Part shown: positions 1 through 64,000 of the stretch, piece by piece
Layout of the letters: every line of letters begins with the position of its first letter
Position numbering within the stretch: the first letter of the stretch is position 1
Source: an uncultured bacterium
GTDB lineage: Bacteria > Chlamydiota > Chlamydiia > Chlamydiales > FEN-1388
Reading direction: 5' to 3'
Assembly: GCA_964514655.1 (NCBI GenBank)
Contig: CAZEQY010000014.1
Location: 10,378-74,377 of the forward strand
DNA: 64,000 bases
Notes under the pieces: model-generated
Seen by the model: only the letters and a program-made list of their open reading frames with translations
Told to the model about the DNA's origin: nothing
Database searches by the model: none
Translations under genes and position numbers: made by a program

Positions 1-208
1 GAACTTCTAGTCCCCATAGCGCGTGGTGTCCGGCAACTGCTCTTTGATACGTATTTTGGTCGGTATGATCAACCACAATAAGTAAATCTAGATCGCTATC
101 ATCCGTTGGTGTTCCCCATGCATAAGAGCCAAAAAGATAAATTTTGAGTGGATGGTACGTTTTCACAAGGCGTTTAACGACTTTATTTACCATTTCCCTC
201 CCGATCAT
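1..208 (-). CDS. Nucleotidyltransferase-domain protein (pol-beta/MNT-like). The N-terminal part lies in the window and the C-terminus runs off the left edge
   Basis: Manual translation of the minus strand from ATG at 208-206 gives MIGREMVNKVVKRLVKTYHPLKIYLFGSYAWGTPTDDSDLDLLIVVDHTDQNTYQRAV... It has the G-S-x(10)-D-x-D pol-beta nucleotidyltransferase signature. It is missing from the ORF track because the window edge truncates it. Confidence 0.7.
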   Translation of the reverse strand, partial: MIGREMVNKVVKRLVKTYHPLKIYLFGSYAWGTPTDDSDLDLLIVVDHTDQNTYQRAVAGHHALWGLEV

Positions 209-307
209 TTTGCTCTCCTCTATAGAATCAATTTTTATTATCTCGAATTTATAGTTTTTCAGGATAGGAAAAAGAGATTTTTTTTATAAATGTAAACATT
301 TATTGGC

Positions 308-336
308 TTGACAAGTGGTGGTTAGGAATAGTACAC
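308..336 (+). promoter_or_regulatory. Promoter-like element TTGACA-N17-GTACAC upstream of family gene A1
   Basis: TTGACA at 308-313, a 17-nt spacer, then GTACAC at 331-336, 30 nt before ATG 367. The same architecture occurs upstream of A2 and A3. Confidence 0.45.
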
Positions 337-366
337 GATTTAGAAACTCTTCAATGAGGCAAGCTA

Positions 367-2799
367 ATGAGTTCTAGTAGTGTGTGTTCTTCGAGTGTAC
401 TGGCAGGAAGCTCTTCGCAGCAGCCGGGGGCGGTCTTTGGAGTAAAGCCGGAAGATAGGGATAAAATTGTAGCTACAAATGATCTTGCAGAGGGCCAAGC
501 CCGAGAGGTCTCTTCAAAGATTGCGGCGATTAATAAGCTTGTTACCGCGGCCATTGCTTCGTTGCAGGAAGTGGAAGATAAAATTAGATGGCGCCAAGTG
601 AGGGGTCAAGACCTTAAACATCTAAGTCCCGAGATAAAACGAATTGACGGGGAGCTTGATAAATGTGCACTCAGTTTGCATGATCCTGTCGCGGGGGTGG
701 ATACGGAGCTTTCTGCGCTCGATGATAAAAGCAAGATACCAGATCTTCTTGAACAAATTCAGGCTACAGAACGAAGATGCGCACTTGCCCAAAAAACGAC
801 AAAGCGGCTTTTAGCTTATACAGACTCTGCTAAAGTGTGCCAAGAGTATGGCACCTTTATGGATAGTAGAGGGCTCATTTCATCATTTTGTTTAAAGTTG
901 CAGGGGATAGGCCTTACAGACACTTCCCAGTGTCTTAGGGAGATTGATAGTATTATAACGGGGTGTTTTGAACTTGTTGCTCCCCAGCTTGCTGGTGACT
1001 TTACTGAAGCAAAACCCCTTGCTCAAAAGATAGGTGCTGTAAAGCTTGTAGAGCCAGAGCTAAAAAGTGAACGCCTTAAAGTTAGGGTGCGAAAAGATCT
1101 CTATAAACACCTTTTGGAGATCTGTTTGCAAGTTGTTAAAAAGACATACGTGCTTGATATTACCAAGTTTTCTTATAGAGAAGAAGTTCTTGAGGCACTG
1201 TTAAAGCGCCTTAGGCCTGTAGTGAATCCTGAAGATGTACAAGTTACAGATAGTGATGTTACTGCCCTTAAGGGAAAAGGGGATGCAAATTTTTACGTAT
1301 GGAGATATGCGAGCAGGTGGAGTTATGTGCCAGGCTATAAGGGTGATCGTACTTTAGGAGATTCCTTTGAACAAGATGTTGGCCAGCCACTAGCCGGTCT
1401 CATCAGTAAGCTGGCATCTAGGCCGGAAAATCTTCCATTCTATAGCGCCTGTCTTAATCGGCTTGAGCAGCGCTACATGCAAAAACTTAAAAGTCTTTCT
1501 GAGCGTGGGCCCGATATCCTCACCGACACAGTCTTTAACTATGCTTTAGGTCTAGAATATGCGTTTAGAGAAGCCCGCTCGCTTATAAAATACCATACAA
1601 AAATGGCCTCACAGCCTGCTGCGTCAGTATATAAAGCGTTAGAAAAATTACAGGTAGAGTATCGAGCTCTCAATCAAAATGGCGATCTAGGTCGTATTAC
1701 AAGCCTATATGAATCTCTTGTAGCCATGCAAGAAGTTGAAAAGGCTCGCCCCAAGCTTGCCAAAGGTGAACGTTTTAAAAAGCGCTTTGATAGAGCCTTG
1801 TGGCACCTTGCAGATCTTCTACGAAATATCCACGGCAAAAAAGACCCCGAGCTTTTAGCTTTAGTAGGAGAAGAGAAAGAGGTTGTAGCAAGAGTTTTAG
1901 GGCCAGCTACGATAGAGTTGCCAAAATCTACAATTATTTCGTTTATCGCAAAGCGTATTGTGGCCTACCTTGCACTATCTAGTCCTCGTCACGATATAGA
2001 GCTAGATATTGTGCTGCATGTGATGCGTGCTCATGTAGAAAAGGATCTTGGCGACCTTTTGAATAAGTATGAAGCAAAACGTAAGGCGTTGAACCTCAAA
2101 ACTCCTATCAAAGTGATAACAAATGCCCTTATAGCAGCTTCTGAAAAGACGGCATCTAGTGCCTATGCTAAAGCGTGGCAGAGATACTTTGAGTACCTCA
2201 GAAAGAATGCTGAAGAGCATGAGGTCTGCAAGGTGGTAGATGGGTTTGTAAAAGGTATTAATGGCTATCCGGTCATGTATCCGCCTGTTATGAACACAAG
2301 CATTGAGTTATGGCCTGTACATGATCCGGCTGAGTTTTTGAAAAAGCTTCATCGTGATGCAGACTGTGTAGATGCTATAGAATCTCAGAAAAAGCCGCTT
2401 CTTTTTAACTCGCTTGTCTTTCGCTTAGCGGCGTCTGCTCGTCATGCACGCTCGCCAACTGAGCAAGTACTTGCTCTAGAGAAGCTATATATACTTATCA
2501 CAAAAAAAGAATACACCCAGCTTGTAGCCTCTTTTGATGATCACACAAAGGAGATGATCGTTGAAAGCTCACTTGAAAAGATCATACCTACAAGCACAAA
2601 TTCTACCTTACTTATCGCAGAGGTTGAGCTAACACTACTTAAACCAAGATTTGAGGCGTACAAAGCTGCTAAAGTTCAAAGTAGAAATACAGTCCGTATA
2701 GAGAAAGCACTTATGAAGTTAATGAAGCTTGGATATATCGAAAAAGATGAAGCATGGCTTGCAAGTAAACAGGGAGGTATAGGCGCATGGAACCAGTAA
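367..2799 (+). CDS. Large uncharacterised paralog-family protein, module 1 gene A (810 aa)
   Basis: Long ORF with GAGG at 356-359 before the ATG. Ser-rich N-terminus MSSSSVCSSSVLAGSSS. Family motif 1 is FIAKRIVAYLALSSPRHDIELDIVLHVM and motif 2 is LLFNSLVFRLAASA. No domain recognised. Confidence 0.85.
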   Translation: MSSSSVCSSSVLAGSSSQQPGAVFGVKPEDRDKIVATNDLAEGQAREVSSKIAAINKLVTAAIASLQEVEDKIRWRQVRGQDLKHLSPEIKRIDGELDKCALSLHDPVAGVDTELSALDDKSKIPDLLEQIQATERRCALAQKTTKRLLAYTDSAKVCQEYGTFMDSRGLISSFCLKLQGIGLTDTSQCLREIDSIITGCFELVAPQLAGDFTEAKPLAQKIGAVKLVEPELKSERLKVRVRKDLYKHLLEICLQVVKKTYVLDITKFSYREEVLEALLKRLRPVVNPEDVQVTDSDVTALKGKGDANFYVWRYASRWSYVPGYKGDRTLGDSFEQDVGQPLAGLISKLASRPENLPFYSACLNRLEQRYMQKLKSLSERGPDILTDTVFNYALGLEYAFREARSLIKYHTKMASQPAASVYKALEKLQVEYRALNQNGDLGRITSLYESLVAMQEVEKARPKLAKGERFKKRFDRALWHLADLLRNIHGKKDPELLALVGEEKEVVARVLGPATIELPKSTIISFIAKRIVAYLALSSPRHDIELDIVLHVMRAHVEKDLGDLLNKYEAKRKALNLKTPIKVITNALIAASEKTASSAYAKAWQRYFEYLRKNAEEHEVCKVVDGFVKGINGYPVMYPPVMNTSIELWPVHDPAEFLKKLHRDADCVDAIESQKKPLLFNSLVFRLAASARHARSPTEQVLALEKLYILITKKEYTQLVASFDDHTKEMIVESSLEKIIPTSTNSTLLIAEVELTLLKPRFEAYKAAKVQSRNTVRIEKALMKLMKLGYIEKDEAWLASKQGGIGAWNQ

Positions 2800-4967
2800 G
2801 AATTCAGGGAGTTTCTCCTCGGCAGGCTCTCAAGGATTTTGATCAAAAATTGCGTCAGTGTGAGCAGAAGGTAAAAGAGGCCTTTGATAGCTTTACAGCT
2901 GTACATAGCGCCTTTTACTGGCGAATGCCTCAAGTTGATGGTATTGAAGCTAAGGTAATACTTGCGTGTGGTCTTGTAGATCAGCTTCGAAAAGATGATA
3001 TAGGCGAGCTTGATAGGGCGCTAAAAACAATCGAAGATCCGGATGTACTAAGTGACAGAATGGGCAAGCTGCAGCAGTTAGAAAAAAAAGCGCTGCTTCT
3101 TGAAACAAACTACAGGCGTATAGATGCGCTACGTATGAACAACTATCTAAAGGGCTGTACGAAAATTCATGAGGCTTGTCAAAGAGTACTTGCTGTTATA
3201 CATGGAAGCCAAAACCTGACCCAAAAAGTTGATGATATGGCGCGCGAAGTGCGCTGGTGTGTGCTTAGTATACAGCAAGATGTGCCGGAAAATCCTTTTA
3301 GGAAGATTCAAGAGCAGGCCCAAGAGATGGTTGACATCTTTACAGCTGCATGTGAGCAGCTTCAGGCAATGATCGATCAATGTGATGAGGCAACGCGCGA
3401 CGCTCACAACACAACCTTTAGCCCGTCAAAAGAATCTATACAGCAACTTCGACAACAGCTGCCTCCACAACAGCAAGTTGAAGTGCCACAAGAGGCATTT
3501 GCAGAATATGAGAAGACACATGGGCCATCCTGGACAGGTTGGGCCTTATCTAAGCTTGGTTTATTCCAGCTTCCCGGTGAAGATGGAAAATTTTTGCAGC
3601 AGGTACATGCTGCAAGAAGTAAAGGGTCTCATGATGATCTTATAAAAACTATTGATTTGATCCTGGCTGGAGATGCAAGTACGCTTCTTGATCGCATTGC
3701 AAAGCATGCTCATGTGCTTGCAGCACTTAGGCAAGATCTTGATGCTATTCGTACAAGGGTAGGGCTACAAATATCCCTTCGAGACGCCGTGAACTGCTTT
3801 ACTTTTGAGCTTGTAGAACAGCAAGCGATGCTTGATCATATTGCAGCTCTTGCAAAAGAGGCTTCACTTGCAAAATATAAAGCTCACGCTGCTTTTAGGG
3901 CTGCACTTAGTGCTCGGACGGTGTTTACAATGTTTACAGTCGGAAGTCAAATAGCAGCTTCTAGCAACACTGTTCAAGAGTTATATAGAAAGCATGCAGA
4001 TAGAGCACTTGTCCTTCAGGGGCCTGATGATATACTAACGCGGATTACCCGAGTCTTATATCTACCTGTAGCATTACATGATATAGGAGAGCTAGAGCTT
4101 GCACTACATGGCAGCATGCTACCTAATGATCAAGAAAGCAAGGTGATTATAGATGCCTATAAGGTGAAGTGTACTCCTCAAGTTCTAGAGCTTGCAAAGG
4201 CGGAGCTTCCCTTTATACAACAGCCTTTTAGCGTGCTTCATCTTGCAGAGGCCTGGCAGCGAGTGGTTGAATTTAGTGCTCAGGAGCAAGCTCCAAAGTA
4301 TCTTACCGAGTTTTTGTACAGTAAAATGGCTTTAGGGCCCTATTTGCTTAGCAAAACCGAAGAGCCGAACACAGCTCAGGAAGAAGGGCTATTAGCAAGT
4401 ATAAATATAGCAGCAAGCGAAATGCAGGGTGACATAAAGGCAAACAAGGAGCGACTTCTTGAGAGCTTTTTAGTTCGCGCCATTGGCGCCTACCTTTTTG
4501 CAAGAGATCCTCGCATTAAAGTGCGCTATCAAAAGCATGTTCAGGATGTGCTTGAGCTTGATATGTATAAAGACTTAAAGGCAAATTTTAGGGCTACTAC
4601 ATTGCGCCTTATCACTGAATTTACCGTACGTAGGCCGGCTGCAGCAGGAAGATGCGAGAAAGAGCTTTTTCTTGCAGGCCCCGCATCACGATACCTCTCT
4701 GAAGGTTCAATCAGCGATAGCGAAGGGCTTATAGCAGACACGCTATGTCGTATGATACAGGATGAAGAAGGTCGTCAAAAGCCTGAGCAGATCGCTACGA
4801 CATTCTTTATAAATAGAACGGGCCAAGCGGAATTTAACTCCTGGTATCACAATACCTATCAGGTTTACTTGCAAGCCGAAATGCAAAGGGATAATCAATC
4901 ATCAGCAAAAGCTCAAAAAGCAGCCCGCAAAGTCGCGCTCTTTAGCGCTGCTTTTGGAGCTATTTGA
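2787..4967 (+). CDS. Large uncharacterised paralog-family protein, module 1 gene B (726 aa)
   Basis: ATG 2787 overlaps the A1 stop (2797-2799) by 13 nt, with GGGAGG about 10 nt upstream. N-terminus MEPVRIQGVSPRQALKDFDQKLRQ resembles B3 and A3. Motif 1 is FLVRAIGAYLFARDPRIKVRYQKHVQDVL. Confidence 0.85.
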   Translation: MEPVRIQGVSPRQALKDFDQKLRQCEQKVKEAFDSFTAVHSAFYWRMPQVDGIEAKVILACGLVDQLRKDDIGELDRALKTIEDPDVLSDRMGKLQQLEKKALLLETNYRRIDALRMNNYLKGCTKIHEACQRVLAVIHGSQNLTQKVDDMAREVRWCVLSIQQDVPENPFRKIQEQAQEMVDIFTAACEQLQAMIDQCDEATRDAHNTTFSPSKESIQQLRQQLPPQQQVEVPQEAFAEYEKTHGPSWTGWALSKLGLFQLPGEDGKFLQQVHAARSKGSHDDLIKTIDLILAGDASTLLDRIAKHAHVLAALRQDLDAIRTRVGLQISLRDAVNCFTFELVEQQAMLDHIAALAKEASLAKYKAHAAFRAALSARTVFTMFTVGSQIAASSNTVQELYRKHADRALVLQGPDDILTRITRVLYLPVALHDIGELELALHGSMLPNDQESKVIIDAYKVKCTPQVLELAKAELPFIQQPFSVLHLAEAWQRVVEFSAQEQAPKYLTEFLYSKMALGPYLLSKTEEPNTAQEEGLLASINIAASEMQGDIKANKERLLESFLVRAIGAYLFARDPRIKVRYQKHVQDVLELDMYKDLKANFRATTLRLITEFTVRRPAAAGRCEKELFLAGPASRYLSEGSISDSEGLIADTLCRMIQDEEGRQKPEQIATTFFINRTGQAEFNSWYHNTYQVYLQAEMQRDNQSSAKAQKAARKVALFSAAFGAI

Positions 4968-7710
4968 TAGTGACATCGTTAAACTGGAATTTTTGACAAA
5001 GGTCAAAATAGAGATCCGCAGCAAGCCCCAGCCAGCTGTAGTGCGTTCTATGATTATTGGGGTTATGTCTCAAAAAGCACTCTCTTGCACCATCTACGAG
5101 TGCTTGGGCCTCTTCATATGCGCGTGGTTTTTTAGAGCGGTCAAATGATCCTTCCTTTGCTAAAAGAACAAGGAACTCTTTATATTTTGTAAGTACCTGA
5201 TTCCAGAACTTTAGCAAGCCTTGATCTGAGCGGTGAGCAAGCTGTGCGCCATATATCCCGCCTATGGTATCTCCTTGGAGGGTAAAGAGCTTGTGTATCA
5301 GTAGTTCCATGTTGGTAGTGCCAAATGCAGCTTGCCACTGAGTATGCGTCTTGCTGGCAGGGTCTAGATACTCTTTCACAAGACCTGTGAGTATAAATTC
5401 ACCATGTTTAGTTTGTACGGGAGCGTCGCTCATAAATTGGTCTACAACCCATTTTCTTAGGAGGTCAAGGCCTTCTCTATCATTAGGTAGTTGATCACGC
5501 TCAAGAGCATCAAGTCGCTGCACAAGCTGTAGCGTGCTTTCTTGATCTTTAGCAAAGATGCTTGAAACAAGGAGGCGATAAAAGACTTTTGCGCGCACCT
5601 TGCGCATTTTTACTTCTAGAGCATCAGGTAGGGCTTTTTCAACTACCATTCCTTGTAGCTCAAGTTCAAGCCTTACTTTGCTTGTGATGGTGCTGAGTTC
5701 TTTTTCGCTTTCAAGCTTTTCTATTGAGATAGTGTCATACTCCTTATAAAAGCTCGGAAGGAGGTTGTCGTCGTTTGCAAAGAGAGGGTCTAGTTCATGC
5801 TTTAGCCACAAAAATCGCTCAAGAAGCATCTGAGCTTGGGAGACCTCTGCCAGGCGGAATTTAGCTTCACAGTAGGAGAAGACGCGTTCTAGAAAGCAAC
5901 ATCCCGGATTTCTTCTCAAGATAACAAGAAGGCTTACCATCTTGCCAAAAAGTTCATGGTTTGTGTCAAAGCGTGTCGTCTGGACGTAGTGAGTATAGAG
6001 TTCATGTAGGCTTTGATTAAACCGTAAGGTAGTCAAAAAGGCATCTTGATAAAGCTCATCGTATTTTAGTTTGTAGATGATCATGTCAAGCTCTGGATTA
6101 TAGTCTTGCGACTGGAAGTTTCTGCATCTTATAAACCCTTTCATAAGGCAAGACACAATCCTATCCGGCAAACAGTTTCCTGGGTCTTCGTCGGGACTCC
6201 TAAATTCAGCTAGGGGCGTTTGTAGCAAAAGCTGCCCAGCAACTTGACGCTCTTCTAGAGTAAGTGTGAGTGTTTTGGCGCCAAACCTTGCAAGGATATC
6301 TCTGGCAACTTCATAGAGAGTGTTTTGGATGGGGCGAGCGTTTAGTGTTTTTTGTAGTAGGCAAGCTGCGTTTGTTGCCCTTGTGAGCTTTTCTAGAGTT
6401 TGAGCAGGCTCCAAGAATTCGATAAGTTGCATGCATCCTTTTGCATAAGGGCGAAAGCTCCTAGTTGAAAGGCTTTTACATTGGTGCAGATCTTCTCGCA
6501 GTTCAACTACTTTTGAAATAAGCTTAGCAACAAAGTACCTACCGGCATGCACGCGCTTAGAATAGCGCAGTTTTTCTAAGTGATCTCGCTGCTCGTATAT
6601 AGCCTCTTCAAGACCGTCGAGCAGTACCTCAAGTTCTTTTACGTCCCGATTACCTTTTTGCTGTAAGCCGCAAAGGGCTTCTGTCCTAGCTTGTATTTCT
6701 TTTTGGAGCTGAACCAAGGCTTTAGATATGCTTCGTAAGCTGTCGACCTCTGTTCGTATCTCTTTGTAGATGTAATCTGCTAGGAGCTGATTATTACGAA
6801 AGTTATCCTTGGCTTCTAGTTTTTCACCTTGCCACTCAGCGATATACCTTGCTACGCTCTCCTCGACAGCTTTACGCTCTTTTCTCTTTGGAAGATAGGG
6901 GGCTAAAGACTTTTCTAGATTTTCTATTTCCTGTTTAAGAGTGCCAACTTGGCGTGCAGTGTCTTCGGGATTTGCCGGAGTAGAAGGGGTGTTTGACCAT
7001 ACCCATGATATCAATCCACCTCTATTTTGGGAAACTGAAAGCCTTGCAAGTTGCGCTGCAGCATCATCAGCAGGAGTGATGAAAGAGTTTGCAGTATAGG
7101 CGATGAACTGTAAAAGCTCTTCATAAAGTAGGGCTGTTTGGTGAGCGATCACTGTTTGGCTATGAAGCGTTCCTGTTTCTTCTTCAATTACTTTTTTAGT
7201 TTCTTGAAAAGTGCGCCTTAAGCCCATTATCTTTTCGCTAACGCTCATCTTTTCATTGGCTTCAAGTTCTTGGCAAAACCTCTTTTTCGTTTTATAGCAC
7301 TCTAACGCTCTATGATGGTGTCCGCTTCCTAGAATATAGCCAAGGTTTTGTCGCTGTTTATCTAGAATTGTGGTTCTAATCTCAAGCTGTATAAGGGCCT
7401 TAAAGGCTATTTGAGACCTCTTGGGATCATCTAAAAAGGCAATTTCTTGGATCCGCATTTGTGCGGCTTTCCAGAGTTGTGAAACTTGGATAAATGAATC
7501 ATCAAGAGCTTTCTTTTTTGCAAGGTGCTCTTTTTCGATAGAGCCTATTTGGCTTTGGCGCTGAAAAAGAAACTGGGCGGCTTCCTTCAGCTCACGCGCA
7601 TATACCTCAGTTGCTTTAACTGCAGTTTCAAAACACTCACTTGCTTTTTGATCGGCAAGTACAATGTCTTTATCGCAGGTAAAAACAACCTTAGCATTGA
7701 CTGGATCCAT
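4960..7710 (-). CDS. Large uncharacterised paralog-family protein, module 1 gene C (916 aa)
   Basis: Long ORF whose start lies 4 nt after the adk stop on the same strand. Motif 1 is DRIVSCLMKGFIRCRNFQSQDYNPELDMIIYKLKYDELYQDAF. Motif 2 is KVFYRLLVSSIFAKDQE. C-type signature is TQWQAAFGTTNMELLIHKLF. Confidence 0.85.
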   Translation of the reverse strand: MDPVNAKVVFTCDKDIVLADQKASECFETAVKATEVYARELKEAAQFLFQRQSQIGSIEKEHLAKKKALDDSFIQVSQLWKAAQMRIQEIAFLDDPKRSQIAFKALIQLEIRTTILDKQRQNLGYILGSGHHHRALECYKTKKRFCQELEANEKMSVSEKIMGLRRTFQETKKVIEEETGTLHSQTVIAHQTALLYEELLQFIAYTANSFITPADDAAAQLARLSVSQNRGGLISWVWSNTPSTPANPEDTARQVGTLKQEIENLEKSLAPYLPKRKERKAVEESVARYIAEWQGEKLEAKDNFRNNQLLADYIYKEIRTEVDSLRSISKALVQLQKEIQARTEALCGLQQKGNRDVKELEVLLDGLEEAIYEQRDHLEKLRYSKRVHAGRYFVAKLISKVVELREDLHQCKSLSTRSFRPYAKGCMQLIEFLEPAQTLEKLTRATNAACLLQKTLNARPIQNTLYEVARDILARFGAKTLTLTLEERQVAGQLLLQTPLAEFRSPDEDPGNCLPDRIVSCLMKGFIRCRNFQSQDYNPELDMIIYKLKYDELYQDAFLTTLRFNQSLHELYTHYVQTTRFDTNHELFGKMVSLLVILRRNPGCCFLERVFSYCEAKFRLAEVSQAQMLLERFLWLKHELDPLFANDDNLLPSFYKEYDTISIEKLESEKELSTITSKVRLELELQGMVVEKALPDALEVKMRKVRAKVFYRLLVSSIFAKDQESTLQLVQRLDALERDQLPNDREGLDLLRKWVVDQFMSDAPVQTKHGEFILTGLVKEYLDPASKTHTQWQAAFGTTNMELLIHKLFTLQGDTIGGIYGAQLAHRSDQGLLKFWNQVLTKYKEFLVLLAKEGSFDRSKKPRAYEEAQALVDGARECFLRHNPNNHRTHYSWLGLAADLYFDLCQKFQFNDVTIK

Positions 7711-7714
7711 TGCA

Positions 7715-8386
7715 TCACGAACGTATAGCGGTTAATAGGGCATTAAAGACCTGTTCTTGGTCTTGTTCGCCATCGATATTGATGACGCTACTTGTGCCTT
7801 TATAAAAGTCTTCCACAGGCTTTGTCTGGCTGTAGTAGGCTTTAAGGCGCTCTTGTACAACTTCGCTCGTATCGTCAGTACGCTGGATGAGCAAGGTGTT
7901 GCATTTGTCACAAAGATCCTCTTTTTTAGGAGGCTTTGAATCTATGTGATAGATACTATTACATTGAGGGCAGCTTCTTCTGCCTGTGATGCGCTTTAGT
8001 ACTTCTGCATCAGATACTACGAGGTTGCACACAAAAAGCTTGTGCGGGTGTTTGCTTAGATAGGTCTCTAGGGCTTGAGCCTGCGCCACAGTGCGGGGTA
8101 CGCCATCTAGTAAAAAGCCATTTTGGCAGTCTGGCTTTTCAAGGCGGTCAAAGAGCATATCTAGAGTTACGCTATCGGGAACAAGTTTTCCCGCATCCAT
8201 AAATTCTTTTACCTTAAGACCAAGCGGTGTTGCATTTTTTATGTTATAGCGAAAGATATCGCCCGTTGAAATGTGAGGAAGGTTGAGCGACTGCGAAAGG
8301 CGTACTGCCTGCGTGCCCTTGCCTGATCCCGGAGGTCCCAGCAAAATGATAACCTGTTTAAAATCGCTAGATGCAGCTTGTGACAT
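7715..8386 (-). CDS. adk: Adenylate kinase with a zinc-binding lid
   Basis: P-loop IILLGPPGSGKGTQA, ISTGDIFR, and a CPQC...CDKC lid. I prefer the start at ATG 8386 (MSQAASSDFKQVIILLG), the canonical distance from the P-loop. The ORF stays open upstream to 8431 and 8488. Confidence 0.9.
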   Translation of the reverse strand: MSQAASSDFKQVIILLGPPGSGKGTQAVRLSQSLNLPHISTGDIFRYNIKNATPLGLKVKEFMDAGKLVPDSVTLDMLFDRLEKPDCQNGFLLDGVPRTVAQAQALETYLSKHPHKLFVCNLVVSDAEVLKRITGRRSCPQCNSIYHIDSKPPKKEDLCDKCNTLLIQRTDDTSEVVQERLKAYYSQTKPVEDFYKGTSSVINIDGEQDQEQVFNALLTAIRS

Positions 8387-8451
8387 ACAAATAAAAATCC
8401 CTGCTAATATACTCAAAATATACTGTTTCATCGCATTCATAGTACGAGGTT

Positions 8452-8479
8452 TTGACATTAAATGCCAGTCGAGGTACAC
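8452..8479 (+). promoter_or_regulatory. Promoter-like element TTGACA-N16-GTACAC upstream of family gene A2
   Basis: TTGACA at 8452-8457, a 16-nt spacer, then GTACAC at 8474-8479, 31 nt before ATG 8511. Confidence 0.45.
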
Positions 8480-8510
8480 AGGTATCATAACTTCTTTAGG
8501 GGTAATTGGT

Positions 8511-11045
8511 ATGAGTAGTCGGGTTGCATCGTCGGCACGAGAGGATGATTCGTCAAGGCTTGTAAATCCTGCAAGGATAGCTCCTGAGCATGCAGGTAAG
8601 TTTTGTCAGCGATGGGACGTTGTCGTGCGAGGTGTCACAAAACTTGCTAAAGAGATTGTCCAGGTGGGTAATACCCTGCAGTCGCAGGTTGCTACAATAG
8701 ACAAAATACAGCATGCAATTAAGTGGCAAACAGCAACGCGAGATGATCTAAAGCGCTACGCAAGCCAGCTTTCTGATTATGATGGCGATCTTATACGATC
8801 TAAGGAACTTCTTTCAGGTAATAGTAGTGGGCTACATAAGTCTATTTCCGTTTTGCCCAATAGGGATGAGTTTCTTCATCTATTAGCGCTTTTAGAGAAT
8901 ATGGAAGTAGAGCTTTTCTTTGCACAAAAGAGTGTGCGCGAGCTTTTATCTCTTTGCTCTTCTAAGACCTATGTAGAGCTTTATAGCCAGGCAAAAGAGA
9001 TACGCACATTTGACGCTGCAGTTACAGCTACAAGTTCTCAAAAAGCGATCATTGCCTTTAACAGCAAAGTTACAGAAGTTGTTGGCGTTTTGTCTCGTCT
9101 TAAAATGCCCGAAGATAGTGATAAAGTGAGGCGAGCTTGTTTGGAGCTTTCTTTAGATACGCTTGAAGTCTGCAAGGCGCGGATTTGCCTTGTAGAGGGA
9201 GCTGAAAATAAAGATCTATTTCGGGAAGTGAAAGCTCTTGCTGAGAGGCATATCGAATCATCAAATCAAGAACTTACAAAGCTTGCTAAAGCAAAGCTTA
9301 AGCCTCGAGGAGATCCTGTAGAGGTATCATTAGAGCAGATTCCCTCCTCGGCCGATAAGGATCATGACTTTTGGAAAAAGGCGCCGGGATTTACGCACAC
9401 GAGATACCAGAAAAAGTGGGACTACCAGTCTACAGGCGGTCTTGGGGAAAAATTAATGAAAGATTTAGGCTTACGGTTGCCATCGTTCATTTTACAGCTT
9501 GAAAAGCGTCTTGTAGCGTTAAGTCAGGGTAGCGGTATTCCTGAAAATGAGGTAGACCGCCTTATAGCAACGCTAGAGCGCATGCAAACAGTTTTTGATG
9601 AGCATAAGGGCGAGTTGTACATGACGGGCTATGATAAGGTCTCTTTGACCCTTCATAACTACTTTAGTGCCATTAGATTTGAGTTAAAAGAAGCCTACCG
9701 GCGGCTGAAATATCTATATAAGTGTACAGAACCTGCCCGCTTTACTGTTTTTAAGGCTATGGGAGAGATGCGAAAGTGTTTTGGCAATCTTGAACAAACA
9801 CCCGCTACACATGCGTTGTTTCCTGCAGCAAAGGCAATGCAAGAAGCCCTTGTTGTTGCGCCCTCAAAAGAGGCAAAAAAACCACTTGATGTCTATATCA
9901 GAACAACAATAGAGCTATTAAATGAAGTGCACGCAAGACAAGATGCTGTGCTTCTAACACTTACGGAAGATGAGGCTCTTGTGCCGGATAAGCTCTTTAC
10001 GGCAGCATCACTTGAAGGTCTTTATAGGCAGGGTGAAGAAAGAAGCGGCATTCCGATAGCGCTTATGTCCTATCTTGCAAAAGAGATGATGCACGTTCTT
10101 TATCTGCCGCAACTTCCAAAAGATTTTATTCGCACGCTTATGCTAGAGCTTGTTCTTTATTTTCTTCGGAATAAACCTGAGCTAGAAAACACACTCGAAC
10201 AGCACCCAAGATTTAAAGAGATATATAATGAATATACCGCCGCGATACAAGCAACACGAGGCCTTCTTGCAAAAGCTCTAGAGCCTGCAGTGAATGTCGT
10301 AATTAGCTCACTTCGAGTACAGGGAGTAGCTGACTATGCAAGAGCATCAGAGCTTTACTTTGAATTTGTTACTGATAGCTCTAAGTATATGCCCGAAGAG
10401 CTTTTAGTCGATGTAAAGCTAGCTCTTTTTGCAAAGTGTAAATTTTCTTACTTTGATAGCGTGCGAGATGACAGCATAGATACATGGAAACTTGAGGAGT
10501 TTACTTCCTTTTATAAAAAGCTGACGACTGTATGCAATAGTCTTCGCTATAAGCTCACAGGAATTAGCGATCACATGCGTGAATGCATAGTTTTTGAATC
10601 AGTGATGCTTAGGGTGCTTTCTGTAGCGCTTTATTCCAAAACTGAAGCCGGAAGAAATATGGCAAAATCACTTATTCAGGCAGTGTGTAACGAAGAGCGC
10701 TATCAGCCCTATATGAAGATGCTTTCTGATCAAATCTGCCTGCTTTTTACTCGTAATGCAGTGAGCAATGTGATAGGGGCAAAAGTGTATACCCTTTCTT
10801 TGTTTGAGAAAACACTTCTCTTAAAAGGCCCTGTAAGGGCGTTTTTAGAGAAAGATGAAACTGACCATACAGATACTCAGGTTGATCTTATGCTTGCTAA
10901 GCTTATATACAGTGAGCAAAAGCTGCCACGTGATCAGCGTCTATTTTCGGCTGCCTGTCCTAAGCGGGTAGAGGGTTATGTAGAGCGGATGAAAGATCTA
11001 GAGCAGGGAGATCCTGTGCGACAAATTGGCGAGGGGGAGTTATGA
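8511..11045 (+). CDS. Large uncharacterised paralog-family protein, module 2 gene A (844 aa from ATG 8511)
   Basis: The ORF track opens at 8283, but that extension overlaps adk and the promoter motif. ATG 8511 follows AGGGG and gives the Ser-rich N-terminus MSSRVASSAREDDSS, like A1. Motif 1 is IALMSYLAKEMMHVLYLPQLPKDFIRTLMLELVLYFLRNKPEL. Motif 2 is CIVFESVMLRVLSVALYSKTE. Confidence 0.85.
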   Translation: MSSRVASSAREDDSSRLVNPARIAPEHAGKFCQRWDVVVRGVTKLAKEIVQVGNTLQSQVATIDKIQHAIKWQTATRDDLKRYASQLSDYDGDLIRSKELLSGNSSGLHKSISVLPNRDEFLHLLALLENMEVELFFAQKSVRELLSLCSSKTYVELYSQAKEIRTFDAAVTATSSQKAIIAFNSKVTEVVGVLSRLKMPEDSDKVRRACLELSLDTLEVCKARICLVEGAENKDLFREVKALAERHIESSNQELTKLAKAKLKPRGDPVEVSLEQIPSSADKDHDFWKKAPGFTHTRYQKKWDYQSTGGLGEKLMKDLGLRLPSFILQLEKRLVALSQGSGIPENEVDRLIATLERMQTVFDEHKGELYMTGYDKVSLTLHNYFSAIRFELKEAYRRLKYLYKCTEPARFTVFKAMGEMRKCFGNLEQTPATHALFPAAKAMQEALVVAPSKEAKKPLDVYIRTTIELLNEVHARQDAVLLTLTEDEALVPDKLFTAASLEGLYRQGEERSGIPIALMSYLAKEMMHVLYLPQLPKDFIRTLMLELVLYFLRNKPELENTLEQHPRFKEIYNEYTAAIQATRGLLAKALEPAVNVVISSLRVQGVADYARASELYFEFVTDSSKYMPEELLVDVKLALFAKCKFSYFDSVRDDSIDTWKLEEFTSFYKKLTTVCNSLRYKLTGISDHMRECIVFESVMLRVLSVALYSKTEAGRNMAKSLIQAVCNEERYQPYMKMLSDQICLLFTRNAVSNVIGAKVYTLSLFEKTLLLKGPVRAFLEKDETDHTDTQVDLMLAKLIYSEQKLPRDQRLFSAACPKRVEGYVERMKDLEQGDPVRQIGEGEL

Positions 11046-13210
11046 CAGTAGATGTTCGATTAGTAGAGGCTCAAAGGGCGCTTTTTTGGCCGGATGAGCG
11101 GGCTCCATCTCTAGATCAACTTCGAGATGATTTACGCGTGGTGCGAGAAGAGGCTTATGCCAACATTCCCCCAAGAAGCGGCCAAGAGCTTGTTTCGTAT
11201 ATGCAGCGAGTGAGGGTTATACAGGGAGACTGCATGCTTTTGCAAAATTGCCTTACGCTTTTAGAGTCTATGAACCCTGCAAACTATACGGCAATGTATG
11301 CGAACATTGGTGCTCTTGTCACAATACTTCAAGAAGTATTGAATCCAGAAGTTTTAGTTGCTCATAAGGTGGAGCGGCTTAAGGCACAAAATCCCGAAAT
11401 ACAAAACAACTGTCCATACTATCTAGCAAAAGAGCTCTTTCTTGTTTTAGAAAAGGCGCTAGAAAAGGCTCTAGAGCAGGCAAGACACCTTCCGGAGCAA
11501 GATCCATCTAAAACGGAGCTTGAAGAGCAGGTAAGGACGATTAGTCAACGTAAGGAACTATTGCAGGGACAGCTTCCAGCCTTTGAGCGACCAGTGTGGG
11601 ACTATCAAGCTCAGCGTGTTGGCGATTTAGTAGAAGAGCTTAAAACCGCTTATGATGCTTCCTATTCATTTTGGAAAGGAGCACCTTCAGGAACGTGGTT
11701 AAGCTACAAAACTCCGTTCTTTAAATGGTATATACAGACAGGTCTTCATGGCGTGACGTTTGAGAAGGATACCGGACAAATCGTAGGCGGCCTTCAAAAA
11801 AAGATCGAGGCAACGTTTCAGAAGCTTATGCGTCTTGAATATACTCAAGAACAGTATGAGCAAGAGCTTAATCGGCTTTTGTCAGTTTTTATTTCGTTTA
11901 ACGAATTTTTTGATGCTAGTTATAATGAGATATTTGATAAAGAGCCGGATGCTCTCTATGTGCAGCTTCTAAAGTATGCAAATTTTGTACGCCTTACGCT
12001 TTATTCTATCAGAAATGGCCTGCTCACGCTCAAGGGCTTTGCAACACAAAAAGCCTTTTCAATTTTTGCCGCTATGAAAGCTTGTAATGACTATCACGTA
12101 GCCCCTCCATCATGGCAAAAGCTTGTCTGTCTTTTCACCGCAGCAAAAGCTCTTGATGATATTGTTTTGGACATTCGTGAAAATGAGTTCTTGGTGTATT
12201 CACATCGCACAGCAAAAAAAGAACTTAGACGTGCAGCACAAGAAGATGTTGCATTAGATGCTGCTGAGCAAGGTGTATGGGAGCGCATGATGCACGGCAA
12301 GGCGCACGTTTCAGAAGAGTGTGTGCAAAGCTATACTCTAAAACGTATCATCGAGGTGCTCTACCTGACAGATATAAGAGATATCGATGTGCCCTTTGAG
12401 CTTTTTATCCATACCCTAAAGCAAGATCCGGCCTATCAACAAATAGATATTCTCAAACAGGCTATAGAGGCCTACGACAGGCAATTTGCCCGGGAGCGAA
12501 ACAGCGAGAGCCTAGCAAAGGCGTGCGAGCTTCTTAGCGGCATTTTTTCACTAGAAGAGCGCGAGTATGACCTTGAGTGCTACGTAAGGATCTTTATTCG
12601 TTGTACCGAATTTACAAATGCCAATAGCCTCTCTCTCTTTCTTTTTGCAAGACTAGACGCCCATATAGATGGAAAATATACCCCAATAAAGGACGATCTT
12701 CGAAGAATGGTGGCAACCGCACTGTATGGCTCCAATGTAGATGAGCAAAAGCGAGCTCAAGAACAAATCTATAAAGCCTATGAGCAAGGGCGCATAAAAG
12801 CCTTGGCGCCTGATCTTGAGACGCTTTTTTATCTAAATACCATGCGCAAACTTGTGCGTAAAGAAAAGGTGCATAAAGAAGAAGTGCAGCAGCTAGCAAA
12901 GGGCCCAATAGCAGAGTTTAAGCAAACAAAGAAAGTGAACGATCGTAGACTCTTTGACACCTTATATACCCTTATTCGCGATGAGCGTAAAAAGAAAGAG
13001 GCTGATAGAACGCTTACAAGAGAACTGGGTCGAGAGGTGGAAGCGTGGTTTGAACAGTATGAGCGTCTTTTAGCATCTTCAGAAATCAACCACGCTGTAG
13101 CAGCTAAAGATCGCGAAATTGAACTCACTAACGACCTTGGCTATACCGGGTTTAAGGCCTGGCAGACTCATGTAAAGCAGTCTATTGAACTATCTAAAGC
13201 CGTTAAGTAA
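11042..13210 (+). CDS. Large uncharacterised paralog-family protein, module 2 gene B (722 aa)
   Basis: ATGA start/stop overlap with A2 (11042-11045), with GGGGGAG upstream. Motif 1 is YTLKRIIEVLYLTDIRDIDVPFELFIHTLKQDPAYQQ. Motif 2 is DLRRMVATALYGSNVDE. Confidence 0.85.
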   Translation: MTVDVRLVEAQRALFWPDERAPSLDQLRDDLRVVREEAYANIPPRSGQELVSYMQRVRVIQGDCMLLQNCLTLLESMNPANYTAMYANIGALVTILQEVLNPEVLVAHKVERLKAQNPEIQNNCPYYLAKELFLVLEKALEKALEQARHLPEQDPSKTELEEQVRTISQRKELLQGQLPAFERPVWDYQAQRVGDLVEELKTAYDASYSFWKGAPSGTWLSYKTPFFKWYIQTGLHGVTFEKDTGQIVGGLQKKIEATFQKLMRLEYTQEQYEQELNRLLSVFISFNEFFDASYNEIFDKEPDALYVQLLKYANFVRLTLYSIRNGLLTLKGFATQKAFSIFAAMKACNDYHVAPPSWQKLVCLFTAAKALDDIVLDIRENEFLVYSHRTAKKELRRAAQEDVALDAAEQGVWERMMHGKAHVSEECVQSYTLKRIIEVLYLTDIRDIDVPFELFIHTLKQDPAYQQIDILKQAIEAYDRQFARERNSESLAKACELLSGIFSLEEREYDLECYVRIFIRCTEFTNANSLSLFLFARLDAHIDGKYTPIKDDLRRMVATALYGSNVDEQKRAQEQIYKAYEQGRIKALAPDLETLFYLNTMRKLVRKEKVHKEEVQQLAKGPIAEFKQTKKVNDRRLFDTLYTLIRDERKKKEADRTLTRELGREVEAWFEQYERLLASSEINHAVAAKDREIELTNDLGYTGFKAWQTHVKQSIELSKAVK

Positions 13211-15820
13211 GCACCATGAGACTATATTGTTGTTCGTCACTGTGTCGGGTAGAGCTTTTGGTAGCTCCTGACGACTTTTTACGTAGATGGCTTGGGCTTC
13301 TAGGAGTAGACGTTCTTTTTCCTGTTTCAGAGCTTTTTGGGCTCGATACGCTAATGGGATAATAGCCTTCCATAGTTCTTTCCCAAAGGTGCCTCGTTTT
13401 ACGTCAACAAGAACATCCATCCTCACATTCGCTTCAGGTTGGAGACTAACGTACTGCAAGAGGGCAAATTCCATAGTAGCCATACCTACTTGCCTTCTCC
13501 AAAATTCGCGTTCCTTTGGCTGTTGAATGTATTCTTTAAATAGCTTGTCTAAAAGCTCCAGTCTGCCGCTGTAAGAACCTTCTGCAAACTGCTCAAGAAG
13601 CCACTTGTCAAAAAGAAGACGAAGAGGACTATCTTCTGCCGGAAGATCATCGACGTGTGTGTGTTTGGCATATTCAATAAGCTTGGCAGTTGCGTTGGCA
13701 TCCTCATCATATAGGCTTAAGGCAAGGGCGTTATAGAGGGCTGCATCTTTTTCTTCGTCTTGAAGCCCATACAGAGGCTTTTCGGTGAGTACTAAAGTAG
13801 CGCTTTTACTATAGGCTGGAAGCTGAAGTGATTCTTCGATCAGCGTGAATGAAGTTTCTAAGCGTCTTGTAAGCCATCCGATGCGTGATGAATTGATGTT
13901 TTTTAGTAACACCTTTGCTTGTACATAGCGAAAAACTGCTTCTTTCTTGCCGTTTGTTGTTGCAAGGCAGGAGAGTACATCTGTTATTGCTTGAAGTTCC
14001 TCATGTGAAATTGTCTTTTGTTCATCATATTCTCTCAGGAGGACTTTCAAGGTTTCGTTGTGGTAGCAGGCATCACTAAAGGCTTTAGAATAGAGTGGGT
14101 CTGTAGAAAGTATATGAATAACAGTTTCACATTCAGTATCTTCACTTTTTTCATCGGAATAGTAAAGATGTGCGATAAGACGCTTTTCAAGATAGTGAAG
14201 TACATCTTCTGGTAATGCAGGTGCGCGAAGTGAGTTTTCGCCATGAGGAAAAGGTGTTCTCCTGTAGATTGAATTTGGCACTTGCTTTTCGCTTTCAGTT
14301 AGCTCGAGTGTTTTTCTGCCTGTTACAGAAAGTATATCTTGAAGAACCTCAGTACTTAGCCGCTGTATCCGATCGTGAAAGCGCTTATTTTTTGCAGGAT
14401 CTACTAAAGAGCATACTGCTTTTGTTGCGTTAAGAAGGTGGGTGATGGATCGTACTTTCAGATACTGGATAGTGTCAAGAAGTGCACGTACACTAGGTTT
14501 CATTGATCCAGTGGCTAAAAGAGCAAAATCCTGCAAGTAGGTGCGAGCTTCAGCGAGTTTTGCAAACTGTTTTGCCACATAAGACCAACCAGCACGTACG
14601 CTTGGAGTAAAGGCTATTTCTGATAAGGCCCTTCTTTGTTTATGGATCTCTAGCTCGATAAATGCAAGAAGTTGCTTATACTGCCCAAGTTCATCCTCAA
14701 GAGTTGCAAAACAGGTCATAAGTGATCCCTTACAGCAAACTCTAATTCGAGCCTGGATGAGTTTGACAAACTCCTGTAGGGCTTTAGCTATACTCGTAAG
14801 TTCAGAGATTTCAGGGGAGATATTTCTATATGGGCCCACAAGAGGGGCTGTTGCACCAATTTGTCCACCGCGAAATTTATCATACGATTCAAGGCTTTCA
14901 GATTTTGCTCTCTTGATAAAAGCAGCGATAAATTCCTGACTCCAGGCAGGGATAGCGTGCTGGGGTATTGGAAGTGCATGCTTTAGTGCTTCAGCGGTTG
15001 CTTGCTCCTCTAGCCGTTGAAGATGAGCGCGCTCTTGGCTCTCTTCTGGCAACGATTCACGTCTACTTAACGCAGCAAAGGCGATATATCTAAAAAGCTC
15101 TTCGACAAGTAGTGTTATCTCTTTCAAGATGATTGGCGCTTTTGTTCCAAGTTCTTGTTTTTTTGTGGCGATATGCTGCTTTACCTCTTCAAAAAGCACT
15201 CCAAGAGAGCTTTCGGTGGCATCTTTTGCTTCTACTTTTCGAAGCGTGTCTTTAAAGAACTTAAAGCTTTTTTCATAGCTTTCAGAATCTATTACTGTGA
15301 GAAGTTCAGCAGCTTTATGCTTCAGCGGGTGCTGCAAAAACTCTATCTTAAAAAGACGCCTTACGGCTTTTGCGATGTGCGCATCCTCTTCGATAATAGC
15401 GATATCTTGATAGCGATTTTGAGCTTTTTGTGCATCAGCTAGCATCCTGCTGTTAAGATCTCTAAGCTCTTTTGTCCAGGTTTCATGGGTTTGTACGACA
15501 ACATCTTTTTGTACGCGCCTTTCATGAAGGCCCTGAAATTTTTGGTTAAGGTCTGTGGCATATTCACCCTCAGTAGCTTTAAGCACCTTGCCAAGTGTAT
15601 CAAGTACTGTGTCATCAGAGGGGGGGCTTTTGTCTTTTGCGTAGGTAAACCGACGATGTGCTTTAGGGCCTTTTTCAATGTTTGCTTCGACACGAATTAT
15701 CATTAATGGAGCATCCGGGTCTTCAGTTTCAGATAAGGCTGCAGCATTTACAAAGTCTTTAAACGATTCGTGAGAGGATTGTAATTGCATCCGCATTGTT
15801 GCATCGTAAACACCAAACAT
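13190..15820 (-). CDS. Large uncharacterised paralog-family protein, module 2 gene C (876 aa from ATG 15820)
   Basis: ATG 15820 is preceded by GGAGGA 7 nt upstream. The track start at 15898 lies inside the A3 promoter motif. Motif 1 is DVLHYLEKRLIAHLYYSDEKSEDTECETVIHILSTDPLYSKAF. Motif 2 is AALYNALALSLYDEDAN. C-type signature is EFWRRQVGMATMEFALLQYV. Confidence 0.85.
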   Translation of the reverse strand: MFGVYDATMRMQLQSSHESFKDFVNAAALSETEDPDAPLMIIRVEANIEKGPKAHRRFTYAKDKSPPSDDTVLDTLGKVLKATEGEYATDLNQKFQGLHERRVQKDVVVQTHETWTKELRDLNSRMLADAQKAQNRYQDIAIIEEDAHIAKAVRRLFKIEFLQHPLKHKAAELLTVIDSESYEKSFKFFKDTLRKVEAKDATESSLGVLFEEVKQHIATKKQELGTKAPIILKEITLLVEELFRYIAFAALSRRESLPEESQERAHLQRLEEQATAEALKHALPIPQHAIPAWSQEFIAAFIKRAKSESLESYDKFRGGQIGATAPLVGPYRNISPEISELTSIAKALQEFVKLIQARIRVCCKGSLMTCFATLEDELGQYKQLLAFIELEIHKQRRALSEIAFTPSVRAGWSYVAKQFAKLAEARTYLQDFALLATGSMKPSVRALLDTIQYLKVRSITHLLNATKAVCSLVDPAKNKRFHDRIQRLSTEVLQDILSVTGRKTLELTESEKQVPNSIYRRTPFPHGENSLRAPALPEDVLHYLEKRLIAHLYYSDEKSEDTECETVIHILSTDPLYSKAFSDACYHNETLKVLLREYDEQKTISHEELQAITDVLSCLATTNGKKEAVFRYVQAKVLLKNINSSRIGWLTRRLETSFTLIEESLQLPAYSKSATLVLTEKPLYGLQDEEKDAALYNALALSLYDEDANATAKLIEYAKHTHVDDLPAEDSPLRLLFDKWLLEQFAEGSYSGRLELLDKLFKEYIQQPKEREFWRRQVGMATMEFALLQYVSLQPEANVRMDVLVDVKRGTFGKELWKAIIPLAYRAQKALKQEKERLLLEAQAIYVKSRQELPKALPDTVTNNNIVSWCLLNGFR

Positions 15821-15869
15821 AGCCGTCCTCCATTTTCTTAACTGTGTATCACAAGAGCTATTAAAATGC

Positions 15870-15898
15870 TTGACTTTACATCTCGTCAAGGAGTACAT
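15870..15898 (+). promoter_or_regulatory. Promoter-like element TTGACT-N17-GTACAT upstream of family gene A3
   Basis: TTGACT at 15870-15875, a 17-nt spacer, then GTACAT at 15893-15898, 27 nt before ATG 15926. The -35 hexamer is half of a palindrome cTTGAC...GTCAAg that also offers TTGACG to the divergent C2 gene. Confidence 0.45.
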
Positions 15899-15925
15899 CG
15901 TTAAGCAATAGAAAGAGGAAATTCT

Positions 15926-18010
15926 ATGTCAGTACGAGTTGAAATTCGGGCTCCGGGTCAAGGTGATACCATTTGTAGGCCTATTGATAAAAAGCTGCGT
16001 CAGGCAAGATCAAGCCTTACTCAGCTTGTACAAGAGCTTACTTCGTTAGAGTATACCTTCAAGTGGTCCGGTACTGTAGACTATGCAAGACTTGCAGCGT
16101 GCGAGGAAAATGTGCAGGTGCTTGTGGCAAAAAGTTTTGGCCCTACAGGCTATCACAATGAGATGGCAACACTTGATGAGTTTTTAGAAGCAAAGAGGCT
16201 TGAACTTGAGATCATGCGGGTTCAAGCAGCTGTTAAAAGGCTTAAACAGCCTATTAATCTTGACAAGCTCAAGGCATATGAAAAGGAAGTTCCTGAGGTT
16301 TTAGAACAAGAGGAGGAAGAGATCTCTTCTCCCAGAAAACCGGAATATGGCCTTTGGCACCATGTTCCAAGGCATCTAACTGCCTACCAGACCGGGCTTA
16401 GTAAAGTGTGGAGTGATCCCTATGACAATACGACAAAAGTGGCAACTGCTTTAGAAAAGCTAGTAGGTCAAAAAATCTGGAGGTTTATAGACCAGCTTGA
16501 TGCATCGCTTGATGATTTTTGTTTGTGGGATCTACAGCCAAATGATGACATAGGGTTACGAGATAAACGAGAAGCATTTGAGAAGCTGTACGTAAATTTT
16601 AGAGGGCTGAATCGGTCGGTTGGAGTTCTTAATGATGGATTAACTCCCTATCTTCGTACTTTTATTCACGGAATCGCTTTTACGTTAGTGTCGGCAAAAA
16701 GTAGACTTACAAGATTGCAAGCATGCTCTCAAGAGCAGGCATTTGCAACGCTTGCTGTGATACAAAGTGCAAAAAAGGCATTAGGGCAAGAGCGCGATGT
16801 AGTAGCTTTTTATAGCATGCATAAAAAGCTACAAGAAGCAAAAGAGTATGAATATACCCCTAGCCAGTTTGACCGCTTTTTACAGCGTACACATAAAGAG
16901 CTTGCAAGACTTATTGCAAATGCTCGCTTTGAGCTTGATGAAGATGCAAAGCTTGTTCCTGCGAAAATTCTTCGTAAAGGCTATTTGCAAGACCATGTAA
17001 GGCAAGGCATGCCGCCAGAAATTGTGAGGTATCTTGCCAACAAAATGGTTCATAGCCTTGTACATGGTCATATTGATATGGAGCTTGAGCTTGCGCGGTA
17101 TGCGATACAGATTGATCCTTTGCTGCAAAGTCACTACTTCTACAAACTTGCATCACTTAAAGGCGTAATTGAAGCTTATGATCAGATGGTTCAAGCAAAG
17201 AGGGCAACCATTCTTCAAGATCTGCCACGAGCCTGTTCGATTGCTTGTGAAGCCCTGTCAGTGACAGATATTTATGGGTATGCACGCTGTATGGAGCGCA
17301 TGTTGAGAGAGGCTCCTAGCTTTTCAGAAGAATCAAGGCCTCTTCTTGGCGTATTGGGCCGCTACATACAAAGAGAGGGCTATCCGGTAGTCTTGCCGCT
17401 AGTTGATGTTGCAGCTATGAGGCACTGGGCAGTATTTAAGCCTGTAGATCTATTTAAGCAGCTATCACTAGTAGGTGATTATGTGACAGGTACCACCCAG
17501 CAGTTCTTTGAGTCGCTTGTTTTTCGTCTTGTATGCTCGGCTATGTATGGGCCGCCGATTGAAAAGATAATAGGTCAGCTGCAGCTTTCTGGGTTCTATA
17601 ATTTGAGCGAATATCAGAGCTATATGATGCAGCTATCGCCCCATGTGAGAGAATTGATTAATCAAAACTCAATCAACAAACTGCTAGCCTATAGCCCTAT
17701 GCTGGATACAGAAAAGCGTGGCATACTCACAGATGTTGAGATGAAATTTTTTGAAGAGGGGCCGATAAAAGCACTTTTTGCAGGGTCGTTAAATGGGGCT
17801 GATGTGCCGCTCTGGCTATTGCCGCTCGTGAAGATGGAGCGTGTATTGCAGGTGGTGGGTGAGCACTCTGTTACAGAACGACTAAAGAAACGGTGGAAAG
17901 ATCAAGAGTTTGACCGCTGGATAGCTGAAGACCTTCCTCAAGGTTCTAGCGTAGATGAAAAAGTAGTGCAAGAATATAGGAAACAGCTGCTTCAGGCAGT
18001 AAAAGGATAG
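15926..18010 (+). CDS. Large uncharacterised paralog-family protein, module 3 gene A (694 aa)
   Basis: AAGAGGA precedes the ATG. Motif 1 is EIVRYLANKMVHSLVHGHIDMELELARYAIQIDPLLQSHYF. Motif 2 is QFFESLVFRLVCSAMYGPP. Confidence 0.85.
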   Translation: MSVRVEIRAPGQGDTICRPIDKKLRQARSSLTQLVQELTSLEYTFKWSGTVDYARLAACEENVQVLVAKSFGPTGYHNEMATLDEFLEAKRLELEIMRVQAAVKRLKQPINLDKLKAYEKEVPEVLEQEEEEISSPRKPEYGLWHHVPRHLTAYQTGLSKVWSDPYDNTTKVATALEKLVGQKIWRFIDQLDASLDDFCLWDLQPNDDIGLRDKREAFEKLYVNFRGLNRSVGVLNDGLTPYLRTFIHGIAFTLVSAKSRLTRLQACSQEQAFATLAVIQSAKKALGQERDVVAFYSMHKKLQEAKEYEYTPSQFDRFLQRTHKELARLIANARFELDEDAKLVPAKILRKGYLQDHVRQGMPPEIVRYLANKMVHSLVHGHIDMELELARYAIQIDPLLQSHYFYKLASLKGVIEAYDQMVQAKRATILQDLPRACSIACEALSVTDIYGYARCMERMLREAPSFSEESRPLLGVLGRYIQREGYPVVLPLVDVAAMRHWAVFKPVDLFKQLSLVGDYVTGTTQQFFESLVFRLVCSAMYGPPIEKIIGQLQLSGFYNLSEYQSYMMQLSPHVRELINQNSINKLLAYSPMLDTEKRGILTDVEMKFFEEGPIKALFAGSLNGADVPLWLLPLVKMERVLQVVGEHSVTERLKKRWKDQEFDRWIAEDLPQGSSVDEKVVQEYRKQLLQAVKG

Positions 18011-18013
18011 TCC

Positions 18014-26816: not shown

Positions 26817-27592
26817 ATTCCTAAGAGAATAAAGGGTAAGCTTAAGAGCTGGCCCATGTTGAGTGTATGAGAATCGTACACTCCTTGGGGCAGCTTGAGG
26901 AATTCAATAAAAAAGCGGAAGGTAAAGACGAGGATAAAAAATAGTCCCGCCCTCGCGCCCGTTTTTAGTTTGGCATTATATAGCAGAATAAACGTTGCAA
27001 AGTAAAAAAGTGACTCATAAAGCTGCACAGGATGGCAGGGCATTGTAGCGGCAGAATCGCTAGGATGGCCAAACCATACCGCAAAAGGTAGATCGCTTGC
27101 TCTTCCCAAAATTTCCTGATTAAAGAAATTACCAAGACGTATAAAGCCTGCAACAAGCGCCGTTGCGACACATAGTATGTCTAGTAGCTTTGTAAATGAT
27201 AGGCCCACTAAACGCCTCTTGGGGCTGCTCCAAAAAAGAACTAGGCCTGCAAGTAGGCCAATGCCGCCTCCATGGCTTGATAGGCCGCCTTCCCATGTAT
27301 AGAGAATTTCTAGAGGATGATTTTTAAAGTAGGGCCACTCATAAAAAAAGACATGGCCAAGCCGTGCGCCTACTATCATCCCTATAAAAACAAACCAGGC
27401 AAGGCGATCCATAAACGAGAATGCCTGCTTTTTTTCAATATCCATCTCCTTCCACAACAGGCGGCAGGCAACAAGGTAGCCTAAAAAAAAGCCGCCGGCA
27501 AAAAGAAGGCTGTACCAGTAGATAGGAAAGTCAAGAATGGGAATAGTTACTGCTACGCGGGATGGATCCCAGTAGATAAAGGAGAAAAACAT
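26774..27592 (-). CDS. lgt: Prolipoprotein diacylglyceryl transferase
   Basis: Motifs PIYWYSLLFAGGFFLGY, GGLSSHGGGIG and RLGNFFNQEILGR. Strong AAGGAGG before ATG 27592. The 3' end overlaps htpX convergently by 43 nt. Confidence 0.85.
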   Translation of the reverse strand: MFFSFIYWDPSRVAVTIPILDFPIYWYSLLFAGGFFLGYLVACRLLWKEMDIEKKQAFSFMDRLAWFVFIGMIVGARLGHVFFYEWPYFKNHPLEILYTWEGGLSSHGGGIGLLAGLVLFWSSPKRRLVGLSFTKLLDILCVATALVAGFIRLGNFFNQEILGRASDLPFAVWFGHPSDSAATMPCHPVQLYESLFYFATFILLYNAKLKTGARAGLFFILVFTFRFFIEFLKLPQGVYDSHTLNMGQLLSLPFILLGIYLLRRAMRSSSGG

Positions 27593-27603
27593 AGCTAGCC
27601 TCC

Positions 27604-27641
27604 TTAAAAAAAGTAAGCGGTAGAATGTTATTCTACCGCTT
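27604..27641 (-). terminator. Rho-independent terminator downstream of tRNA-Pro
   Basis: A 12-bp perfect stem (27615-27626 with 27630-27641) and a 3-nt loop, followed on the minus strand by a T7 run (plus-strand A-run at 27606-27612). Confidence 0.6.
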
Positions 27642-27646
27642 GGTGA

Positions 27647-27721
27647 TCGGAGCAGAGGGATTTGAACCCCCGACCTACTGCTCCCAAAGCAGCCGCGCTA
27701 GCCAAACTGCGCTATGCTCCG
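27647..27721 (-). tRNA. tRNA-Pro (anticodon UGG), CCA not encoded
   Basis: Manual cloverleaf: CGGAGCA-TA-GCGC-AGTTTGGCTA-GCGC-G-GCTGC-TTTGGGA-GCAGT-AGGTC-GGGGG-TTCAAAT-CCCTC-TGCTCCG-A. The anticodon loop reads TTTGGGA. Closely resembles bacterial proM-type tRNA. Confidence 0.85.
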
Positions 27722-27782
27722 AACGTGGCAAGATCATATCTGGATTGTTGCTTTTTTTCAAGCTTTCTGCAACAAAGAGGCT

Positions 27783-28913
27783 ATGAAAATAAAAAGAATA
27801 GATCTTTTTACCTTCCCAAATGCCCATCAGTATGGTGTACAGCAGGCATTTTCTGAGGGTTTGCAAAAATCATTAGAACGTTTAGGCGTCGCATCGTCGC
27901 TTTATCCCTATAAAGAACTAGGTGCGGGATCTGTACTTGCGGCCCTTGTTCAGAATAGTCCGGACTATACAGTGGGCTTTAACGTTACTGTGGGCCAGTA
28001 TTCGCCCCTAGAGCCGCTCGGAATACCCCATCTTGCGATCATTATTGATTTAGCATGCTATTTTCCTGAGCTTTTTCGCAATCAAAATGCCCTTGCAGCC
28101 TTTGTGGACGAAGATTCAGTAGGTTTTTATAAGATGCTTTCCGGTAAAAATGCCATCTATTTGCCCCATGCTATCGACAAAGAGCTTATCGTAGAGCAAA
28201 ATTCAAAAAGAGACCTCGATATAGTGATGTGCGGCTCTTTTATGGATGCTGAAGACATTGCAAATACATGGGACAATCTCCTTTCTGAAAAAAATGCATC
28301 TCGCATGCGCTCTATGGCTGAATGTGTGCTTGCGAGTAGTCATATTTCGCCTTTACAGGTGTTTGTAGAAGAGGTTAATGCAAAAGGAGAGTTTGAAAAA
28401 GAGCTTTTGGATAAGGCTATAGACTATTTTGACTTATTGACATCACTTGATCAGTATATACGTGGTATTGATAGAATACGCATTTTGCAGGCTATTGAGA
28501 GACCTATTCATATCTTTGGACCGACTTCTTGGAAAAAGTATCTACAAAATGCTATTTTTCATCCTGAAGTGCCTTACAAAGAGGTTCATACCATCTTTAG
28601 ACGTTCTAAAATTATCATAAATAGCTTTCCGATGTTTAAGCGAGGCCTTCACGAGCGGCTTCTTTTGGCCCTAGCTTCCGGGGCAAGCGTGCTGCACAAT
28701 AAGAACCTTGCTGTTCAACAAGCTTTTGGAGAGCTTTTGCCCTACCTTGCGCCTGACTATAAGGGCGTAAATGCTAGTATAGAGACCGCCCTTAGTGATG
28801 AAGAGGCTCGATACGCTAAGGTGTCAGCCACCCATACTACTATTAAAAGCCAGCACACCTGGGATGAGCGCGCTAAGCAGCTTATCACCTTTCTCTCTAC
28901 ATTAAAAAATTGA
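27783..28913 (+). CDS. Putative glycosyltransferase (GT-B, CgeB/DUF3880-like)
   Basis: ATG 27783 follows AAAGAGG, and the track start at 27714 overlaps the tRNA. The C-terminal half (IHIFGP...KIIINSFPMFKRGLHERLLLALASGASVL) resembles the Glyco_trans_1_2 / CgeB family. Confidence 0.5.
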   Translation: MKIKRIDLFTFPNAHQYGVQQAFSEGLQKSLERLGVASSLYPYKELGAGSVLAALVQNSPDYTVGFNVTVGQYSPLEPLGIPHLAIIIDLACYFPELFRNQNALAAFVDEDSVGFYKMLSGKNAIYLPHAIDKELIVEQNSKRDLDIVMCGSFMDAEDIANTWDNLLSEKNASRMRSMAECVLASSHISPLQVFVEEVNAKGEFEKELLDKAIDYFDLLTSLDQYIRGIDRIRILQAIERPIHIFGPTSWKKYLQNAIFHPEVPYKEVHTIFRRSKIIINSFPMFKRGLHERLLLALASGASVLHNKNLAVQQAFGELLPYLAPDYKGVNASIETALSDEEARYAKVSATHTTIKSQHTWDERAKQLITFLSTLKN

Positions 28914-28948
28914 ATATGATATAATAGGGATATATTCAAGGAGGGGGT

Positions 28949-29908
28949 ATGAGCGTTGTTTCTCCCGAGAGAGGCGAGGGTTCTCAGTGGGTCCCACCGG
29001 AAAAACCCAAAGCTACGGGCGATAGTGCCGCTATTCAAGGGCATATAAAGCCAACAGAAGAACAGCTGCCAGAAGGTGTAGATCGCATAAGCCCCCGTAC
29101 AATTACAAATATTGCCACCGCAAGCGGCACCGAGCAGCATGTCCAGCAAGCTGCAAAAAGCATTAGGCCGCAGGCAAAAATCGAAGATCTCATATTTGTA
29201 CGGGTGATCGATACGCTTACAGAACTTGGCATATCAATTTCATCTGACACCGATGTTCCAACGAAGGAAGATTTCCAGGCATATAACATACATGAAACAG
29301 ATCCACTAAAGCTTGTAAAAATAAAATTCATAAAGGCGCTTCAGGCAGACACAACGATCGATGCAGGCCGTAAGATGCTTCTTATTGAGATGATAATTAA
29401 GCCTGATCAGGTAGTTGTCGATTTACCTCGTCTTGCAGAAGTGCAAATCGGAAAGACTACCATCAAGCAAGAGGACGTAGGTGCTGAAGATTCCTTCATA
29501 AATATAAGCACACAGCTTTTAACATACATTGAATCGCAAAATCCAGCCCTTACGAAAAACGCTTCCGATAGCATGGACGAGCTCCTCTATGCAACATCCC
29601 AGACGTTTTTTTTGAACCTTTTACAAAAACAACATGAAGATGAGCGCATACATAGAAGCGAATGGGCTGTCCCTGGGAGAAAGATCTCAAATGAAAAAAC
29701 ATCTTTTCAGATGGAAAAAACCTTTGTTAGGAAGCCTGAAACACTTATCATCACTCATTCAATAGAGACCCCCTTTGTTCGTACAGATGATGAGCCCGGC
29801 GAGCAGCGCCTAATCAAGAAAGTCGAGTGCCGCTACAACCTAAAAACTAGCGCCGTAACCTTCACTTCCACCTACGAGCTAAACGGCCAAAGGGAAATAA
29901 TACAGTAA
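28949..29908 (+). CDS. Hypothetical protein (319 aa)
   Basis: Long ORF with a strong GGAGGGGG SD. No domain recognised. Confidence 0.7.
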   Translation: MSVVSPERGEGSQWVPPEKPKATGDSAAIQGHIKPTEEQLPEGVDRISPRTITNIATASGTEQHVQQAAKSIRPQAKIEDLIFVRVIDTLTELGISISSDTDVPTKEDFQAYNIHETDPLKLVKIKFIKALQADTTIDAGRKMLLIEMIIKPDQVVVDLPRLAEVQIGKTTIKQEDVGAEDSFINISTQLLTYIESQNPALTKNASDSMDELLYATSQTFFLNLLQKQHEDERIHRSEWAVPGRKISNEKTSFQMEKTFVRKPETLIITHSIETPFVRTDDEPGEQRLIKKVECRYNLKTSAVTFTSTYELNGQREIIQ

Positions 29909-29926
29909 CCAAAAAAATCCGTAATT

Positions 29927-29939
29927 TTTACCCTATTAC
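29927..29939. promoter_or_regulatory. 13-mer TTTACCCTATTAC, copy 1 (upstream of the secreted MazG-like gene)
   Basis: Exact 13-nt match to 31187-31199. Shares TTACCCTA with both arms of the palindrome at 32076-32094. Lies 66 nt upstream of ATG 30005. Confidence 0.4.
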
Positions 29940-30004
29940 TTATATGTGTTATGTGTGTTAAGCTTGGGCCAAAAAACACACTTCATTGAGGTATCGCAAA
30001 TATC

Positions 30005-30376
30005 ATGAGAATAAAAATAGTTTCTCTTTTTTTATCAGGCCTTTTTTTGGCAATAGCTTCTACCTATGCAGGTGAAGCTGTTAATACTGGAAACGTACAG
30101 CAGGTTCAAAAAGATTTTGATAATGAGTATTTTGAAATAAACGAGGGCTTTGAAAAACTTCGTCATACGCTTTTGCATCTTATGAAAACAACTGGCAAAA
30201 TTGCGACTTATTGCGAAGCAAAGGAACATGGCAAAGAGCCTGATCTAAGCCCGTTAGTAAATGAAGCGCTTCCTGATTTACTCATATATGCTCTTCAAAT
30301 TGCAAATCTCACCGGCATTGACCTCGGTGAAAAATATGATGAGCGCCTTCAGGCTCTCAAAGAGCGAGTAAAATAA
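30005..30376 (+). CDS. Small secreted all-alpha protein, MazG-like NTP-pyrophosphohydrolase fold (tentative)
   Basis: Signal peptide MRIKIVSLFLSGLFLAIASTYAGEA. The C-terminal PDLLIYALQIANLTGIDLGEKYDERL resembles the MazG/dimeric all-alpha NTP-PPase helix pair. Confidence 0.55.
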   Translation: MRIKIVSLFLSGLFLAIASTYAGEAVNTGNVQQVQKDFDNEYFEINEGFEKLRHTLLHLMKTTGKIATYCEAKEHGKEPDLSPLVNEALPDLLIYALQIANLTGIDLGEKYDERLQALKERVK

Positions 30377-30498
30377 AAAACCGGGAGTTGTAAACTCCCG
30401 GCATACGTACTAGTAGATGGGTCAAGAAAGCTCCCATAAGGGCACTTGTTAAAATATTTGGCAAAACATACAATGCTTAAGGAAAAAAGGGACATAGC

Positions 30499-31164
30499 GT
30501 GAAATATCAGGCAATTATTTTTGACTTAGATGGCACTATTTCTGACTCTATGCAGCTATGGGATAAAGCCACACATCTATTCCTATTAAATCACAACATA
30601 CATCTGTCACAAGAAGAAAAAGAGCACTTAGACAGGGAGCTTCGTGGGGTCAGCCACGATGATGCGACCCTTCGTGTAAAAACTAAATATTGTTTACCCC
30701 AATCGCTTGAAGAGCTCTCTCTTGAATATGCGCAATATGCATATGAGCTTATGTGTGTCGAAGTGCGATTTGTTGATGGTTTTTTAGCATTTTATTCAGG
30801 CCTAAATACCCATAATCTCAAATATGGCATTGCCACAAATGCAGATCAGTTAACGCTTTCTGCAATAAAAAAAGCCTTGTCACTCGAGTCATTATTTGGA
30901 GAGCACATTTACAATATTGATGATGTCAATCAACAAGGAAAGCCCAAGCCTGATGTTTACCTTCACGCGGCAAAGAAGCTAAATATCTCCCCATACGCCT
31001 GTATTGCTATTGAAGATTCAGCATGCGGTATAAAAGCCGCAAAAGCTGCAAATATGTTTTGTATAGGTCTTAATAGTCATGGAAATCCCGAACAGCTGCG
31101 TGAAGCTGATATGATTATTAATGCTTATGAAGATATTGATCTAAATGCATTATTTAGTCGTTGA
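30499..31164 (+). CDS. HAD-superfamily hydrolase (beta-phosphoglucomutase-like subfamily IA)
   Basis: Motif I is IIFDLDGTISDS, with GKPKPDVY and IAIEDSACGIKAAKAANM also present. GTG start. Confidence 0.8.
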   Translation: MKYQAIIFDLDGTISDSMQLWDKATHLFLLNHNIHLSQEEKEHLDRELRGVSHDDATLRVKTKYCLPQSLEELSLEYAQYAYELMCVEVRFVDGFLAFYSGLNTHNLKYGIATNADQLTLSAIKKALSLESLFGEHIYNIDDVNQQGKPKPDVYLHAAKKLNISPYACIAIEDSACGIKAAKAANMFCIGLNSHGNPEQLREADMIINAYEDIDLNALFSR

Positions 31165-31186
31165 ATTATTTTTTTTAAGTTCCATA

Positions 31187-31199
31187 TTTACCCTATTAC
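31187..31199. promoter_or_regulatory. 13-mer TTTACCCTATTAC, copy 2 (overlaps the luxR-type gene stop)
   Basis: Exact repeat of 29927-29939. Confidence 0.35.
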
Positions 31200-32020
31200 A
31201 ACAAACCAAATTCGCATAGACGCTCTGCAATAGAAAATAGTTCATTTTTATATTTACAGTCAAATTTTATTTTAACACTCTCTAGGTAATGTTCTACAGT
31301 TCTCGGTGAAAGGCGAAGTAGAGCAGCCGTTTCCTTCATCGACTTGCCCTTTAGCAGCAGCTTTATACAATCTCGTTCTCTTCGGGAGAGTGAATCCGCT
31401 TGTTCTACTTCATGGCTTAATCCAATATCAAGCAAACACTTTCGCAATACTTGTTCATCGAGTTTAGGTTGAAGAGTGGACGTACTATCGAATAGATCTT
31501 GTCCGATTAACTCTGGTAACGAAAGGGATGGCCCAACTTCATGTTGAATTATGGTACTGCATTTTTCCTTAAAGTGTGCAGCAAAGGCTTTTAGGAGATT
31601 TGCATAATTTAAATAGACACGTTCAAAGTTTTTTGACTGGTTAGCTTCTCCCCAAAAGCCAAAAAATTCAACAGCATCTTCTTGCTTTTCACAAAGCCCT
31701 ACGATTGGTTCAATTTTGAACGTTCGTACCACATAGGCAAGTGAATTGTCAAATTCGTTTTTGTGATTAGTCTCAAAAAAGAAAAACCCGGGGTGATAAT
31801 TGTCAGGATGTCGTAAATAGGGATCATTATAAAAGAGTTTTTCGTCATAGTAATAATCGTCAACATCAGGGCGGTCGGTTAAAAGTACTTGGTTTCCATT
31901 TTTATCAATATACACATAGTAAAAACAACTTACGCCCAGATGATACAGCGGACGAGTACAGTTTTTTACTATATCTGAATACCTACCTAAGTCTTTAAGA
32001 AATTGATTCAGCTGCGACAT
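31196..32020 (-). CDS. LuxR-family transcriptional regulator (C-terminal GerE/LuxR HTH)
   Basis: C-terminus is LSRRERDCIKLLLKGKSMKETAALLRLSPRTVEHYLESVKIKF. ATG 32020 is preferred over the GTG at 32038. The gene is visibly more AT-rich than its surroundings (about 30-35 percent GC in two lines I counted). Confidence 0.8.
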   Translation of the reverse strand: MSQLNQFLKDLGRYSDIVKNCTRPLYHLGVSCFYYVYIDKNGNQVLLTDRPDVDDYYYDEKLFYNDPYLRHPDNYHPGFFFFETNHKNEFDNSLAYVVRTFKIEPIVGLCEKQEDAVEFFGFWGEANQSKNFERVYLNYANLLKAFAAHFKEKCSTIIQHEVGPSLSLPELIGQDLFDSTSTLQPKLDEQVLRKCLLDIGLSHEVEQADSLSRRERDCIKLLLKGKSMKETAALLRLSPRTVEHYLESVKIKFDCKYKNELFSIAERLCEFGLL

Positions 32021-32075
32021 ACGACAAAAGTACCACACATCAAAATTTGTTACTAAGATAAATCGCAGGGGAATT

Positions 32076-32094
32076 TAGGGTAAGAATTACCCTA
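32076..32094. promoter_or_regulatory. Palindromic operator candidate TAGGGTAA-GAA-TTACCCTA upstream of the luxR-type gene
   Basis: Perfect 8-bp arms with a 3-nt spacer, centred about 65 nt upstream of ATG 32020. Each arm carries the TTACCCTA core of the 13-mer. Confidence 0.45.
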
Positions 32095-32158
32095 TAAATA
32101 CTTTTCAGCTTGAAGCTGTCAAATGAAGCCTTAGAGACTACTCATCTCAACTATGAGT

Positions 32159-33565
32159 TCAAAGTGTCGAGCTTTTTAGGTGAGACATGAGCTTTTGCTG
32201 GATGGCGTTGTAGGCAAGAGCGAGTTCGCTGCCTGGGGTGTTCATCTGTTTTTCTGCTTGGCGTATTGCGGACATGACGGTGGAATGGTCGCGCTGGAAA
32301 AGGTCGCCTATCTGCATGTAGGGAGATTTTAGTAGGTCGCGACAAAGGTACATGGCAAGCTGGCGGCAGGTGACTGCATTTCGCGACTGTGACTTGCCAA
32401 TAAGCTCATCTAGAGAAAGTGAATAGTGATCAGCAACGCTTGCTACAATGCGCTCTAAGGTAAGTGCCTTTGCCTTTTCATCGTCGATAAGGTCTGAAAG
32501 TAGCTCCTTAACTGTGTTTAGTGCGAGATGGGTCTTTTGACCGCTTTTATTTAGGTGTGAGCGCAGCATGAGTGCTTCTAAAGCTTTGACTGCAGACTTT
32601 GGGTTTGTGGCAAAGGTGTCTTTTAAAAATTCTATCGTACGCGCACTTATGGGGTACTTATAGTGCTCTGCCTTTTGTTCAAGGATCTTTGCAATGTCCT
32701 TTTTGTGCGGTGGTGTTAAGGGCAGCACTATGCCCCATTCAAAGCGAGATATAAGCCTTGGCTCAATAAACTGTAGCTGCTGCGGGGCAACATTTGCTGA
32801 GAGGATAATCTGTTTGCCTTCTGTGTGAAGTGTGTTGAAGGTATGAAAGAACTCTTCCTGCGTGGCGTTTTTGCGTCCAAATACCTGCACATCATCTATA
32901 AGCAATACATCTACATTGCGGTAGGTGCTTCTAAAATGTGACATTTCTCCTACTCGTATTGCCTTTACGACGTGCTCTGTAAAGAGTTCTGAGCGGGCGT
33001 ATATAGCCTTATAGCCTACGCGCCTAAGCTTTTGAGCAAGGGCCATTAAGAGGTGCGTTTTGCCAGATCCTGAAGAGCCATATACATAGATAGGGTTAAA
33101 AAAGCCCTGCTCCTTGCTAGGAGTTTTATGCGAAAAAGAGGACATTGCTTCTACTTTGGCATTTACAAGGCGACTAGATAGCTCTTCAAGCACACTATAG
33201 GCCACCTTATTGTCATCGCTAACAAGAAAATCTTCAAGAGTGCACGAGGGATCAAGGTCTTCAAAAAATATCTGAAAGTTCGTTTGAACTTCTGGCTTAG
33301 CATTTTTTCGCTTTCTGGGAGCTGTCGGAACAAGCTCCGGTAGCGAAAGGTGAACTTTTATTGGCTTTTGGTTGTTGTTTACAAAGGTGGCAAGCTTAGG
33401 TCTTATATGCTCATCAAACCACATCACCTGAAAGGAGTCATTTGCCTCTAGGTAGAGGTTGCAGGCATCAAAATTAAGAATTTTAAGTGTTCTAAGCCAG
33501 CGCGCAACAGTTTCTTGGCCGTATTCAAGTTCTCTTTGCTCAAGAAACTGCTGCCACGCCTGCAT
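32159..33565 (-). CDS. dnaA: Chromosomal replication initiator DnaA
   Basis: Walker A YGSSGSGKTHLL, LLIDDVQ, and C-terminal domain IV RNAVTCRQLAMYLCRDLLKSPYMQIGDLFQRDHSTVMSAI. Confidence 0.9.
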   Translation of the reverse strand: MQAWQQFLEQRELEYGQETVARWLRTLKILNFDACNLYLEANDSFQVMWFDEHIRPKLATFVNNNQKPIKVHLSLPELVPTAPRKRKNAKPEVQTNFQIFFEDLDPSCTLEDFLVSDDNKVAYSVLEELSSRLVNAKVEAMSSFSHKTPSKEQGFFNPIYVYGSSGSGKTHLLMALAQKLRRVGYKAIYARSELFTEHVVKAIRVGEMSHFRSTYRNVDVLLIDDVQVFGRKNATQEEFFHTFNTLHTEGKQIILSANVAPQQLQFIEPRLISRFEWGIVLPLTPPHKKDIAKILEQKAEHYKYPISARTIEFLKDTFATNPKSAVKALEALMLRSHLNKSGQKTHLALNTVKELLSDLIDDEKAKALTLERIVASVADHYSLSLDELIGKSQSRNAVTCRQLAMYLCRDLLKSPYMQIGDLFQRDHSTVMSAIRQAEKQMNTPGSELALAYNAIQQKLMSHLKSSTL

Positions 33566-33574
33566 GACACATCC

Positions 33575-35461
33575 TTACCCTTTTTTAGGGAATTTTTTGT
33601 GTGTTGGCGTAACTTCTATTTCCATGCTCGCCTTTTTTGCTGTGGTGTCAATGCGCTTTGTTGTCCACCACTGCTGGAGGATGCCAAGGAGCATCGATGA
33701 TATCCAGTATATGTTAAGGCCGGATGGGAAGTTATAAAATGCGACAGTCATCACAACGGTCATGATATTGCCCATAACGCGCTGCTGACGCTGCTGGTCT
33801 GTCCATGTGGACGGATCTTTTGGCATATTTGACATGACATTTTGCTGGATGTACATAATGCCGCCCAAAAGTATTGGCAACAGGTGAAACTCGTTGCCGA
33901 TGATAGGCAGGCTGTACTTCCATGTAAAGAGCACGTCCGGAGATGTGAGGTTGTCGATCCAGCCGGGGATAAAGACAACGCCGCGAAGCTCAAAGGTTGT
34001 TTTAAGAAGGTCAAACATACCAATCAAAAATGGCAGCTGCAATAAAAGCGGCAAGCACCCTGAAATCGGATTTACACCTTTTGCGCGATAGAGAGTGAGT
34101 ATCTCAAGCTGCGCCTTTTGAGGGTCTTTTTTGTAGCGCTCTTGGATGGCTTTGATCTGAGGGCTAAGTTCCTGCATGCCCTTCATGGACTTTATGGACC
34201 ATGTGTTAAGTGGGTAGAGAAGAAGGCGAAGTAGCACAGTAACAAAGACGATAGATAATGCCCAGGAGCCTGTCACGCTGTGGCAGAGCTTCATAAAGAA
34301 GAAGAGTAGCTTTGCAAAAGGCTCTGAGATAAACGAAAACCAGCCAAAGTATGTCTGGCAGGATAAGAAGTCAGTTGTTACGCCTTGTGCTTTATTAAAA
34401 TCATCTACGCTTGTAAGTACCTTTTCGGCAAAGGGGCCTGCAAAGACTTGGAGCTCTGTAGATGCCTTTAGCGGCATAAGCACGTTGTAGCCTGCCATTT
34501 CTTCTTGGCTATAGCGTTCATACTCTGGGTCGATAAGTTCAATTCGTGAAGGATCTTCCTTACCGGATATTTTATCTACTCTAAACCCTGACTCGCGGCC
34601 TTTTTCTGGGTCCATGATGATGCCAAAAAAGCCGTTAGAGTTACTTACCCAGTCTGGAGATGTCGAGGTATTGGTGTAGGTTTGGCTCGGAAGGTCTACT
34701 TTAAGCACCTCGTTGCCCTTGCCTTTTGTGATGCGATACTTGATGACTGAACCAGAAGCTCCGGACTGCCATTCAACTTCCGGCACGCCGCTTGTGAGCC
34801 ATAGCCCCCTTGTGTCGCCTTCAACCTTAACGTCGAGGCCAAAGAGGTAGGGGACATCTTCTTTTGGAAAGAAAAATCGCTTTGTTATTCTTCTATGCGG
34901 CTGTGAGGCTTCTAGAACAATTTCTTTATCAGTAAAGCTTTTAATTTCGTAGGCAAGCATTGCTACTTCAGGGTATTCTGAGACAACATTCAAGCTATAG
35001 TACTTTGGAGGAACAACAAACGAGGGCACAATATCGCGCCTGATTAATGGGTAGTAGCCACCGATCTTTGGGGTAACTTCACTTCCTGTTGCAGCTTTTG
35101 CTGCATGTAGAGGAAAGTGGGCATTTTGTGGGCTCTTTTCAAGGATCTCGCGGTCTACTTCGATAGGAAGAACAGCACTTTTTGGGTTTGTCTTTGATGT
35201 AAATGGTAGGTTGATCTCTACAAGTGAGCCGCCAATATTTGAAAAAACAAGTTGTACATAGTCATTTTCGAGTACATAATACTCTTGTTTTGAAACCTTC
35301 GTTGGTTCGCTCGGAACAAATTTAGGCTCAGGCTCTTGAGCCGGTTTTTTTTCGACCTTAGCTACAGGCTTTTGATCCTGATACATATAGTCAAAGCCAA
35401 GCCTTACAAAAAATAGTGTAAGCGTAAGTGAAATGACAAAAAGAACGGTACGTCTATCCAT
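33575..35461 (-). CDS. yidC: Membrane protein insertase YidC
   Basis: N-terminal TM helix, a large periplasmic domain, and a C-terminal 60-kDa IMP core (YRAKGVNPISGCLPLLLQLPFLIGMFDLL). The stop lies 9 nt before the dnaA start. Confidence 0.85.
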   Translation of the reverse strand: MDRRTVLFVISLTLTLFFVRLGFDYMYQDQKPVAKVEKKPAQEPEPKFVPSEPTKVSKQEYYVLENDYVQLVFSNIGGSLVEINLPFTSKTNPKSAVLPIEVDREILEKSPQNAHFPLHAAKAATGSEVTPKIGGYYPLIRRDIVPSFVVPPKYYSLNVVSEYPEVAMLAYEIKSFTDKEIVLEASQPHRRITKRFFFPKEDVPYLFGLDVKVEGDTRGLWLTSGVPEVEWQSGASGSVIKYRITKGKGNEVLKVDLPSQTYTNTSTSPDWVSNSNGFFGIIMDPEKGRESGFRVDKISGKEDPSRIELIDPEYERYSQEEMAGYNVLMPLKASTELQVFAGPFAEKVLTSVDDFNKAQGVTTDFLSCQTYFGWFSFISEPFAKLLFFFMKLCHSVTGSWALSIVFVTVLLRLLLYPLNTWSIKSMKGMQELSPQIKAIQERYKKDPQKAQLEILTLYRAKGVNPISGCLPLLLQLPFLIGMFDLLKTTFELRGVVFIPGWIDNLTSPDVLFTWKYSLPIIGNEFHLLPILLGGIMYIQQNVMSNMPKDPSTWTDQQRQQRVMGNIMTVVMTVAFYNFPSGLNIYWISSMLLGILQQWWTTKRIDTTAKKASMEIEVTPTHKKFPKKG

Positions 35462-35515
35462 GAATTTCCTTCGTTATTCAAAGGAAGAAAAAATAGCACA
35501 TCCCAGCAAAAAATA

Positions 35516-36490
35516 CTACATCATTGATAAGAGGAGTTTGCCTATTGTTTCGCGATGTTCGAGCATTTGGTGGGCGGCTTTCGTCTCTTTTAGAGGGAAG
35601 ATGCGCATGATGCGTAGCTTCAGCCAGCCGGCTTGGATGGCGCTGATGACGCTATTTGCCCGTTCTAGTAGCTCTTCGCGCGTTCTAATAAAGTTGTGTA
35701 GGCTGCCGGAACAAAGGGAGAGAGACTTTGGCATCAAAAGGTTTGGGTCAAAGGGGTCGACAGGGCCGCTGCTAGAGCCGTACAGTACAATGGTTCCGCA
35801 TACGGCGGCAGCTTCAAAGTCACGCATAAAGGTAGTCTTTCCAACTCCATCGATGATGAGGTCAGCGCCATGCTTATTTGTAAGGCGCATGACTTCTGTT
35901 ACAAAGTTATCTTTTGTGTAGATAATGACATCATCAGCACCTTGAGCTTTTGCTGCATGGGCCTTTTCTTCTGTAGAAACTGTACCTATAACGTGTGCGC
36001 CAAGGTGTTTTGCCCACTGCACTAAAAGCAGCCCCATGCCGCCGGCGGCTGCATGTATAAGTACAACCTGGCCCTTTTTTACCGTATGAAATTCGTGTAG
36101 CAAATAGTGTGCTGTCATGCCCTGTAGGGGAAAGCTTGCAGCTTGCTCAAATGAAAAATCCTTAGGTATAGGTATCAGCCTATCTGCTTTTACAAGGATT
36201 TTTTCGGCATAGGAGCCAATTTGTCCTGTGAAGGCAACGCGGTCGCCAACTCGTACTGAAGATACGCGCGGGCCAACTGCCTCGACAACGCCGGCACCTT
36301 CAAGCCCGAGTGTAAAGGGTGTTTCGCTAGGGGCTGCGTAGGTGCCCTTTCTGTGGTAGATGTCAACAAAGTTAACGCCGGCATTATGCAGGCGGACTAC
36401 TGCTTCACCTGCTTGTGGAGCGTGTTCTTCTACCTCTTCGTACTTAAGAACGCTCGGGCTGCCATACTCATAAATTCTTATTGCTTTCAT
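35516..36490 (-). CDS. qor: NADPH:quinone oxidoreductase (zeta-crystallin / MDR family)
   Basis: N-terminus MKAIRIYEYGSPSVLKYEEVE, GVNFVDIYHRKG, and nucleotide-binding AAAGGMG. ATG 36490 was chosen. Confidence 0.8.
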   Translation of the reverse strand: MKAIRIYEYGSPSVLKYEEVEEHAPQAGEAVVRLHNAGVNFVDIYHRKGTYAAPSETPFTLGLEGAGVVEAVGPRVSSVRVGDRVAFTGQIGSYAEKILVKADRLIPIPKDFSFEQAASFPLQGMTAHYLLHEFHTVKKGQVVLIHAAAGGMGLLLVQWAKHLGAHVIGTVSTEEKAHAAKAQGADDVIIYTKDNFVTEVMRLTNKHGADLIIDGVGKTTFMRDFEAAAVCGTIVLYGSSSGPVDPFDPNLLMPKSLSLCSGSLHNFIRTREELLERANSVISAIQAGWLKLRIMRIFPLKETKAAHQMLEHRETIGKLLLSMM

Positions 36491-37016
36491 TGATGCTCCA
36501 AATGAATGCAAGGGTCATAACACCTGTTATTAACAGGTTGATTCCAAAAAGTATTCCAAGCACCCAAGAGGCTTCTATTGGCCAGCTTGCAAGAATAAGT
36601 ATCGCAAGAATTAAAGAGAGTACGCCATTTGTGACAATCCATCCCCAGTTACGTATGGGCCGCATTTGAAAGCCACCATAGATTTTTGTTATGCCATCAA
36701 AAAGAAAGTAAAGGGCCATGAGTAGCGTGAGCGTAAGTATTCCTGACATCGGAAAGATAAGAAGTAGTGCACCTAGCGCAAAATAGAGGATACTGCTCGC
36801 GATTGTAGACCCTCGATTTGGCATATCGGGCGTAAGGAACGTACGCAAGGCATATGCCATTGCTCCAAATACAAAGAGCCAGCCAAAAAAGTAGTCTAGG
36901 GTAAGTGAAAATATTCGTGGAAGCGCAAGTGCAAATATGCCCAAAAGGATAAAAAGTACACCTTCAGCTATAAATATTTTTTTGTAACGTCTCATTAATT
37001 CTATAATTTCATTCAT
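36468..37016 (-). CDS. HdeD/DUF308-family membrane protein
   Basis: Six predicted TM helices in the repeated small-residue pattern typical of HdeD-like proteins. Overlaps the qor start by 23 nt. Confidence 0.55.
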   Translation of the reverse strand: MNEIIELMRRYKKIFIAEGVLFILLGIFALALPRIFSLTLDYFFGWLFVFGAMAYALRTFLTPDMPNRGSTIASSILYFALGALLLIFPMSGILTLTLLMALYFLFDGITKIYGGFQMRPIRNWGWIVTNGVLSLILAILILASWPIEASWVLGILFGINLLITGVMTLAFIWSINESNKNL

Positions 37017-37083
37017 AAATCACCTTTTCTGTTTGCATATAAAATTATGGGTATATATGTCTACGAAAAAAAGGAGAAACGCT

Positions 37084-37554
37084 ATGAAGAAACTATCGCT
37101 TGTGATGGTAGGGATTTCATTACTTTGTGGCTGTAGCCGCGAAACATCATCAGATGTATACGACAGCCAAAACTTTGGTGAAGCAACAAGAACCTATCCG
37201 GCAGTTATCGAAGAGGCGCACCAAGTTACTGTAACAAATGGTGAAGGGCTTCAAGATAATACTGCAGGTATTTTAGGAGGCGGCTTAGCCGGTGCTTTAC
37301 TTGGCTCTACGATCGGTAAAGGTGATGGCAAGCTAGTTGCAGAAGTAGCTGGCGGCCTAGCAGGCGCGACAGGTGGTGCAGCCTTAGAACAGGGCCTTAA
37401 GACAGAAAGAGCCATGCAGTATATTGTACGCCTCGAAAATGGCGAAATGAGAACAGTCGTTCAAGCAGTAGAGCCGCGCCTATATCCCGGCCAAAAAGTC
37501 TATCTTATGGAAGCTCACCATGGCCGCTCTCGCGTAGTTGCTCGCGGCTTATAA
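37084..37554 (+). CDS. Glycine-zipper outer-membrane lipoprotein (SlyB / 17-kDa antigen-like)
   Basis: ATG 37084 follows GGAGA. Lipobox is MKKLSLVMVGISLLCGC. Glycine zipper is GILGGGLAGALLGSTIGKGDGKLVAEVAGGLAGATGGAAL. Confidence 0.75.
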   Translation: MKKLSLVMVGISLLCGCSRETSSDVYDSQNFGEATRTYPAVIEEAHQVTVTNGEGLQDNTAGILGGGLAGALLGSTIGKGDGKLVAEVAGGLAGATGGAALEQGLKTERAMQYIVRLENGEMRTVVQAVEPRLYPGQKVYLMEAHHGRSRVVARGL

Positions 37555-38226
37555 AATTTGGCATTCGCTTGACCACCAGGGTCTTGACAATTTTGCGATG
37601 GAGTCATCGATGCAATCGATGGCTTCATCCATCTCGTTGCCATGATATAGTTCTGAAAGCAAGCTAGCTGCGTAGTGATTATCAGGATTTATATCTAAAA
37701 CTCGTTCTAGATAGTTGCAGGCTCTATCCTCATCGCCTAGCTCCCAGTAGTACATTTCTCCAAGCGATAGCAATAGCTCTTCGTTATCTGGCTCGAGTTT
37801 ATAAAGTTTATCAAAGAAGTGTTGTGCCCTTGCAAAGTCTTGGTCATACAAAAACTGCTTTGCGTGCTGTAGATAAAACTGAGTGGATGATTCCAGGCGA
37901 TATTCTTTTATATTTTCACAGATGCCAACACATCTAAATATATGAACTTCTGCGCACCTAATTTCTACGTTGGAGATGGTTACATATCCCGGTCTTCTAA
38001 ACGCGTTAAGTTTGTGCGCGGTGAGGCCGTCAAAGTAGTGAGATCTACCAAAAATATCTTTGATGCTAACTATATGACTAGCAGAAAATTGCTCATGTAG
38101 CATGTCAAAGGTAATATTGGTAATTTCACAGCGTTTATCGCCAGGTAATGTGATAACAGATGTTTCTTGTAAATTATCAGCATTACAATAGACGCGAACT
38201 AAATTAAGTAAACTAGGAGGTTGCAT
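37549..38226 (-). CDS. TPR-repeat protein
   Basis: The C-terminal half carries TPR-like repeats (AKQFLYDQDFARAQHFFDKLYKLEPDNEELLLSLGEMYY...ACNYLERVLDINPDNHYA). Confidence 0.7.
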   Translation of the reverse strand: MQPPSLLNLVRVYCNADNLQETSVITLPGDKRCEITNITFDMLHEQFSASHIVSIKDIFGRSHYFDGLTAHKLNAFRRPGYVTISNVEIRCAEVHIFRCVGICENIKEYRLESSTQFYLQHAKQFLYDQDFARAQHFFDKLYKLEPDNEELLLSLGEMYYWELGDEDRACNYLERVLDINPDNHYAASLLSELYHGNEMDEAIDCIDDSIAKLSRPWWSSECQIL

Positions 38227-38322
38227 GCGGAGGTAGTGTACATGACGGGCAGATTTTTTTCTTTGAAAAAATCTGCTATGAGTTTAGTGTTTGTTAAAAC
38301 CTTTAACATAAGGAAGGGTTCA

Positions 38323-41103
38323 ATGAACATTTTATCAGTACTAGGTAGCTTTATAGCTATGCTAGCGATGATTTTTGGCGCTGCCAATCTAGAGGCAGAT
38401 GCCAGATTTCATCCAAAGGAAAAGAATACAAATCATCCACGACACAAAAACCATTGTTCTAAAGATGCTACTCAGCTGCAGCCAGCATATCCCTGGGAGA
38501 CGGTTGTAGACAACAAGCAGACATTTCGTTTTATTATTATGAACTACTTTACAGACCTTTTTGATCAGTCACAGGTTGAAGACGTTGCTCATGCTGCTGA
38601 AAAGTATATTAATAAATATTTCTTTCCAAGCTGGCGTGTACAGGCTAGTGTAGAGTTCTTTGTGCCACCTAGCATGGCAGATCTTACAGCACAGTTTGTG
38701 ATTCCGGGAACGTTTGTGACCTCTATACCAGAGCCGGGCACATTTGTACCTGTGTTTTTAGTAGATCAGTTTTCAGAAAATATTGATGATAACTTTGCTA
38801 CTGCAGTTCACGGTTCAGTCTCAGGCATTGTGATGAATGGCTATAGCCACCTTGTATACCTAGAAGATGATGATACGCTTACAGGTCCCTATCCAAATCT
38901 GCCCTTTGGTACGCCTTGGATTATAATTCCTGCGGGTTCTGTTGCAAGCGGCAATGGCATCAACGCGGCAGTATATAACAACCAGTTGTCAGGACAGGGC
39001 CCAACAGACTTTTATCAAGAACTTGCGCTTACACTTGCTCATGAAATGATCGAAGTCATGGTTAATCCAACAGGGCTTTACTATACGATCGATGGTAACC
39101 CACTTGGATTTGGCCTGCCAGAAGGCTCTCCAACAAGAAACCAGTTTTATCTGCATGAAGCAGTAGATCCGGTATCTCAAGGAAATGACAATATTTTTCT
39201 CTTTTGCAACTGGCCTATGCCAAACTTTGTGCTTCCGGCCTATTTTTTTCCATTTGCGGATGTAGTATCGCATGGAACAGCACGTTATGACCTATTAGGC
39301 CATATACATAAACCCTTTCAGCCATACAAGGGTACACAGTTTGTAATTTATCAAGACCAAGTTGGCGGCGATTTGACAGAGCTATCTGTTGGTGAGTATG
39401 AATCTACAGTTGCTAATCCATATACTGTTACCTTTACATCCTTTGGTTCTATTTATGACTATGAGGGATGGGTTCTTACGGCAGAAGATGAGGCTCGTAT
39501 GCCTCTTACAGACGTTGTGACGGCATATGGTAAGCCCAATGCTTTGGATGTCAAAAAGAGCGTAAAGGCACTTTCTCGTAAGGCTGGTGTGCAAAAACTT
39601 GCTGCACGAAATGCCCCAAAACAAAAGGTACAGCCTAGACAGCGCGAAAGCATGAATATTCAGTATATGACCGAAAGGGACTTTGCCTGTCATGAGCTTA
39701 CAAAGCCCTACATACTGCCTTTTCAGTATATTGATGATGATGGCTTTCTTACTCAGCGCTATGTGATTGTCAATTACCTGCCTGTGTTCCTTATACCTGA
39801 ACAGGTAGATCAGGCAATTCCTGTTATGGAACAGTTTATACAAGAAAACTTTTTGCCATACTGGAATAGAAAAGTAGACATCATTGCAAACTTTACTGTT
39901 ACTACACCGGATTCACCGCAGCCTGTATATGACGGAACGTTTGTGCCGATGTTTGTAATTCCTGATGAATTTTTTGATTTAAATTCATTTGGAGCAATTG
40001 CTATTACAGCAGGAGCATTTAACACAAATAATAACCTGAACCCCTATTCAGGACCTCGCATCACCGATTACTGGAAGCCATTTAATGGCTTTACAGTGCC
40101 AAATCTGCCCCTTGGAAACCCCTACCTCATCTTCCCGCGCCATAACATTGCAGGGCAAGTTGATGTAACAGCACGCGATCCTCAAACACAAGCAATTGTT
40201 GCAGGACCATTCATTGCTGTGCCGCAGGGAAGTGCAGATTCTGCCGATCTACCGGTTGCAGCAGAAGGCGCGATTGCTGATCCTATTGATGCTTGCGATC
40301 CGCAGACTCCAGGAAGCATGACAGGCAAAATAGGCCTTAACATCCGTATAGGATGCAATAGCCTCGTCTATCCAAATAACATGGCAGATGCCGGTGCTAT
40401 AGCTACACTTACCGGATGGGTTGGAGGACCCGAAGGTTTTGGCGCATCAGGAGCTTTGGTGTATGGTGCCACCATGGCCCAAGCTGATATGGAAACACTC
40501 ATGGCAGCTGTCGAGAATAATCCAAATGTAGTGATTACGATCGATAACTTCCGAGGCGGTCTTACTGATATTCAGACCTTTACGGCCGTTGAAACTCATG
40601 AGTTGATGGAGCTACTTGTTGATCCAACGTATGGAGACTTTATTGTCTATAGTAACCCACAACAAGATCGCGCTGTACTTTTTGTGCAGTATGAAACAGC
40701 AGATAGTATGGAACGAGTCAATCAAATGGGAACAGATGGTGTTCATTCATACAAGATGAACCCATTTCCTATTCCGGCCTACTTTGTGCCAAACCTTCGT
40801 AATAACAACTACGACAGTCTTGGCTTGATGTATAGACCTATGATTCCACTTTCTCGCGACCAGATCCTTTGGCAACAAGAAGGTGGCCCGACAAGCATAG
40901 CTTCTACATATGGAATATTAGAGGCTACAGAGTCGCTGCTTGATTTCCAAAATAGTGGAAGTATCTTTAATCTGCATACATTCACTCCACCATTTGATAC
41001 GCCATCATACGATACTCCGGATCCTGAGATCCCAATGGACACTTCACCGGTTGCACCAAACTATGAAGAACTCCAAACTCTGGATAGCGTGATATTGCTG
41101 TAA
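38323..41103 (+). CDS. Secreted, internally duplicated protein with paired HExxE motifs and a PA-domain insertion (926 aa)
   Basis: ATG 38323 follows AGGAAGG and gives the signal peptide MNILSVLGSFIAMLAMIFGAANLEADA. The two homologous halves begin TFRFIIMNYF... and QRYVIVNYLP... The HExxE motifs are AHEMIEVMVNPTG and THELMELLVDPTYG. The PA-like segment is DACDPQTPGSMTGKIGLNIRIGCNSLVYPNNMADAGAIA. Confidence 0.8.
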   Translation: MNILSVLGSFIAMLAMIFGAANLEADARFHPKEKNTNHPRHKNHCSKDATQLQPAYPWETVVDNKQTFRFIIMNYFTDLFDQSQVEDVAHAAEKYINKYFFPSWRVQASVEFFVPPSMADLTAQFVIPGTFVTSIPEPGTFVPVFLVDQFSENIDDNFATAVHGSVSGIVMNGYSHLVYLEDDDTLTGPYPNLPFGTPWIIIPAGSVASGNGINAAVYNNQLSGQGPTDFYQELALTLAHEMIEVMVNPTGLYYTIDGNPLGFGLPEGSPTRNQFYLHEAVDPVSQGNDNIFLFCNWPMPNFVLPAYFFPFADVVSHGTARYDLLGHIHKPFQPYKGTQFVIYQDQVGGDLTELSVGEYESTVANPYTVTFTSFGSIYDYEGWVLTAEDEARMPLTDVVTAYGKPNALDVKKSVKALSRKAGVQKLAARNAPKQKVQPRQRESMNIQYMTERDFACHELTKPYILPFQYIDDDGFLTQRYVIVNYLPVFLIPEQVDQAIPVMEQFIQENFLPYWNRKVDIIANFTVTTPDSPQPVYDGTFVPMFVIPDEFFDLNSFGAIAITAGAFNTNNNLNPYSGPRITDYWKPFNGFTVPNLPLGNPYLIFPRHNIAGQVDVTARDPQTQAIVAGPFIAVPQGSADSADLPVAAEGAIADPIDACDPQTPGSMTGKIGLNIRIGCNSLVYPNNMADAGAIATLTGWVGGPEGFGASGALVYGATMAQADMETLMAAVENNPNVVITIDNFRGGLTDIQTFTAVETHELMELLVDPTYGDFIVYSNPQQDRAVLFVQYETADSMERVNQMGTDGVHSYKMNPFPIPAYFVPNLRNNNYDSLGLMYRPMIPLSRDQILWQQEGGPTSIASTYGILEATESLLDFQNSGSIFNLHTFTPPFDTPSYDTPDPEIPMDTSPVAPNYEELQTLDSVILL

Positions 41104-41115
41104 GGCATCTATAAA

Positions 41116-41147
41116 CCCAGCCTTTCATTAGAAAGGCTGGGTTTTTT
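41116..41147 (+). terminator. Rho-independent terminator, probably bidirectional (38323..41103 and rtcB)
   Basis: An 11-bp perfect stem CCCAGCCTTTC/GAAAGGCTGGG with loop ATTA, followed by T6. On the minus strand the same hairpin lies immediately after the rtcB stop. Confidence 0.75.
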
Positions 41148-42567
41148 ATCCTTTGATTACGAGGTGGGGTTTGAGGCGGGCGACTTTTTTGGCGAGCGAA
41201 GCTTCTTCCACAGCGTCAACCACTACATCAACATCTTTATAAGCGTCAGGCATTTCTTCGGCGATGGTGTTGCGGCTATCTGCCATTACACGTATTCCTT
41301 GCGTTGCCATGTATTCTATGAGGTTGCGGCCTTGCCATGATTTTTTAGACTGCATGCGGCTTCGCCGTCTTCCTGCCCCGTGGCATGAGCTACAGAAGGT
41401 GAGGGGATTGCCAAGGCCTACCATAAGGTGACTTGCACGGCCCATATCGCCGGGCACAAGTACAGGCTGTCCCGTCTTTTTGTAGAGGGGAGTAAGTTCA
41501 TTTGCACCAGGTCCATAGGCGCGCGTTGCGCCCTTTCTATGCACACAGAGGTGCATCATCTTTCCGGCTACTTCATGCTCTTCAAATTTAGCAATGTTGT
41601 GGCATACGTCGTAGATAAGGCGTACATCTTGGGCGGCAATCTTTAGTACTTCACAAAAGCCTTGGCGCACGGCATGTAAAATCCGTTGGCGGTTGTTAAA
41701 GGCAAAGTTTGCAGCTGCGCCCATTGCTTGAAAGTACTTGCGGCCGGCCTCACTTTTGATTGGAGCAGCAACAAGTTGGCGATCCGGCAAGTTGTCGCCA
41801 TAGCCTTGACGCATAAAAGAGTCTAGCGTGTCTTGGCAGATCTGGTGGCCAAAGCCGCGCGAGCCGGAATGTATCAATATATAAGTCTGCCCCTTTTCTA
41901 CAGCCCACTCTTGGGCTATTTCCGGGTAAAATATTGTCTCAACTTCGCCGATTTCTACAAAGTGGTTGCCGGATCCTATGGTGCCAAGCTGGTCTTTACC
42001 TCGCATTTTTGCAAGGTCTGAAACGGCATGCATGTCCGCCTTTTCAATAAAGCCGCGGCTTTCAGTATGTTCTAAATCAATATCAAACCCATAACCCTCT
42101 TGTATAGACCATTTAGCGCCAAGAGCTGCAAGTTTTATGTAGTCTTCATTGGATAGTGTTTTGTTTTTTGTGCCTCGCCCAACACCAGATGGCACAAGTT
42201 TAAAGATCGTTTTTAGAAGATCGTCCTTTTTTTTGTCCGTAAGGCTTTTAAATGGCACATTCACAACGGCAAGGCGCACGCCGCAGTTGATGTCATAGCC
42301 AACACCTCCAGGGCTTATGACGCCAGTTTCAGCACATGTTGCAGCAACGCCGCCAATTGGAAAGCCGTAGCCCCAGTGAATGTCCGGCATGGCAATACTA
42401 TAACCAACTATGCCCGGAAGGTGGGCTACATTTTTTACCTGGTCTAGTGACTTATCGCCTTTTATGTCTTCCATAAGGGCAGTTGAGGCAATGACAAGTC
42501 CGGGAACTTGCATCCCGCCGGTTTTTGCTATCTCAAACATTCCTGGGCCAATGTTAAACATCGACAA
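41146..42567 (-). CDS. rtcB: RNA-splicing ligase RtcB (3'-phosphate/5'-hydroxyl RNA ligase)
   Basis: Motifs GGVGYDINCGVR, GSGNHFVEIG, HSGSRGFGHQ and CSSCHGAGR. Confidence 0.9.
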   Translation of the reverse strand: MSMFNIGPGMFEIAKTGGMQVPGLVIASTALMEDIKGDKSLDQVKNVAHLPGIVGYSIAMPDIHWGYGFPIGGVAATCAETGVISPGGVGYDINCGVRLAVVNVPFKSLTDKKKDDLLKTIFKLVPSGVGRGTKNKTLSNEDYIKLAALGAKWSIQEGYGFDIDLEHTESRGFIEKADMHAVSDLAKMRGKDQLGTIGSGNHFVEIGEVETIFYPEIAQEWAVEKGQTYILIHSGSRGFGHQICQDTLDSFMRQGYGDNLPDRQLVAAPIKSEAGRKYFQAMGAAANFAFNNRQRILHAVRQGFCEVLKIAAQDVRLIYDVCHNIAKFEEHEVAGKMMHLCVHRKGATRAYGPGANELTPLYKKTGQPVLVPGDMGRASHLMVGLGNPLTFCSSCHGAGRRRSRMQSKKSWQGRNLIEYMATQGIRVMADSRNTIAEEMPDAYKDVDVVVDAVEEASLAKKVARLKPHLVIKG

Positions 42568-43318
42568 TCATCTCCCACTCTAGCACGTTATCTTCACGCT
42601 CCAAAATATCGCCATGATAGCTTACAGCCTTTATGGGCGCGCCGTGTGCGCTATCGGCAAGGGCAATCATTTTATTTAAGCTGCGTATGACGTCATTGAG
42701 TGTAGAGTGCGTGTCCCTCTCAATAAACTGTACAAATGGAGCATACGTACAGCTTAATGCAATGGCAGCGTTACGGTAAAGATCTGTTACAGTGTGTCCA
42801 CGCACTATGTAGGCAATGTCGGCAGTATGTTCTTTTTCTTCAAATGGGGCTAAAAGTTCTTTTGTATAGCGCGGAAGATACGTGAGGTTTCCCATACTTT
42901 CATAAAGGTGAATGCGAAAACCATACATAGGCTGCGCTGTGAAAGCGCTTTGCCATTGCTGCGTATCAAACGGCTTTCGCGCTACTGTTACGTGGGGCAA
43001 AAAGTCGCGTGTTTCATCGGGCACAAAGTGGCGGGTAAGGACTTGTTGTAAGTTATATAGAGGCTCTTTTTGTGTAAGAATATCAACGTGCCAACAAAGA
43101 GTGTTGTGTAATCTCAGACACTTGTCAAATATACCTGTAGGGCCTATTGTGAGCTCTGATATGTCTAGTTCTTTAAGTTCATCTACTGTCTTTTTAAGGT
43201 CTTTTTCACCTAAAAAGGCAAGCGTCATGTGACGCTCGTCCTCATGGATAAGTCTGCCGTGGGGAAGCTCTTCTGGCCAATTAGCCCGAACTTCAAGTGC
43301 AATAAAGAGCCTAGCCAT
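42554..43318 (-). CDS. Fusion protein: N-terminal 2H phosphoesterase (LigT/ThpR-like) and C-terminal archease
   Basis: Two HxTx motifs (HMTLAFLG, HVTVAR) lie in the first ~150 aa. They are followed by FEEKEHTADIAYIVRGHTVTDLYRNAA ... IKAVSYHGDILEREDNVLEWEMIVDV, the archease N- and C-terminal signatures. Overlaps rtcB by 14 nt. Confidence 0.75.
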   Translation of the reverse strand: MARLFIALEVRANWPEELPHGRLIHEDERHMTLAFLGEKDLKKTVDELKELDISELTIGPTGIFDKCLRLHNTLCWHVDILTQKEPLYNLQQVLTRHFVPDETRDFLPHVTVARKPFDTQQWQSAFTAQPMYGFRIHLYESMGNLTYLPRYTKELLAPFEEKEHTADIAYIVRGHTVTDLYRNAAIALSCTYAPFVQFIERDTHSTLNDVIRSLNKMIALADSAHGAPIKAVSYHGDILEREDNVLEWEMIVDV

Positions 43319-43745
43319 GTAGCTGGTGAAGGATCTCTTGAGTTGAAAGATGGACGAGGTCTTTATTTATTTCTTTTTTGATGAGGCTTAGCGTCTTTTT
43401 GTCTAGGGCATTGCGGAGCTCTCCCAAAAAGCCTGGGCTTGCAATCACCATGAGCTCAGAAAATTGGTTGTTGCCTCTTGCTTCGTCTAAATAGTGAGAA
43501 AGTGCTTTTGCAAAGAGGGCGCACTCGTGTTCTTTTTGCGAAGTTTTTGGCTCCATAGCATGGCGACGATTGCCTGTACTTGTAAAATCGCGTCCAGGAT
43601 TTGTTGAAACCAAGTCTTGCTCATGTAGGCGGCTTTCTGCATGTACAAAATCTTTAAGTTCTACAAGTGTGTGCATGTCTTTAAGATGAAAAATTCGTGC
43701 GCTACAGGAATTTGCTACTAGTACCCATCTGTCGTGCTGTTTCAT
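43311..43745 (-). CDS. Host-attachment-protein family (Pfam Host_attach-like; proposed release-factor-like fold)
   Basis: The N-terminus MKQHDRWVLVANSCSARIFHL matches the WVLVAD..ARIF start typical of this family. Overlaps the next gene by 8 nt. Confidence 0.6.
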   Translation of the reverse strand: MKQHDRWVLVANSCSARIFHLKDMHTLVELKDFVHAESRLHEQDLVSTNPGRDFTSTGNRRHAMEPKTSQKEHECALFAKALSHYLDEARGNNQFSELMVIASPGFLGELRNALDKKTLSLIKKEINKDLVHLSTQEILHQLHG

Positions 43746-43850
43746 AGTTTACCTCGTGTTGAATATAGCTATACCTGTCATCTAAATTAGAGTCGACAGA
43801 AATATCGTAATGGTCGATAATCCTTTCTCTTAACAGTGTTAGGTAACTGT

Positions 43851-44699
43851 ATGACGTGTGTTTGCACAGGCATCTACCAAGACGAACGTGATAGACTTTC
43901 GTCTAAAGACATTGACCTCATCTTGGATTCTGGCAGAGCCTGGGATCTTTCTAAGACGCTAGATGAGCACGGAGTTGCTATTTTTCCTCACAGCTATCTT
44001 TCTGTATGTGCACCCTATATTGCAGCGTGCGTGCATGGAGCGCTTGACTCGGGTAGTGACCATGTGCTTGTACTTGGCGTACTGCATTCCTTTAGCGATG
44101 TGCTATTTGCTGCAAGGCGCTTAGAGCGCGCGCATCAGGATCTTTCAAACTTTCCCTTGAGAGGTGTGCATGGCCCAAGAAAGCAGCGCGGAGATCACTG
44201 GAAGGCTGAATATTCTCTTTTAAGTTTTATATTTCTTTGGAACGAAGAAGTAAAAAGGCGCGGCATAAAGCCCCCAAAGCTTACTATTCGCTTTCCATAT
44301 CTTGTAAACAGGGAGCCTCATACCTTGCCGGGCATTCATGAGCTTGAGCGCATTGCAAAAGATGCCTGCCTAATTGCTACAAGTGATATTTGCCACCATG
44401 GCGTAGCCTACGGGGCAAAACCTGAAGATGTCCTTGTTGGAGAGGCTGCCTATGAATATGCCGGTAAAAGTATTAGTGATAACCTCAAGCTGCTTATGAC
44501 GGGCGATTTAGAGCGCTACTACGAACACTGTATCAAAATTTCTAGCGATTCATATGACGTTTGCCCCATTATCTACCACTTGAGAGGCGCCCTTAGGCCA
44601 AAAATTCTTGAATACGCCATTAGCGATACATCGCTTTTTTATGCCGGCACCCCAACTCCAAGCTGGGTCGCTGCCGCTCTGATAGAACTAAAAAAATAA
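43851..44699 (+). CDS. Memo-like / AmmeMemoRadiSam system protein B-like (tentative)
   Basis: FPHSYLSVCAPYIAACVHGAL, VLVLGVLHS and ATSDICHHG loosely match the PHAGY..SG, ILGPxH and SSDLSHY motifs. The start is uncertain (ATG 43851 or GTG 43836). Confidence 0.4.
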   Translation: MTCVCTGIYQDERDRLSSKDIDLILDSGRAWDLSKTLDEHGVAIFPHSYLSVCAPYIAACVHGALDSGSDHVLVLGVLHSFSDVLFAARRLERAHQDLSNFPLRGVHGPRKQRGDHWKAEYSLLSFIFLWNEEVKRRGIKPPKLTIRFPYLVNREPHTLPGIHELERIAKDACLIATSDICHHGVAYGAKPEDVLVGEAAYEYAGKSISDNLKLLMTGDLERYYEHCIKISSDSYDVCPIIYHLRGALRPKILEYAISDTSLFYAGTPTPSWVAAALIELKK

Positions 44700-44776
44700 T
44701 TGCAAAATTTTCTCTATATAAATAAGGTAACAAAAAGAGCGCTATTAAGGCGCGATTTATAATTATGGAGAATTTT

Positions 44777-44878
44777 ATGAGACAAGCATTTTTTGCATTA
44801 TTAGCCCTTATCGCCGTTTTCGGCGCCGTATCAGCCTGCAACCGTACCTCAATCCACGAAAACCACCATCGCCACTGA
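44777..44878 (+). CDS. Candidate small lipoprotein (33 aa) with a His-rich tail
   Basis: Manual translation gives MRQAFFALLALIAVFGAVSACNRTSIHENHHRH. GGAG lies 7 nt upstream and the lipobox is VSAC. Below the ORF-track size cut-off. Confidence 0.4.
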   Translation: MRQAFFALLALIAVFGAVSACNRTSIHENHHRH

Positions 44879-44890
44879 TTTAAGGCCTTC

Positions 44891-44968
44891 GTGCCCGTGC
44901 CCGCTAAATTCAATCATTCAGCTTTAATGGAGCGCTAATCGGATAATTGAAAAAGCGGGCGCGGGCAC
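44891..44968. repeat. Hairpin-forming inverted repeat (15-bp arms, 14/15 match, 48-nt loop)
   Basis: GTGCCCGTGCCCGCT at 44891-44905 pairs with AGCGGGCGCGGGCAC at 44954-44968. Confidence 0.7.
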
Positions 44969-45280
44969 GCATACGCATCCTATTCCCCATAAGTCGAACA
45001 AGAGCACAGTATAAAAATTAAAAATACCACACTTGAGTTAGTGGGAAGCTTCTTTTGCGCTTTTGGGTTTTTGCGTTTTTGCGTTAATTTTTTTCAATTT
45101 TATACATATCTTTGAGGCTTAAAGGTATTTTCGGTAATGTAAGAATTCAACGCAAAAACGCAAAAACCCAAAAGCGCAAAAGAAGCTTCGTCAAAGTTGC
45201 ATAAACCGTTACTTTAAAGAGCTTAAGAAACTATCGTGGAGAAGAAATTTAAGACTTATGGGGAATAGGATGCGCATACG
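44968..45280. repeat. Outer inverted repeat enclosing the 41-bp palindrome (MITE-like shell)
   Basis: CGCATACGCATCCTATTCCCCATAAGTC at 44968-44995 faces GACTTATGGGGAATAGGATGCGCATACG at 45253-45280. The 22 nt adjacent to the interior are perfectly complementary. Confidence 0.7.
45045..45189. repeat. Perfect 41-bp inverted repeat built of (A)CGCAAAA-type octamers, with a 63-nt spacer
   Basis: 45045-45085 GAAGCTTCTTTTGCGCTTTTGGGTTTTTGCGTTTTTGCGTT is the exact reverse complement of 45149-45189. The spacer and right arm recur at 63283-63366. Confidence 0.9.
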
Positions 45281-45288
45281 AGCAGGGG

Positions 45289-45424
45289 CCAATGGTGTCA
45301 ACTTAAGACCTTTTCTGATCTTATTCTCAATCTTGATCTTGGTCTTATTCTGCCTTTTTCCTTGCGTCCTGAAAATAAAGAATAAGATCAAGATCAAGAA
45401 AATATCTTTAGTTGACGCCATTGG
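45289..45424. repeat. Long imperfect hairpin (two stem segments)
   Basis: Outer stem is 45289-45302 with 45411-45424 (13/14). Inner stem is 45331-45351 with 45379-45399 (20/21). Confidence 0.7.
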
Positions 45425-45473
45425 GGCACGAGCACGAAGAGCGATTTTTGGCATTATGTATTGTTACGATAAC

Positions 45474-46265
45474 TCAATGGCCCGCGACAACCCCTTTTAT
45501 AAGAAAGGTTTGTAGGAGCGGGTTAAAGAGGCTGGGGCTGTCCATTGGAATGGTGTGACCACACTTTTCTAGGACGGCAAGCTGCGAGTTGGGGATGAGG
45601 CTGTGCAGCTTTTGTGAGTGGTGTAGCGGCAGTAGAAGGTCTTTTTTACCGGCTACGATGAGGGTAGGGCATTGAATCGAAGAAAGCTCTTTTGTCACAT
45701 CAAAATTCATTAGATCGCTAAAAAGATATTTAAAATCATTTTTATTCATGCAGGCAATGTGCGACTTGCACACAGTTCGCTCGAGTGTTTGCTTTTTTTG
45801 CGGAAAGCAAAGTCTTGAGATAATTGCTCCTATGGTATCTAAAGAACATACGCGTACCAAAAAGCGATACAGCGCGGCTAAGGGTCTATTCATATCGCCA
45901 ACTCTTGCGCTTGAGCCAACAAGGGTTAAGCTGCTTGCGAGGTTGGGTTTACGAAGGGCAAGTTCTAGTCCCACAAAACTGCCAAAAGAAAGTCCCACAA
46001 CATGACACGAATCAATATTGAGTGCGCCAAGTAGCTCTACCATATCATCTGCAATATCGTGTACGGTAAGGTGCGATGTTTCTGCAGTTGATTTTCCGTG
46101 GCCAGCAAAATCCGGAGTAATAACTTGATAGTGTCTTGAAAAATAGGGTATCTGGCGCATCCAGTCAGCTCCGCAGGAGCCGAGTCCATGCAGCATTAAG
46201 AGCGGGGCGCCCTTGCCGTGGGTTTCATAGTATATACTACTACATTTTAATTTAATTGTTGGCAT
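45474..46265 (-). CDS. Alpha/beta-fold hydrolase
   Basis: Motifs LLMLHGLGSCGADW, the nucleophile elbow GLSFGSFVG, and the C-terminal CGHTIPMD. Confidence 0.8.
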   Translation of the reverse strand: MPTIKLKCSSIYYETHGKGAPLLMLHGLGSCGADWMRQIPYFSRHYQVITPDFAGHGKSTAETSHLTVHDIADDMVELLGALNIDSCHVVGLSFGSFVGLELALRKPNLASSLTLVGSSARVGDMNRPLAALYRFLVRVCSLDTIGAIISRLCFPQKKQTLERTVCKSHIACMNKNDFKYLFSDLMNFDVTKELSSIQCPTLIVAGKKDLLLPLHHSQKLHSLIPNSQLAVLEKCGHTIPMDSPSLFNPLLQTFLIKGVVAGH

Positions 46266-46311
46266 AAATTAATAGATTTATTATTCTATATAAAGTTTAT
46301 ATGGAGTTTGT

Positions 46312-46749
46312 ATGTATTTGATATTCGTTGTTATAAGTTTGTTATTTTCTAGTTGTGCAACAATCATTAACGGTCACGATCAAAAAGTTACTATTCTCTC
46401 TGAGCCTGAAGGCGCTGATATTACTATCAACGGCGTTGAGGCCGGTAAAACACCCGCTACATTTCGCATCGTTCGAGCAAAAGACCACGTTATTTGCCTT
46501 TCAAAAGAAGGCTATCATGTGGCCACTGCCGAGCTTACAAGATCGCTATCCGGAGTGTCAATTTTCTACCTATTGCCAGGTGGCTTATTAAGCCTTGCGA
46601 TAGACTCCCAAGAAGGATCAGTCTACTGCTTTCCCGATAAAGTAGACGTAATGCTAAAAAAGCTATTTGATCCCGACACTGTCATTGCTATGCATATTGA
46701 TCTACTAAAGAGCATTACGCAAGAGCAACGCAAAGAACTACAGCAATAG
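46312..46749 (+). CDS. PEGA-domain lipoprotein
   Basis: Signal and lipobox LLFSSC, then VTILSEPEGADITINGVEAGKTPATFRI (PEGA motif). Confidence 0.75.
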   Translation: MYLIFVVISLLFSSCATIINGHDQKVTILSEPEGADITINGVEAGKTPATFRIVRAKDHVICLSKEGYHVATAELTRSLSGVSIFYLLPGGLLSLAIDSQEGSVYCFPDKVDVMLKKLFDPDTVIAMHIDLLKSITQEQRKELQQ

Positions 46750-46809
46750 CTACAAGGCATCCGATAAGTATCCAAAGCGCCTTTTGAGGATGCGGCTTTT
46801 TAACGTGCA

Positions 46810-46938
46810 TTACTTTGCTGGTTGCTCTACAGTTTTAGGCTTTGGCGCTTCCGTAGGCCCTTTGTGGTAGTTCTCAAAAAGCAGCCAAGCAATGCCTAGC
46901 AGCACAATAATCGTTAACACAATATCTCTATTTGCCAT
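46810..46938 (-). CDS. Candidate small membrane protein (42 aa)
   Basis: Manual translation gives MANRDIVLTIIVLLGIAWLLFENYHKGPTEAPKPKTVEQPAK. GGAG lies 7 nt upstream. It sits 59 nt downstream of tsaD on the same strand. Confidence 0.35.
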   Translation of the reverse strand: MANRDIVLTIIVLLGIAWLLFENYHKGPTEAPKPKTVEQPAK

Positions 46939-46997
46939 CTTTTTCTCCATGGTTTTTTTATACCCTAATGGCGAAACAGGATTTAAATTTCAACAGA

Positions 46998-47990
46998 TTA
47001 ATTGCGCAAGAAGGGGATGCGGGTTTCGGGGTCTATGTCGAGGGTGGGTAGGGGGGCTTTGTGGAAGGCAAGGCCCGCGATCATGGCGGCGTTGTCGAGG
47101 CAAAGATCTACCTTTGGCCAAAAAAGCTGTAGGGGCAGTCTTTCACTCAAAAGGGTGCGTAGGCGTTTATTTTGGGTAACGCCGCCGCCAAGGTAGATTG
47201 CCTTATAGGTATCTTGTTGCAAGGCAAGTTCTATCTTGTGTAAGACATCGTGAAAGACAGCTTCTTGAAACGATGCGCATATGTCATAGACATCTTGTTC
47301 TGTAAGAGGTTTTGCAAGGTCTCGTATTGTATAGAGCACACTTGTCTTTATGCCGCTAAATGAAAAATCAAGGGGATTTGCTTTGACCCTTCCTGCCTTA
47401 AAGCGAAAGCGCGATGGGTCGCCAGCTAGTGCAAGCTTTTCGACTTTGGGGCCTCCGGGATATCCTAGCATAAGCATTTTGGCGACTTTATCAAATGACT
47501 CACCAATGGCATCGTCAATAGTTTCGCCAATAAGGCGGTAGGAGCCTACTCCAAGCATGCTTACAAGGCTTGTGTGGCCGCCGGAAAGTACTGCACCAAG
47601 TGCAGGAAAGTGCGTGTTTTCGTGCGACATAACAGCAGCATAGAGGTGCGCTTCAATGTGGTTAATAGGGATAAGCGGTTTATCTAACGCAAGGGCTAAA
47701 GACTTTGCAAAATGGAGCCCTACAAGTAAAGCACCAACGAGTCCTGGCCCTTTAGCTACAGCAATGGCATCGATATCATCTAAAGAGCATCCAGCTTCAC
47801 TTAGTGCCTTTTGCAGCACCGGAACAATAACATCAATATGACGCCTGCAGGCAAGTTCCGGCACAACGCCGCCAAACTCCTTATGTAGGTCAATCTGGGA
47901 GCTTATGACGTTAGATAAAATATGAACACCATCTTGCACTACTGCTAAGGCTGTTTCATCGCATGTTGATTCAATTCCGAGTATTCGCAT
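46998..47990 (-). CDS. tsaD: tRNA N6-adenosine threonylcarbamoyltransferase TsaD
   Basis: Motifs MRILGIESTCDETALAVV, NHIEAHLYA, VLSGGHTSL and GGVTQNKRLR. Confidence 0.9.
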   Translation of the reverse strand: MRILGIESTCDETALAVVQDGVHILSNVISSQIDLHKEFGGVVPELACRRHIDVIVPVLQKALSEAGCSLDDIDAIAVAKGPGLVGALLVGLHFAKSLALALDKPLIPINHIEAHLYAAVMSHENTHFPALGAVLSGGHTSLVSMLGVGSYRLIGETIDDAIGESFDKVAKMLMLGYPGGPKVEKLALAGDPSRFRFKAGRVKANPLDFSFSGIKTSVLYTIRDLAKPLTEQDVYDICASFQEAVFHDVLHKIELALQQDTYKAIYLGGGVTQNKRLRTLLSERLPLQLFWPKVDLCLDNAAMIAGLAFHKAPLPTLDIDPETRIPFLRN

Positions 47991-48018
47991 AGGTGTAAGT
48001 ATAGCATTTTACAAAACT

Positions 48019-49785
48019 TTATTCAAGAAATGGCCGCACCTGAAGGATGTAGAGCGAGTTGTCGTGAAAGAGCCATTCGATGTCAAGGGGTTGAGCCTTT
48101 CCAAAAAGCCTCTGGATGCGATAGGCGCTATTTCCAAGTGCCGTTACCTGTTGATCAGTAAGGATGGGTGATGCATCGCCATCGCTTTGAACCTCTTGTA
48201 TGCCTCCAGCATCATCTAAAATAGATTTTGTGCTAGACGTTGTTCTTGATAGTACTTTGATGCCCTTATTGTCGTAGTTGTAGATGATCTGTTCCGGTAT
48301 CAAGGCTCCTTCTACAACAGATATGCCAAGGCCTCTATGGGCGTTGATGGTATAGACTTCCATAGTTTCTGTAGGGTCAAAGATGTCCTTTGTAACAAGT
48401 ACGCCAGCAGAGTCGGCATTCACACTTTTTTGCAGCAAGATAGCGCCATAGACAGTATTATGGTCTATGCCATAACGTGCTCGTTCCTTACACGCCTTAT
48501 CGCTCCATACACTTGCCCAAACGCACTTAATAGCCTGTTCTAGGCTTGCACGATCTTTTACATTGGCAACAGTTTCATAAAGCCCTGCTCCGTTAAAGTC
48601 TTTAAGGTCTTCAGCGTTTGTAGAGCTTCTTACAAAATAGCCCTCATCTATATCCGGAAGGGCATCTAAAAGTGCATTACTCAAGGGTTGGGAAAGTATT
48701 TTTTCACGAATTTCTGAAGGCGTGAGCCCTTTGTCTAGCACTCCTGATAGATGCTCAAAATAGTAAGAAAAGGGAATTGCATATCCTTCTGGAATGTTGA
48801 GTGTAAGCTGAGAGGCTATGCCAAGGTTTGTGGCCTTTGCTCCATAGGCAGCCATATCTACTAGGCGAAGTTCAGTAAGAGGCTTTATAGCCTTTTGGGC
48901 AAGGTTTACGGGGGCAAGCTTGACTACTTTTGCCTCTCTTGGTTGTGCGTAGAGAGAGATTTCTTCCTCTGTTGCAGGGCGCAAGCTATAGCCCTCAGAT
49001 GTTGTTTCAAAATAGACGTACTCGCCTTCAAGAGCTTTATAGGTGCTGCTTGCCTCTTTAATGCCGGCGTGGGGTATTTTCCATGAGCGTGCGCGAAGAG
49101 CAAGGTGCGATAGCGGCGTAGAAAATTGCTCTGTAATAATCCCTCTTACCGGTGTGATGTCGGGAATAAGCTTGGGTAAGATGATGATGGCATCTTCGCG
49201 ATATTCGGGCGGGTCTATCTCCAAAATGCCTACGCTTATGCCTCTATGTAGAAGTTGGTAGCAAGAGCTTGTAAAGAGCTCGTGATTTGTGAGTATGGGT
49301 ATATCCGATAGCGTCATCGCCACTTGTTCTTGATAGGTAGATGTGGGCCTAAAGTGGACCTTATCGGCAAGATAAAATGAGCTCAAGAGCGCTTTAAAGC
49401 CGCGCTCGATGTCAGCTTTTGTTGCCTTATCGCCTTCCCAGAGCGAGAGGCTCCAGAGATTTTGGTTTGTGTGGTAGACGAGGTAGCATAAAAGGTAGTT
49501 AGGCTTAACTTCATCGTAATTTTTTGCATATTCAGTGTATACTTTTTGCGAAAGCGGCTTTTGTATTAGCTCTTTAAGCAAAAAGTCAATGTGCATGGGG
49601 TAGGTATGAACATCAAAGTAGTAAATAGCATTGCTTTTGAGGTCCAGTACAAATTTAGTATACCGATCACCATTAACCTGTATAGAATTTTGCTCAAACT
49701 CTCTATATGAATCAATTCTATTACAATAAGAAGCTTCAAGAGAAAGGGTAAGAAATAAAAGTAATGCTAATATTCGATTTTTCAT
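48019..49785 (-). CDS. Signal-peptide-bearing protein with a PEP/pyruvate-binding (PPDK_N, ATP-grasp) domain
   Basis: N-terminus MKNRILALLLFLTLSLEAS. The C-terminal half has YGAKATNLG, VRSSTNAEDLKDFNGAGLYETV and VWASVWSDKACKERARYGIDH, typical of the pyruvate phosphate dikinase / PEP synthase N-terminal domain. Confidence 0.7.
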   Translation of the reverse strand: MKNRILALLLFLTLSLEASYCNRIDSYREFEQNSIQVNGDRYTKFVLDLKSNAIYYFDVHTYPMHIDFLLKELIQKPLSQKVYTEYAKNYDEVKPNYLLCYLVYHTNQNLWSLSLWEGDKATKADIERGFKALLSSFYLADKVHFRPTSTYQEQVAMTLSDIPILTNHELFTSSCYQLLHRGISVGILEIDPPEYREDAIIILPKLIPDITPVRGIITEQFSTPLSHLALRARSWKIPHAGIKEASSTYKALEGEYVYFETTSEGYSLRPATEEEISLYAQPREAKVVKLAPVNLAQKAIKPLTELRLVDMAAYGAKATNLGIASQLTLNIPEGYAIPFSYYFEHLSGVLDKGLTPSEIREKILSQPLSNALLDALPDIDEGYFVRSSTNAEDLKDFNGAGLYETVANVKDRASLEQAIKCVWASVWSDKACKERARYGIDHNTVYGAILLQKSVNADSAGVLVTKDIFDPTETMEVYTINAHRGLGISVVEGALIPEQIIYNYDNKGIKVLSRTTSSTKSILDDAGGIQEVQSDGDASPILTDQQVTALGNSAYRIQRLFGKAQPLDIEWLFHDNSLYILQVRPFLE

Positions 49786-49866
49786 GTGGTAACTTTAGCA
49801 GAAATAGATCTTTACGAATAGTAACTATTTATGATAGAATTTCGTTTAATTTAATTGAAGGTTGTA

Positions 49867-50850
49867 ATGGATCCAGTTTGCTTTCGTTGTTATCCTTCTG
49901 ATTGTCAGGGGCATTCTAAAAAGAAACAAAATCGACGCCTTGCTCGGTCTGATGAGCTTATGACTGATGTTTTCAAGGAAAATATACCTAAACGAAACTG
50001 TGATATTGAGCTAGAGGCCTTAGATGCAAATGCTCAACTCAAGAAGCGCCATGTGGAGTCTGTAGGACAAGACGACATGGATATTGATGAGCTTGAAAAT
50101 ATGATGGCAAACACAAAGCTTGCATATGTTACAGGGGGAGCTTTGGTGTTTGATCCTTCACACTCTTCAGTATTAGACGATCAAGATTTTATCGAGGCAG
50201 GAACAACCTGTGGAGATTTTGAGCAGCTTATAGTACATCAAGGTGCATTTATATCAGACGAGGGAATGCAAAGAGTGCTTTGGCATAAGTGGAAGTGTGG
50301 AGAGTCCCCTTTAGAGAGGTTTGAGATTGGCTATTTGCCCAATGTAACAGACAACACGCTTTTTGTACTTGGCGATTATTTTCCAGGACTTTTAGAGCTA
50401 CATATTACCGGTCATTTAGATCCTCAAAAGCCGATGCGCATAACTTCTGAAGGTGTTGCAGTGCTTGCTAGCTGTTGCAAAATGTTAGAGGTTGTAAACC
50501 TCAACTGGTGTCGTGGCATATCTAATAAAGCACTTTTTGCCTTGGCGGCTAACTGTCCAATGCTTAGAGAGTTTTCCGCCTATAGCTGCCTGGAATTTAC
50601 TCAAGAGGGTTTTGAGAGTCTTGTGTCTAGTTGCATCAATCTTGAACAGTTGGAACTATGTGACTGCACGCAAGTAACCGATGAGTGGCTATATTTCCTT
50701 ATTGAGCATGCCCCAAATCTTAGAATGCTTGATGTAACAGGTTGCAGCAAACTGTCAGATAACGCCCTTAAAGCTATCCTTAAACACTTTAATGAACTAG
50801 AGTTACATACTGATCGCAACAATCTTACTACTAGTTTTTCGCAAGGTTAG
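49867..50850 (+). CDS. Eukaryote-like leucine-rich-repeat protein (cysteine-containing FBXL/AMN1-type LRR)
   Basis: About 26-residue repeats: LNWCRGISNKALFALAANCPMLREFSAYSCLEFTQEGFESLVSSCINLEQLELCDCTQVTDEWLYFLIEHAPNLRMLDVTGCSKLSDNAL. ATG 49867 is preferred over the TTG at 49855. Confidence 0.75.
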   Translation: MDPVCFRCYPSDCQGHSKKKQNRRLARSDELMTDVFKENIPKRNCDIELEALDANAQLKKRHVESVGQDDMDIDELENMMANTKLAYVTGGALVFDPSHSSVLDDQDFIEAGTTCGDFEQLIVHQGAFISDEGMQRVLWHKWKCGESPLERFEIGYLPNVTDNTLFVLGDYFPGLLELHITGHLDPQKPMRITSEGVAVLASCCKMLEVVNLNWCRGISNKALFALAANCPMLREFSAYSCLEFTQEGFESLVSSCINLEQLELCDCTQVTDEWLYFLIEHAPNLRMLDVTGCSKLSDNALKAILKHFNELELHTDRNNLTTSFSQG

Positions 50851-50955
50851 TTGTTTTTTATTTCCCGTAAAACATCCTTATCCCTAAGATGAGTTTTGTT
50901 ATGTTTCTTCTTTAGTTTGAAACATGCAAACGTAATACATAAAAGGGGATAGCGT

Positions 50956-53900
50956 ATGGATCCAATAGATGCATTAACAGAAAAGTTATTTAATTTGGAG
51001 TTCCTGCCTAAAGGCTCTTCAATGACCTTGCAAGGGCATGAATTAACAAGTACAGAACATTATCATGAAGAACTTGAAGCATTAAAAGTAAAATCAGCAT
51101 CTATACAGGCAAAGTTTACTGGTGATAAAGATTTAGTTGGTCTATCTAGAAGAGTACAAAGTATTAAAATACGCTTTTTGACTTCATTTGGAGAAGAAGT
51201 GTCTGCTACCGGCAATTGTAGAACGTTACGCGTAATTCGCGAGGGCGGATATGCCTATGCCGATTATGCAGCAATAATGGGGTTTTTTGTTAAGGCGGTC
51301 ACTCAGCAAGAAGTAGAAGCAAGAAAAGCCTTTCAAGCTGCTAATTACGATCTTGCACACAAGCATTTTTCAGCAATTGCTGAGGCTCTTAGTTGCGATA
51401 AAGCCTCGCCTCGCTATTTTCACGTACATCTTGCACTGCTCGCTACGCTCTTGAAGCAATCAAAAGTCCGTGAGGCTATCGATATACTCCTCCGGTTAGA
51501 AAGAGAAATTCCGAATGACGATAAATTGTTGCGAGCAGAATGTGCGCAACAAAGAAAAGCGATTACAGATGTAGTTGTTGATCTATTTAATAGGAATGAA
51601 GGCGCCTTAAAAGGCCTTGAAGCACGTATTAGGGATGCGGGAGGAACTGTTCGTAAGCTTTTATCAGGAGAGCGCCTGCAGCAAGTTACGGACCTACGCA
51701 CCTATTTGAGCGACTTGCGTCCTGTGCAGGTCACGCTTGATCGCATTGAGCACGACGGTAGAGCGTGTCTAGATGCCTTAAAAGACTTAGTTACATTTTA
51801 CCAAGCTTTAGGGCTTGAGCCAAAAAGTAGGAATGAGTTTGTTGGTAAACTACTTACGTATTGGAGAAATCTCAATGGAAGTGCTATTCAGCTTTTTGAG
51901 CAGCTAGTAGCCGCAAGAACTCGCGAAATGCAGTGTCGCGGATTAGTGGATTGGATATCTCATAGGCTTGGTGAGTATAGAGCGCCATCTCCAGAGCCCA
52001 TAGCAGATGATGTACAGCCTGAACAGCAAAATATTGAGCTATCTGCTGTTTATAAATGGGCATTAACCTATCTTGGAGCTCTTTATGCATCTAACGAAGT
52101 GTCACAAAATTCGCTTACTAGAGTAGTATGCCTAATGCGAGAGAATTCTGATGTCTTCTTTAGGTATGGGTCTAACCTGAGGTCTGATGTTAAGTTTTGT
52201 TTTGGGCAAGAGAATAAAGGTGTAAGCCTCTTGTTTTTAGCAGTGCTCTCAGAGATGATTCAGAACGAATACTGTACAGTAGTCAAGATCAGGATGCGTA
52301 CAGATTGGACCTGGTCGTGGCTTTATCAATATGCAAGAAGTGTGATTACAAGAGAGACTCTTGAATCCGTTCCACAGATTGTTGTAACACAAGAAATGAT
52401 GGCAAGGGCTATGCCACATGCTAAAAATCCTGTACAAGTTTTGCATAGAATTCTTACCACATTCCAGGAATGTAACGAGAAGGGATTTGATCAATTATCT
52501 GCTGAACAAAAAGTAACCCTTTTTGAAAGTGCCTATGACTTTCTTCTGGTGGCAAAAAATATCGCAGAACACTGGATTGAACCACAGTATACGAAAAAAT
52601 TTGAAGATGAACTTGATGCGCTTGAATTTTTGCGTGTCTGCCAAGCAAGAAGAAGTGGTCTTCCTTACGAACGGTTTAAGACAAAGCTTAAAGAATTGCA
52701 AAGTTCACAGTTTCTTCAGTGGATTGGTCTTTATAATCCAGAACGAAATGGTGTGACTGTTGAAAATGCAGAAAAGTATGCACAGCTCTTTTTTGTTGTT
52801 GCCGACACTGCTGAGTTGCATTTTGCAGATGAAAAGAAGTTTACAGATGAAGAAGTCTATCTAATAGCTACATTCCTTATCAATCGCTATAGGGAGCTAA
52901 AAAAATTCAACTTACTACCAAAGACAGCTGAGGATCTAGACTCAAGACTTACGCAGTTTATGGCAAGGTGCGTAAAAAGAACAAGTCAAGAACTGCGGCA
53001 GAGGTATTTTGATGCGCCGGTGCTCCATGAAATTGAGAGTTTGCATAGTGAAGCAATTAATGCTATCGCCGGGCTTTTACTTGATAAGGGAGTGCGTGAT
53101 TTTCTTGAACAGGCAGTCTATCCTCACCTTAAAAGCCTGCGGCTTGATTGGGGAATATCTGAACATAATGACCGTACAGACTTTAGACGCTGTACAAATC
53201 TTTTGCACCTTGAAATGCCACTTACTTCACACGAGAGTGCTCAGGAGCTTCAGTGGATTGCAACTCATTTACAGGCATTAGCTAGTCTTACATTGAGAAA
53301 CGGGCCCGTGTATGTACAGGCGTTAAACGATATGAAGAGCCTGGGCTGTTTGTCGCTTGTAAATATCCATGAGGTGCTTGATTTATCAGGCTGTAATCGC
53401 CTGCAGTGGCAACTCAGAGAGCTTTATCTTCATGATGTTACAGTAAGAGAGAATTCACTTTCGTGGGTGGGGGCAAGTCGGCAGCTTTCGTCGCTACAAC
53501 TGTCTCATAATTGCATACAAGGCGCCGCCCGGATTGGTTCGCTTATGCCACCTGCGGGCAGGCAGATTAATGGAAACCCATGCATTACTCAGCTTCTTGT
53601 TGGAGCAAAGTATCGCACTCAAGATAGAGGCCCGATTCTTATGGATCTTGATCAAGATCCTGGCTTTAAGGCCTCATTACTTGCGCTTTTAGATGCTCAC
53701 TCAGCAGTAAAGCCCGTTAAGGATCTTACCTTGTTTGCGACCTCTCAGGGCTCTTTACTTGAGTGGCTACGAACAATGAATGAGCGCGCATCGCTTACGC
53801 ACCTAACAATTTCGCTTGGACGAAAGGCGTTTTCTGAGCAGGCCGTCCAGGAATATGCTCAACAGCATGGGCTTCGATTAGACTCACAAGAAGATATCAA

Positions 53901-54117
53901 TTGGGTTGTTGGAAAAATGCAGAAAACACCAATTGATGCTGAACTTGACTGTCTTGCCGATTTTTCTGGTTTAGAGTACTTTACATTTCATTCAGATGAT
54001 TATGCGATCGAGCAGCACGTCAGGGATCATATCTTTAGAGGCTGCCCAAATCTGAAAAAATGCGTGCGGGTGATGTCTGATGGCAGCACGACTGACATAC
54101 CGATTAAACGAAATTAG
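50956..54117 (+). CDS. Large hypothetical protein (1053 aa) with a C-terminal LRR region
   Basis: Long ORF with AAGGGGA upstream. LRR-like segments lie around LKSLRLDWG...CTNLLHLEM...LASLTLRNG...LGCLSLVNIHEVLDLSGCNRL...LRELYLHD...LSSLQLSHN. Confidence 0.75.
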   Translation: MDPIDALTEKLFNLEFLPKGSSMTLQGHELTSTEHYHEELEALKVKSASIQAKFTGDKDLVGLSRRVQSIKIRFLTSFGEEVSATGNCRTLRVIREGGYAYADYAAIMGFFVKAVTQQEVEARKAFQAANYDLAHKHFSAIAEALSCDKASPRYFHVHLALLATLLKQSKVREAIDILLRLEREIPNDDKLLRAECAQQRKAITDVVVDLFNRNEGALKGLEARIRDAGGTVRKLLSGERLQQVTDLRTYLSDLRPVQVTLDRIEHDGRACLDALKDLVTFYQALGLEPKSRNEFVGKLLTYWRNLNGSAIQLFEQLVAARTREMQCRGLVDWISHRLGEYRAPSPEPIADDVQPEQQNIELSAVYKWALTYLGALYASNEVSQNSLTRVVCLMRENSDVFFRYGSNLRSDVKFCFGQENKGVSLLFLAVLSEMIQNEYCTVVKIRMRTDWTWSWLYQYARSVITRETLESVPQIVVTQEMMARAMPHAKNPVQVLHRILTTFQECNEKGFDQLSAEQKVTLFESAYDFLLVAKNIAEHWIEPQYTKKFEDELDALEFLRVCQARRSGLPYERFKTKLKELQSSQFLQWIGLYNPERNGVTVENAEKYAQLFFVVADTAELHFADEKKFTDEEVYLIATFLINRYRELKKFNLLPKTAEDLDSRLTQFMARCVKRTSQELRQRYFDAPVLHEIESLHSEAINAIAGLLLDKGVRDFLEQAVYPHLKSLRLDWGISEHNDRTDFRRCTNLLHLEMPLTSHESAQELQWIATHLQALASLTLRNGPVYVQALNDMKSLGCLSLVNIHEVLDLSGCNRLQWQLRELYLHDVTVRENSLSWVGASRQLSSLQLSHNCIQGAARIGSLMPPAGRQINGNPCITQLLVGAKYRTQDRGPILMDLDQDPGFKASLLALLDAHSAVKPVKDLTLFATSQGSLLEWLRTMNERASLTHLTISLGRKAFSEQAVQEYAQQHGLRLDSQEDINWVVGKMQKTPIDAELDCLADFSGLEYFTFHSDDYAIEQHVRDHIFRGCPNLKKCVRVMSDGSTTDIPIKRN

Positions 54118-54650
54118 TGGCTCTTATAGAGCCATTTTTTAAAAAGCTTTGCCATAAAGGGCATCCAGAAGTAGGTCATGGTAAGGACGATCCATGGCGT
54201 TGAGACGGCGATGCGAAGGACGAGCGGCAGCTTTGCAAGATGCTCGCCAAAGAGGTAGTTAAAAGCGATAAGCAGTGGCGTAATGGCAATCCATGTTACT
54301 ACAGCCATTTTGTGGCGGGCAGGTGGCGTCATGGTGGTTTGTCCAGGCAGGGTAAACCAGGTTTCAAGCCCCGTGATTACCTGCAAGGTGGTTGGGCGGT
54401 CGATGAGTTTGTCTATTTCTTGGACCAGGGTTTTACGCTCGTGGGATTCTAGCCATGAATGGAGGTTTTGTTCTGTGTCAAAGCGAAAGAGAACTCTATA
54501 AAGGTTTTCTTCCTTCAGCACGCGAGTGTCAAGGTAGCCTGCAAAGGCTCTAGAGGCTTCTATTATGGCATCAAGTAGCTTTTCAAAAGCTTCTTTATTG
54601 CCGGGGCACACTCTTCGATCAACAATTACGGATACTGGATGTTCTTTCAT
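54114..54650 (-). CDS. ABM (antibiotic-biosynthesis-monooxygenase-like) domain fused to a C-terminal membrane domain
   Basis: ATG 54650 was chosen (MKEHPVSVIVDRRVCPGNKEAFEKL...). A ferredoxin-like ABM segment is followed by 2-3 TM helices. The track start at 54818 would overlap ogt. Confidence 0.55.
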   Translation of the reverse strand: MKEHPVSVIVDRRVCPGNKEAFEKLLDAIIEASRAFAGYLDTRVLKEENLYRVLFRFDTEQNLHSWLESHERKTLVQEIDKLIDRPTTLQVITGLETWFTLPGQTTMTPPARHKMAVVTWIAITPLLIAFNYLFGEHLAKLPLVLRIAVSTPWIVLTMTYFWMPFMAKLFKKWLYKSH

Positions 54651-54696
54651 AATCCTTACTTGCAAAATAAATAGATTTTTATTATAAATTGTTGCC

Positions 54697-55152
54697 ATGT
54701 TGATGTCAATAAAAGTAATTGAAACACCTTTAGGGCAAATGACGGCTGTGGCAAGCGATAGGGCTCTACATCGCCTAGAGTTTACTTCTTGTCTAGATGT
54801 AACAGCCAAGCCGAGCAAAATTATCGATCAGCTCGAAGAGGAGCTCGCTCTTTATTTTGAAAAGAAGCTACAGGTGTTTACAGTGCCATTAGAGCCTCAA
54901 GGCACGTCCTTTCAAAAGGCGGTGTGGGAAGAGCTTACCAAAGTGCCTTACGGTAAAACAGCGTCCTATCGCGACATTGCCGAGGCGCTAAATAAGCCTA
55001 CAGCCTATCGAGCAGCTGCCCAAGCAAATGGCCGCAATCCCATTGTCATCATTATTCCCTGCCATAGGATTATCAATTCAAACGGAGCCCTCGGCGGCTA
55101 TAGCTCAGGCCTTGAGCGAAAAAAATGGCTTTTGGCTCATGAAAATTGCTAG
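54697..55152 (+). CDS. ogt: Methylated-DNA--protein-cysteine methyltransferase
   Basis: Active site IIIPCHRIINSNGALGGY, with YGKTASYRDIA upstream. Confidence 0.85.
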   Translation: MLMSIKVIETPLGQMTAVASDRALHRLEFTSCLDVTAKPSKIIDQLEEELALYFEKKLQVFTVPLEPQGTSFQKAVWEELTKVPYGKTASYRDIAEALNKPTAYRAAAQANGRNPIVIIIPCHRIINSNGALGGYSSGLERKKWLLAHENC

Positions 55153-56501
55153 TCTACCTCTTGCATTGAGGATGGTGGCAATGGCATTGAGGATGTCGGC
55201 ATTATATGAACAATACCTTTTCCTTCCTTATCGATAATACCTATTCCAAGTTTGTCAACTTCCCAAACATCCATTTGTTCTTCTGAAAGATCAATTGGCA
55301 ACCATACGTCGCTGTAGATATCTTTGCGGAGAAGGACTACAGTTTTATCAGGATGTAGCTTTTCTACCAGTTGTTTAACTTCTTGTAGGGGAGTGTCATC
55401 GTTGTAGGTTATGTCTAAAGAACTCGGTTCTTGAGGGACCATAGTATTGTAGAATATAAGTGCGCCAAGGCTTTTTGGTTGCACAACTTCTAAAAGTAGC
55501 TTCATGGCGTCTTTTGGGTGAAGCTCGCGAAAATGTTCGAGCAAAGCATCTTGAACATTTGCAAGCACATTACCAAGTAAATCTGGGTTTTTTGATGTCG
55601 TTTCTTTTATAGCGGATATTAGTGACTCTTTTATTCTATCCCAGCTGTTCAGGGCATCACCCGTTGTATAGTGTATGAACTCAAGCTGGGGGCCAAGCAT
55701 TTGCATGACTTTTGTGTTATCGGTTTCAAAGGCCTTCATATAGGCATTTATCGCTTCTCGCTGTGGCGGAACGCCTGCATTAATCCACTCCTGTACTTCT
55801 TTAAGCTGTTTGTCCTCCGGAGAATTTGCTTCTGCACGATGCATATCAAATAGCAAGATGTACTCTAAGGCGTCAAGATCTGTAGGGTCTTCTTCTAATC
55901 TTCTTTGCATAACCTGGTATTTTTTCAGGGGCACGAGGAGATTCCAAATTTCTTCGTGACCTGCTCGCTTTGCAAACTTTGCAGCATCCCTTACAATTGT
56001 ATCTGGATGTTTTTTTATTATATATTCGACAAGTTCGAGCTTGCCATTTTTTGCTGCTTTTTCAAGGGCTTGGGTTAGCACTTCTGGATCAGTGATACGT
56101 TTAATTGCAGTTTTTAGCTTTAGCTCTTCTTCAAGAGTCGTAAGTCTAAAATTTAGCCCTGCATTAAGAATTTTTAGTTTATTTAGCTCAGTTTTTGGCG
56201 CAATCTTTTGCCGTACAAGAGTATTTATATGCATCCACGTCTCGTGAATGCTAGAGTGCTCTTTTGCCGTGCTTAGGCGCGGCTGAGATGATGATGACTT
56301 ATACCGTCCGAGCACCTGTTTTGCTTGCGTTGTTTTTTGAAGTTCATCAATAACCTTTGCTCGCTCATCACTACCTTCAGCAAGGCCTTGTAATTTTTTA
56401 CTAAGGATTTGTATTTTATGATCATAGCCTTTTACAGCTTGATTGACGGTGTTAGGATTATTTAGAGGGGATTCATAGACGCTATCTGGGCTAATAGCCA
56501 T
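55149..56501 (-). CDS. Hypothetical protein (450 aa), possibly one ankyrin-like repeat
   Basis: Long ORF. ALEKAAKNGKLELVEYIIKKHPD resembles a single ANK repeat. Nothing else recognised. Confidence 0.65.
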   Translation of the reverse strand: MAISPDSVYESPLNNPNTVNQAVKGYDHKIQILSKKLQGLAEGSDERAKVIDELQKTTQAKQVLGRYKSSSSQPRLSTAKEHSSIHETWMHINTLVRQKIAPKTELNKLKILNAGLNFRLTTLEEELKLKTAIKRITDPEVLTQALEKAAKNGKLELVEYIIKKHPDTIVRDAAKFAKRAGHEEIWNLLVPLKKYQVMQRRLEEDPTDLDALEYILLFDMHRAEANSPEDKQLKEVQEWINAGVPPQREAINAYMKAFETDNTKVMQMLGPQLEFIHYTTGDALNSWDRIKESLISAIKETTSKNPDLLGNVLANVQDALLEHFRELHPKDAMKLLLEVVQPKSLGALIFYNTMVPQEPSSLDITYNDDTPLQEVKQLVEKLHPDKTVVLLRKDIYSDVWLPIDLSEEQMDVWEVDKLGIGIIDKEGKGIVHIMPTSSMPLPPSSMQEVD

Positions 56502-56622
56502 AAGGCACCTCCTTAGTCTACCTAGCCCTAATTATAGCTTAAAATTATTAATATATAAATATTTTCCTAGATCTTTGATATTAAGTGTGTTGTATATAAA
56601 GAGATCAAGATTAAGAGAGAAT

Positions 56623-57309
56623 TTAGTAGGAGTCGGTGACGAAGTAGCCGGAAACTTTTTGGGCGGGATAGAGTGATTGGTCTTTGCTATCCAATATTTC
56701 GTGGAGGATTTTGGTTTTTTTGCTGCCAGTTGCTAAGACGATGATGCTGCGGGCATCATTGATGCACTTGAAGGTGAGCGTCATGCGCCAGGTATTTAGG
56801 GAGGGGACAAAATTGGGCACTACAAGCTTGTTTGTGACTGTAAGAGCATCAGTGCCCGGAAAGAGAGACGCTGTGTGACCATCCTCACCAATGCCAAGGT
56901 ATACAAGGTCAAAGCGGCCATCCTTACAATGTTCCTTTATAAGATCACTATATTCTTGAGCAGCTTTATCGCGATCGGGTCTTTCTGCTTGCATGCGAAA
57001 TACTTTGGCCTTTGAAAATGGGGCTTTAGAAAAGTACTGCATGGCCATATGGTAGTTGGAATTTGGGTCTGTTGGCGGGCACGACCTTTCGTCGCTCCAA
57101 AAGAGGCAGATTTTTGACCAGTCTAGTGCTTTTGCTTCTGGTGACTCTGTAAGGCACTCGTAAAATTTTTTGGGCGTAGAGCCTCCCGAGAGCGCTACAG
57201 TGAAGTTTTGGTGAGAGTCTATTGCAAAATTTGCCTCGTCAACAAAGTGTATGAGGCAAAAGTCAATTACCTTATCTTCACTATCAAGCGCAATGAGAGA
57301 GCGTTTCAT
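56623..57309 (-). CDS. pgl: 6-phosphogluconolactonase
   Basis: Motifs VALSGGSTPKKFY and LGIGEDGHTASLFPG. The start overlaps the opcA stop (TGATG). Confidence 0.85.
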   Translation of the reverse strand: MKRSLIALDSEDKVIDFCLIHFVDEANFAIDSHQNFTVALSGGSTPKKFYECLTESPEAKALDWSKICLFWSDERSCPPTDPNSNYHMAMQYFSKAPFSKAKVFRMQAERPDRDKAAQEYSDLIKEHCKDGRFDLVYLGIGEDGHTASLFPGTDALTVTNKLVVPNFVPSLNTWRMTLTFKCINDARSIIVLATGSKKTKILHEILDSKDQSLYPAQKVSGYFVTDSY

Positions 57310-58376
57310 CAGATGCTTTGTCCCCAGTGCGGGTTGTTAAGTGCGTTAAGCATAGCTTCATAATGTTCACTAACCGGCTGATAAAAAATCTCGTTAACTA
57401 AAGCTGTACCCTTTTGGTAGTTGTGTAAAAAGAGGGTGTAGGGCATCTCGCAGCGCTCTAGAGTCGATGCGTGAACTGTCACAAGCTGACGGTCTCGCTC
57501 GTGTGAAAGGAGGTAATGCGCTTCGTTGTGGGTAAGTAGTTCTAAAGAGTAGATAGCTCCGGTTTCTACAGACTCTGTATCCTTTGGCAAGATAGTGATG
57601 CTGATAGGGTTTTGATGAGAGCGATAGGTAATCTTAAGTGTGCCATCTTGCTTTTCAACACCTTCTAGCGTCCAGCCAAGCTGCGCTGCAAGCCATGCTT
57701 GAAAGTAGATAGCCTGTATCTCGTTTTTAGGTTGTGGATGAAGTGCGCGGCCTACAAACGATATCTGGATGTTCTTTGCTTGGTTTAGCGCTTCTAGTTT
57801 TTCTTGGTCGTTAAAGACTCGCGCCATAACTTCGCGCCAGGCTTTAGTGCGGGCCCAGTTTACGTCAAAGAATACGCCATGACCTTCGTGCATAAGGCCG
57901 TGCATGCGTTCGCTAAAGCGTTGGAGGTTGTCGATTACTTCACAGTCAAAGACTACGCGGTTTGCATACTTATGTAGCTGCGGCAGTATCACATGATCTT
58001 GGGTAGGATCGTGCCCGAGCAAAAGATAGACAGGAAGGTCCGGCATGATGTTAGGCAAGATGATAAAAGGCACCTTGTGCAGCTGGTTTGTTGAAGAGTT
58101 TATGGTAAACTGGTCAAAGCATACCCTATTTGATCCTGAACCTATTGACTGAATAGTATGAGAGGTCTGAAAAAAGTCAGCTTGCGTAGATTCATCAGAC
58201 TGCACAAAGATGACTCGGCAGGGAAATTTTTCTGTCACAAGACGCACAAACTCCTGGCATTCTAACCCCCTTTGAAGGGTGTTTGCAACGACAATGAGGT
58301 TGAAGAGCGATGCCTTGATAAGGTTTTGGCCTTCTATTGCTACGGGGATGTTTTCTTGAATGTTCTCTATTACCAT
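57309..58376 (-). CDS. opcA: OpcA-like glucose-6-phosphate dehydrogenase assembly protein
   Basis: Sits between zwf and pgl. KASLFNLIVVANT is similar to the OpcA N-terminal signature. ATG 58376 lies 8 nt after the zwf stop. Confidence 0.6.
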   Translation of the reverse strand: MVIENIQENIPVAIEGQNLIKASLFNLIVVANTLQRGLECQEFVRLVTEKFPCRVIFVQSDESTQADFFQTSHTIQSIGSGSNRVCFDQFTINSSTNQLHKVPFIILPNIMPDLPVYLLLGHDPTQDHVILPQLHKYANRVVFDCEVIDNLQRFSERMHGLMHEGHGVFFDVNWARTKAWREVMARVFNDQEKLEALNQAKNIQISFVGRALHPQPKNEIQAIYFQAWLAAQLGWTLEGVEKQDGTLKITYRSHQNPISITILPKDTESVETGAIYSLELLTHNEAHYLLSHERDRQLVTVHASTLERCEMPYTLFLHNYQKGTALVNEIFYQPVSEHYEAMLNALNNPHWGQSI

Positions 58377-58384
58377 ACAGTATC

Positions 58385-59932
58385 CTATAAAAATCGCCAG
58401 TGTCTTGCACTTTTTTGCATAAGCTGTTCTGCTGCCTGTGGTCCCCATGTGCCCGCGGGGTAGTTTGGAAAGTCATGTGGTCTAACTTCTTGCCAGCGCT
58501 GAAGTACCGGTGTAAGTAGCTTCCAAGAAGCTAGCACCTCGTCAATGCGTGCAAAGAGGGTTGAGTCGCCAAGTATGCAGTCTATTATCAAGCGCTCATA
58601 TGCCTCTGGAGGCTCTACGCCAAAGTAGGAGCCATAGCGAAAGTCCATGCGTACCGGCTGTATGGGGTTGTTGATGCCGGGGACTTTAGAGTTTATACGT
58701 AGGGCTATTCCTTCATCAGGCTGTATGCGTATAACGAGTACGTTAGAGTCATCCCTTTGGCATGAGCGGTTAAAGAGGACGCCCGGAGCCTGTTTATAGA
58801 TAACGGCAATCTCTGTAGCCTTTTTTGGAAGGCGCTTTCCTGCTCGTAGATAAAAGGGCACTCCTGCCCAGCGCCAGTTGTCGATAAAAAGCTGCATGGC
58901 AACGTATGTTTCGACTGATGAATTTTCAGCCACATTTGCCTCTTGGCGATAGCCTTTAGCAGGCTCGCCATTGACAAAGCCGGGGCCATACTGGCCGCGT
59001 ATGACATGGTGATCTAGATCGTGCATAGGGAAGGGGCGTATTGATTTTAGCACCTTTACCTTTTCGTCGCGTATAGAGTCTGCCTTGATGTCTACAGGAG
59101 GCTCCATGCAGACAAGCGATAGAAGCTGCATCATGTGGTTTTGTACGATGTCTCGCAGCATGCCCGCTTCTTCCCAAAACTTGCCCCTTGTGCCTACGCC
59201 AAGGTCTTCAGCCACTGTTATCTGCACAGAGTCTATATAGCGGTTATTCCATGTAGACTCAAATATCGCATTGCCAAAACGCATCACAAGAAGGTTTTGC
59301 ACGGTTTCTTTGCCGAGCCAGTGGTCGATACGGAAAATCTGGTCTTCTTTCAGGTAGTGGCCAATGTCTTGCTGCAGCTCATAGGCTGAATTGAGGTCAG
59401 TACCAAAAGGTTTTTCGATGATGACCTTGGACCATCTATCTTGTGTGACGTCAGAGTCGTAGATAAGGCCGTGTTTTCCAAGCTTTTCGATGATCAAGCT
59501 AAAGTGGCTTGGGGGTGTTGAGAGATAAAAGACGCGGTTGCCCTTGGTGCCAAAGCGTATGTCAATATCCTGAAGAAAGGCTTTTAGTGCTTCGTAGCCG
59601 GAGTCGTTGTCAAATTCAGAGATGTGGTAAAAAATCTGCTCTGAGAAGTTGTTCCAAAGTGTTTGGTCTATTGGCTTTACTCGAGAAAACTTGTTAATAG
59701 CATCAAACATCTCGCCGCGAAATTGTTCATGCGACTTTTCACGCCTTGCAAAGCCTACACAGGCAAAGTGAGAGGGCAATTGTCCCTCGCGCTTGAGATT
59801 ATAAATAGCGGGAAAGAGCTTTCTTGCGGTAAGGTCGCCAGTTGCTCCAAAGATCACTAAGACGCAAGGTTCTGCAATTTTACTTGCTGTAGTCTCTTCG
59901 AGAGGATTTGAGATAAGTGTCTTCATCAACAT
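58385..59932 (-). CDS. zwf: Glucose-6-phosphate 1-dehydrogenase
   Basis: Motifs VIFGATGDLTARKL, RIDHWLGKE, and the C-terminal dimerisation region. Confidence 0.9.
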   Translation of the reverse strand: MLMKTLISNPLEETTASKIAEPCVLVIFGATGDLTARKLFPAIYNLKREGQLPSHFACVGFARREKSHEQFRGEMFDAINKFSRVKPIDQTLWNNFSEQIFYHISEFDNDSGYEALKAFLQDIDIRFGTKGNRVFYLSTPPSHFSLIIEKLGKHGLIYDSDVTQDRWSKVIIEKPFGTDLNSAYELQQDIGHYLKEDQIFRIDHWLGKETVQNLLVMRFGNAIFESTWNNRYIDSVQITVAEDLGVGTRGKFWEEAGMLRDIVQNHMMQLLSLVCMEPPVDIKADSIRDEKVKVLKSIRPFPMHDLDHHVIRGQYGPGFVNGEPAKGYRQEANVAENSSVETYVAMQLFIDNWRWAGVPFYLRAGKRLPKKATEIAVIYKQAPGVLFNRSCQRDDSNVLVIRIQPDEGIALRINSKVPGINNPIQPVRMDFRYGSYFGVEPPEAYERLIIDCILGDSTLFARIDEVLASWKLLTPVLQRWQEVRPHDFPNYPAGTWGPQAAEQLMQKSARHWRFL

Positions 59933-60006
59933 AGGGTATTACTCAGGTAGTTGTACTCTCTTAACCATAGCTTACTTCCTAGTATAGAACAAGGACAATC
60001 CTTGTG

Positions 60007-60035
60007 TTGCAAATAAAGTATTTATTTGATATTTA
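60007..60035 (+). promoter_or_regulatory. Sigma70-like promoter candidate TTGCAA-N17-TATTTA
   Basis: TTGCAA at 60007-60012 and TATTTA at 60030-60035, 20 nt before ATG 60056. The track TTG start at 60026 falls inside it. Confidence 0.35.
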
Positions 60036-60055
60036 TTGAGAGAGGAGAGCGCGTT

Positions 60056-62350
60056 ATGGATATTGGCAAATATAGCTCATTTTCACCTCAAGCAAATCTA
60101 GAAGCGACTTCTGTTCAAGAACAAGATCGTGCGCCCAGTAGCGACGCCAAAACAAGTTCAGTCTTTTTGGCGAGCAAAAAGGCTGAGGCGACCTTTGTTA
60201 ATGGCAAAAGCCGTACACATTCGCTCGCTCCCAAAAATCAGGTGGTCCAACAGGTTATCACGTCTATTAAAAATGTCTTTTCGACGAAGGTTAGTCTAAA
60301 GGATGTGCCGCCTAAGCTTAGATCCTTTTTTTCGGGAGAAACCATCCAGAGGCATCTATTTTTAAAAGCCTTTAAGCAGGAATTGGAAAAGAAAAAAGAC
60401 AAGCAATCAGCTTTTCAAGCTACGCTTAACGCTTGTGAAAAGGCAGATAGAGCCGGGCTTTTAGATAGAGGGCTCCTTAAGCGTATGACAGGCGAGCTTG
60501 AAAAGGCCCTTAGCAAAAAAGCGCCCATAGAGCTTGAAGAGGCAAAAAGCGTTCATGAAGAGCTTTTGGCCTTAAAGAAGGCTCCTAGCCTTTCACGGCT
60601 TGATAGCTATGTGCGACTTAATGAGCTTGCGACAAATGCAAAGACCAATCCAAAGGCCTTTAAAGAGGCTCTTGTAGCCTCTTTTAGCGAAGACAGCCAA
60701 AGCTTGCAAGATATACCAAAACGAGCAGCTGATGACCTTTTAGAAGCAAAGCGCCTTGGCGTGCTTGATATTGCCCTCTATAAGGCTATCGTCACAACCG
60801 GTGCCCAAGCGGCAAACTCTCCAAACTTTCATAATGATGTCATCGTCTGCTTGCAACAAAGGGGTGAAACAAGGCTTGCAAAAGATCTAGAGCGCTATCA
60901 CTTTCATGAGTCACTTATATGCTCGCTTGATCAGATGGATATTTATGCTAAGGAATTTGCTGAAAACCCAAAAAATATGTCTCTACAGCATGCGTGGGTA
61001 CAGGAAAACTGCCCAAGAGAGTGCCTGGTGAACTTTCCGGAAGTGCCCACGCAAGAAACTTGGGCTGAATGTTTATCAGCACTTAGAGGTGCACTCCAAG
61101 AAGCATTAGTAAAAGCTGCAAAAAGTAACGATCCTGATTTAGCAAAGATGCTTGCCTTTGGGGGGCGTGCTGTAGGAGATTTAGGAGAGAGCTTGCGATC
61201 TGCCACAAAGGCTCGAGAAGCTGCTTTTAGCCGCTTGGCATTTGCTCCTGGGCTGCAAAATGAGGTTTTACATCACTTGCTATCCGATGTCTCAAACATC
61301 ACAAGCAATGAGATTATAAATGCACGCATGGGAGTAAGTGCCGGTGCATGCAAGGTATCAGATGTAGTACTCATCAATGAGATCCCGCATAAGGTGCTAG
61401 ATGTTCAGGCCGTTGGCAATAATCAAACTCTTATAAGGCTTGAGGGTCCGGATGGAAGAGAGCACTACGTAACTAAAAATAGCGCCGATATGCTTGTTAA
61501 GGTGCGCATCAACCCATACAATAGGCAGGGCGGCATTATGGCCTTGCAGGCGGCAAAAGAGCAGATAGGCAGAATCACTGAGCTTGCAACTGGGGAAGTA
61601 AAAAAAGAGGCTGAGCAGGCGCTAGAACAGGTAAATGGCAAAATAGAGGCGATGAAACAGGCTGAGATCCAAAAGTTTTCAGCTGTAGATCGCGAGCTTG
61701 TTCAAAAAGCGATGAGCCAATTTCCTGCTCTTAATGAACATACCTTTGAGCATGATGGAAAAATGGTTACTGCTATACTTGTGCCAACTGATAAAAACGG
61801 GGTGGATGTTCTTATCAAAAAAGAAGAAATTGGCCGAGGAGCTGCTTCCGTTGTTTATTTAGCCCATTCTCTTAGCTCTAAAGCTGATGTTGCCGTAAAG
61901 TATGCAACAGAGCTTTCCGGTGAATCTAACGAAGAAGCAAATGCTCGAGCAAATCTTGAATATTTAGGAGCTGCTACCGGCATACAAAAGCCTATGCAGC
62001 ATGCGACAATACGTACGCAAGATGGCAAGAAGTCTATTACCATTGACTCTTACTATGAATATAAAGACTTTGGCCGCAACGTTACCTGGCGTCAGTTTTT
62101 TATACATGTGCTGCATCTTGAGGAGCAAGATTTTGATAATGAAGCCGTAAAAAAACAGGCCATCAACGACTACAACAAGGGCCTGCAGGCATTGTTTACA
62201 GGTGAGGCAACGCGAGAACAAAAACTTGCTCGCCTCAAAGAGTTTTCAACAAAAGAAGGCCCCATCCTTACTAAACTCATGGGCCAAGCCCCAGTCCAAA
62301 GGCTTGAAGCCCTCTATCAAAAGCTCATCGACGAAACATCCCCAGCCTAA
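60056..62350 (+). CDS. Large protein ending in a protein-kinase N-lobe (764 aa)
   Basis: GGAGAG SD before ATG 60056. Near the C-terminus are the glycine-rich loop IGRGAASVVYLA, the catalytic-lysine strand VAVKYA, and an alphaC Glu candidate in NEEANARANLEYL. No catalytic loop lies in this ORF. Confidence 0.75.
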   Translation: MDIGKYSSFSPQANLEATSVQEQDRAPSSDAKTSSVFLASKKAEATFVNGKSRTHSLAPKNQVVQQVITSIKNVFSTKVSLKDVPPKLRSFFSGETIQRHLFLKAFKQELEKKKDKQSAFQATLNACEKADRAGLLDRGLLKRMTGELEKALSKKAPIELEEAKSVHEELLALKKAPSLSRLDSYVRLNELATNAKTNPKAFKEALVASFSEDSQSLQDIPKRAADDLLEAKRLGVLDIALYKAIVTTGAQAANSPNFHNDVIVCLQQRGETRLAKDLERYHFHESLICSLDQMDIYAKEFAENPKNMSLQHAWVQENCPRECLVNFPEVPTQETWAECLSALRGALQEALVKAAKSNDPDLAKMLAFGGRAVGDLGESLRSATKAREAAFSRLAFAPGLQNEVLHHLLSDVSNITSNEIINARMGVSAGACKVSDVVLINEIPHKVLDVQAVGNNQTLIRLEGPDGREHYVTKNSADMLVKVRINPYNRQGGIMALQAAKEQIGRITELATGEVKKEAEQALEQVNGKIEAMKQAEIQKFSAVDRELVQKAMSQFPALNEHTFEHDGKMVTAILVPTDKNGVDVLIKKEEIGRGAASVVYLAHSLSSKADVAVKYATELSGESNEEANARANLEYLGAATGIQKPMQHATIRTQDGKKSITIDSYYEYKDFGRNVTWRQFFIHVLHLEEQDFDNEAVKKQAINDYNKGLQALFTGEATREQKLARLKEFSTKEGPILTKLMGQAPVQRLEALYQKLIDETSPA

Positions 62351-62407
62351 ATGAAGGCTTGCTAAATATACCCTCATTTATATAGAATATTTTATTTTGA
62401 GGTGTGT

Positions 62408-64000: not shown

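Follow-up and report, generated by a model that had tools for sequence, protein, structure and literature searches.

The closest described counterparts of the element reported here are the sigma-70-type promoters read by chlamydial sigma-66, with the layout TTGACA-N17-TATAAT. Among the mapped sigma-66 promoters of C. trachomatis, that of rs1 (rpsA) is listed as TTGCCT-N17-TACACT and the -10 box of clpC as TATATG; a T at position -7 is thus usual, not obligatory (PMC2743672). Scc4 (CT663) inhibits -10/-35 promoters, not extended -10 promoters, and GrgA acts via sigma region 2 (reviewed in PMC7403470). Environmental chlamydiae reportedly carry sigma-66 and sigma-54 only, sigma-28 having reportedly been lost. 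The same study, in which phylogenetic footprints were established and co-regulation networks predicted across the Chlamydiae, describes lineage-specific conserved promoter motifs before lineage-specific, host-interaction-like genes (Domman and Horn, 2015; PMC4652624). Its approach and type of result are like those presented here; TTGACA and GTAC are absent from its main text, and the MAGs that carry the gene family treated below appear to be newer than it.

The sites described here lie upstream of a family of genes termed A. With sigma-70-type promoters they share the consensus -35 box, T-12, A-11 and A-9, as well as an intergenic location and, ahead of the ATG, a short leader and a Shine-Dalgarno sequence. 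Relative to TATAAT, they have T replaced by C at -10 and A by C or T at -8, and position -7 is never a T; this odd -10 has been preserved in paralogs and in different genomes alike, unlike ordinary promoters, which drift. With rs1 they share a TACAC-type -10, placed 17 nt past a TTG-type -35 in a chlamydial genome; unlike them, rs1, whose transcription start is mapped, keeps T-7, has the weaker -35, and is a single housekeeping promoter without a family-wide signature.

Results

A two-part element precedes three divergent A genes

The original prediction placed the pattern TTGACW-N16/17-GTACAY upstream of A1, A2 and A3, the three A genes of the window (the whole 64-kb stretch of DNA analysed), in regions otherwise unalignable; every coordinate of the pattern proves exact (Table 1), and alignment of the regions confirms that they have nothing else alignable. 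Site 1 would drive the A1-B1 operon, and the 105-nt divergent intergenic region between C2 and A3 contains the putative A3 promoter.

Table 1. Sites and genes in the window, and corresponding sites upstream of foreign A-type homologues (L numbers); a number between two blocks is the nucleotides separating them.
Feature	Position	Strand	Sequence	Remarks
Putative A1-B1 promoter, -35 hexamer	308-313	+	TTGACA	foreign-site matrix rank 2nd of 127,910 positions; N17 to GTACAC
Site 1, downstream block	331-336	+	GTACAC	G(-13) and five leading bases of -10 hexamer TACACG (332-337); 30 nt gap to ATG 367
A1-B1	367-4967	+		A1 367-2799, B1 2787-4967; 13-nt overlap
Putative A2-B2 promoter, -35 hexamer	8452-8457	+	TTGACA	foreign-site matrix rank 5th; N16 to GTACAC
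Site 2, downstream block	8474-8479	+	GTACAC	-10 hexamer TACACA 8475-8480; 31 nt gap to ATG 8511
A2-B2	8511-13210	+		A2 8511-11045 (844 aa), B2 11042-13210; 4-nt overlap
C2	13190-15820	-		876 aa; ATG at 15818-15820, not start at 15898
Putative A3-B3 promoter, -35 hexamer	15870-15875	+	TTGACT	foreign-site matrix rank 1st; N17 to GTACAT
Site 3, downstream block	15893-15898	+	GTACAT	-10 hexamer TACATC 15894-15899; 27 nt gap to ATG 15926
A3-B3	15926-20251	+		A3 15926-18010, B3 18014-20251; 3-nt gap
Fourth exact match	33829-33856	+	TTGACATGACATTTTGCTGGATGTACAT	antisense, within yidC
L004 site			TTGACA-17-GTACAC
L005 site			TTGACA-16-GTACAT
L008 site			TTGACA-17-GTACAC
L009 site			TTGACT-17-GTACAC
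L011 site			TTGACA-17-GTACAT
L012 site			TTGACT-17-GTATAC
L002 site			TTGACA-16-GTAAAC	A1 orthologue
L001 site			TTTACT-17-CTACAC	A2 orthologue
L003 site			GTAAAC	A3 orthologue; caaggaGTAAAC 31 nt upstream of ATG; contig ends before -35
L008, further variant site	21257
L010, further variant site	9935

Identity among the three A proteins is only 20-23%, and searches of Pfam, NCBIfam and PDB sequences give no match; the predicted structure of A1 is all-alpha (pLDDT 84) and resembles no PDB fold. The A/B/C family as a whole, with 77 cluster representatives among 1.84 billion proteins, is without a Pfam match, and its A genes are probably concerned with host interaction. Word-based homologue searches with A1, or with a 24-sequence alignment, recover A1 alone; a related-locus search yields no conserved stretch with a wide alignment and one locus with the pair alignment of A2 and its orthologue P0004. 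The window locus is detected only in DNA sequencing runs, from activated sludge.

The short reading frames chosen for A2 (from ATG 8511, instead of the 920-aa TTG ORF from 8283) and for C2 stand: they agree with the database gene products P0002 and P0071, the latter identical to C2 (100%) across all 876 residues, and fit the N-terminal alignment with P0004. Several database gene calls start within the promoter, and its signature could be used for correcting start codons.

Statistical reality of the element

Because the pattern had been picked post hoc, an unbiased test was run on the three real 100-nt upstream regions, with shuffles and triples of real non-A upstream regions as controls; it admitted any two 6-mers with at least five invariant columns, spaced 8-25 nt apart, where the spacing varied by at most 1 nt across the three regions and the position relative to the ATG by at most 5 nt. 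The sole pair of blocks to emerge from the A upstream regions is TTGACW and GTACAY, and a comparable two-part motif is found in 2 of 20,000 shuffles (corrected for the post-hoc choice) and in 0 of 1,540 triples from the same window. Over both strands of the whole window, TTGACW-N16/17-GTACAY has four matches against 0.05 expected; the fourth, inside yidC, is probably due to chance and outside the system. Of the 14 regions upstream of A genes, 12 contain TTGAC in an unbiased count of 5-mers, 11 of these at -56 to -66, and a weight matrix trained on eight foreign sites only places the three window sites at the ranks given in Table 1.

The motif is real. As judged from the sequences compared, it belongs to A-type genes specifically (C-type paralogs and housekeeping neighbours lack it) and is kept by selection across paralogs and seven assemblies; with A paralogs so divergent, shared descent cannot account for it. 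A metagenome pattern scan with GCTTGACAT-N16/17-GTACACCAT gave 13 matches, ten of them inside ORFs of mostly higher-GC contigs and none adjoining an A-type gene, the downstream ORFs of at least 60 aa not being of the family; these matches are at chance level and uninformative about a regulon.

Recurrence in other assemblies

Six other chlamydial assemblies have the element before A-type homologues too, at the same distance from the ATG: the gap is 27-34 nt at 10 of the 11 aligned sites. The foreign sites comprise eight exact or near-exact ones and three variants (GTAAAC, GTTACAT, TTATACA); L007 was left out, as its gene is frameshifted and its promoter lies beyond the contig. What lies upstream of A differs between sites (a partial, unannotated ORF on the minus strand at the left end of the window, adk, C2, and further a prmA-like gene, MgtE, an acyl-CoA ligase and an Ank gene), so that the motif tracks the A gene. 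In L004, the complete divergent intergenic region is only 89 nt long, leaving little space for another promoter.

Anatomy of the sites

The -35 hexamer matches TTGACA in five or all six positions in every one of the three window sites, and in 10 of the 11 foreign ones whose contig includes the -35; its extended consensus is cTTGACwt. The downstream block is conserved, as first proposed, though not as strict GTACAy: its core is sTAmAy, seen as GTACAC, GTACAT, GTAAAC, GTATAC and CTACAC. T-12 and A-11 are invariant at all 11 aligned sites and at three variant sites; A-9 and the pyrimidine at -8 are found in 11/11 and C at -10 in 9/11, while T at -7 occurs in none of the 14 sites when read in the TAmAyn register. 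A near-invariant G stands at -13, preceded by a purine tract, free of T, at -4 and -3 counted from that G. The spacer to TAmAyn measures 17-18 nt at 12 sites; at one further site, L008 21257, it is 19 nt. A register 3 nt further downstream, mAynnT, would provide T-7 in 9 of 14 sites with a spacer of 19-20 nt, and is a possible alternative -10. In L014, a more distant homologue, TGTGTATAGAT is located 32 nt upstream of the ATG, at the position corresponding to GTAmAy, which argues that GTAmAy is the -10 region, composed of G-13 and TAmAyn. Second promoters may exist at A3, where a canonical-looking TTAACT-18-TAAAAT (15838-15867) lies just upstream of the site, and in L011, where GGGTATAAT lies closer to the ATG than the conserved site.

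Neighbouring genes, among them adk, have canonical TGTATAAT-type -10 boxes; examples from the same DNA are adk TGTGTATAAT, TTGACA-17-TAAGAT and TTGACA-16-TATTTATAG. The adk promoters and L014 carry TGTG immediately before TATAAT or TATAGA. In these genomes the housekeeping adk promoters are of a TGTG-TATAAT type, while the A promoters would be -35-dependent.

Several known classes of element do not fit the aligned sites. An extended -10 (TGn-TATAAT) would have TG at -15/-14, where none is found, the bases before the G being purine-rich (A or G) without a conserved T. The sigma-54 elements TGGCAC-N5-TTGCW at -24/-12 are absent, as is the chlamydial sigma-28 consensus, TAAAGwwy-N11/12-ryCGAwrn. 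In ECF promoters the -35 includes AAC and the -10 includes CGT or GTC; the -35 block of the present sites reads TTGAC, its AC being preceded by G in 10 of 11. MerR-type promoters combine a 19-20 nt spacer with a dyad operator, and comparison of the present spacers from site to site shows no conservation and no palindrome; TTGAC-N10-GTCAA, found at A3 only, is more readily accounted for by the -35 of the divergent C2. An RNA structure or leader element is rejected on blocks that are not complementary, spacers that are unconserved and intergenic regions too short for an upstream promoter, and a GTAC methylation or palindrome site on the variants GTAAAC and CTACAC, which have neither GTAC nor dyad.

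Discussion

The housekeeping sigma-66 (RpoD) holoenzyme probably transcribes the A-B operons from these sites, each serving one operon as its core promoter. The -35 cTTGACwt would be followed, after 16-17 nt, by sTAmAy, that is, by G(-13) and a -10 hexamer TAmAyn that retains T-12, A-11 and A-9, and never has T-7; the predicted start of transcription would be an A some 7 nt past the -10, within a conserved A-rich/AAC patch, giving a leader of 20-25 nt that includes the Shine-Dalgarno sequence. The absence of T-7, a key base of sigma-70 -10 boxes, is odd for a plain sigma-66 promoter. A perfect -35 coupled to a crippled, yet conserved, -10 would entail strong reliance on the contact of sigma region 4 with the -35, and the weakness of the -10 would make DNA opening limiting; with -35-dependence and limitation at opening combined, the A family could be switched jointly by a factor acting on RNA polymerase or on the -10. 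Such switching might come from an inhibitor that, like Scc4, acts against -35-dependent promoters, from assistance at sigma region 2 of the kind GrgA gives, from a DNA-binding protein or from supercoiling; by analogy, promoters whose -35 is perfect and whose -10 is poor would be the class most responsive to Scc4 or GrgA. Joint control of whole modules, as in the original prediction, would go further than the motif indicates, for the convergent C genes are without it.

A putative activator or repressor at the element is possible, and the block could even be mainly its operator: sTAmAy and the purine-rich bases preceding it would then be bound by a sequence-specific regulator (a repressor or a class II-like activator) overlapping the -10, and the conservation would mirror the specificity of this regulator, not of sigma. 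Such an operator would explain why conservation at -10, -9 and -8, together with the lack of T-7, is tighter than promoter strength needs, and would suit the T-free purine tract and the confinement of the motif to one gene family. We nevertheless consider it unlikely: the block is just 6-9 nt long, without dyad or direct repeat; the variants GTAAAC, GTATAC and CTACAC retain precisely the positions essential to a -10 (T-12, A-11, A-9); L014 has a plain extended-type -10 in its place; and the sole nearby HTH gene, of LuxR type, is 13 kb away with no link seen.

Very unlikely, in comparison, is an alternative sigma factor recognizing a TTGACA-like -35 and a GTAmAC -10. A conserved non-TATAAT element with invariant G-T-A and without T-7 is the expected outcome of such a factor, and the block faintly resembles the CGTA and GTT of ECF -10 boxes. 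However, the -35 agrees exactly with the group-1 consensus and lies at the canonical spacing of 17 ± 1 nt, which also weakens the earlier proposal of co-regulation by one sigma factor, where a factor other than the main one was meant; the ECF hallmark AAC is missing from it (GAC instead), and no C regularly precedes GT (the base before the G of GTA is A in seven, G in two, C in one and T in one of 11 sites). The motif is also unlike those of sigma-54 (TGGCAC-N5-TTGC) and chlamydial sigma-28, G-13 recurs in canonical promoters of these genomes (TGTGTATAAT), and sigma-66 and sigma-54 are the only sigma factors reported for environmental chlamydiae (PMC4652624).

That the shared hexamers are due to chance, to a post-hoc pattern or to a remnant of the duplication behind the three modules has next to no probability and is refuted as far as sequence analysis can refute it: although the pattern was defined after inspection of the three regions, and one exact match (33829), in yidC, is probably without meaning, such motifs are practically never produced by shuffles (2/20,000) or real triples (0/1,540), the element recurs independently in six other assemblies, the cross-trained matrix retrieves the window sites, and at 20-23% paralog identity neutral DNA would be randomised.

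Returning to the sigma-66 core promoter, one may go further and ask whether sTAmAy, the purine tract and the A-rich start region form the recognition signal of a dedicated, putative switch that turns on an A-family regulon. This extension is tentative and, as it stands, rather doubtful; if true, the switch would be a DNA-binding regulator or a factor remodelling sigma-66, and an expanded family of large all-alpha proteins without known fold would be switched on as one regulon in environmental chlamydiae, for instance during a given stage of their developmental cycle. If the box is merely a weak -10, it would neatly illustrate how a weak promoter can be selected for. Very little is known of how environmental chlamydiae, with reportedly two sigma factors only, control their genes; the signature offers a testable handle on the switching of one class of lineage-specific genes, and the two-block weight matrix could delimit the regulon in whole genomes.

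Two-block element upstream of the A genes

The original prediction held that the three A genes share a promoter-like motif, TTGACW-N16/17-GTACAY, at near-constant distance from the start codon. This observation is confirmed and strengthened: the motif positions are exact at all three sites, the distances to the ATG are nearly the same (see the table), and a Shine-Dalgarno-like GAGG, AGGGG or AGAGGA stands ahead of each start codon. On both strands of the window the pattern occurs four times, against 0.05 expected; a metagenome scan for it gave matches at chance level only. Since the pattern had been picked after inspection, a blind test was run on the three 100-nt regions upstream of the A genes, admitting any two 6-mers with at least five invariant columns, 8-25 nt apart, with spacings allowed to vary by up to 1 nt from region to region and ATG-relative positions by up to 5 nt. 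It returned the two predicted blocks and nothing else; a comparable pair appeared in 2 of 20,000 shuffles and in none of 1,540 triples formed from 22 real non-A upstream regions of the same window. The fourth exact copy lies within yidC with no sizeable ORF downstream of it, and is probably due to chance; it may give rise to an antisense transcript.

Sites of the two-block element and of related features (positions in the window unless a locus is named; spacers in nt; A genes and A homologues unless stated otherwise)
Feature	Position	Strand	Sequence	Distance to ATG (nt)	Remark
Site 1 (A1)	308-313, 331-336	+	TTGACA-17-GTACAC	30	ATG 367
Site 2 (A2)	8452-8457, 8474-8479	+	TTGACA-16-GTACAC	31	ATG 8511
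Site 3 (A3)	15870-15875, 15893-15898	+	TTGACT-17-GTACAT	27	ATG 15926
Fourth exact copy	33829-33856	+	TTGACATGACATTTTGCTGGATGTACAT		antisense within conserved 60KD_IMP domain of yidC
L002, A1 orthologue			TTGACA-16-GTAAAC	30	
L001, A2 orthologue			TTTACT-17-CTACAC	34	C1-adk synteny retained
L003, A3 orthologue			caaggaGTAAAC	31	contig stops short of -35
L004			TTGACA-17-GTACAC	32	
L005			TTGACA-16-GTACAT	34	
L008	9941		TTGACA-17-GTACAC	31	
L009			TTGACT-17-GTACAC	33	
L011			TTGACA-17-GTACAT	59	to called ATG
L012			TTGACT-17-GTATAC	32	
L008	21257		TTGACT-17-GTTACAT		register variant
L010	9935		TTGACA-16-TTATACA		register variant
adk promoter, L004	13624 upstream		TTGTCA-...-TGTGTATAAT		
adk promoter, L001	4524 upstream		TGTGTATAAT		
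adk promoter, window	8388-8420	-	TGAGTATATT		
A-rich AAC patch	342-349, 8486-8491				also L002, L001, L004, L008, L009

Conservation in other chlamydial assemblies

For comparison, the DNA around A-type homologues was taken from other assemblies: orthologues at 38-49% protein identity (L001, L002, L003) from the closest MAG, GCA_041912355.1, and distant homologues (L004, L005, L008, L009, L011, L012) with 22-30% identity to the A proteins of the window. In an unbiased count TTGAC is the top 5-mer, present in 12 of 14 A upstream regions against a shuffle maximum of 10; 11 of these 12 have it between -56 and -66, and L011 has it at -88. In L011 (640-728), GGGTATAAT, which lies past the motif but ahead of the called ATG, may represent a second promoter or point to a different start codon. 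A two-block weight matrix trained on eight foreign sites only ranks A3 first, A1 second and A2 fifth among 127,910 window positions, with the yidC-internal site third. The upstream neighbour varies between sites (a partial unannotated ORF, adk, C2, a prmA-like methyltransferase, MgtE, an acyl-CoA ligase/acetyltransferase, an ankyrin gene), and the element thus travels with the A gene. The divergent intergenic region of L004 measures 89 nt in total. These comparisons show a two-part, selected, family-specific element in the sole space available for a promoter.

Anatomy of the downstream block

Over 11 aligned sites the column consensus is cTTGACwt, followed after 16-17 nt by G (10), T (11), A (11), C (9), A (11) and C/T (11), and the downstream block, as predicted, is conserved yet not TATAAT-like. 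It is preceded by a T-poor purine tract, and in 8 of the 11 sites a T stands three bases past it. In the more distant homologue L014, TTGACA is lost and TGTGTATAGAT lies at the same distance, 32 nt from the ATG; in the adk promoters, TGTG directly precedes TATAAT. On these grounds the block is read as a G at -13 followed by the -10 hexamer TAmAyn, with a spacer of 17-18 nt to the -35. In this register T-12, A-11 and A-9 are invariant and T at -7 is found in 0 of 14 sites, where about 4 are expected from background. Moving the hexamer 3 nt downstream gives an alternative register, mAynnT, in which 9 of 14 sites carry T at -7 and the spacer would have to be 19-20 nt. In either register transcription would begin within a conserved A-rich patch, leaving a leader of about 20-25 nt. 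The patch, ending in AAC (TAGAAAC, CATAAC, TAAAAC, CTAAC), lies 6-10 nt past the generalised second block, sTAmAy, at the predicted transcription start.

Non-A genes in the same DNA have canonical boxes, as adk does (see the table); downstream of other intergenic TTGACW sites come TAAGAT, TATTTA and similar hexamers, and the TTGACW/GTAmAy element is absent from C-type genes. Clearly, RNA polymerase in these organisms works with ordinary TATAAT-like boxes, and the A promoters are a distinct class. A G at -13, directly before the -10 hexamer, also occurs in the adk promoters of three genomes and looks like a general habit of this clade's promoters; the usual extended -10 carries its TG one base further upstream.

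Gene family, operons and start codons

The window derives from a chlamydia-like MAG of activated sludge, and its sequence is present in DNA runs from activated sludge and in no RNA run. In it, ten large ORFs (367 to 24831) form a single, very diverged family, in which A1, A2 and A3 share 20-23% protein identity and the B and C types are more distant still. None of the ten matched Pfam or NCBIfam; a profile of A1-A3, run against 1.84 billion proteins, recovered only 77 cluster representatives. AlphaFold gives a confident, all-alpha model of A1 (pLDDT 84, pTM 0.73) with about 33 helices; A1 has no sequence match in the PDB and no fold match there above TM 0.14. By this model the family is large, all-alpha and without known fold; it is confined to a small number of chlamydial MAGs.

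Every A gene either overlaps a B gene or lies right next to one (13-nt overlap, 4-nt overlap and 3-nt gap in modules 1, 2 and 3), and the element would thus drive A-B operons. The gene order A-B> <C-adk is kept in at least five assemblies (L004, L008, L014, L001 and the window at 4960-8488), often with a prmA-like methyltransferase next; the convergent C gene, directly behind adk, is probably co-transcribed with it. In L007 (1-2375) the A3-like gene (P0010) appears frameshifted, and a 55-aa ORF upstream in another frame encodes the conserved N-terminal AVQWRTA-type segment. Elsewhere in the window, the 121 nt that separate lgt from a glycosyltransferase-like gene (~27593-27713), containing …GGAGCAGAGGGATTTGAACCC…, look from their sequence like a candidate tRNA gene.

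The shorter start codons proposed for A2 and C2 hold. A2 begins at ATG 8511 (844 aa), matching database product P0002, and its N-terminus, MSS..., aligns with that of the orthologue P0004; C2 begins at 15818-15820 (-) (876 aa), matching P0071, which leaves a 105-nt divergent region containing the A3 promoter. Inside the spacer of the A3 promoter an inverted repeat, TTGAC-N10-GTCAA (15870-15889), is made up of the A3 -35 together with TTGACG on the minus strand (15889-15884); TTGACG-18-TTTAAT (-), 39 nt ahead of the C2 ATG, is a candidate divergent C2 promoter, which would overlap the A3 promoter back to back. TTAACT-18-TAAAAT at 15838-15867 may be a second promoter ahead of A3. Database calls begin A-type genes too far upstream (L004 3551-6538, L005 5505-8495, window 8283-11045): the called ATG of the 995-aa L004 product falls inside the promoter spacer, the true start likely being 3596; the called start of the 996-aa L005 product lies 324 nt ahead of the likely ATG 5829; and the 920-aa TTG ORF of the window overlaps adk.

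Recognition of the element

Judged by its sequence, the A promoter would be of sigma-70 type, with a family-specific, conserved -10 box lacking T at -7. We infer that it is read by sigma-66, since the -35 matches the group-1 consensus and is canonically spaced, TACACT, like the TACAC-type box of the A promoters, is the -10 listed for rs1, a mapped promoter of C. trachomatis (PMC2743672), and only sigma-66 and sigma-54 are reported for environmental chlamydiae (PMC4652624). A sequence-specific regulator overlapping the -10 could explain why conservation is tighter than promoter strength alone would require, but the block is short and has neither repeat nor dyad, making such a regulator unlikely. 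An alternative sigma factor is more improbable still, as the motif fits none of the sigma-54, sigma-28 and ECF consensus sequences and the literature argues against additional sigmas. The original interpretation, co-regulation by one sigma factor or activator, survives in part: foreign sites and controls uphold a selected, family-specific promoter-like element, but not a special sigma. Chance or a relic of duplication can be set aside, being refuted by the controls and the foreign sites; with the A proteins only 20-23% identical, intergenic DNA evolving neutrally would be randomised completely, and descent without selection therefore cannot explain the common hexamers.

A perfect -35 combined with a conserved weak -10 would make initiation dependent on the contact with sigma region 4 and limit it at DNA opening. 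Two factors of Chlamydia are of interest here: Scc4 inhibits -10/-35 promoters, the class to which the A promoters belong, and spares extended -10 promoters, and GrgA works through region 2 of sigma (PMC7403470). Control of the Scc4/GrgA type, offered here as a hypothesis and not as a result, would allow the whole A family to be switched as one, with no need for a sigma factor of its own.

Follow-up and report, generated by a model that had tools for sequence, protein, structure and literature searches.

In the 64,000 nucleotides of chlamydial DNA analysed here, which we call the window, the three minus-strand open reading frames reported in the initial annotation (43311-43745, 42554-43318 and 41146-42567) are all present, and a hairpin lies downstream of the last one. 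Together with the domains of the middle gene, the locus consists of:

43311..43745, minus strand: baeRF12 gene (Host_attach / baeRF_family12 by Pfam), 144 aa, leading the co-directional genes in this lineage
42554..43318, minus strand: ThpR/LigT-archease fusion gene, 254 aa, with Pfam and NCBIfam matches for both halves
42863..43318, minus strand: 2H phosphoesterase (ThpR-type) domain of the fusion, about residues 1-152, with HxTxxF (H30, T32, F35) and HxTxxR (H109, T111, R114)
42557..42853, minus strand: shortened archease domain of the fusion, about residues 156-254, in which EHTAD, KAVSYH and the C-terminal VDV are retained
41146..42561, minus strand: RtcB RNA ligase of the archaeal/Thermus type (Pfam RtcB), with ATG 42561 as the likely start in an ORF that reaches TTG 42567
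41113..41144, unstranded: GC-rich hairpin with a 14-bp stem between a convergent 960-aa ORF and RtcB, a likely terminator

Between the baeRF12 gene and the fusion gene, the 8-nt overlap at 43311-43318 is present in the sequence (ATGGCTAG). The 14-nt overlap claimed for the fusion gene and RtcB (42554-42567) depends on the start that is chosen: it exists with TTG 42567, and with the in-frame ATG 42561 it becomes a second overlap of 8 nt (ATGTTTAA). Since the alignments of RtcB to its PDB homologues begin at about ATG 42561, and since this codon yields the second 8-nt overlap, we regard it as the likelier start. As for the hairpin, which had been placed at 41116-41147 and described as a bidirectional terminator, the terminator scan and folding confirm a strong structure, with a dG of -24.4 kcal/mol on the plus strand and -27.5 kcal/mol on the minus strand (z of -5.8 and -7.4, respectively). 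However, a proper T-tract is found on the plus strand only, while the strand in the sense of RtcB reads UUUAUAG, and thus the bidirectional function is only partly supported. No promoter upstream of the baeRF12 gene was identified by the terminator and promoter scan of the window. The gene overlaps suggest that baeRF12, the fusion gene and rtcB are probably co-transcribed.

The identity of the ligase is clear. The 473-aa RtcB gives a full-length match to the Pfam RtcB model PF01139 above the curated threshold (E=1.7e-156; 522 bits, with the cut-off at 27; all 426 profile positions covered), which bears out the earlier assignment, and its closest solved relatives are T. thermophilus TTHA1785 (1e-139) and P. 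horikoshii RtcB (2e-135). The metal-binding and guanylylation residues of the latter enzyme (PhRtcB), which we take to be D95, C98, N202, H203, H234, H329 and H404, were counted by hand along the 1uc2 alignment, and the window RtcB is identical at all seven of these positions; the motifs GYDINCG, GSGNHF, HSGSRG, CHNIA and CHGAGR appear in the same alignment. The RtcB2 subtype is ruled out by a score of 164.4 bits under the cut-off of 271.8 for the NCBIfam model TIGR03073 (release_rtcB) and by best relatives that are of the 480-aa archaeal/Thermus type.

For the N-terminal half of the fusion, the Pfam families LigT_PEase and 2_5_RNA_ligase2 cover residues 9-141 and the NCBIfam model TIGR02258 (RNA 2',3'-cyclic phosphodiesterase) matches as well, with sequence scores that are marginal (PF02834, 25.6 vs 23.3; PF13563, 24.8 vs 27; TIGR02258, 41.9 vs 65.7). 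The two HxT motifs from which a 2H phosphoesterase had been proposed are found at H30-M-T32 and H109-V-T111, and the 2H fold is seen in the AF2 model of the fusion (pLDDT 95.8, pTM 0.91), for which Foldseek returns E. coli LigT/ThpR (4qak, 5ldi) as the top match (E 2e-7, target-normalised TM 0.62), with the archease TM1083 also among the matches. In full the motifs read RH30MT32LAF35 and PH109VT111VAR114, identical to the extended HxTxxF ... HxTxxR motifs defined for ThpR, where mutation of the His-containing motifs or of the essential Arg130 abolished activity (Remus, Jacewicz & Shuman 2014, PMC4201822). Over the 85 fusions compared, H30, T32, F35, H109 and R114 are invariant and T111 is either T or S, while the sequences are only about 40% identical outside the invariant residues. 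The N-terminal half is apparently a catalytically competent ThpR-type 2H phosphoesterase. E. coli ThpR works alone, has no known partner and makes a 2'-phosphate end from which RtcB cannot proceed; the 2H domain of the fusion is the smaller of the two, at about 150 aa, and shares its polypeptide with an RtcB activator.

The C-terminal half matches Archease PF01951 over residues 159-193 (1.9e-8; 35.1 bits, cut-off 25), which corresponds to the N-terminal part of archease only. It comprises about 96-100 aa, against 136-140 aa in stand-alone archeases; both of its ends align to the T. maritima archease 1j5u, and in this alignment about 27 residues are missing from the middle. H164, D167, K230 and D253, invariant in 85/85 fusions, are placed by motif opposite H9, D12, K117 and D141 of PhArchease, which are needed for RtcB activation (PMC3973293; residue requirements also in PMC10944509). 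The Pfam match, the alignment of both termini and the invariant H/D/K/D residues together uphold the archease assignment, and because the Asp/Lys/Asp activation residues are exactly kept, this half is predicted to be an RtcB activator. The nearest known arrangement is the 'tRNA splicing operon' of P. horikoshii (Desai et al. 2014/2015, PMC3973293, PMC4604427), in which archease and an RtcB of the same class are likewise adjacent and co-directional, and for which these reports document that RtcB depends on archease. With its neighbouring position, common direction and kept activation residues, the archease of the window is a genuine partner of RtcB, as had been supposed; unlike that of P. horikoshii, it is shorter by about 30-40 central residues and follows an apparently active 2H domain within one polypeptide.

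An assembly or sequencing frameshift that merged separate LigT and archease genes was raised from the beginning as a possible origin of such a protein, and it was checked through the homologues. The same uninterrupted architecture, 240-280 aa long, recurs in at least 159 independent species-level genomes, all of them Chlamydiia-type MAGs, and is represented by at least 202 full-length proteins and, at 50% identity, by about 233 clusters; moreover, the AF2 model is confident as a single unit, and therefore an artefact has practically no credence left. Another idea is that the 2H half is real but catalytically irrelevant, serving as a scaffold that replaces the deleted beta-strands of archease or tethers RNA, so that the protein is functionally an archease only. 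The gap in the centre of the archease half and the single rigid body in the model would suit this idea, and some 2H-fold proteins, e.g. AKAP18, were suggested to be non-catalytic nucleotide binders (PMC4201822). However, five residues that stay invariant amid such divergence are unexpected for a mere scaffold, and they are the catalytic and substrate-stacking residues of ThpR, whose activity is lost on mutation (PMC4201822), which makes the scaffold quite improbable in our judgment.

Regarding gene order, 77 of 78 informative loci have RtcB as the next gene after the fusion, at a spacing of -8 to +100 nt (median 1), which identifies the two-gene operon of fusion and RtcB as the conserved unit; the genes upstream of it in these loci are mutually unrelated. 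The pair spans MAGs of Parachlamydiaceae, Simkaniaceae, Waddliaceae and Rhabdochlamydiaceae, where its chromosomal surroundings vary without being unusual, and is apparently inherited vertically through environmental Chlamydiia. The three-gene module of the initial annotation is thus retained for two of its members, whereas the baeRF12 gene lies upstream of the fusion only in loci that make up a single clade of the fusion tree; in the neighbourhood survey, likewise, LigT-archease fusions prove widespread and the linkage of Host_attach with RtcB is confined to that clade. One locus (L003) carries baeRF12 and the fusion with no RtcB adjoining, a hint that the fusion may function independently of RtcB.

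The 144-aa protein encoded by the baeRF12 gene gives full-length matches to Host_attach PF10116 (3.7e-39; 134.9 bits against 26.7) and baeRF_family12 PF18856 (2.6e-32; 112.7 bits against 27.7), each well beyond its gathering cut-off and over profile positions 1-138, and so both the family name and its supposed relationship to the archaeo-eukaryotic release factor 1 are sustained, the latter by the second match and by the fold search. Its AF2 model is of moderate quality (pLDDT 78, with loop 38-69 below 60), and the best PDB matches by Foldseek are Balon (8v9l_z, E 1.3e-5), aRF1 4af1, eRF1 1dt9 and Pelota 3wxm, with E between 1e-5 and 1e-3, so that the suggested comparison with eRF1/Pelota ends in a match to their central-domain fold. 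The protein is a stand-alone aeRF1-superfamily central domain, without the codon-recognition (N-terminal) domain and without the C-terminal eRF1/Pelota domain. The latter domain binds the partner GTPase, and Balon reportedly contacts EF-Tu through its C-terminal domain. Residues 35-74, the loop where GGQ would sit, are highly conserved, and in the homologue alignment neither GGQ nor a conserved Gln was found in it; in Pfam and NCBIfam the protein matches aeRF1-superfamily models only, with no match to a bacterial RF or PrfH model. A full release factor of the eRF1/aRF1 type is excluded by the lack of GGQ and of both outer domains. Balon, the top fold match, shares with the baeRF12 protein the lack of GGQ and NIKS (Helena-Bueno et al. 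2024, PMC10901736; Burroughs & Aravind 2019, PMC6514570), but its length of about 360 aa is made up of three domains, of which the N-terminal one has an HP motif and attaches to the decoding centre (PMC10901736), and it often neighbours RaiA. The baeRF12 protein is instead one of the stand-alone baeRF-1 families; it has a single domain and no RaiA/HPF gene among its neighbours, and a Balon-type hibernation factor was rejected on these grounds.

The trio had been likened to PrfH-RtcB2 of E. coli, and would then be a dedicated rescue-and-repair module in which the baeRF12 protein senses a ribosome that is stalled and damaged by a nuclease, whose cut rRNA or tRNA is then healed by the fusion and RtcB. 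Such a module would accord with the tight boundaries of the genes (-8 to +2 nt) that the window shares with five further loci (L001, L002, L003, L130, L138), all three genes being tightly coupled for translation in each of them except L003, and with an order that persists down to about 50% identity in baeRF12 and 41-47% in the fusion. The eRF1/Pelota/Balon central-domain fold with its unusually conserved loop at the GGQ site, the Balon genes reported beside RtcB in some bacteria (PMC10901736) and the precedent of PrfH-RtcB2 itself, a release-factor-like gene translationally coupled to an RtcB gene (PMC9304027, PMC9223846), fit as well. However, baeRF12 is missing within 7 kb at 77 of 80 chlamydial fusion loci, and an opposite-strand gene is inserted inside the trio in two lineages (L132 and L134). 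Close baeRF12 homologues (64-70% identity) adjoin unrelated genes, and out of 43 metagenomic loci with baeRF12 a single one shows an RtcB inside a 5-kb range, at a distance of 4.5 kb; no recurrent neighbour was found. At the same time, synteny in the clade with the linkage extends equally to unrelated genes on the flanks (tsaD, an alpha/beta hydrolase and a Memo-like gene), so that the adjacency of baeRF12 can be inherited gene order. Nor do the components agree with the analogy: PrfH, a member of the bacterial RF superfamily (PMC6514570), hydrolyses peptidyl-tRNA, whereas the baeRF12 protein is of the unrelated aeRF1 superfamily, a single domain with neither GGQ nor a PrfH-type domain, and PrfH-RtcB2 comprises no archease and no 2H domain, while the RtcB here is outside the RtcB2 subtype. 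A dedicated module of this kind is therefore doubtful, although a functional link of the baeRF12 protein with RNA repair is possible.

The explanation that we prefer, and consider probable when taken as a whole, is a vertically inherited end-sealing operon of the ThpR-archease fusion and RtcB, upstream of which, in the sub-lineage of the window, the baeRF12 gene was placed as a lineage-specific and probably co-transcribed add-on, not as an obligatory component. By analogy with the family, RtcB would first be guanylylated on its active-site histidine, a step driven by archease in the archaeal/Thermus/human class, for which the conserved Asp/Lys/Asp tip would supply a metal and phosphate site. 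The guanylylated enzyme would then mend broken tRNA, rRNA or mRNA by sealing 3'-phosphate or 2',3'-cyclic-phosphate ends to 5'-OH ends. The pTM of 0.91 indicates that the fusion is a fixed two-domain unit, and since the 2H half is held rigidly against the archease half in the model, it may act on the same 2',3'-cyclic-phosphate ends. The canonical ThpR product is a 2'-phosphate end, which RtcB cannot ligate (PMC4201822), and thus in the reading that we favour, with low certainty as to the direction, the 2H domain would gate or edit the ends by committing unsuitable ones to a non-ligatable state. Alternatively, it could open 2',5' linkages by reverse transesterification into 2',3'-cyclic-phosphate and 5'-OH ends, which RtcB would reseal as 3',5'. 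This reverse reaction is said to have been first described for E. coli LigT. For its part, the baeRF12 protein would probably bind the ribosome, as the central (M) domain of Balon suggests, without a GGQ-type catalytic motif, and in the clade that has it, its expression would merely be tied to that of the ligase.

The role of the 2H half is the speculative part of the preferred explanation. A 2H cyclic phosphodiesterase with a physical or functional tie to ligation is also known from the CPD domain of Trl1/AtRNL (PMC7145591) and from CNP (PMC10630183), which likewise handle 2',3'-cyclic-phosphate ends. In Trl1/AtRNL, however, the 2'-phosphate product feeds an ATP-dependent 3'-OH/5'-P ligase, whereas with RtcB the same product blocks ligation, and hence the chlamydial fusion cannot follow the Trl1 logic. 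Given this product, and given that the eukaryotic CNP antagonises RtcB (PMC10630183), joining a 2H enzyme to an RtcB activator has no obvious sequential-pathway logic. A more elaborate proposal, which we put forward tentatively and would not favour, is that one polypeptide both charges RtcB with GMP and edits the RNA 3' end, where editing could mean opening aberrant 2',5' linkages for resealing or irreversibly capping ends that should not be rejoined, and that in one clade it is wired to a possibly ribosome-binding, GGQ-less aeRF1-type factor that directs the repair to ribosome-bound RNA.

The sealing might also follow programmed cleavage of tRNA, rRNA or another stable RNA, as housekeeping RNA processing in Chlamydiia and not as repair of damage. 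The broad and apparently vertical inheritance of the pair over the MAGs of four chlamydial families would be in keeping with such a role, as would the window itself, where the neighbours include no RtcR regulator, RtcA, toxin or mobile element; against it, one ordinary tRNA-Pro and no intron-containing tRNA or split RNA was seen in the window. To our knowledge, no split stable RNA that would be a substrate of programmed cleavage has been reported in Chlamydiia, and we regard a housekeeping role as conceivable but rather unlikely. Such a role bears on which RNA is sealed, not on how, and can hold together with the preferred explanation.

RtcB and archease make up the universal system of 3'-phosphate RNA ligation, which serves the splicing of tRNA and XBP1 and, in bacteria, the repair of rRNA/tRNA, and the accessory factors of RtcB are few and actively studied. 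Here, over many lineages of environmental Chlamydiia, an RtcB activator is joined to a 2H enzyme that by its classical product would prevent ligation by RtcB. With such broad conservation and invariant catalytic residues, the fusion amounts to a natural experiment in the way 2',3'-cyclic-phosphate ends come to be either sealed or capped. We know of no physiological role for ThpR/LigT enzymes in bacteria, and the fusion could place them in a defined pathway context; if one polypeptide indeed combined charging with end editing, this would be a previously unrecognised logic for RtcB pathways. No study or description of the ThpR-archease fusion architecture was found in the searchable literature queried, whereas the adjacency of Balon and RtcB is already published (PMC10901736), and on present evidence the baeRF12 gene defines no new rescue system. 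To the documented cases of an aeRF1-family protein beside RtcB, baeRF12 adds one more.

The locus under study belongs among the RtcB-archease operons but has a variant form of the cofactor, and its point of interest is a conserved and biochemically paradoxical ThpR-archease fusion, rather than the trio of genes in which the fusion is found here. The trio and the hairpin that follows it are laid out as below.

43311-43745, minus strand: ORF of baeRF12, a release-factor-like protein of 144 aa, co-directional with the fusion and RtcB
42554-43318, minus strand: ORF of the ThpR/LigT (2H phosphoesterase)-archease fusion, 254 aa
41146-42567, minus strand: ORF of RtcB, 473 aa
41113-41144, directly after the RtcB stop: hairpin of 14 bp, dG -24 to -27 kcal/mol, z -5.8/-7.4

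Pfam assigned Host_attach (3.7e-39) and baeRF_family12 (2.6e-32) to the 144-aa protein, LigT_PEase/2_5_RNA_ligase2 (residues 9-141) followed by Archease (residues 159-193) to the 254-aa protein, and RtcB (1.7e-156) to the third, so that all domain calls of the initial annotation proved right, with NCBIfam in agreement. At the first junction the stop of baeRF12 and the start of the fusion gene share 8 nt, ATGGCTAG. The overlap of 14 nt claimed for the second junction holds only if RtcB starts at TTG 42567; the ATG at 42561, which is preferred because the PDB homologues align from about this position, gives instead a second overlap of 8 nt, ATGTTTAA. The hairpin at 41113-41144 is common to RtcB and a convergent ORF of 960 aa, and its reading as a bidirectional terminator could be upheld by half, since a good T-tract is present on the plus strand only. 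The 960-aa ORF itself (38221-41103, plus strand) has no Pfam family, and self-BLAST found no internal duplication or repeat in it. Another terminator-like hairpin with a T-run, at 43219-43238 on the minus strand and so inside the fusion gene at its 5' end, was considered as an attenuator between baeRF12 and the rest and then rejected: it is not conserved in the related loci (n=11) and arises from the HxTxxF codons, hence it is probably due to chance. The GC content is about 44% throughout, without a compositional break at the trio, and a tRNA-Pro(TGG) at 27645-27722 on the minus strand is the sole RNA gene given by Rfam and ARAGORN across the 64-kb window.

A frameshift joining two separate genes was considered as an artefactual origin of the fusion, and it is ruled out by the recurrence of the same architecture in 159 genomes, as scanned with one genome per species, and in about 233 clusters. 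The latter were obtained at E<=1e-30 by an exhaustive HMM search over 1.8 billion cluster representatives, nearly all of them being about 260 aa long and matched from end to end, while a word-indexed search returned 202 or more homologues at full length (240-300 aa, 40-63% identity), the named ones being Chlamydiae or Parachlamydiaceae MAG proteins. The best 80 of the 159 fusion-bearing genomes are chlamydial. Several MAGs with fusion-RtcB are labelled 'Verrucomicrobia' or 'Verrucomicrobiae' (L013, L017, L028, L035, L058, L059, L061, L063, L066, L074 and L076); in the fusion tree their sequences nest among Rhabdochlamydia and other chlamydial ones, and these titles probably reflect an effect of taxonomy labelling rather than a wider distribution. 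Two longer proteins, P0348 (596 aa) and P0362 (775 aa), were discarded as higher-order fusions, as their N-terminal domains (PRTase and TSP3) are unrelated and they look like merged gene calls.

Across the 85 aligned fusions there is no variation at H30, T32, F35, H109 and R114, and position 111 carries T or S. These residues make up the extended motifs HxTxxF and HxTxxR that define the ThpR subfamily, in which mutations of the His-containing motifs or of their arginine abolished activity (PMC4201822). The same 85 sequences are also invariant at H164, D167, K230 and D253, which correspond by motif to H9, D12, K117 and D141 of the Pyrococcus horikoshii archease, all four being needed for RtcB activation (PMC3973293); the human equivalents D51, K156 and D178 are located at the active site of RTCB (PMC10944509). 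This half of the fusion is a shortened archease, as both of its ends align to the T. maritima archease and about 27-40 central residues are absent. AlphaFold2 models the fusion as a single rigid unit (pLDDT 95.8, pTM 0.91), with E. coli LigT/ThpR as the top PDB match and the archease TM1083 also matched. The fusion is thus real and old, and its catalytic sites are apparently intact. No description of a LigT/2H-archease fusion was found in the literature searched; a prior mention is possible, most likely in Burroughs and Aravind 2016 on RNA repair systems.

Regarding the gene neighbourhood, RtcB comes next after the fusion in 77 of the 80 chlamydial loci (the best 80 of the 159 genomes), with a gap of -8 to +100 nt and a median of 1, and the gene upstream of the fusion differs almost everywhere; what is conserved is therefore an operon of two genes. 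Two of the three loci without an adjacent RtcB are contig ends, and only L003 truly does without it, no RtcB being found up to 6.7 kb downstream of its fusion. In this locus (6534-7732) baeRF12 and the fusion are retained with a 4-nt overlap, and they are followed by an unrelated ORF of 297 aa on the minus strand. This hints that the fusion is able to exist apart from RtcB.

The ligase belongs to the 480-aa archaeal/Thermus/human class (T. thermophilus 1e-139, P. horikoshii 2e-135), and its active-site residues are all conserved in the alignment to PDB homologues. The P. horikoshii RtcB has been shown to depend on archease (PMC3973293, PMC4604427). The trio had been likened to PrfH-RtcB2, but of the two defining features of that module which were tested neither was found, and the locus is therefore no PrfH-RtcB2 module. 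Unlike the RtcB2 paired with PrfH, the RtcB here scores under the TIGR03073 cut-off and thus is not of the RtcB2 type.

The match to baeRF_family12, one of the baeRF-1 families defined by Burroughs and Aravind 2019 (PMC6514570), bears out the suggested relation of Host_attach to the archaeo-eukaryotic RF1. The AlphaFold2 model of the 144-aa protein (pLDDT 78) has its best fold match in Balon, a bacterial hibernation factor, followed by aRF1, eRF1 and Pelota; in contrast to Balon it is a single-domain protein, the central domain alone and without GGQ, and for this reason it is not Balon. Its loop of residues 35-74 (window 43524-43643), equivalent to the GGQ loop of eRF1, is predicted disordered (pLDDT <60) and is at the same time the most conserved segment of the baeRF12 family, with H35, R39, G51, the RHAMEP motif and E74 kept in 30 sequences down to 31% identity, whereas the opposite is described for most baeRF-1 families (PMC6514570). 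RtcB was already noted among the gene neighbours of Balon by Helena-Bueno et al. 2024 (PMC10901736), hence an aeRF1-family gene beside RtcB is not a new idea.

The association of baeRF12 with the two-gene core is narrow. Among the 80 loci, just three (L001-L003) have baeRF12 ahead of the fusion, and these are the closest relatives of the window. Further trios are intact in L130 and L138 (baeRF12 identity 52-53%) and broken by an opposite-strand gene in L132/133 and L134/135; the inserted gene codes on the minus strand for a 427-aa protein without recognised identity between baeRF12 and the fusion in L132 (5427-6710), and in L134 (3579-5018) for an LRR protein of 479 aa, here placed between the fusion and RtcB, LRR being a eukaryote-like repeat class typical of chlamydial effectors. 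Other genes follow baeRF12 in L081/82 (a 464-aa protein), L085/86 (DUF308), L131, L136 and L137. The 464-aa protein (L081 6426-7820, plus strand; also in L082 and L083) occupies the position of fusion-RtcB beside a baeRF12 homologue of 70% identity, its start overlapping the baeRF12 stop by 10 nt in L081; neither Pfam nor NCBIfam assigns it to a family in L081/L082, and it was dismissed as an RNA-repair stand-in, there being no hint of such a function. All loci with linked baeRF12 form one clade in a neighbour-joining tree of the 85 fusions, and unrelated flanking genes (tsaD, alpha/beta hydrolase, Memo-like) are equally conserved inside it, so the adjacency of baeRF12 can be explained by inherited gene order, and the proposal that the trio is a new rescue module is weakly supported. 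The Memo-like gene (287 aa, 43836-44699, plus strand, divergent from baeRF12; sub-threshold match, E 0.01) adjoins baeRF12 in L001, L085/86, L130, L132, L135 and L138 with 49-84% identity, and stays beside it even in loci without fusion-RtcB.

A general linkage of Host_attach to RtcB was not borne out among metagenomic loci: RtcB is near one of 43 baeRF12 loci, the fusion is in none of those 43 outside Chlamydiia, and clustering of the six nearest ORFs gave no neighbour family in more than 5 of them, hence no recurrent neighbour as a clue to the function of baeRF12. This sample is biased toward baeRF12 proteins in which HPESRLH and RHAMEP are present, as the locus scan used the narrower alignment A4, the broad alignment A3 being too divergent. 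The single positive, L102 (5001-5381, 9924-10367; baeRF12 identity 43%), stands alone among the non-chlamydial baeRF12 loci in having RtcB nearby; this gene, truncated where the locus ends, follows on the same strand at a distance of about 4.5 kb.

As to mechanism, residue conservation together with the biochemistry of the family gives good support for the archease moiety promoting the guanylylation of RtcB, which would then join 3'-P or >P ends to 5'-OH ends, an established chemistry for which the active site is intact here. The paradox lies in the other half. From RNA>p the E. coli ThpR makes RNA-2'-P, on which RtcB is inert (PMC4201822), and this is also why CNP, a eukaryotic 2H enzyme, reduces ligation by RtcB (PMC10630183). 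An order of steps as in Trl1, 'heal then seal', therefore cannot apply. We favour a role of the 2H moiety in end-editing or gating, because its catalytic residues are invariant, and it may for example cap those ends that are not to be rejoined. Alternatively, LigT transesterification may act on 2',5' junctions and provide >P and 5'-OH ends for RtcB. Besides end-editing or gating, the fused RNA-end-binding domain could also hold the substrate during ligase charging, an idea suggested by the human complex, in which archease and RNA bind to RTCB in a mutually exclusive way (PMC10944509). By analogy with the central domain of Balon, baeRF12 most likely binds the ribosome and would act without a GGQ-type catalytic motif, and the gene overlaps suggest that it is probably co-expressed with the ligase in the clade of the window.
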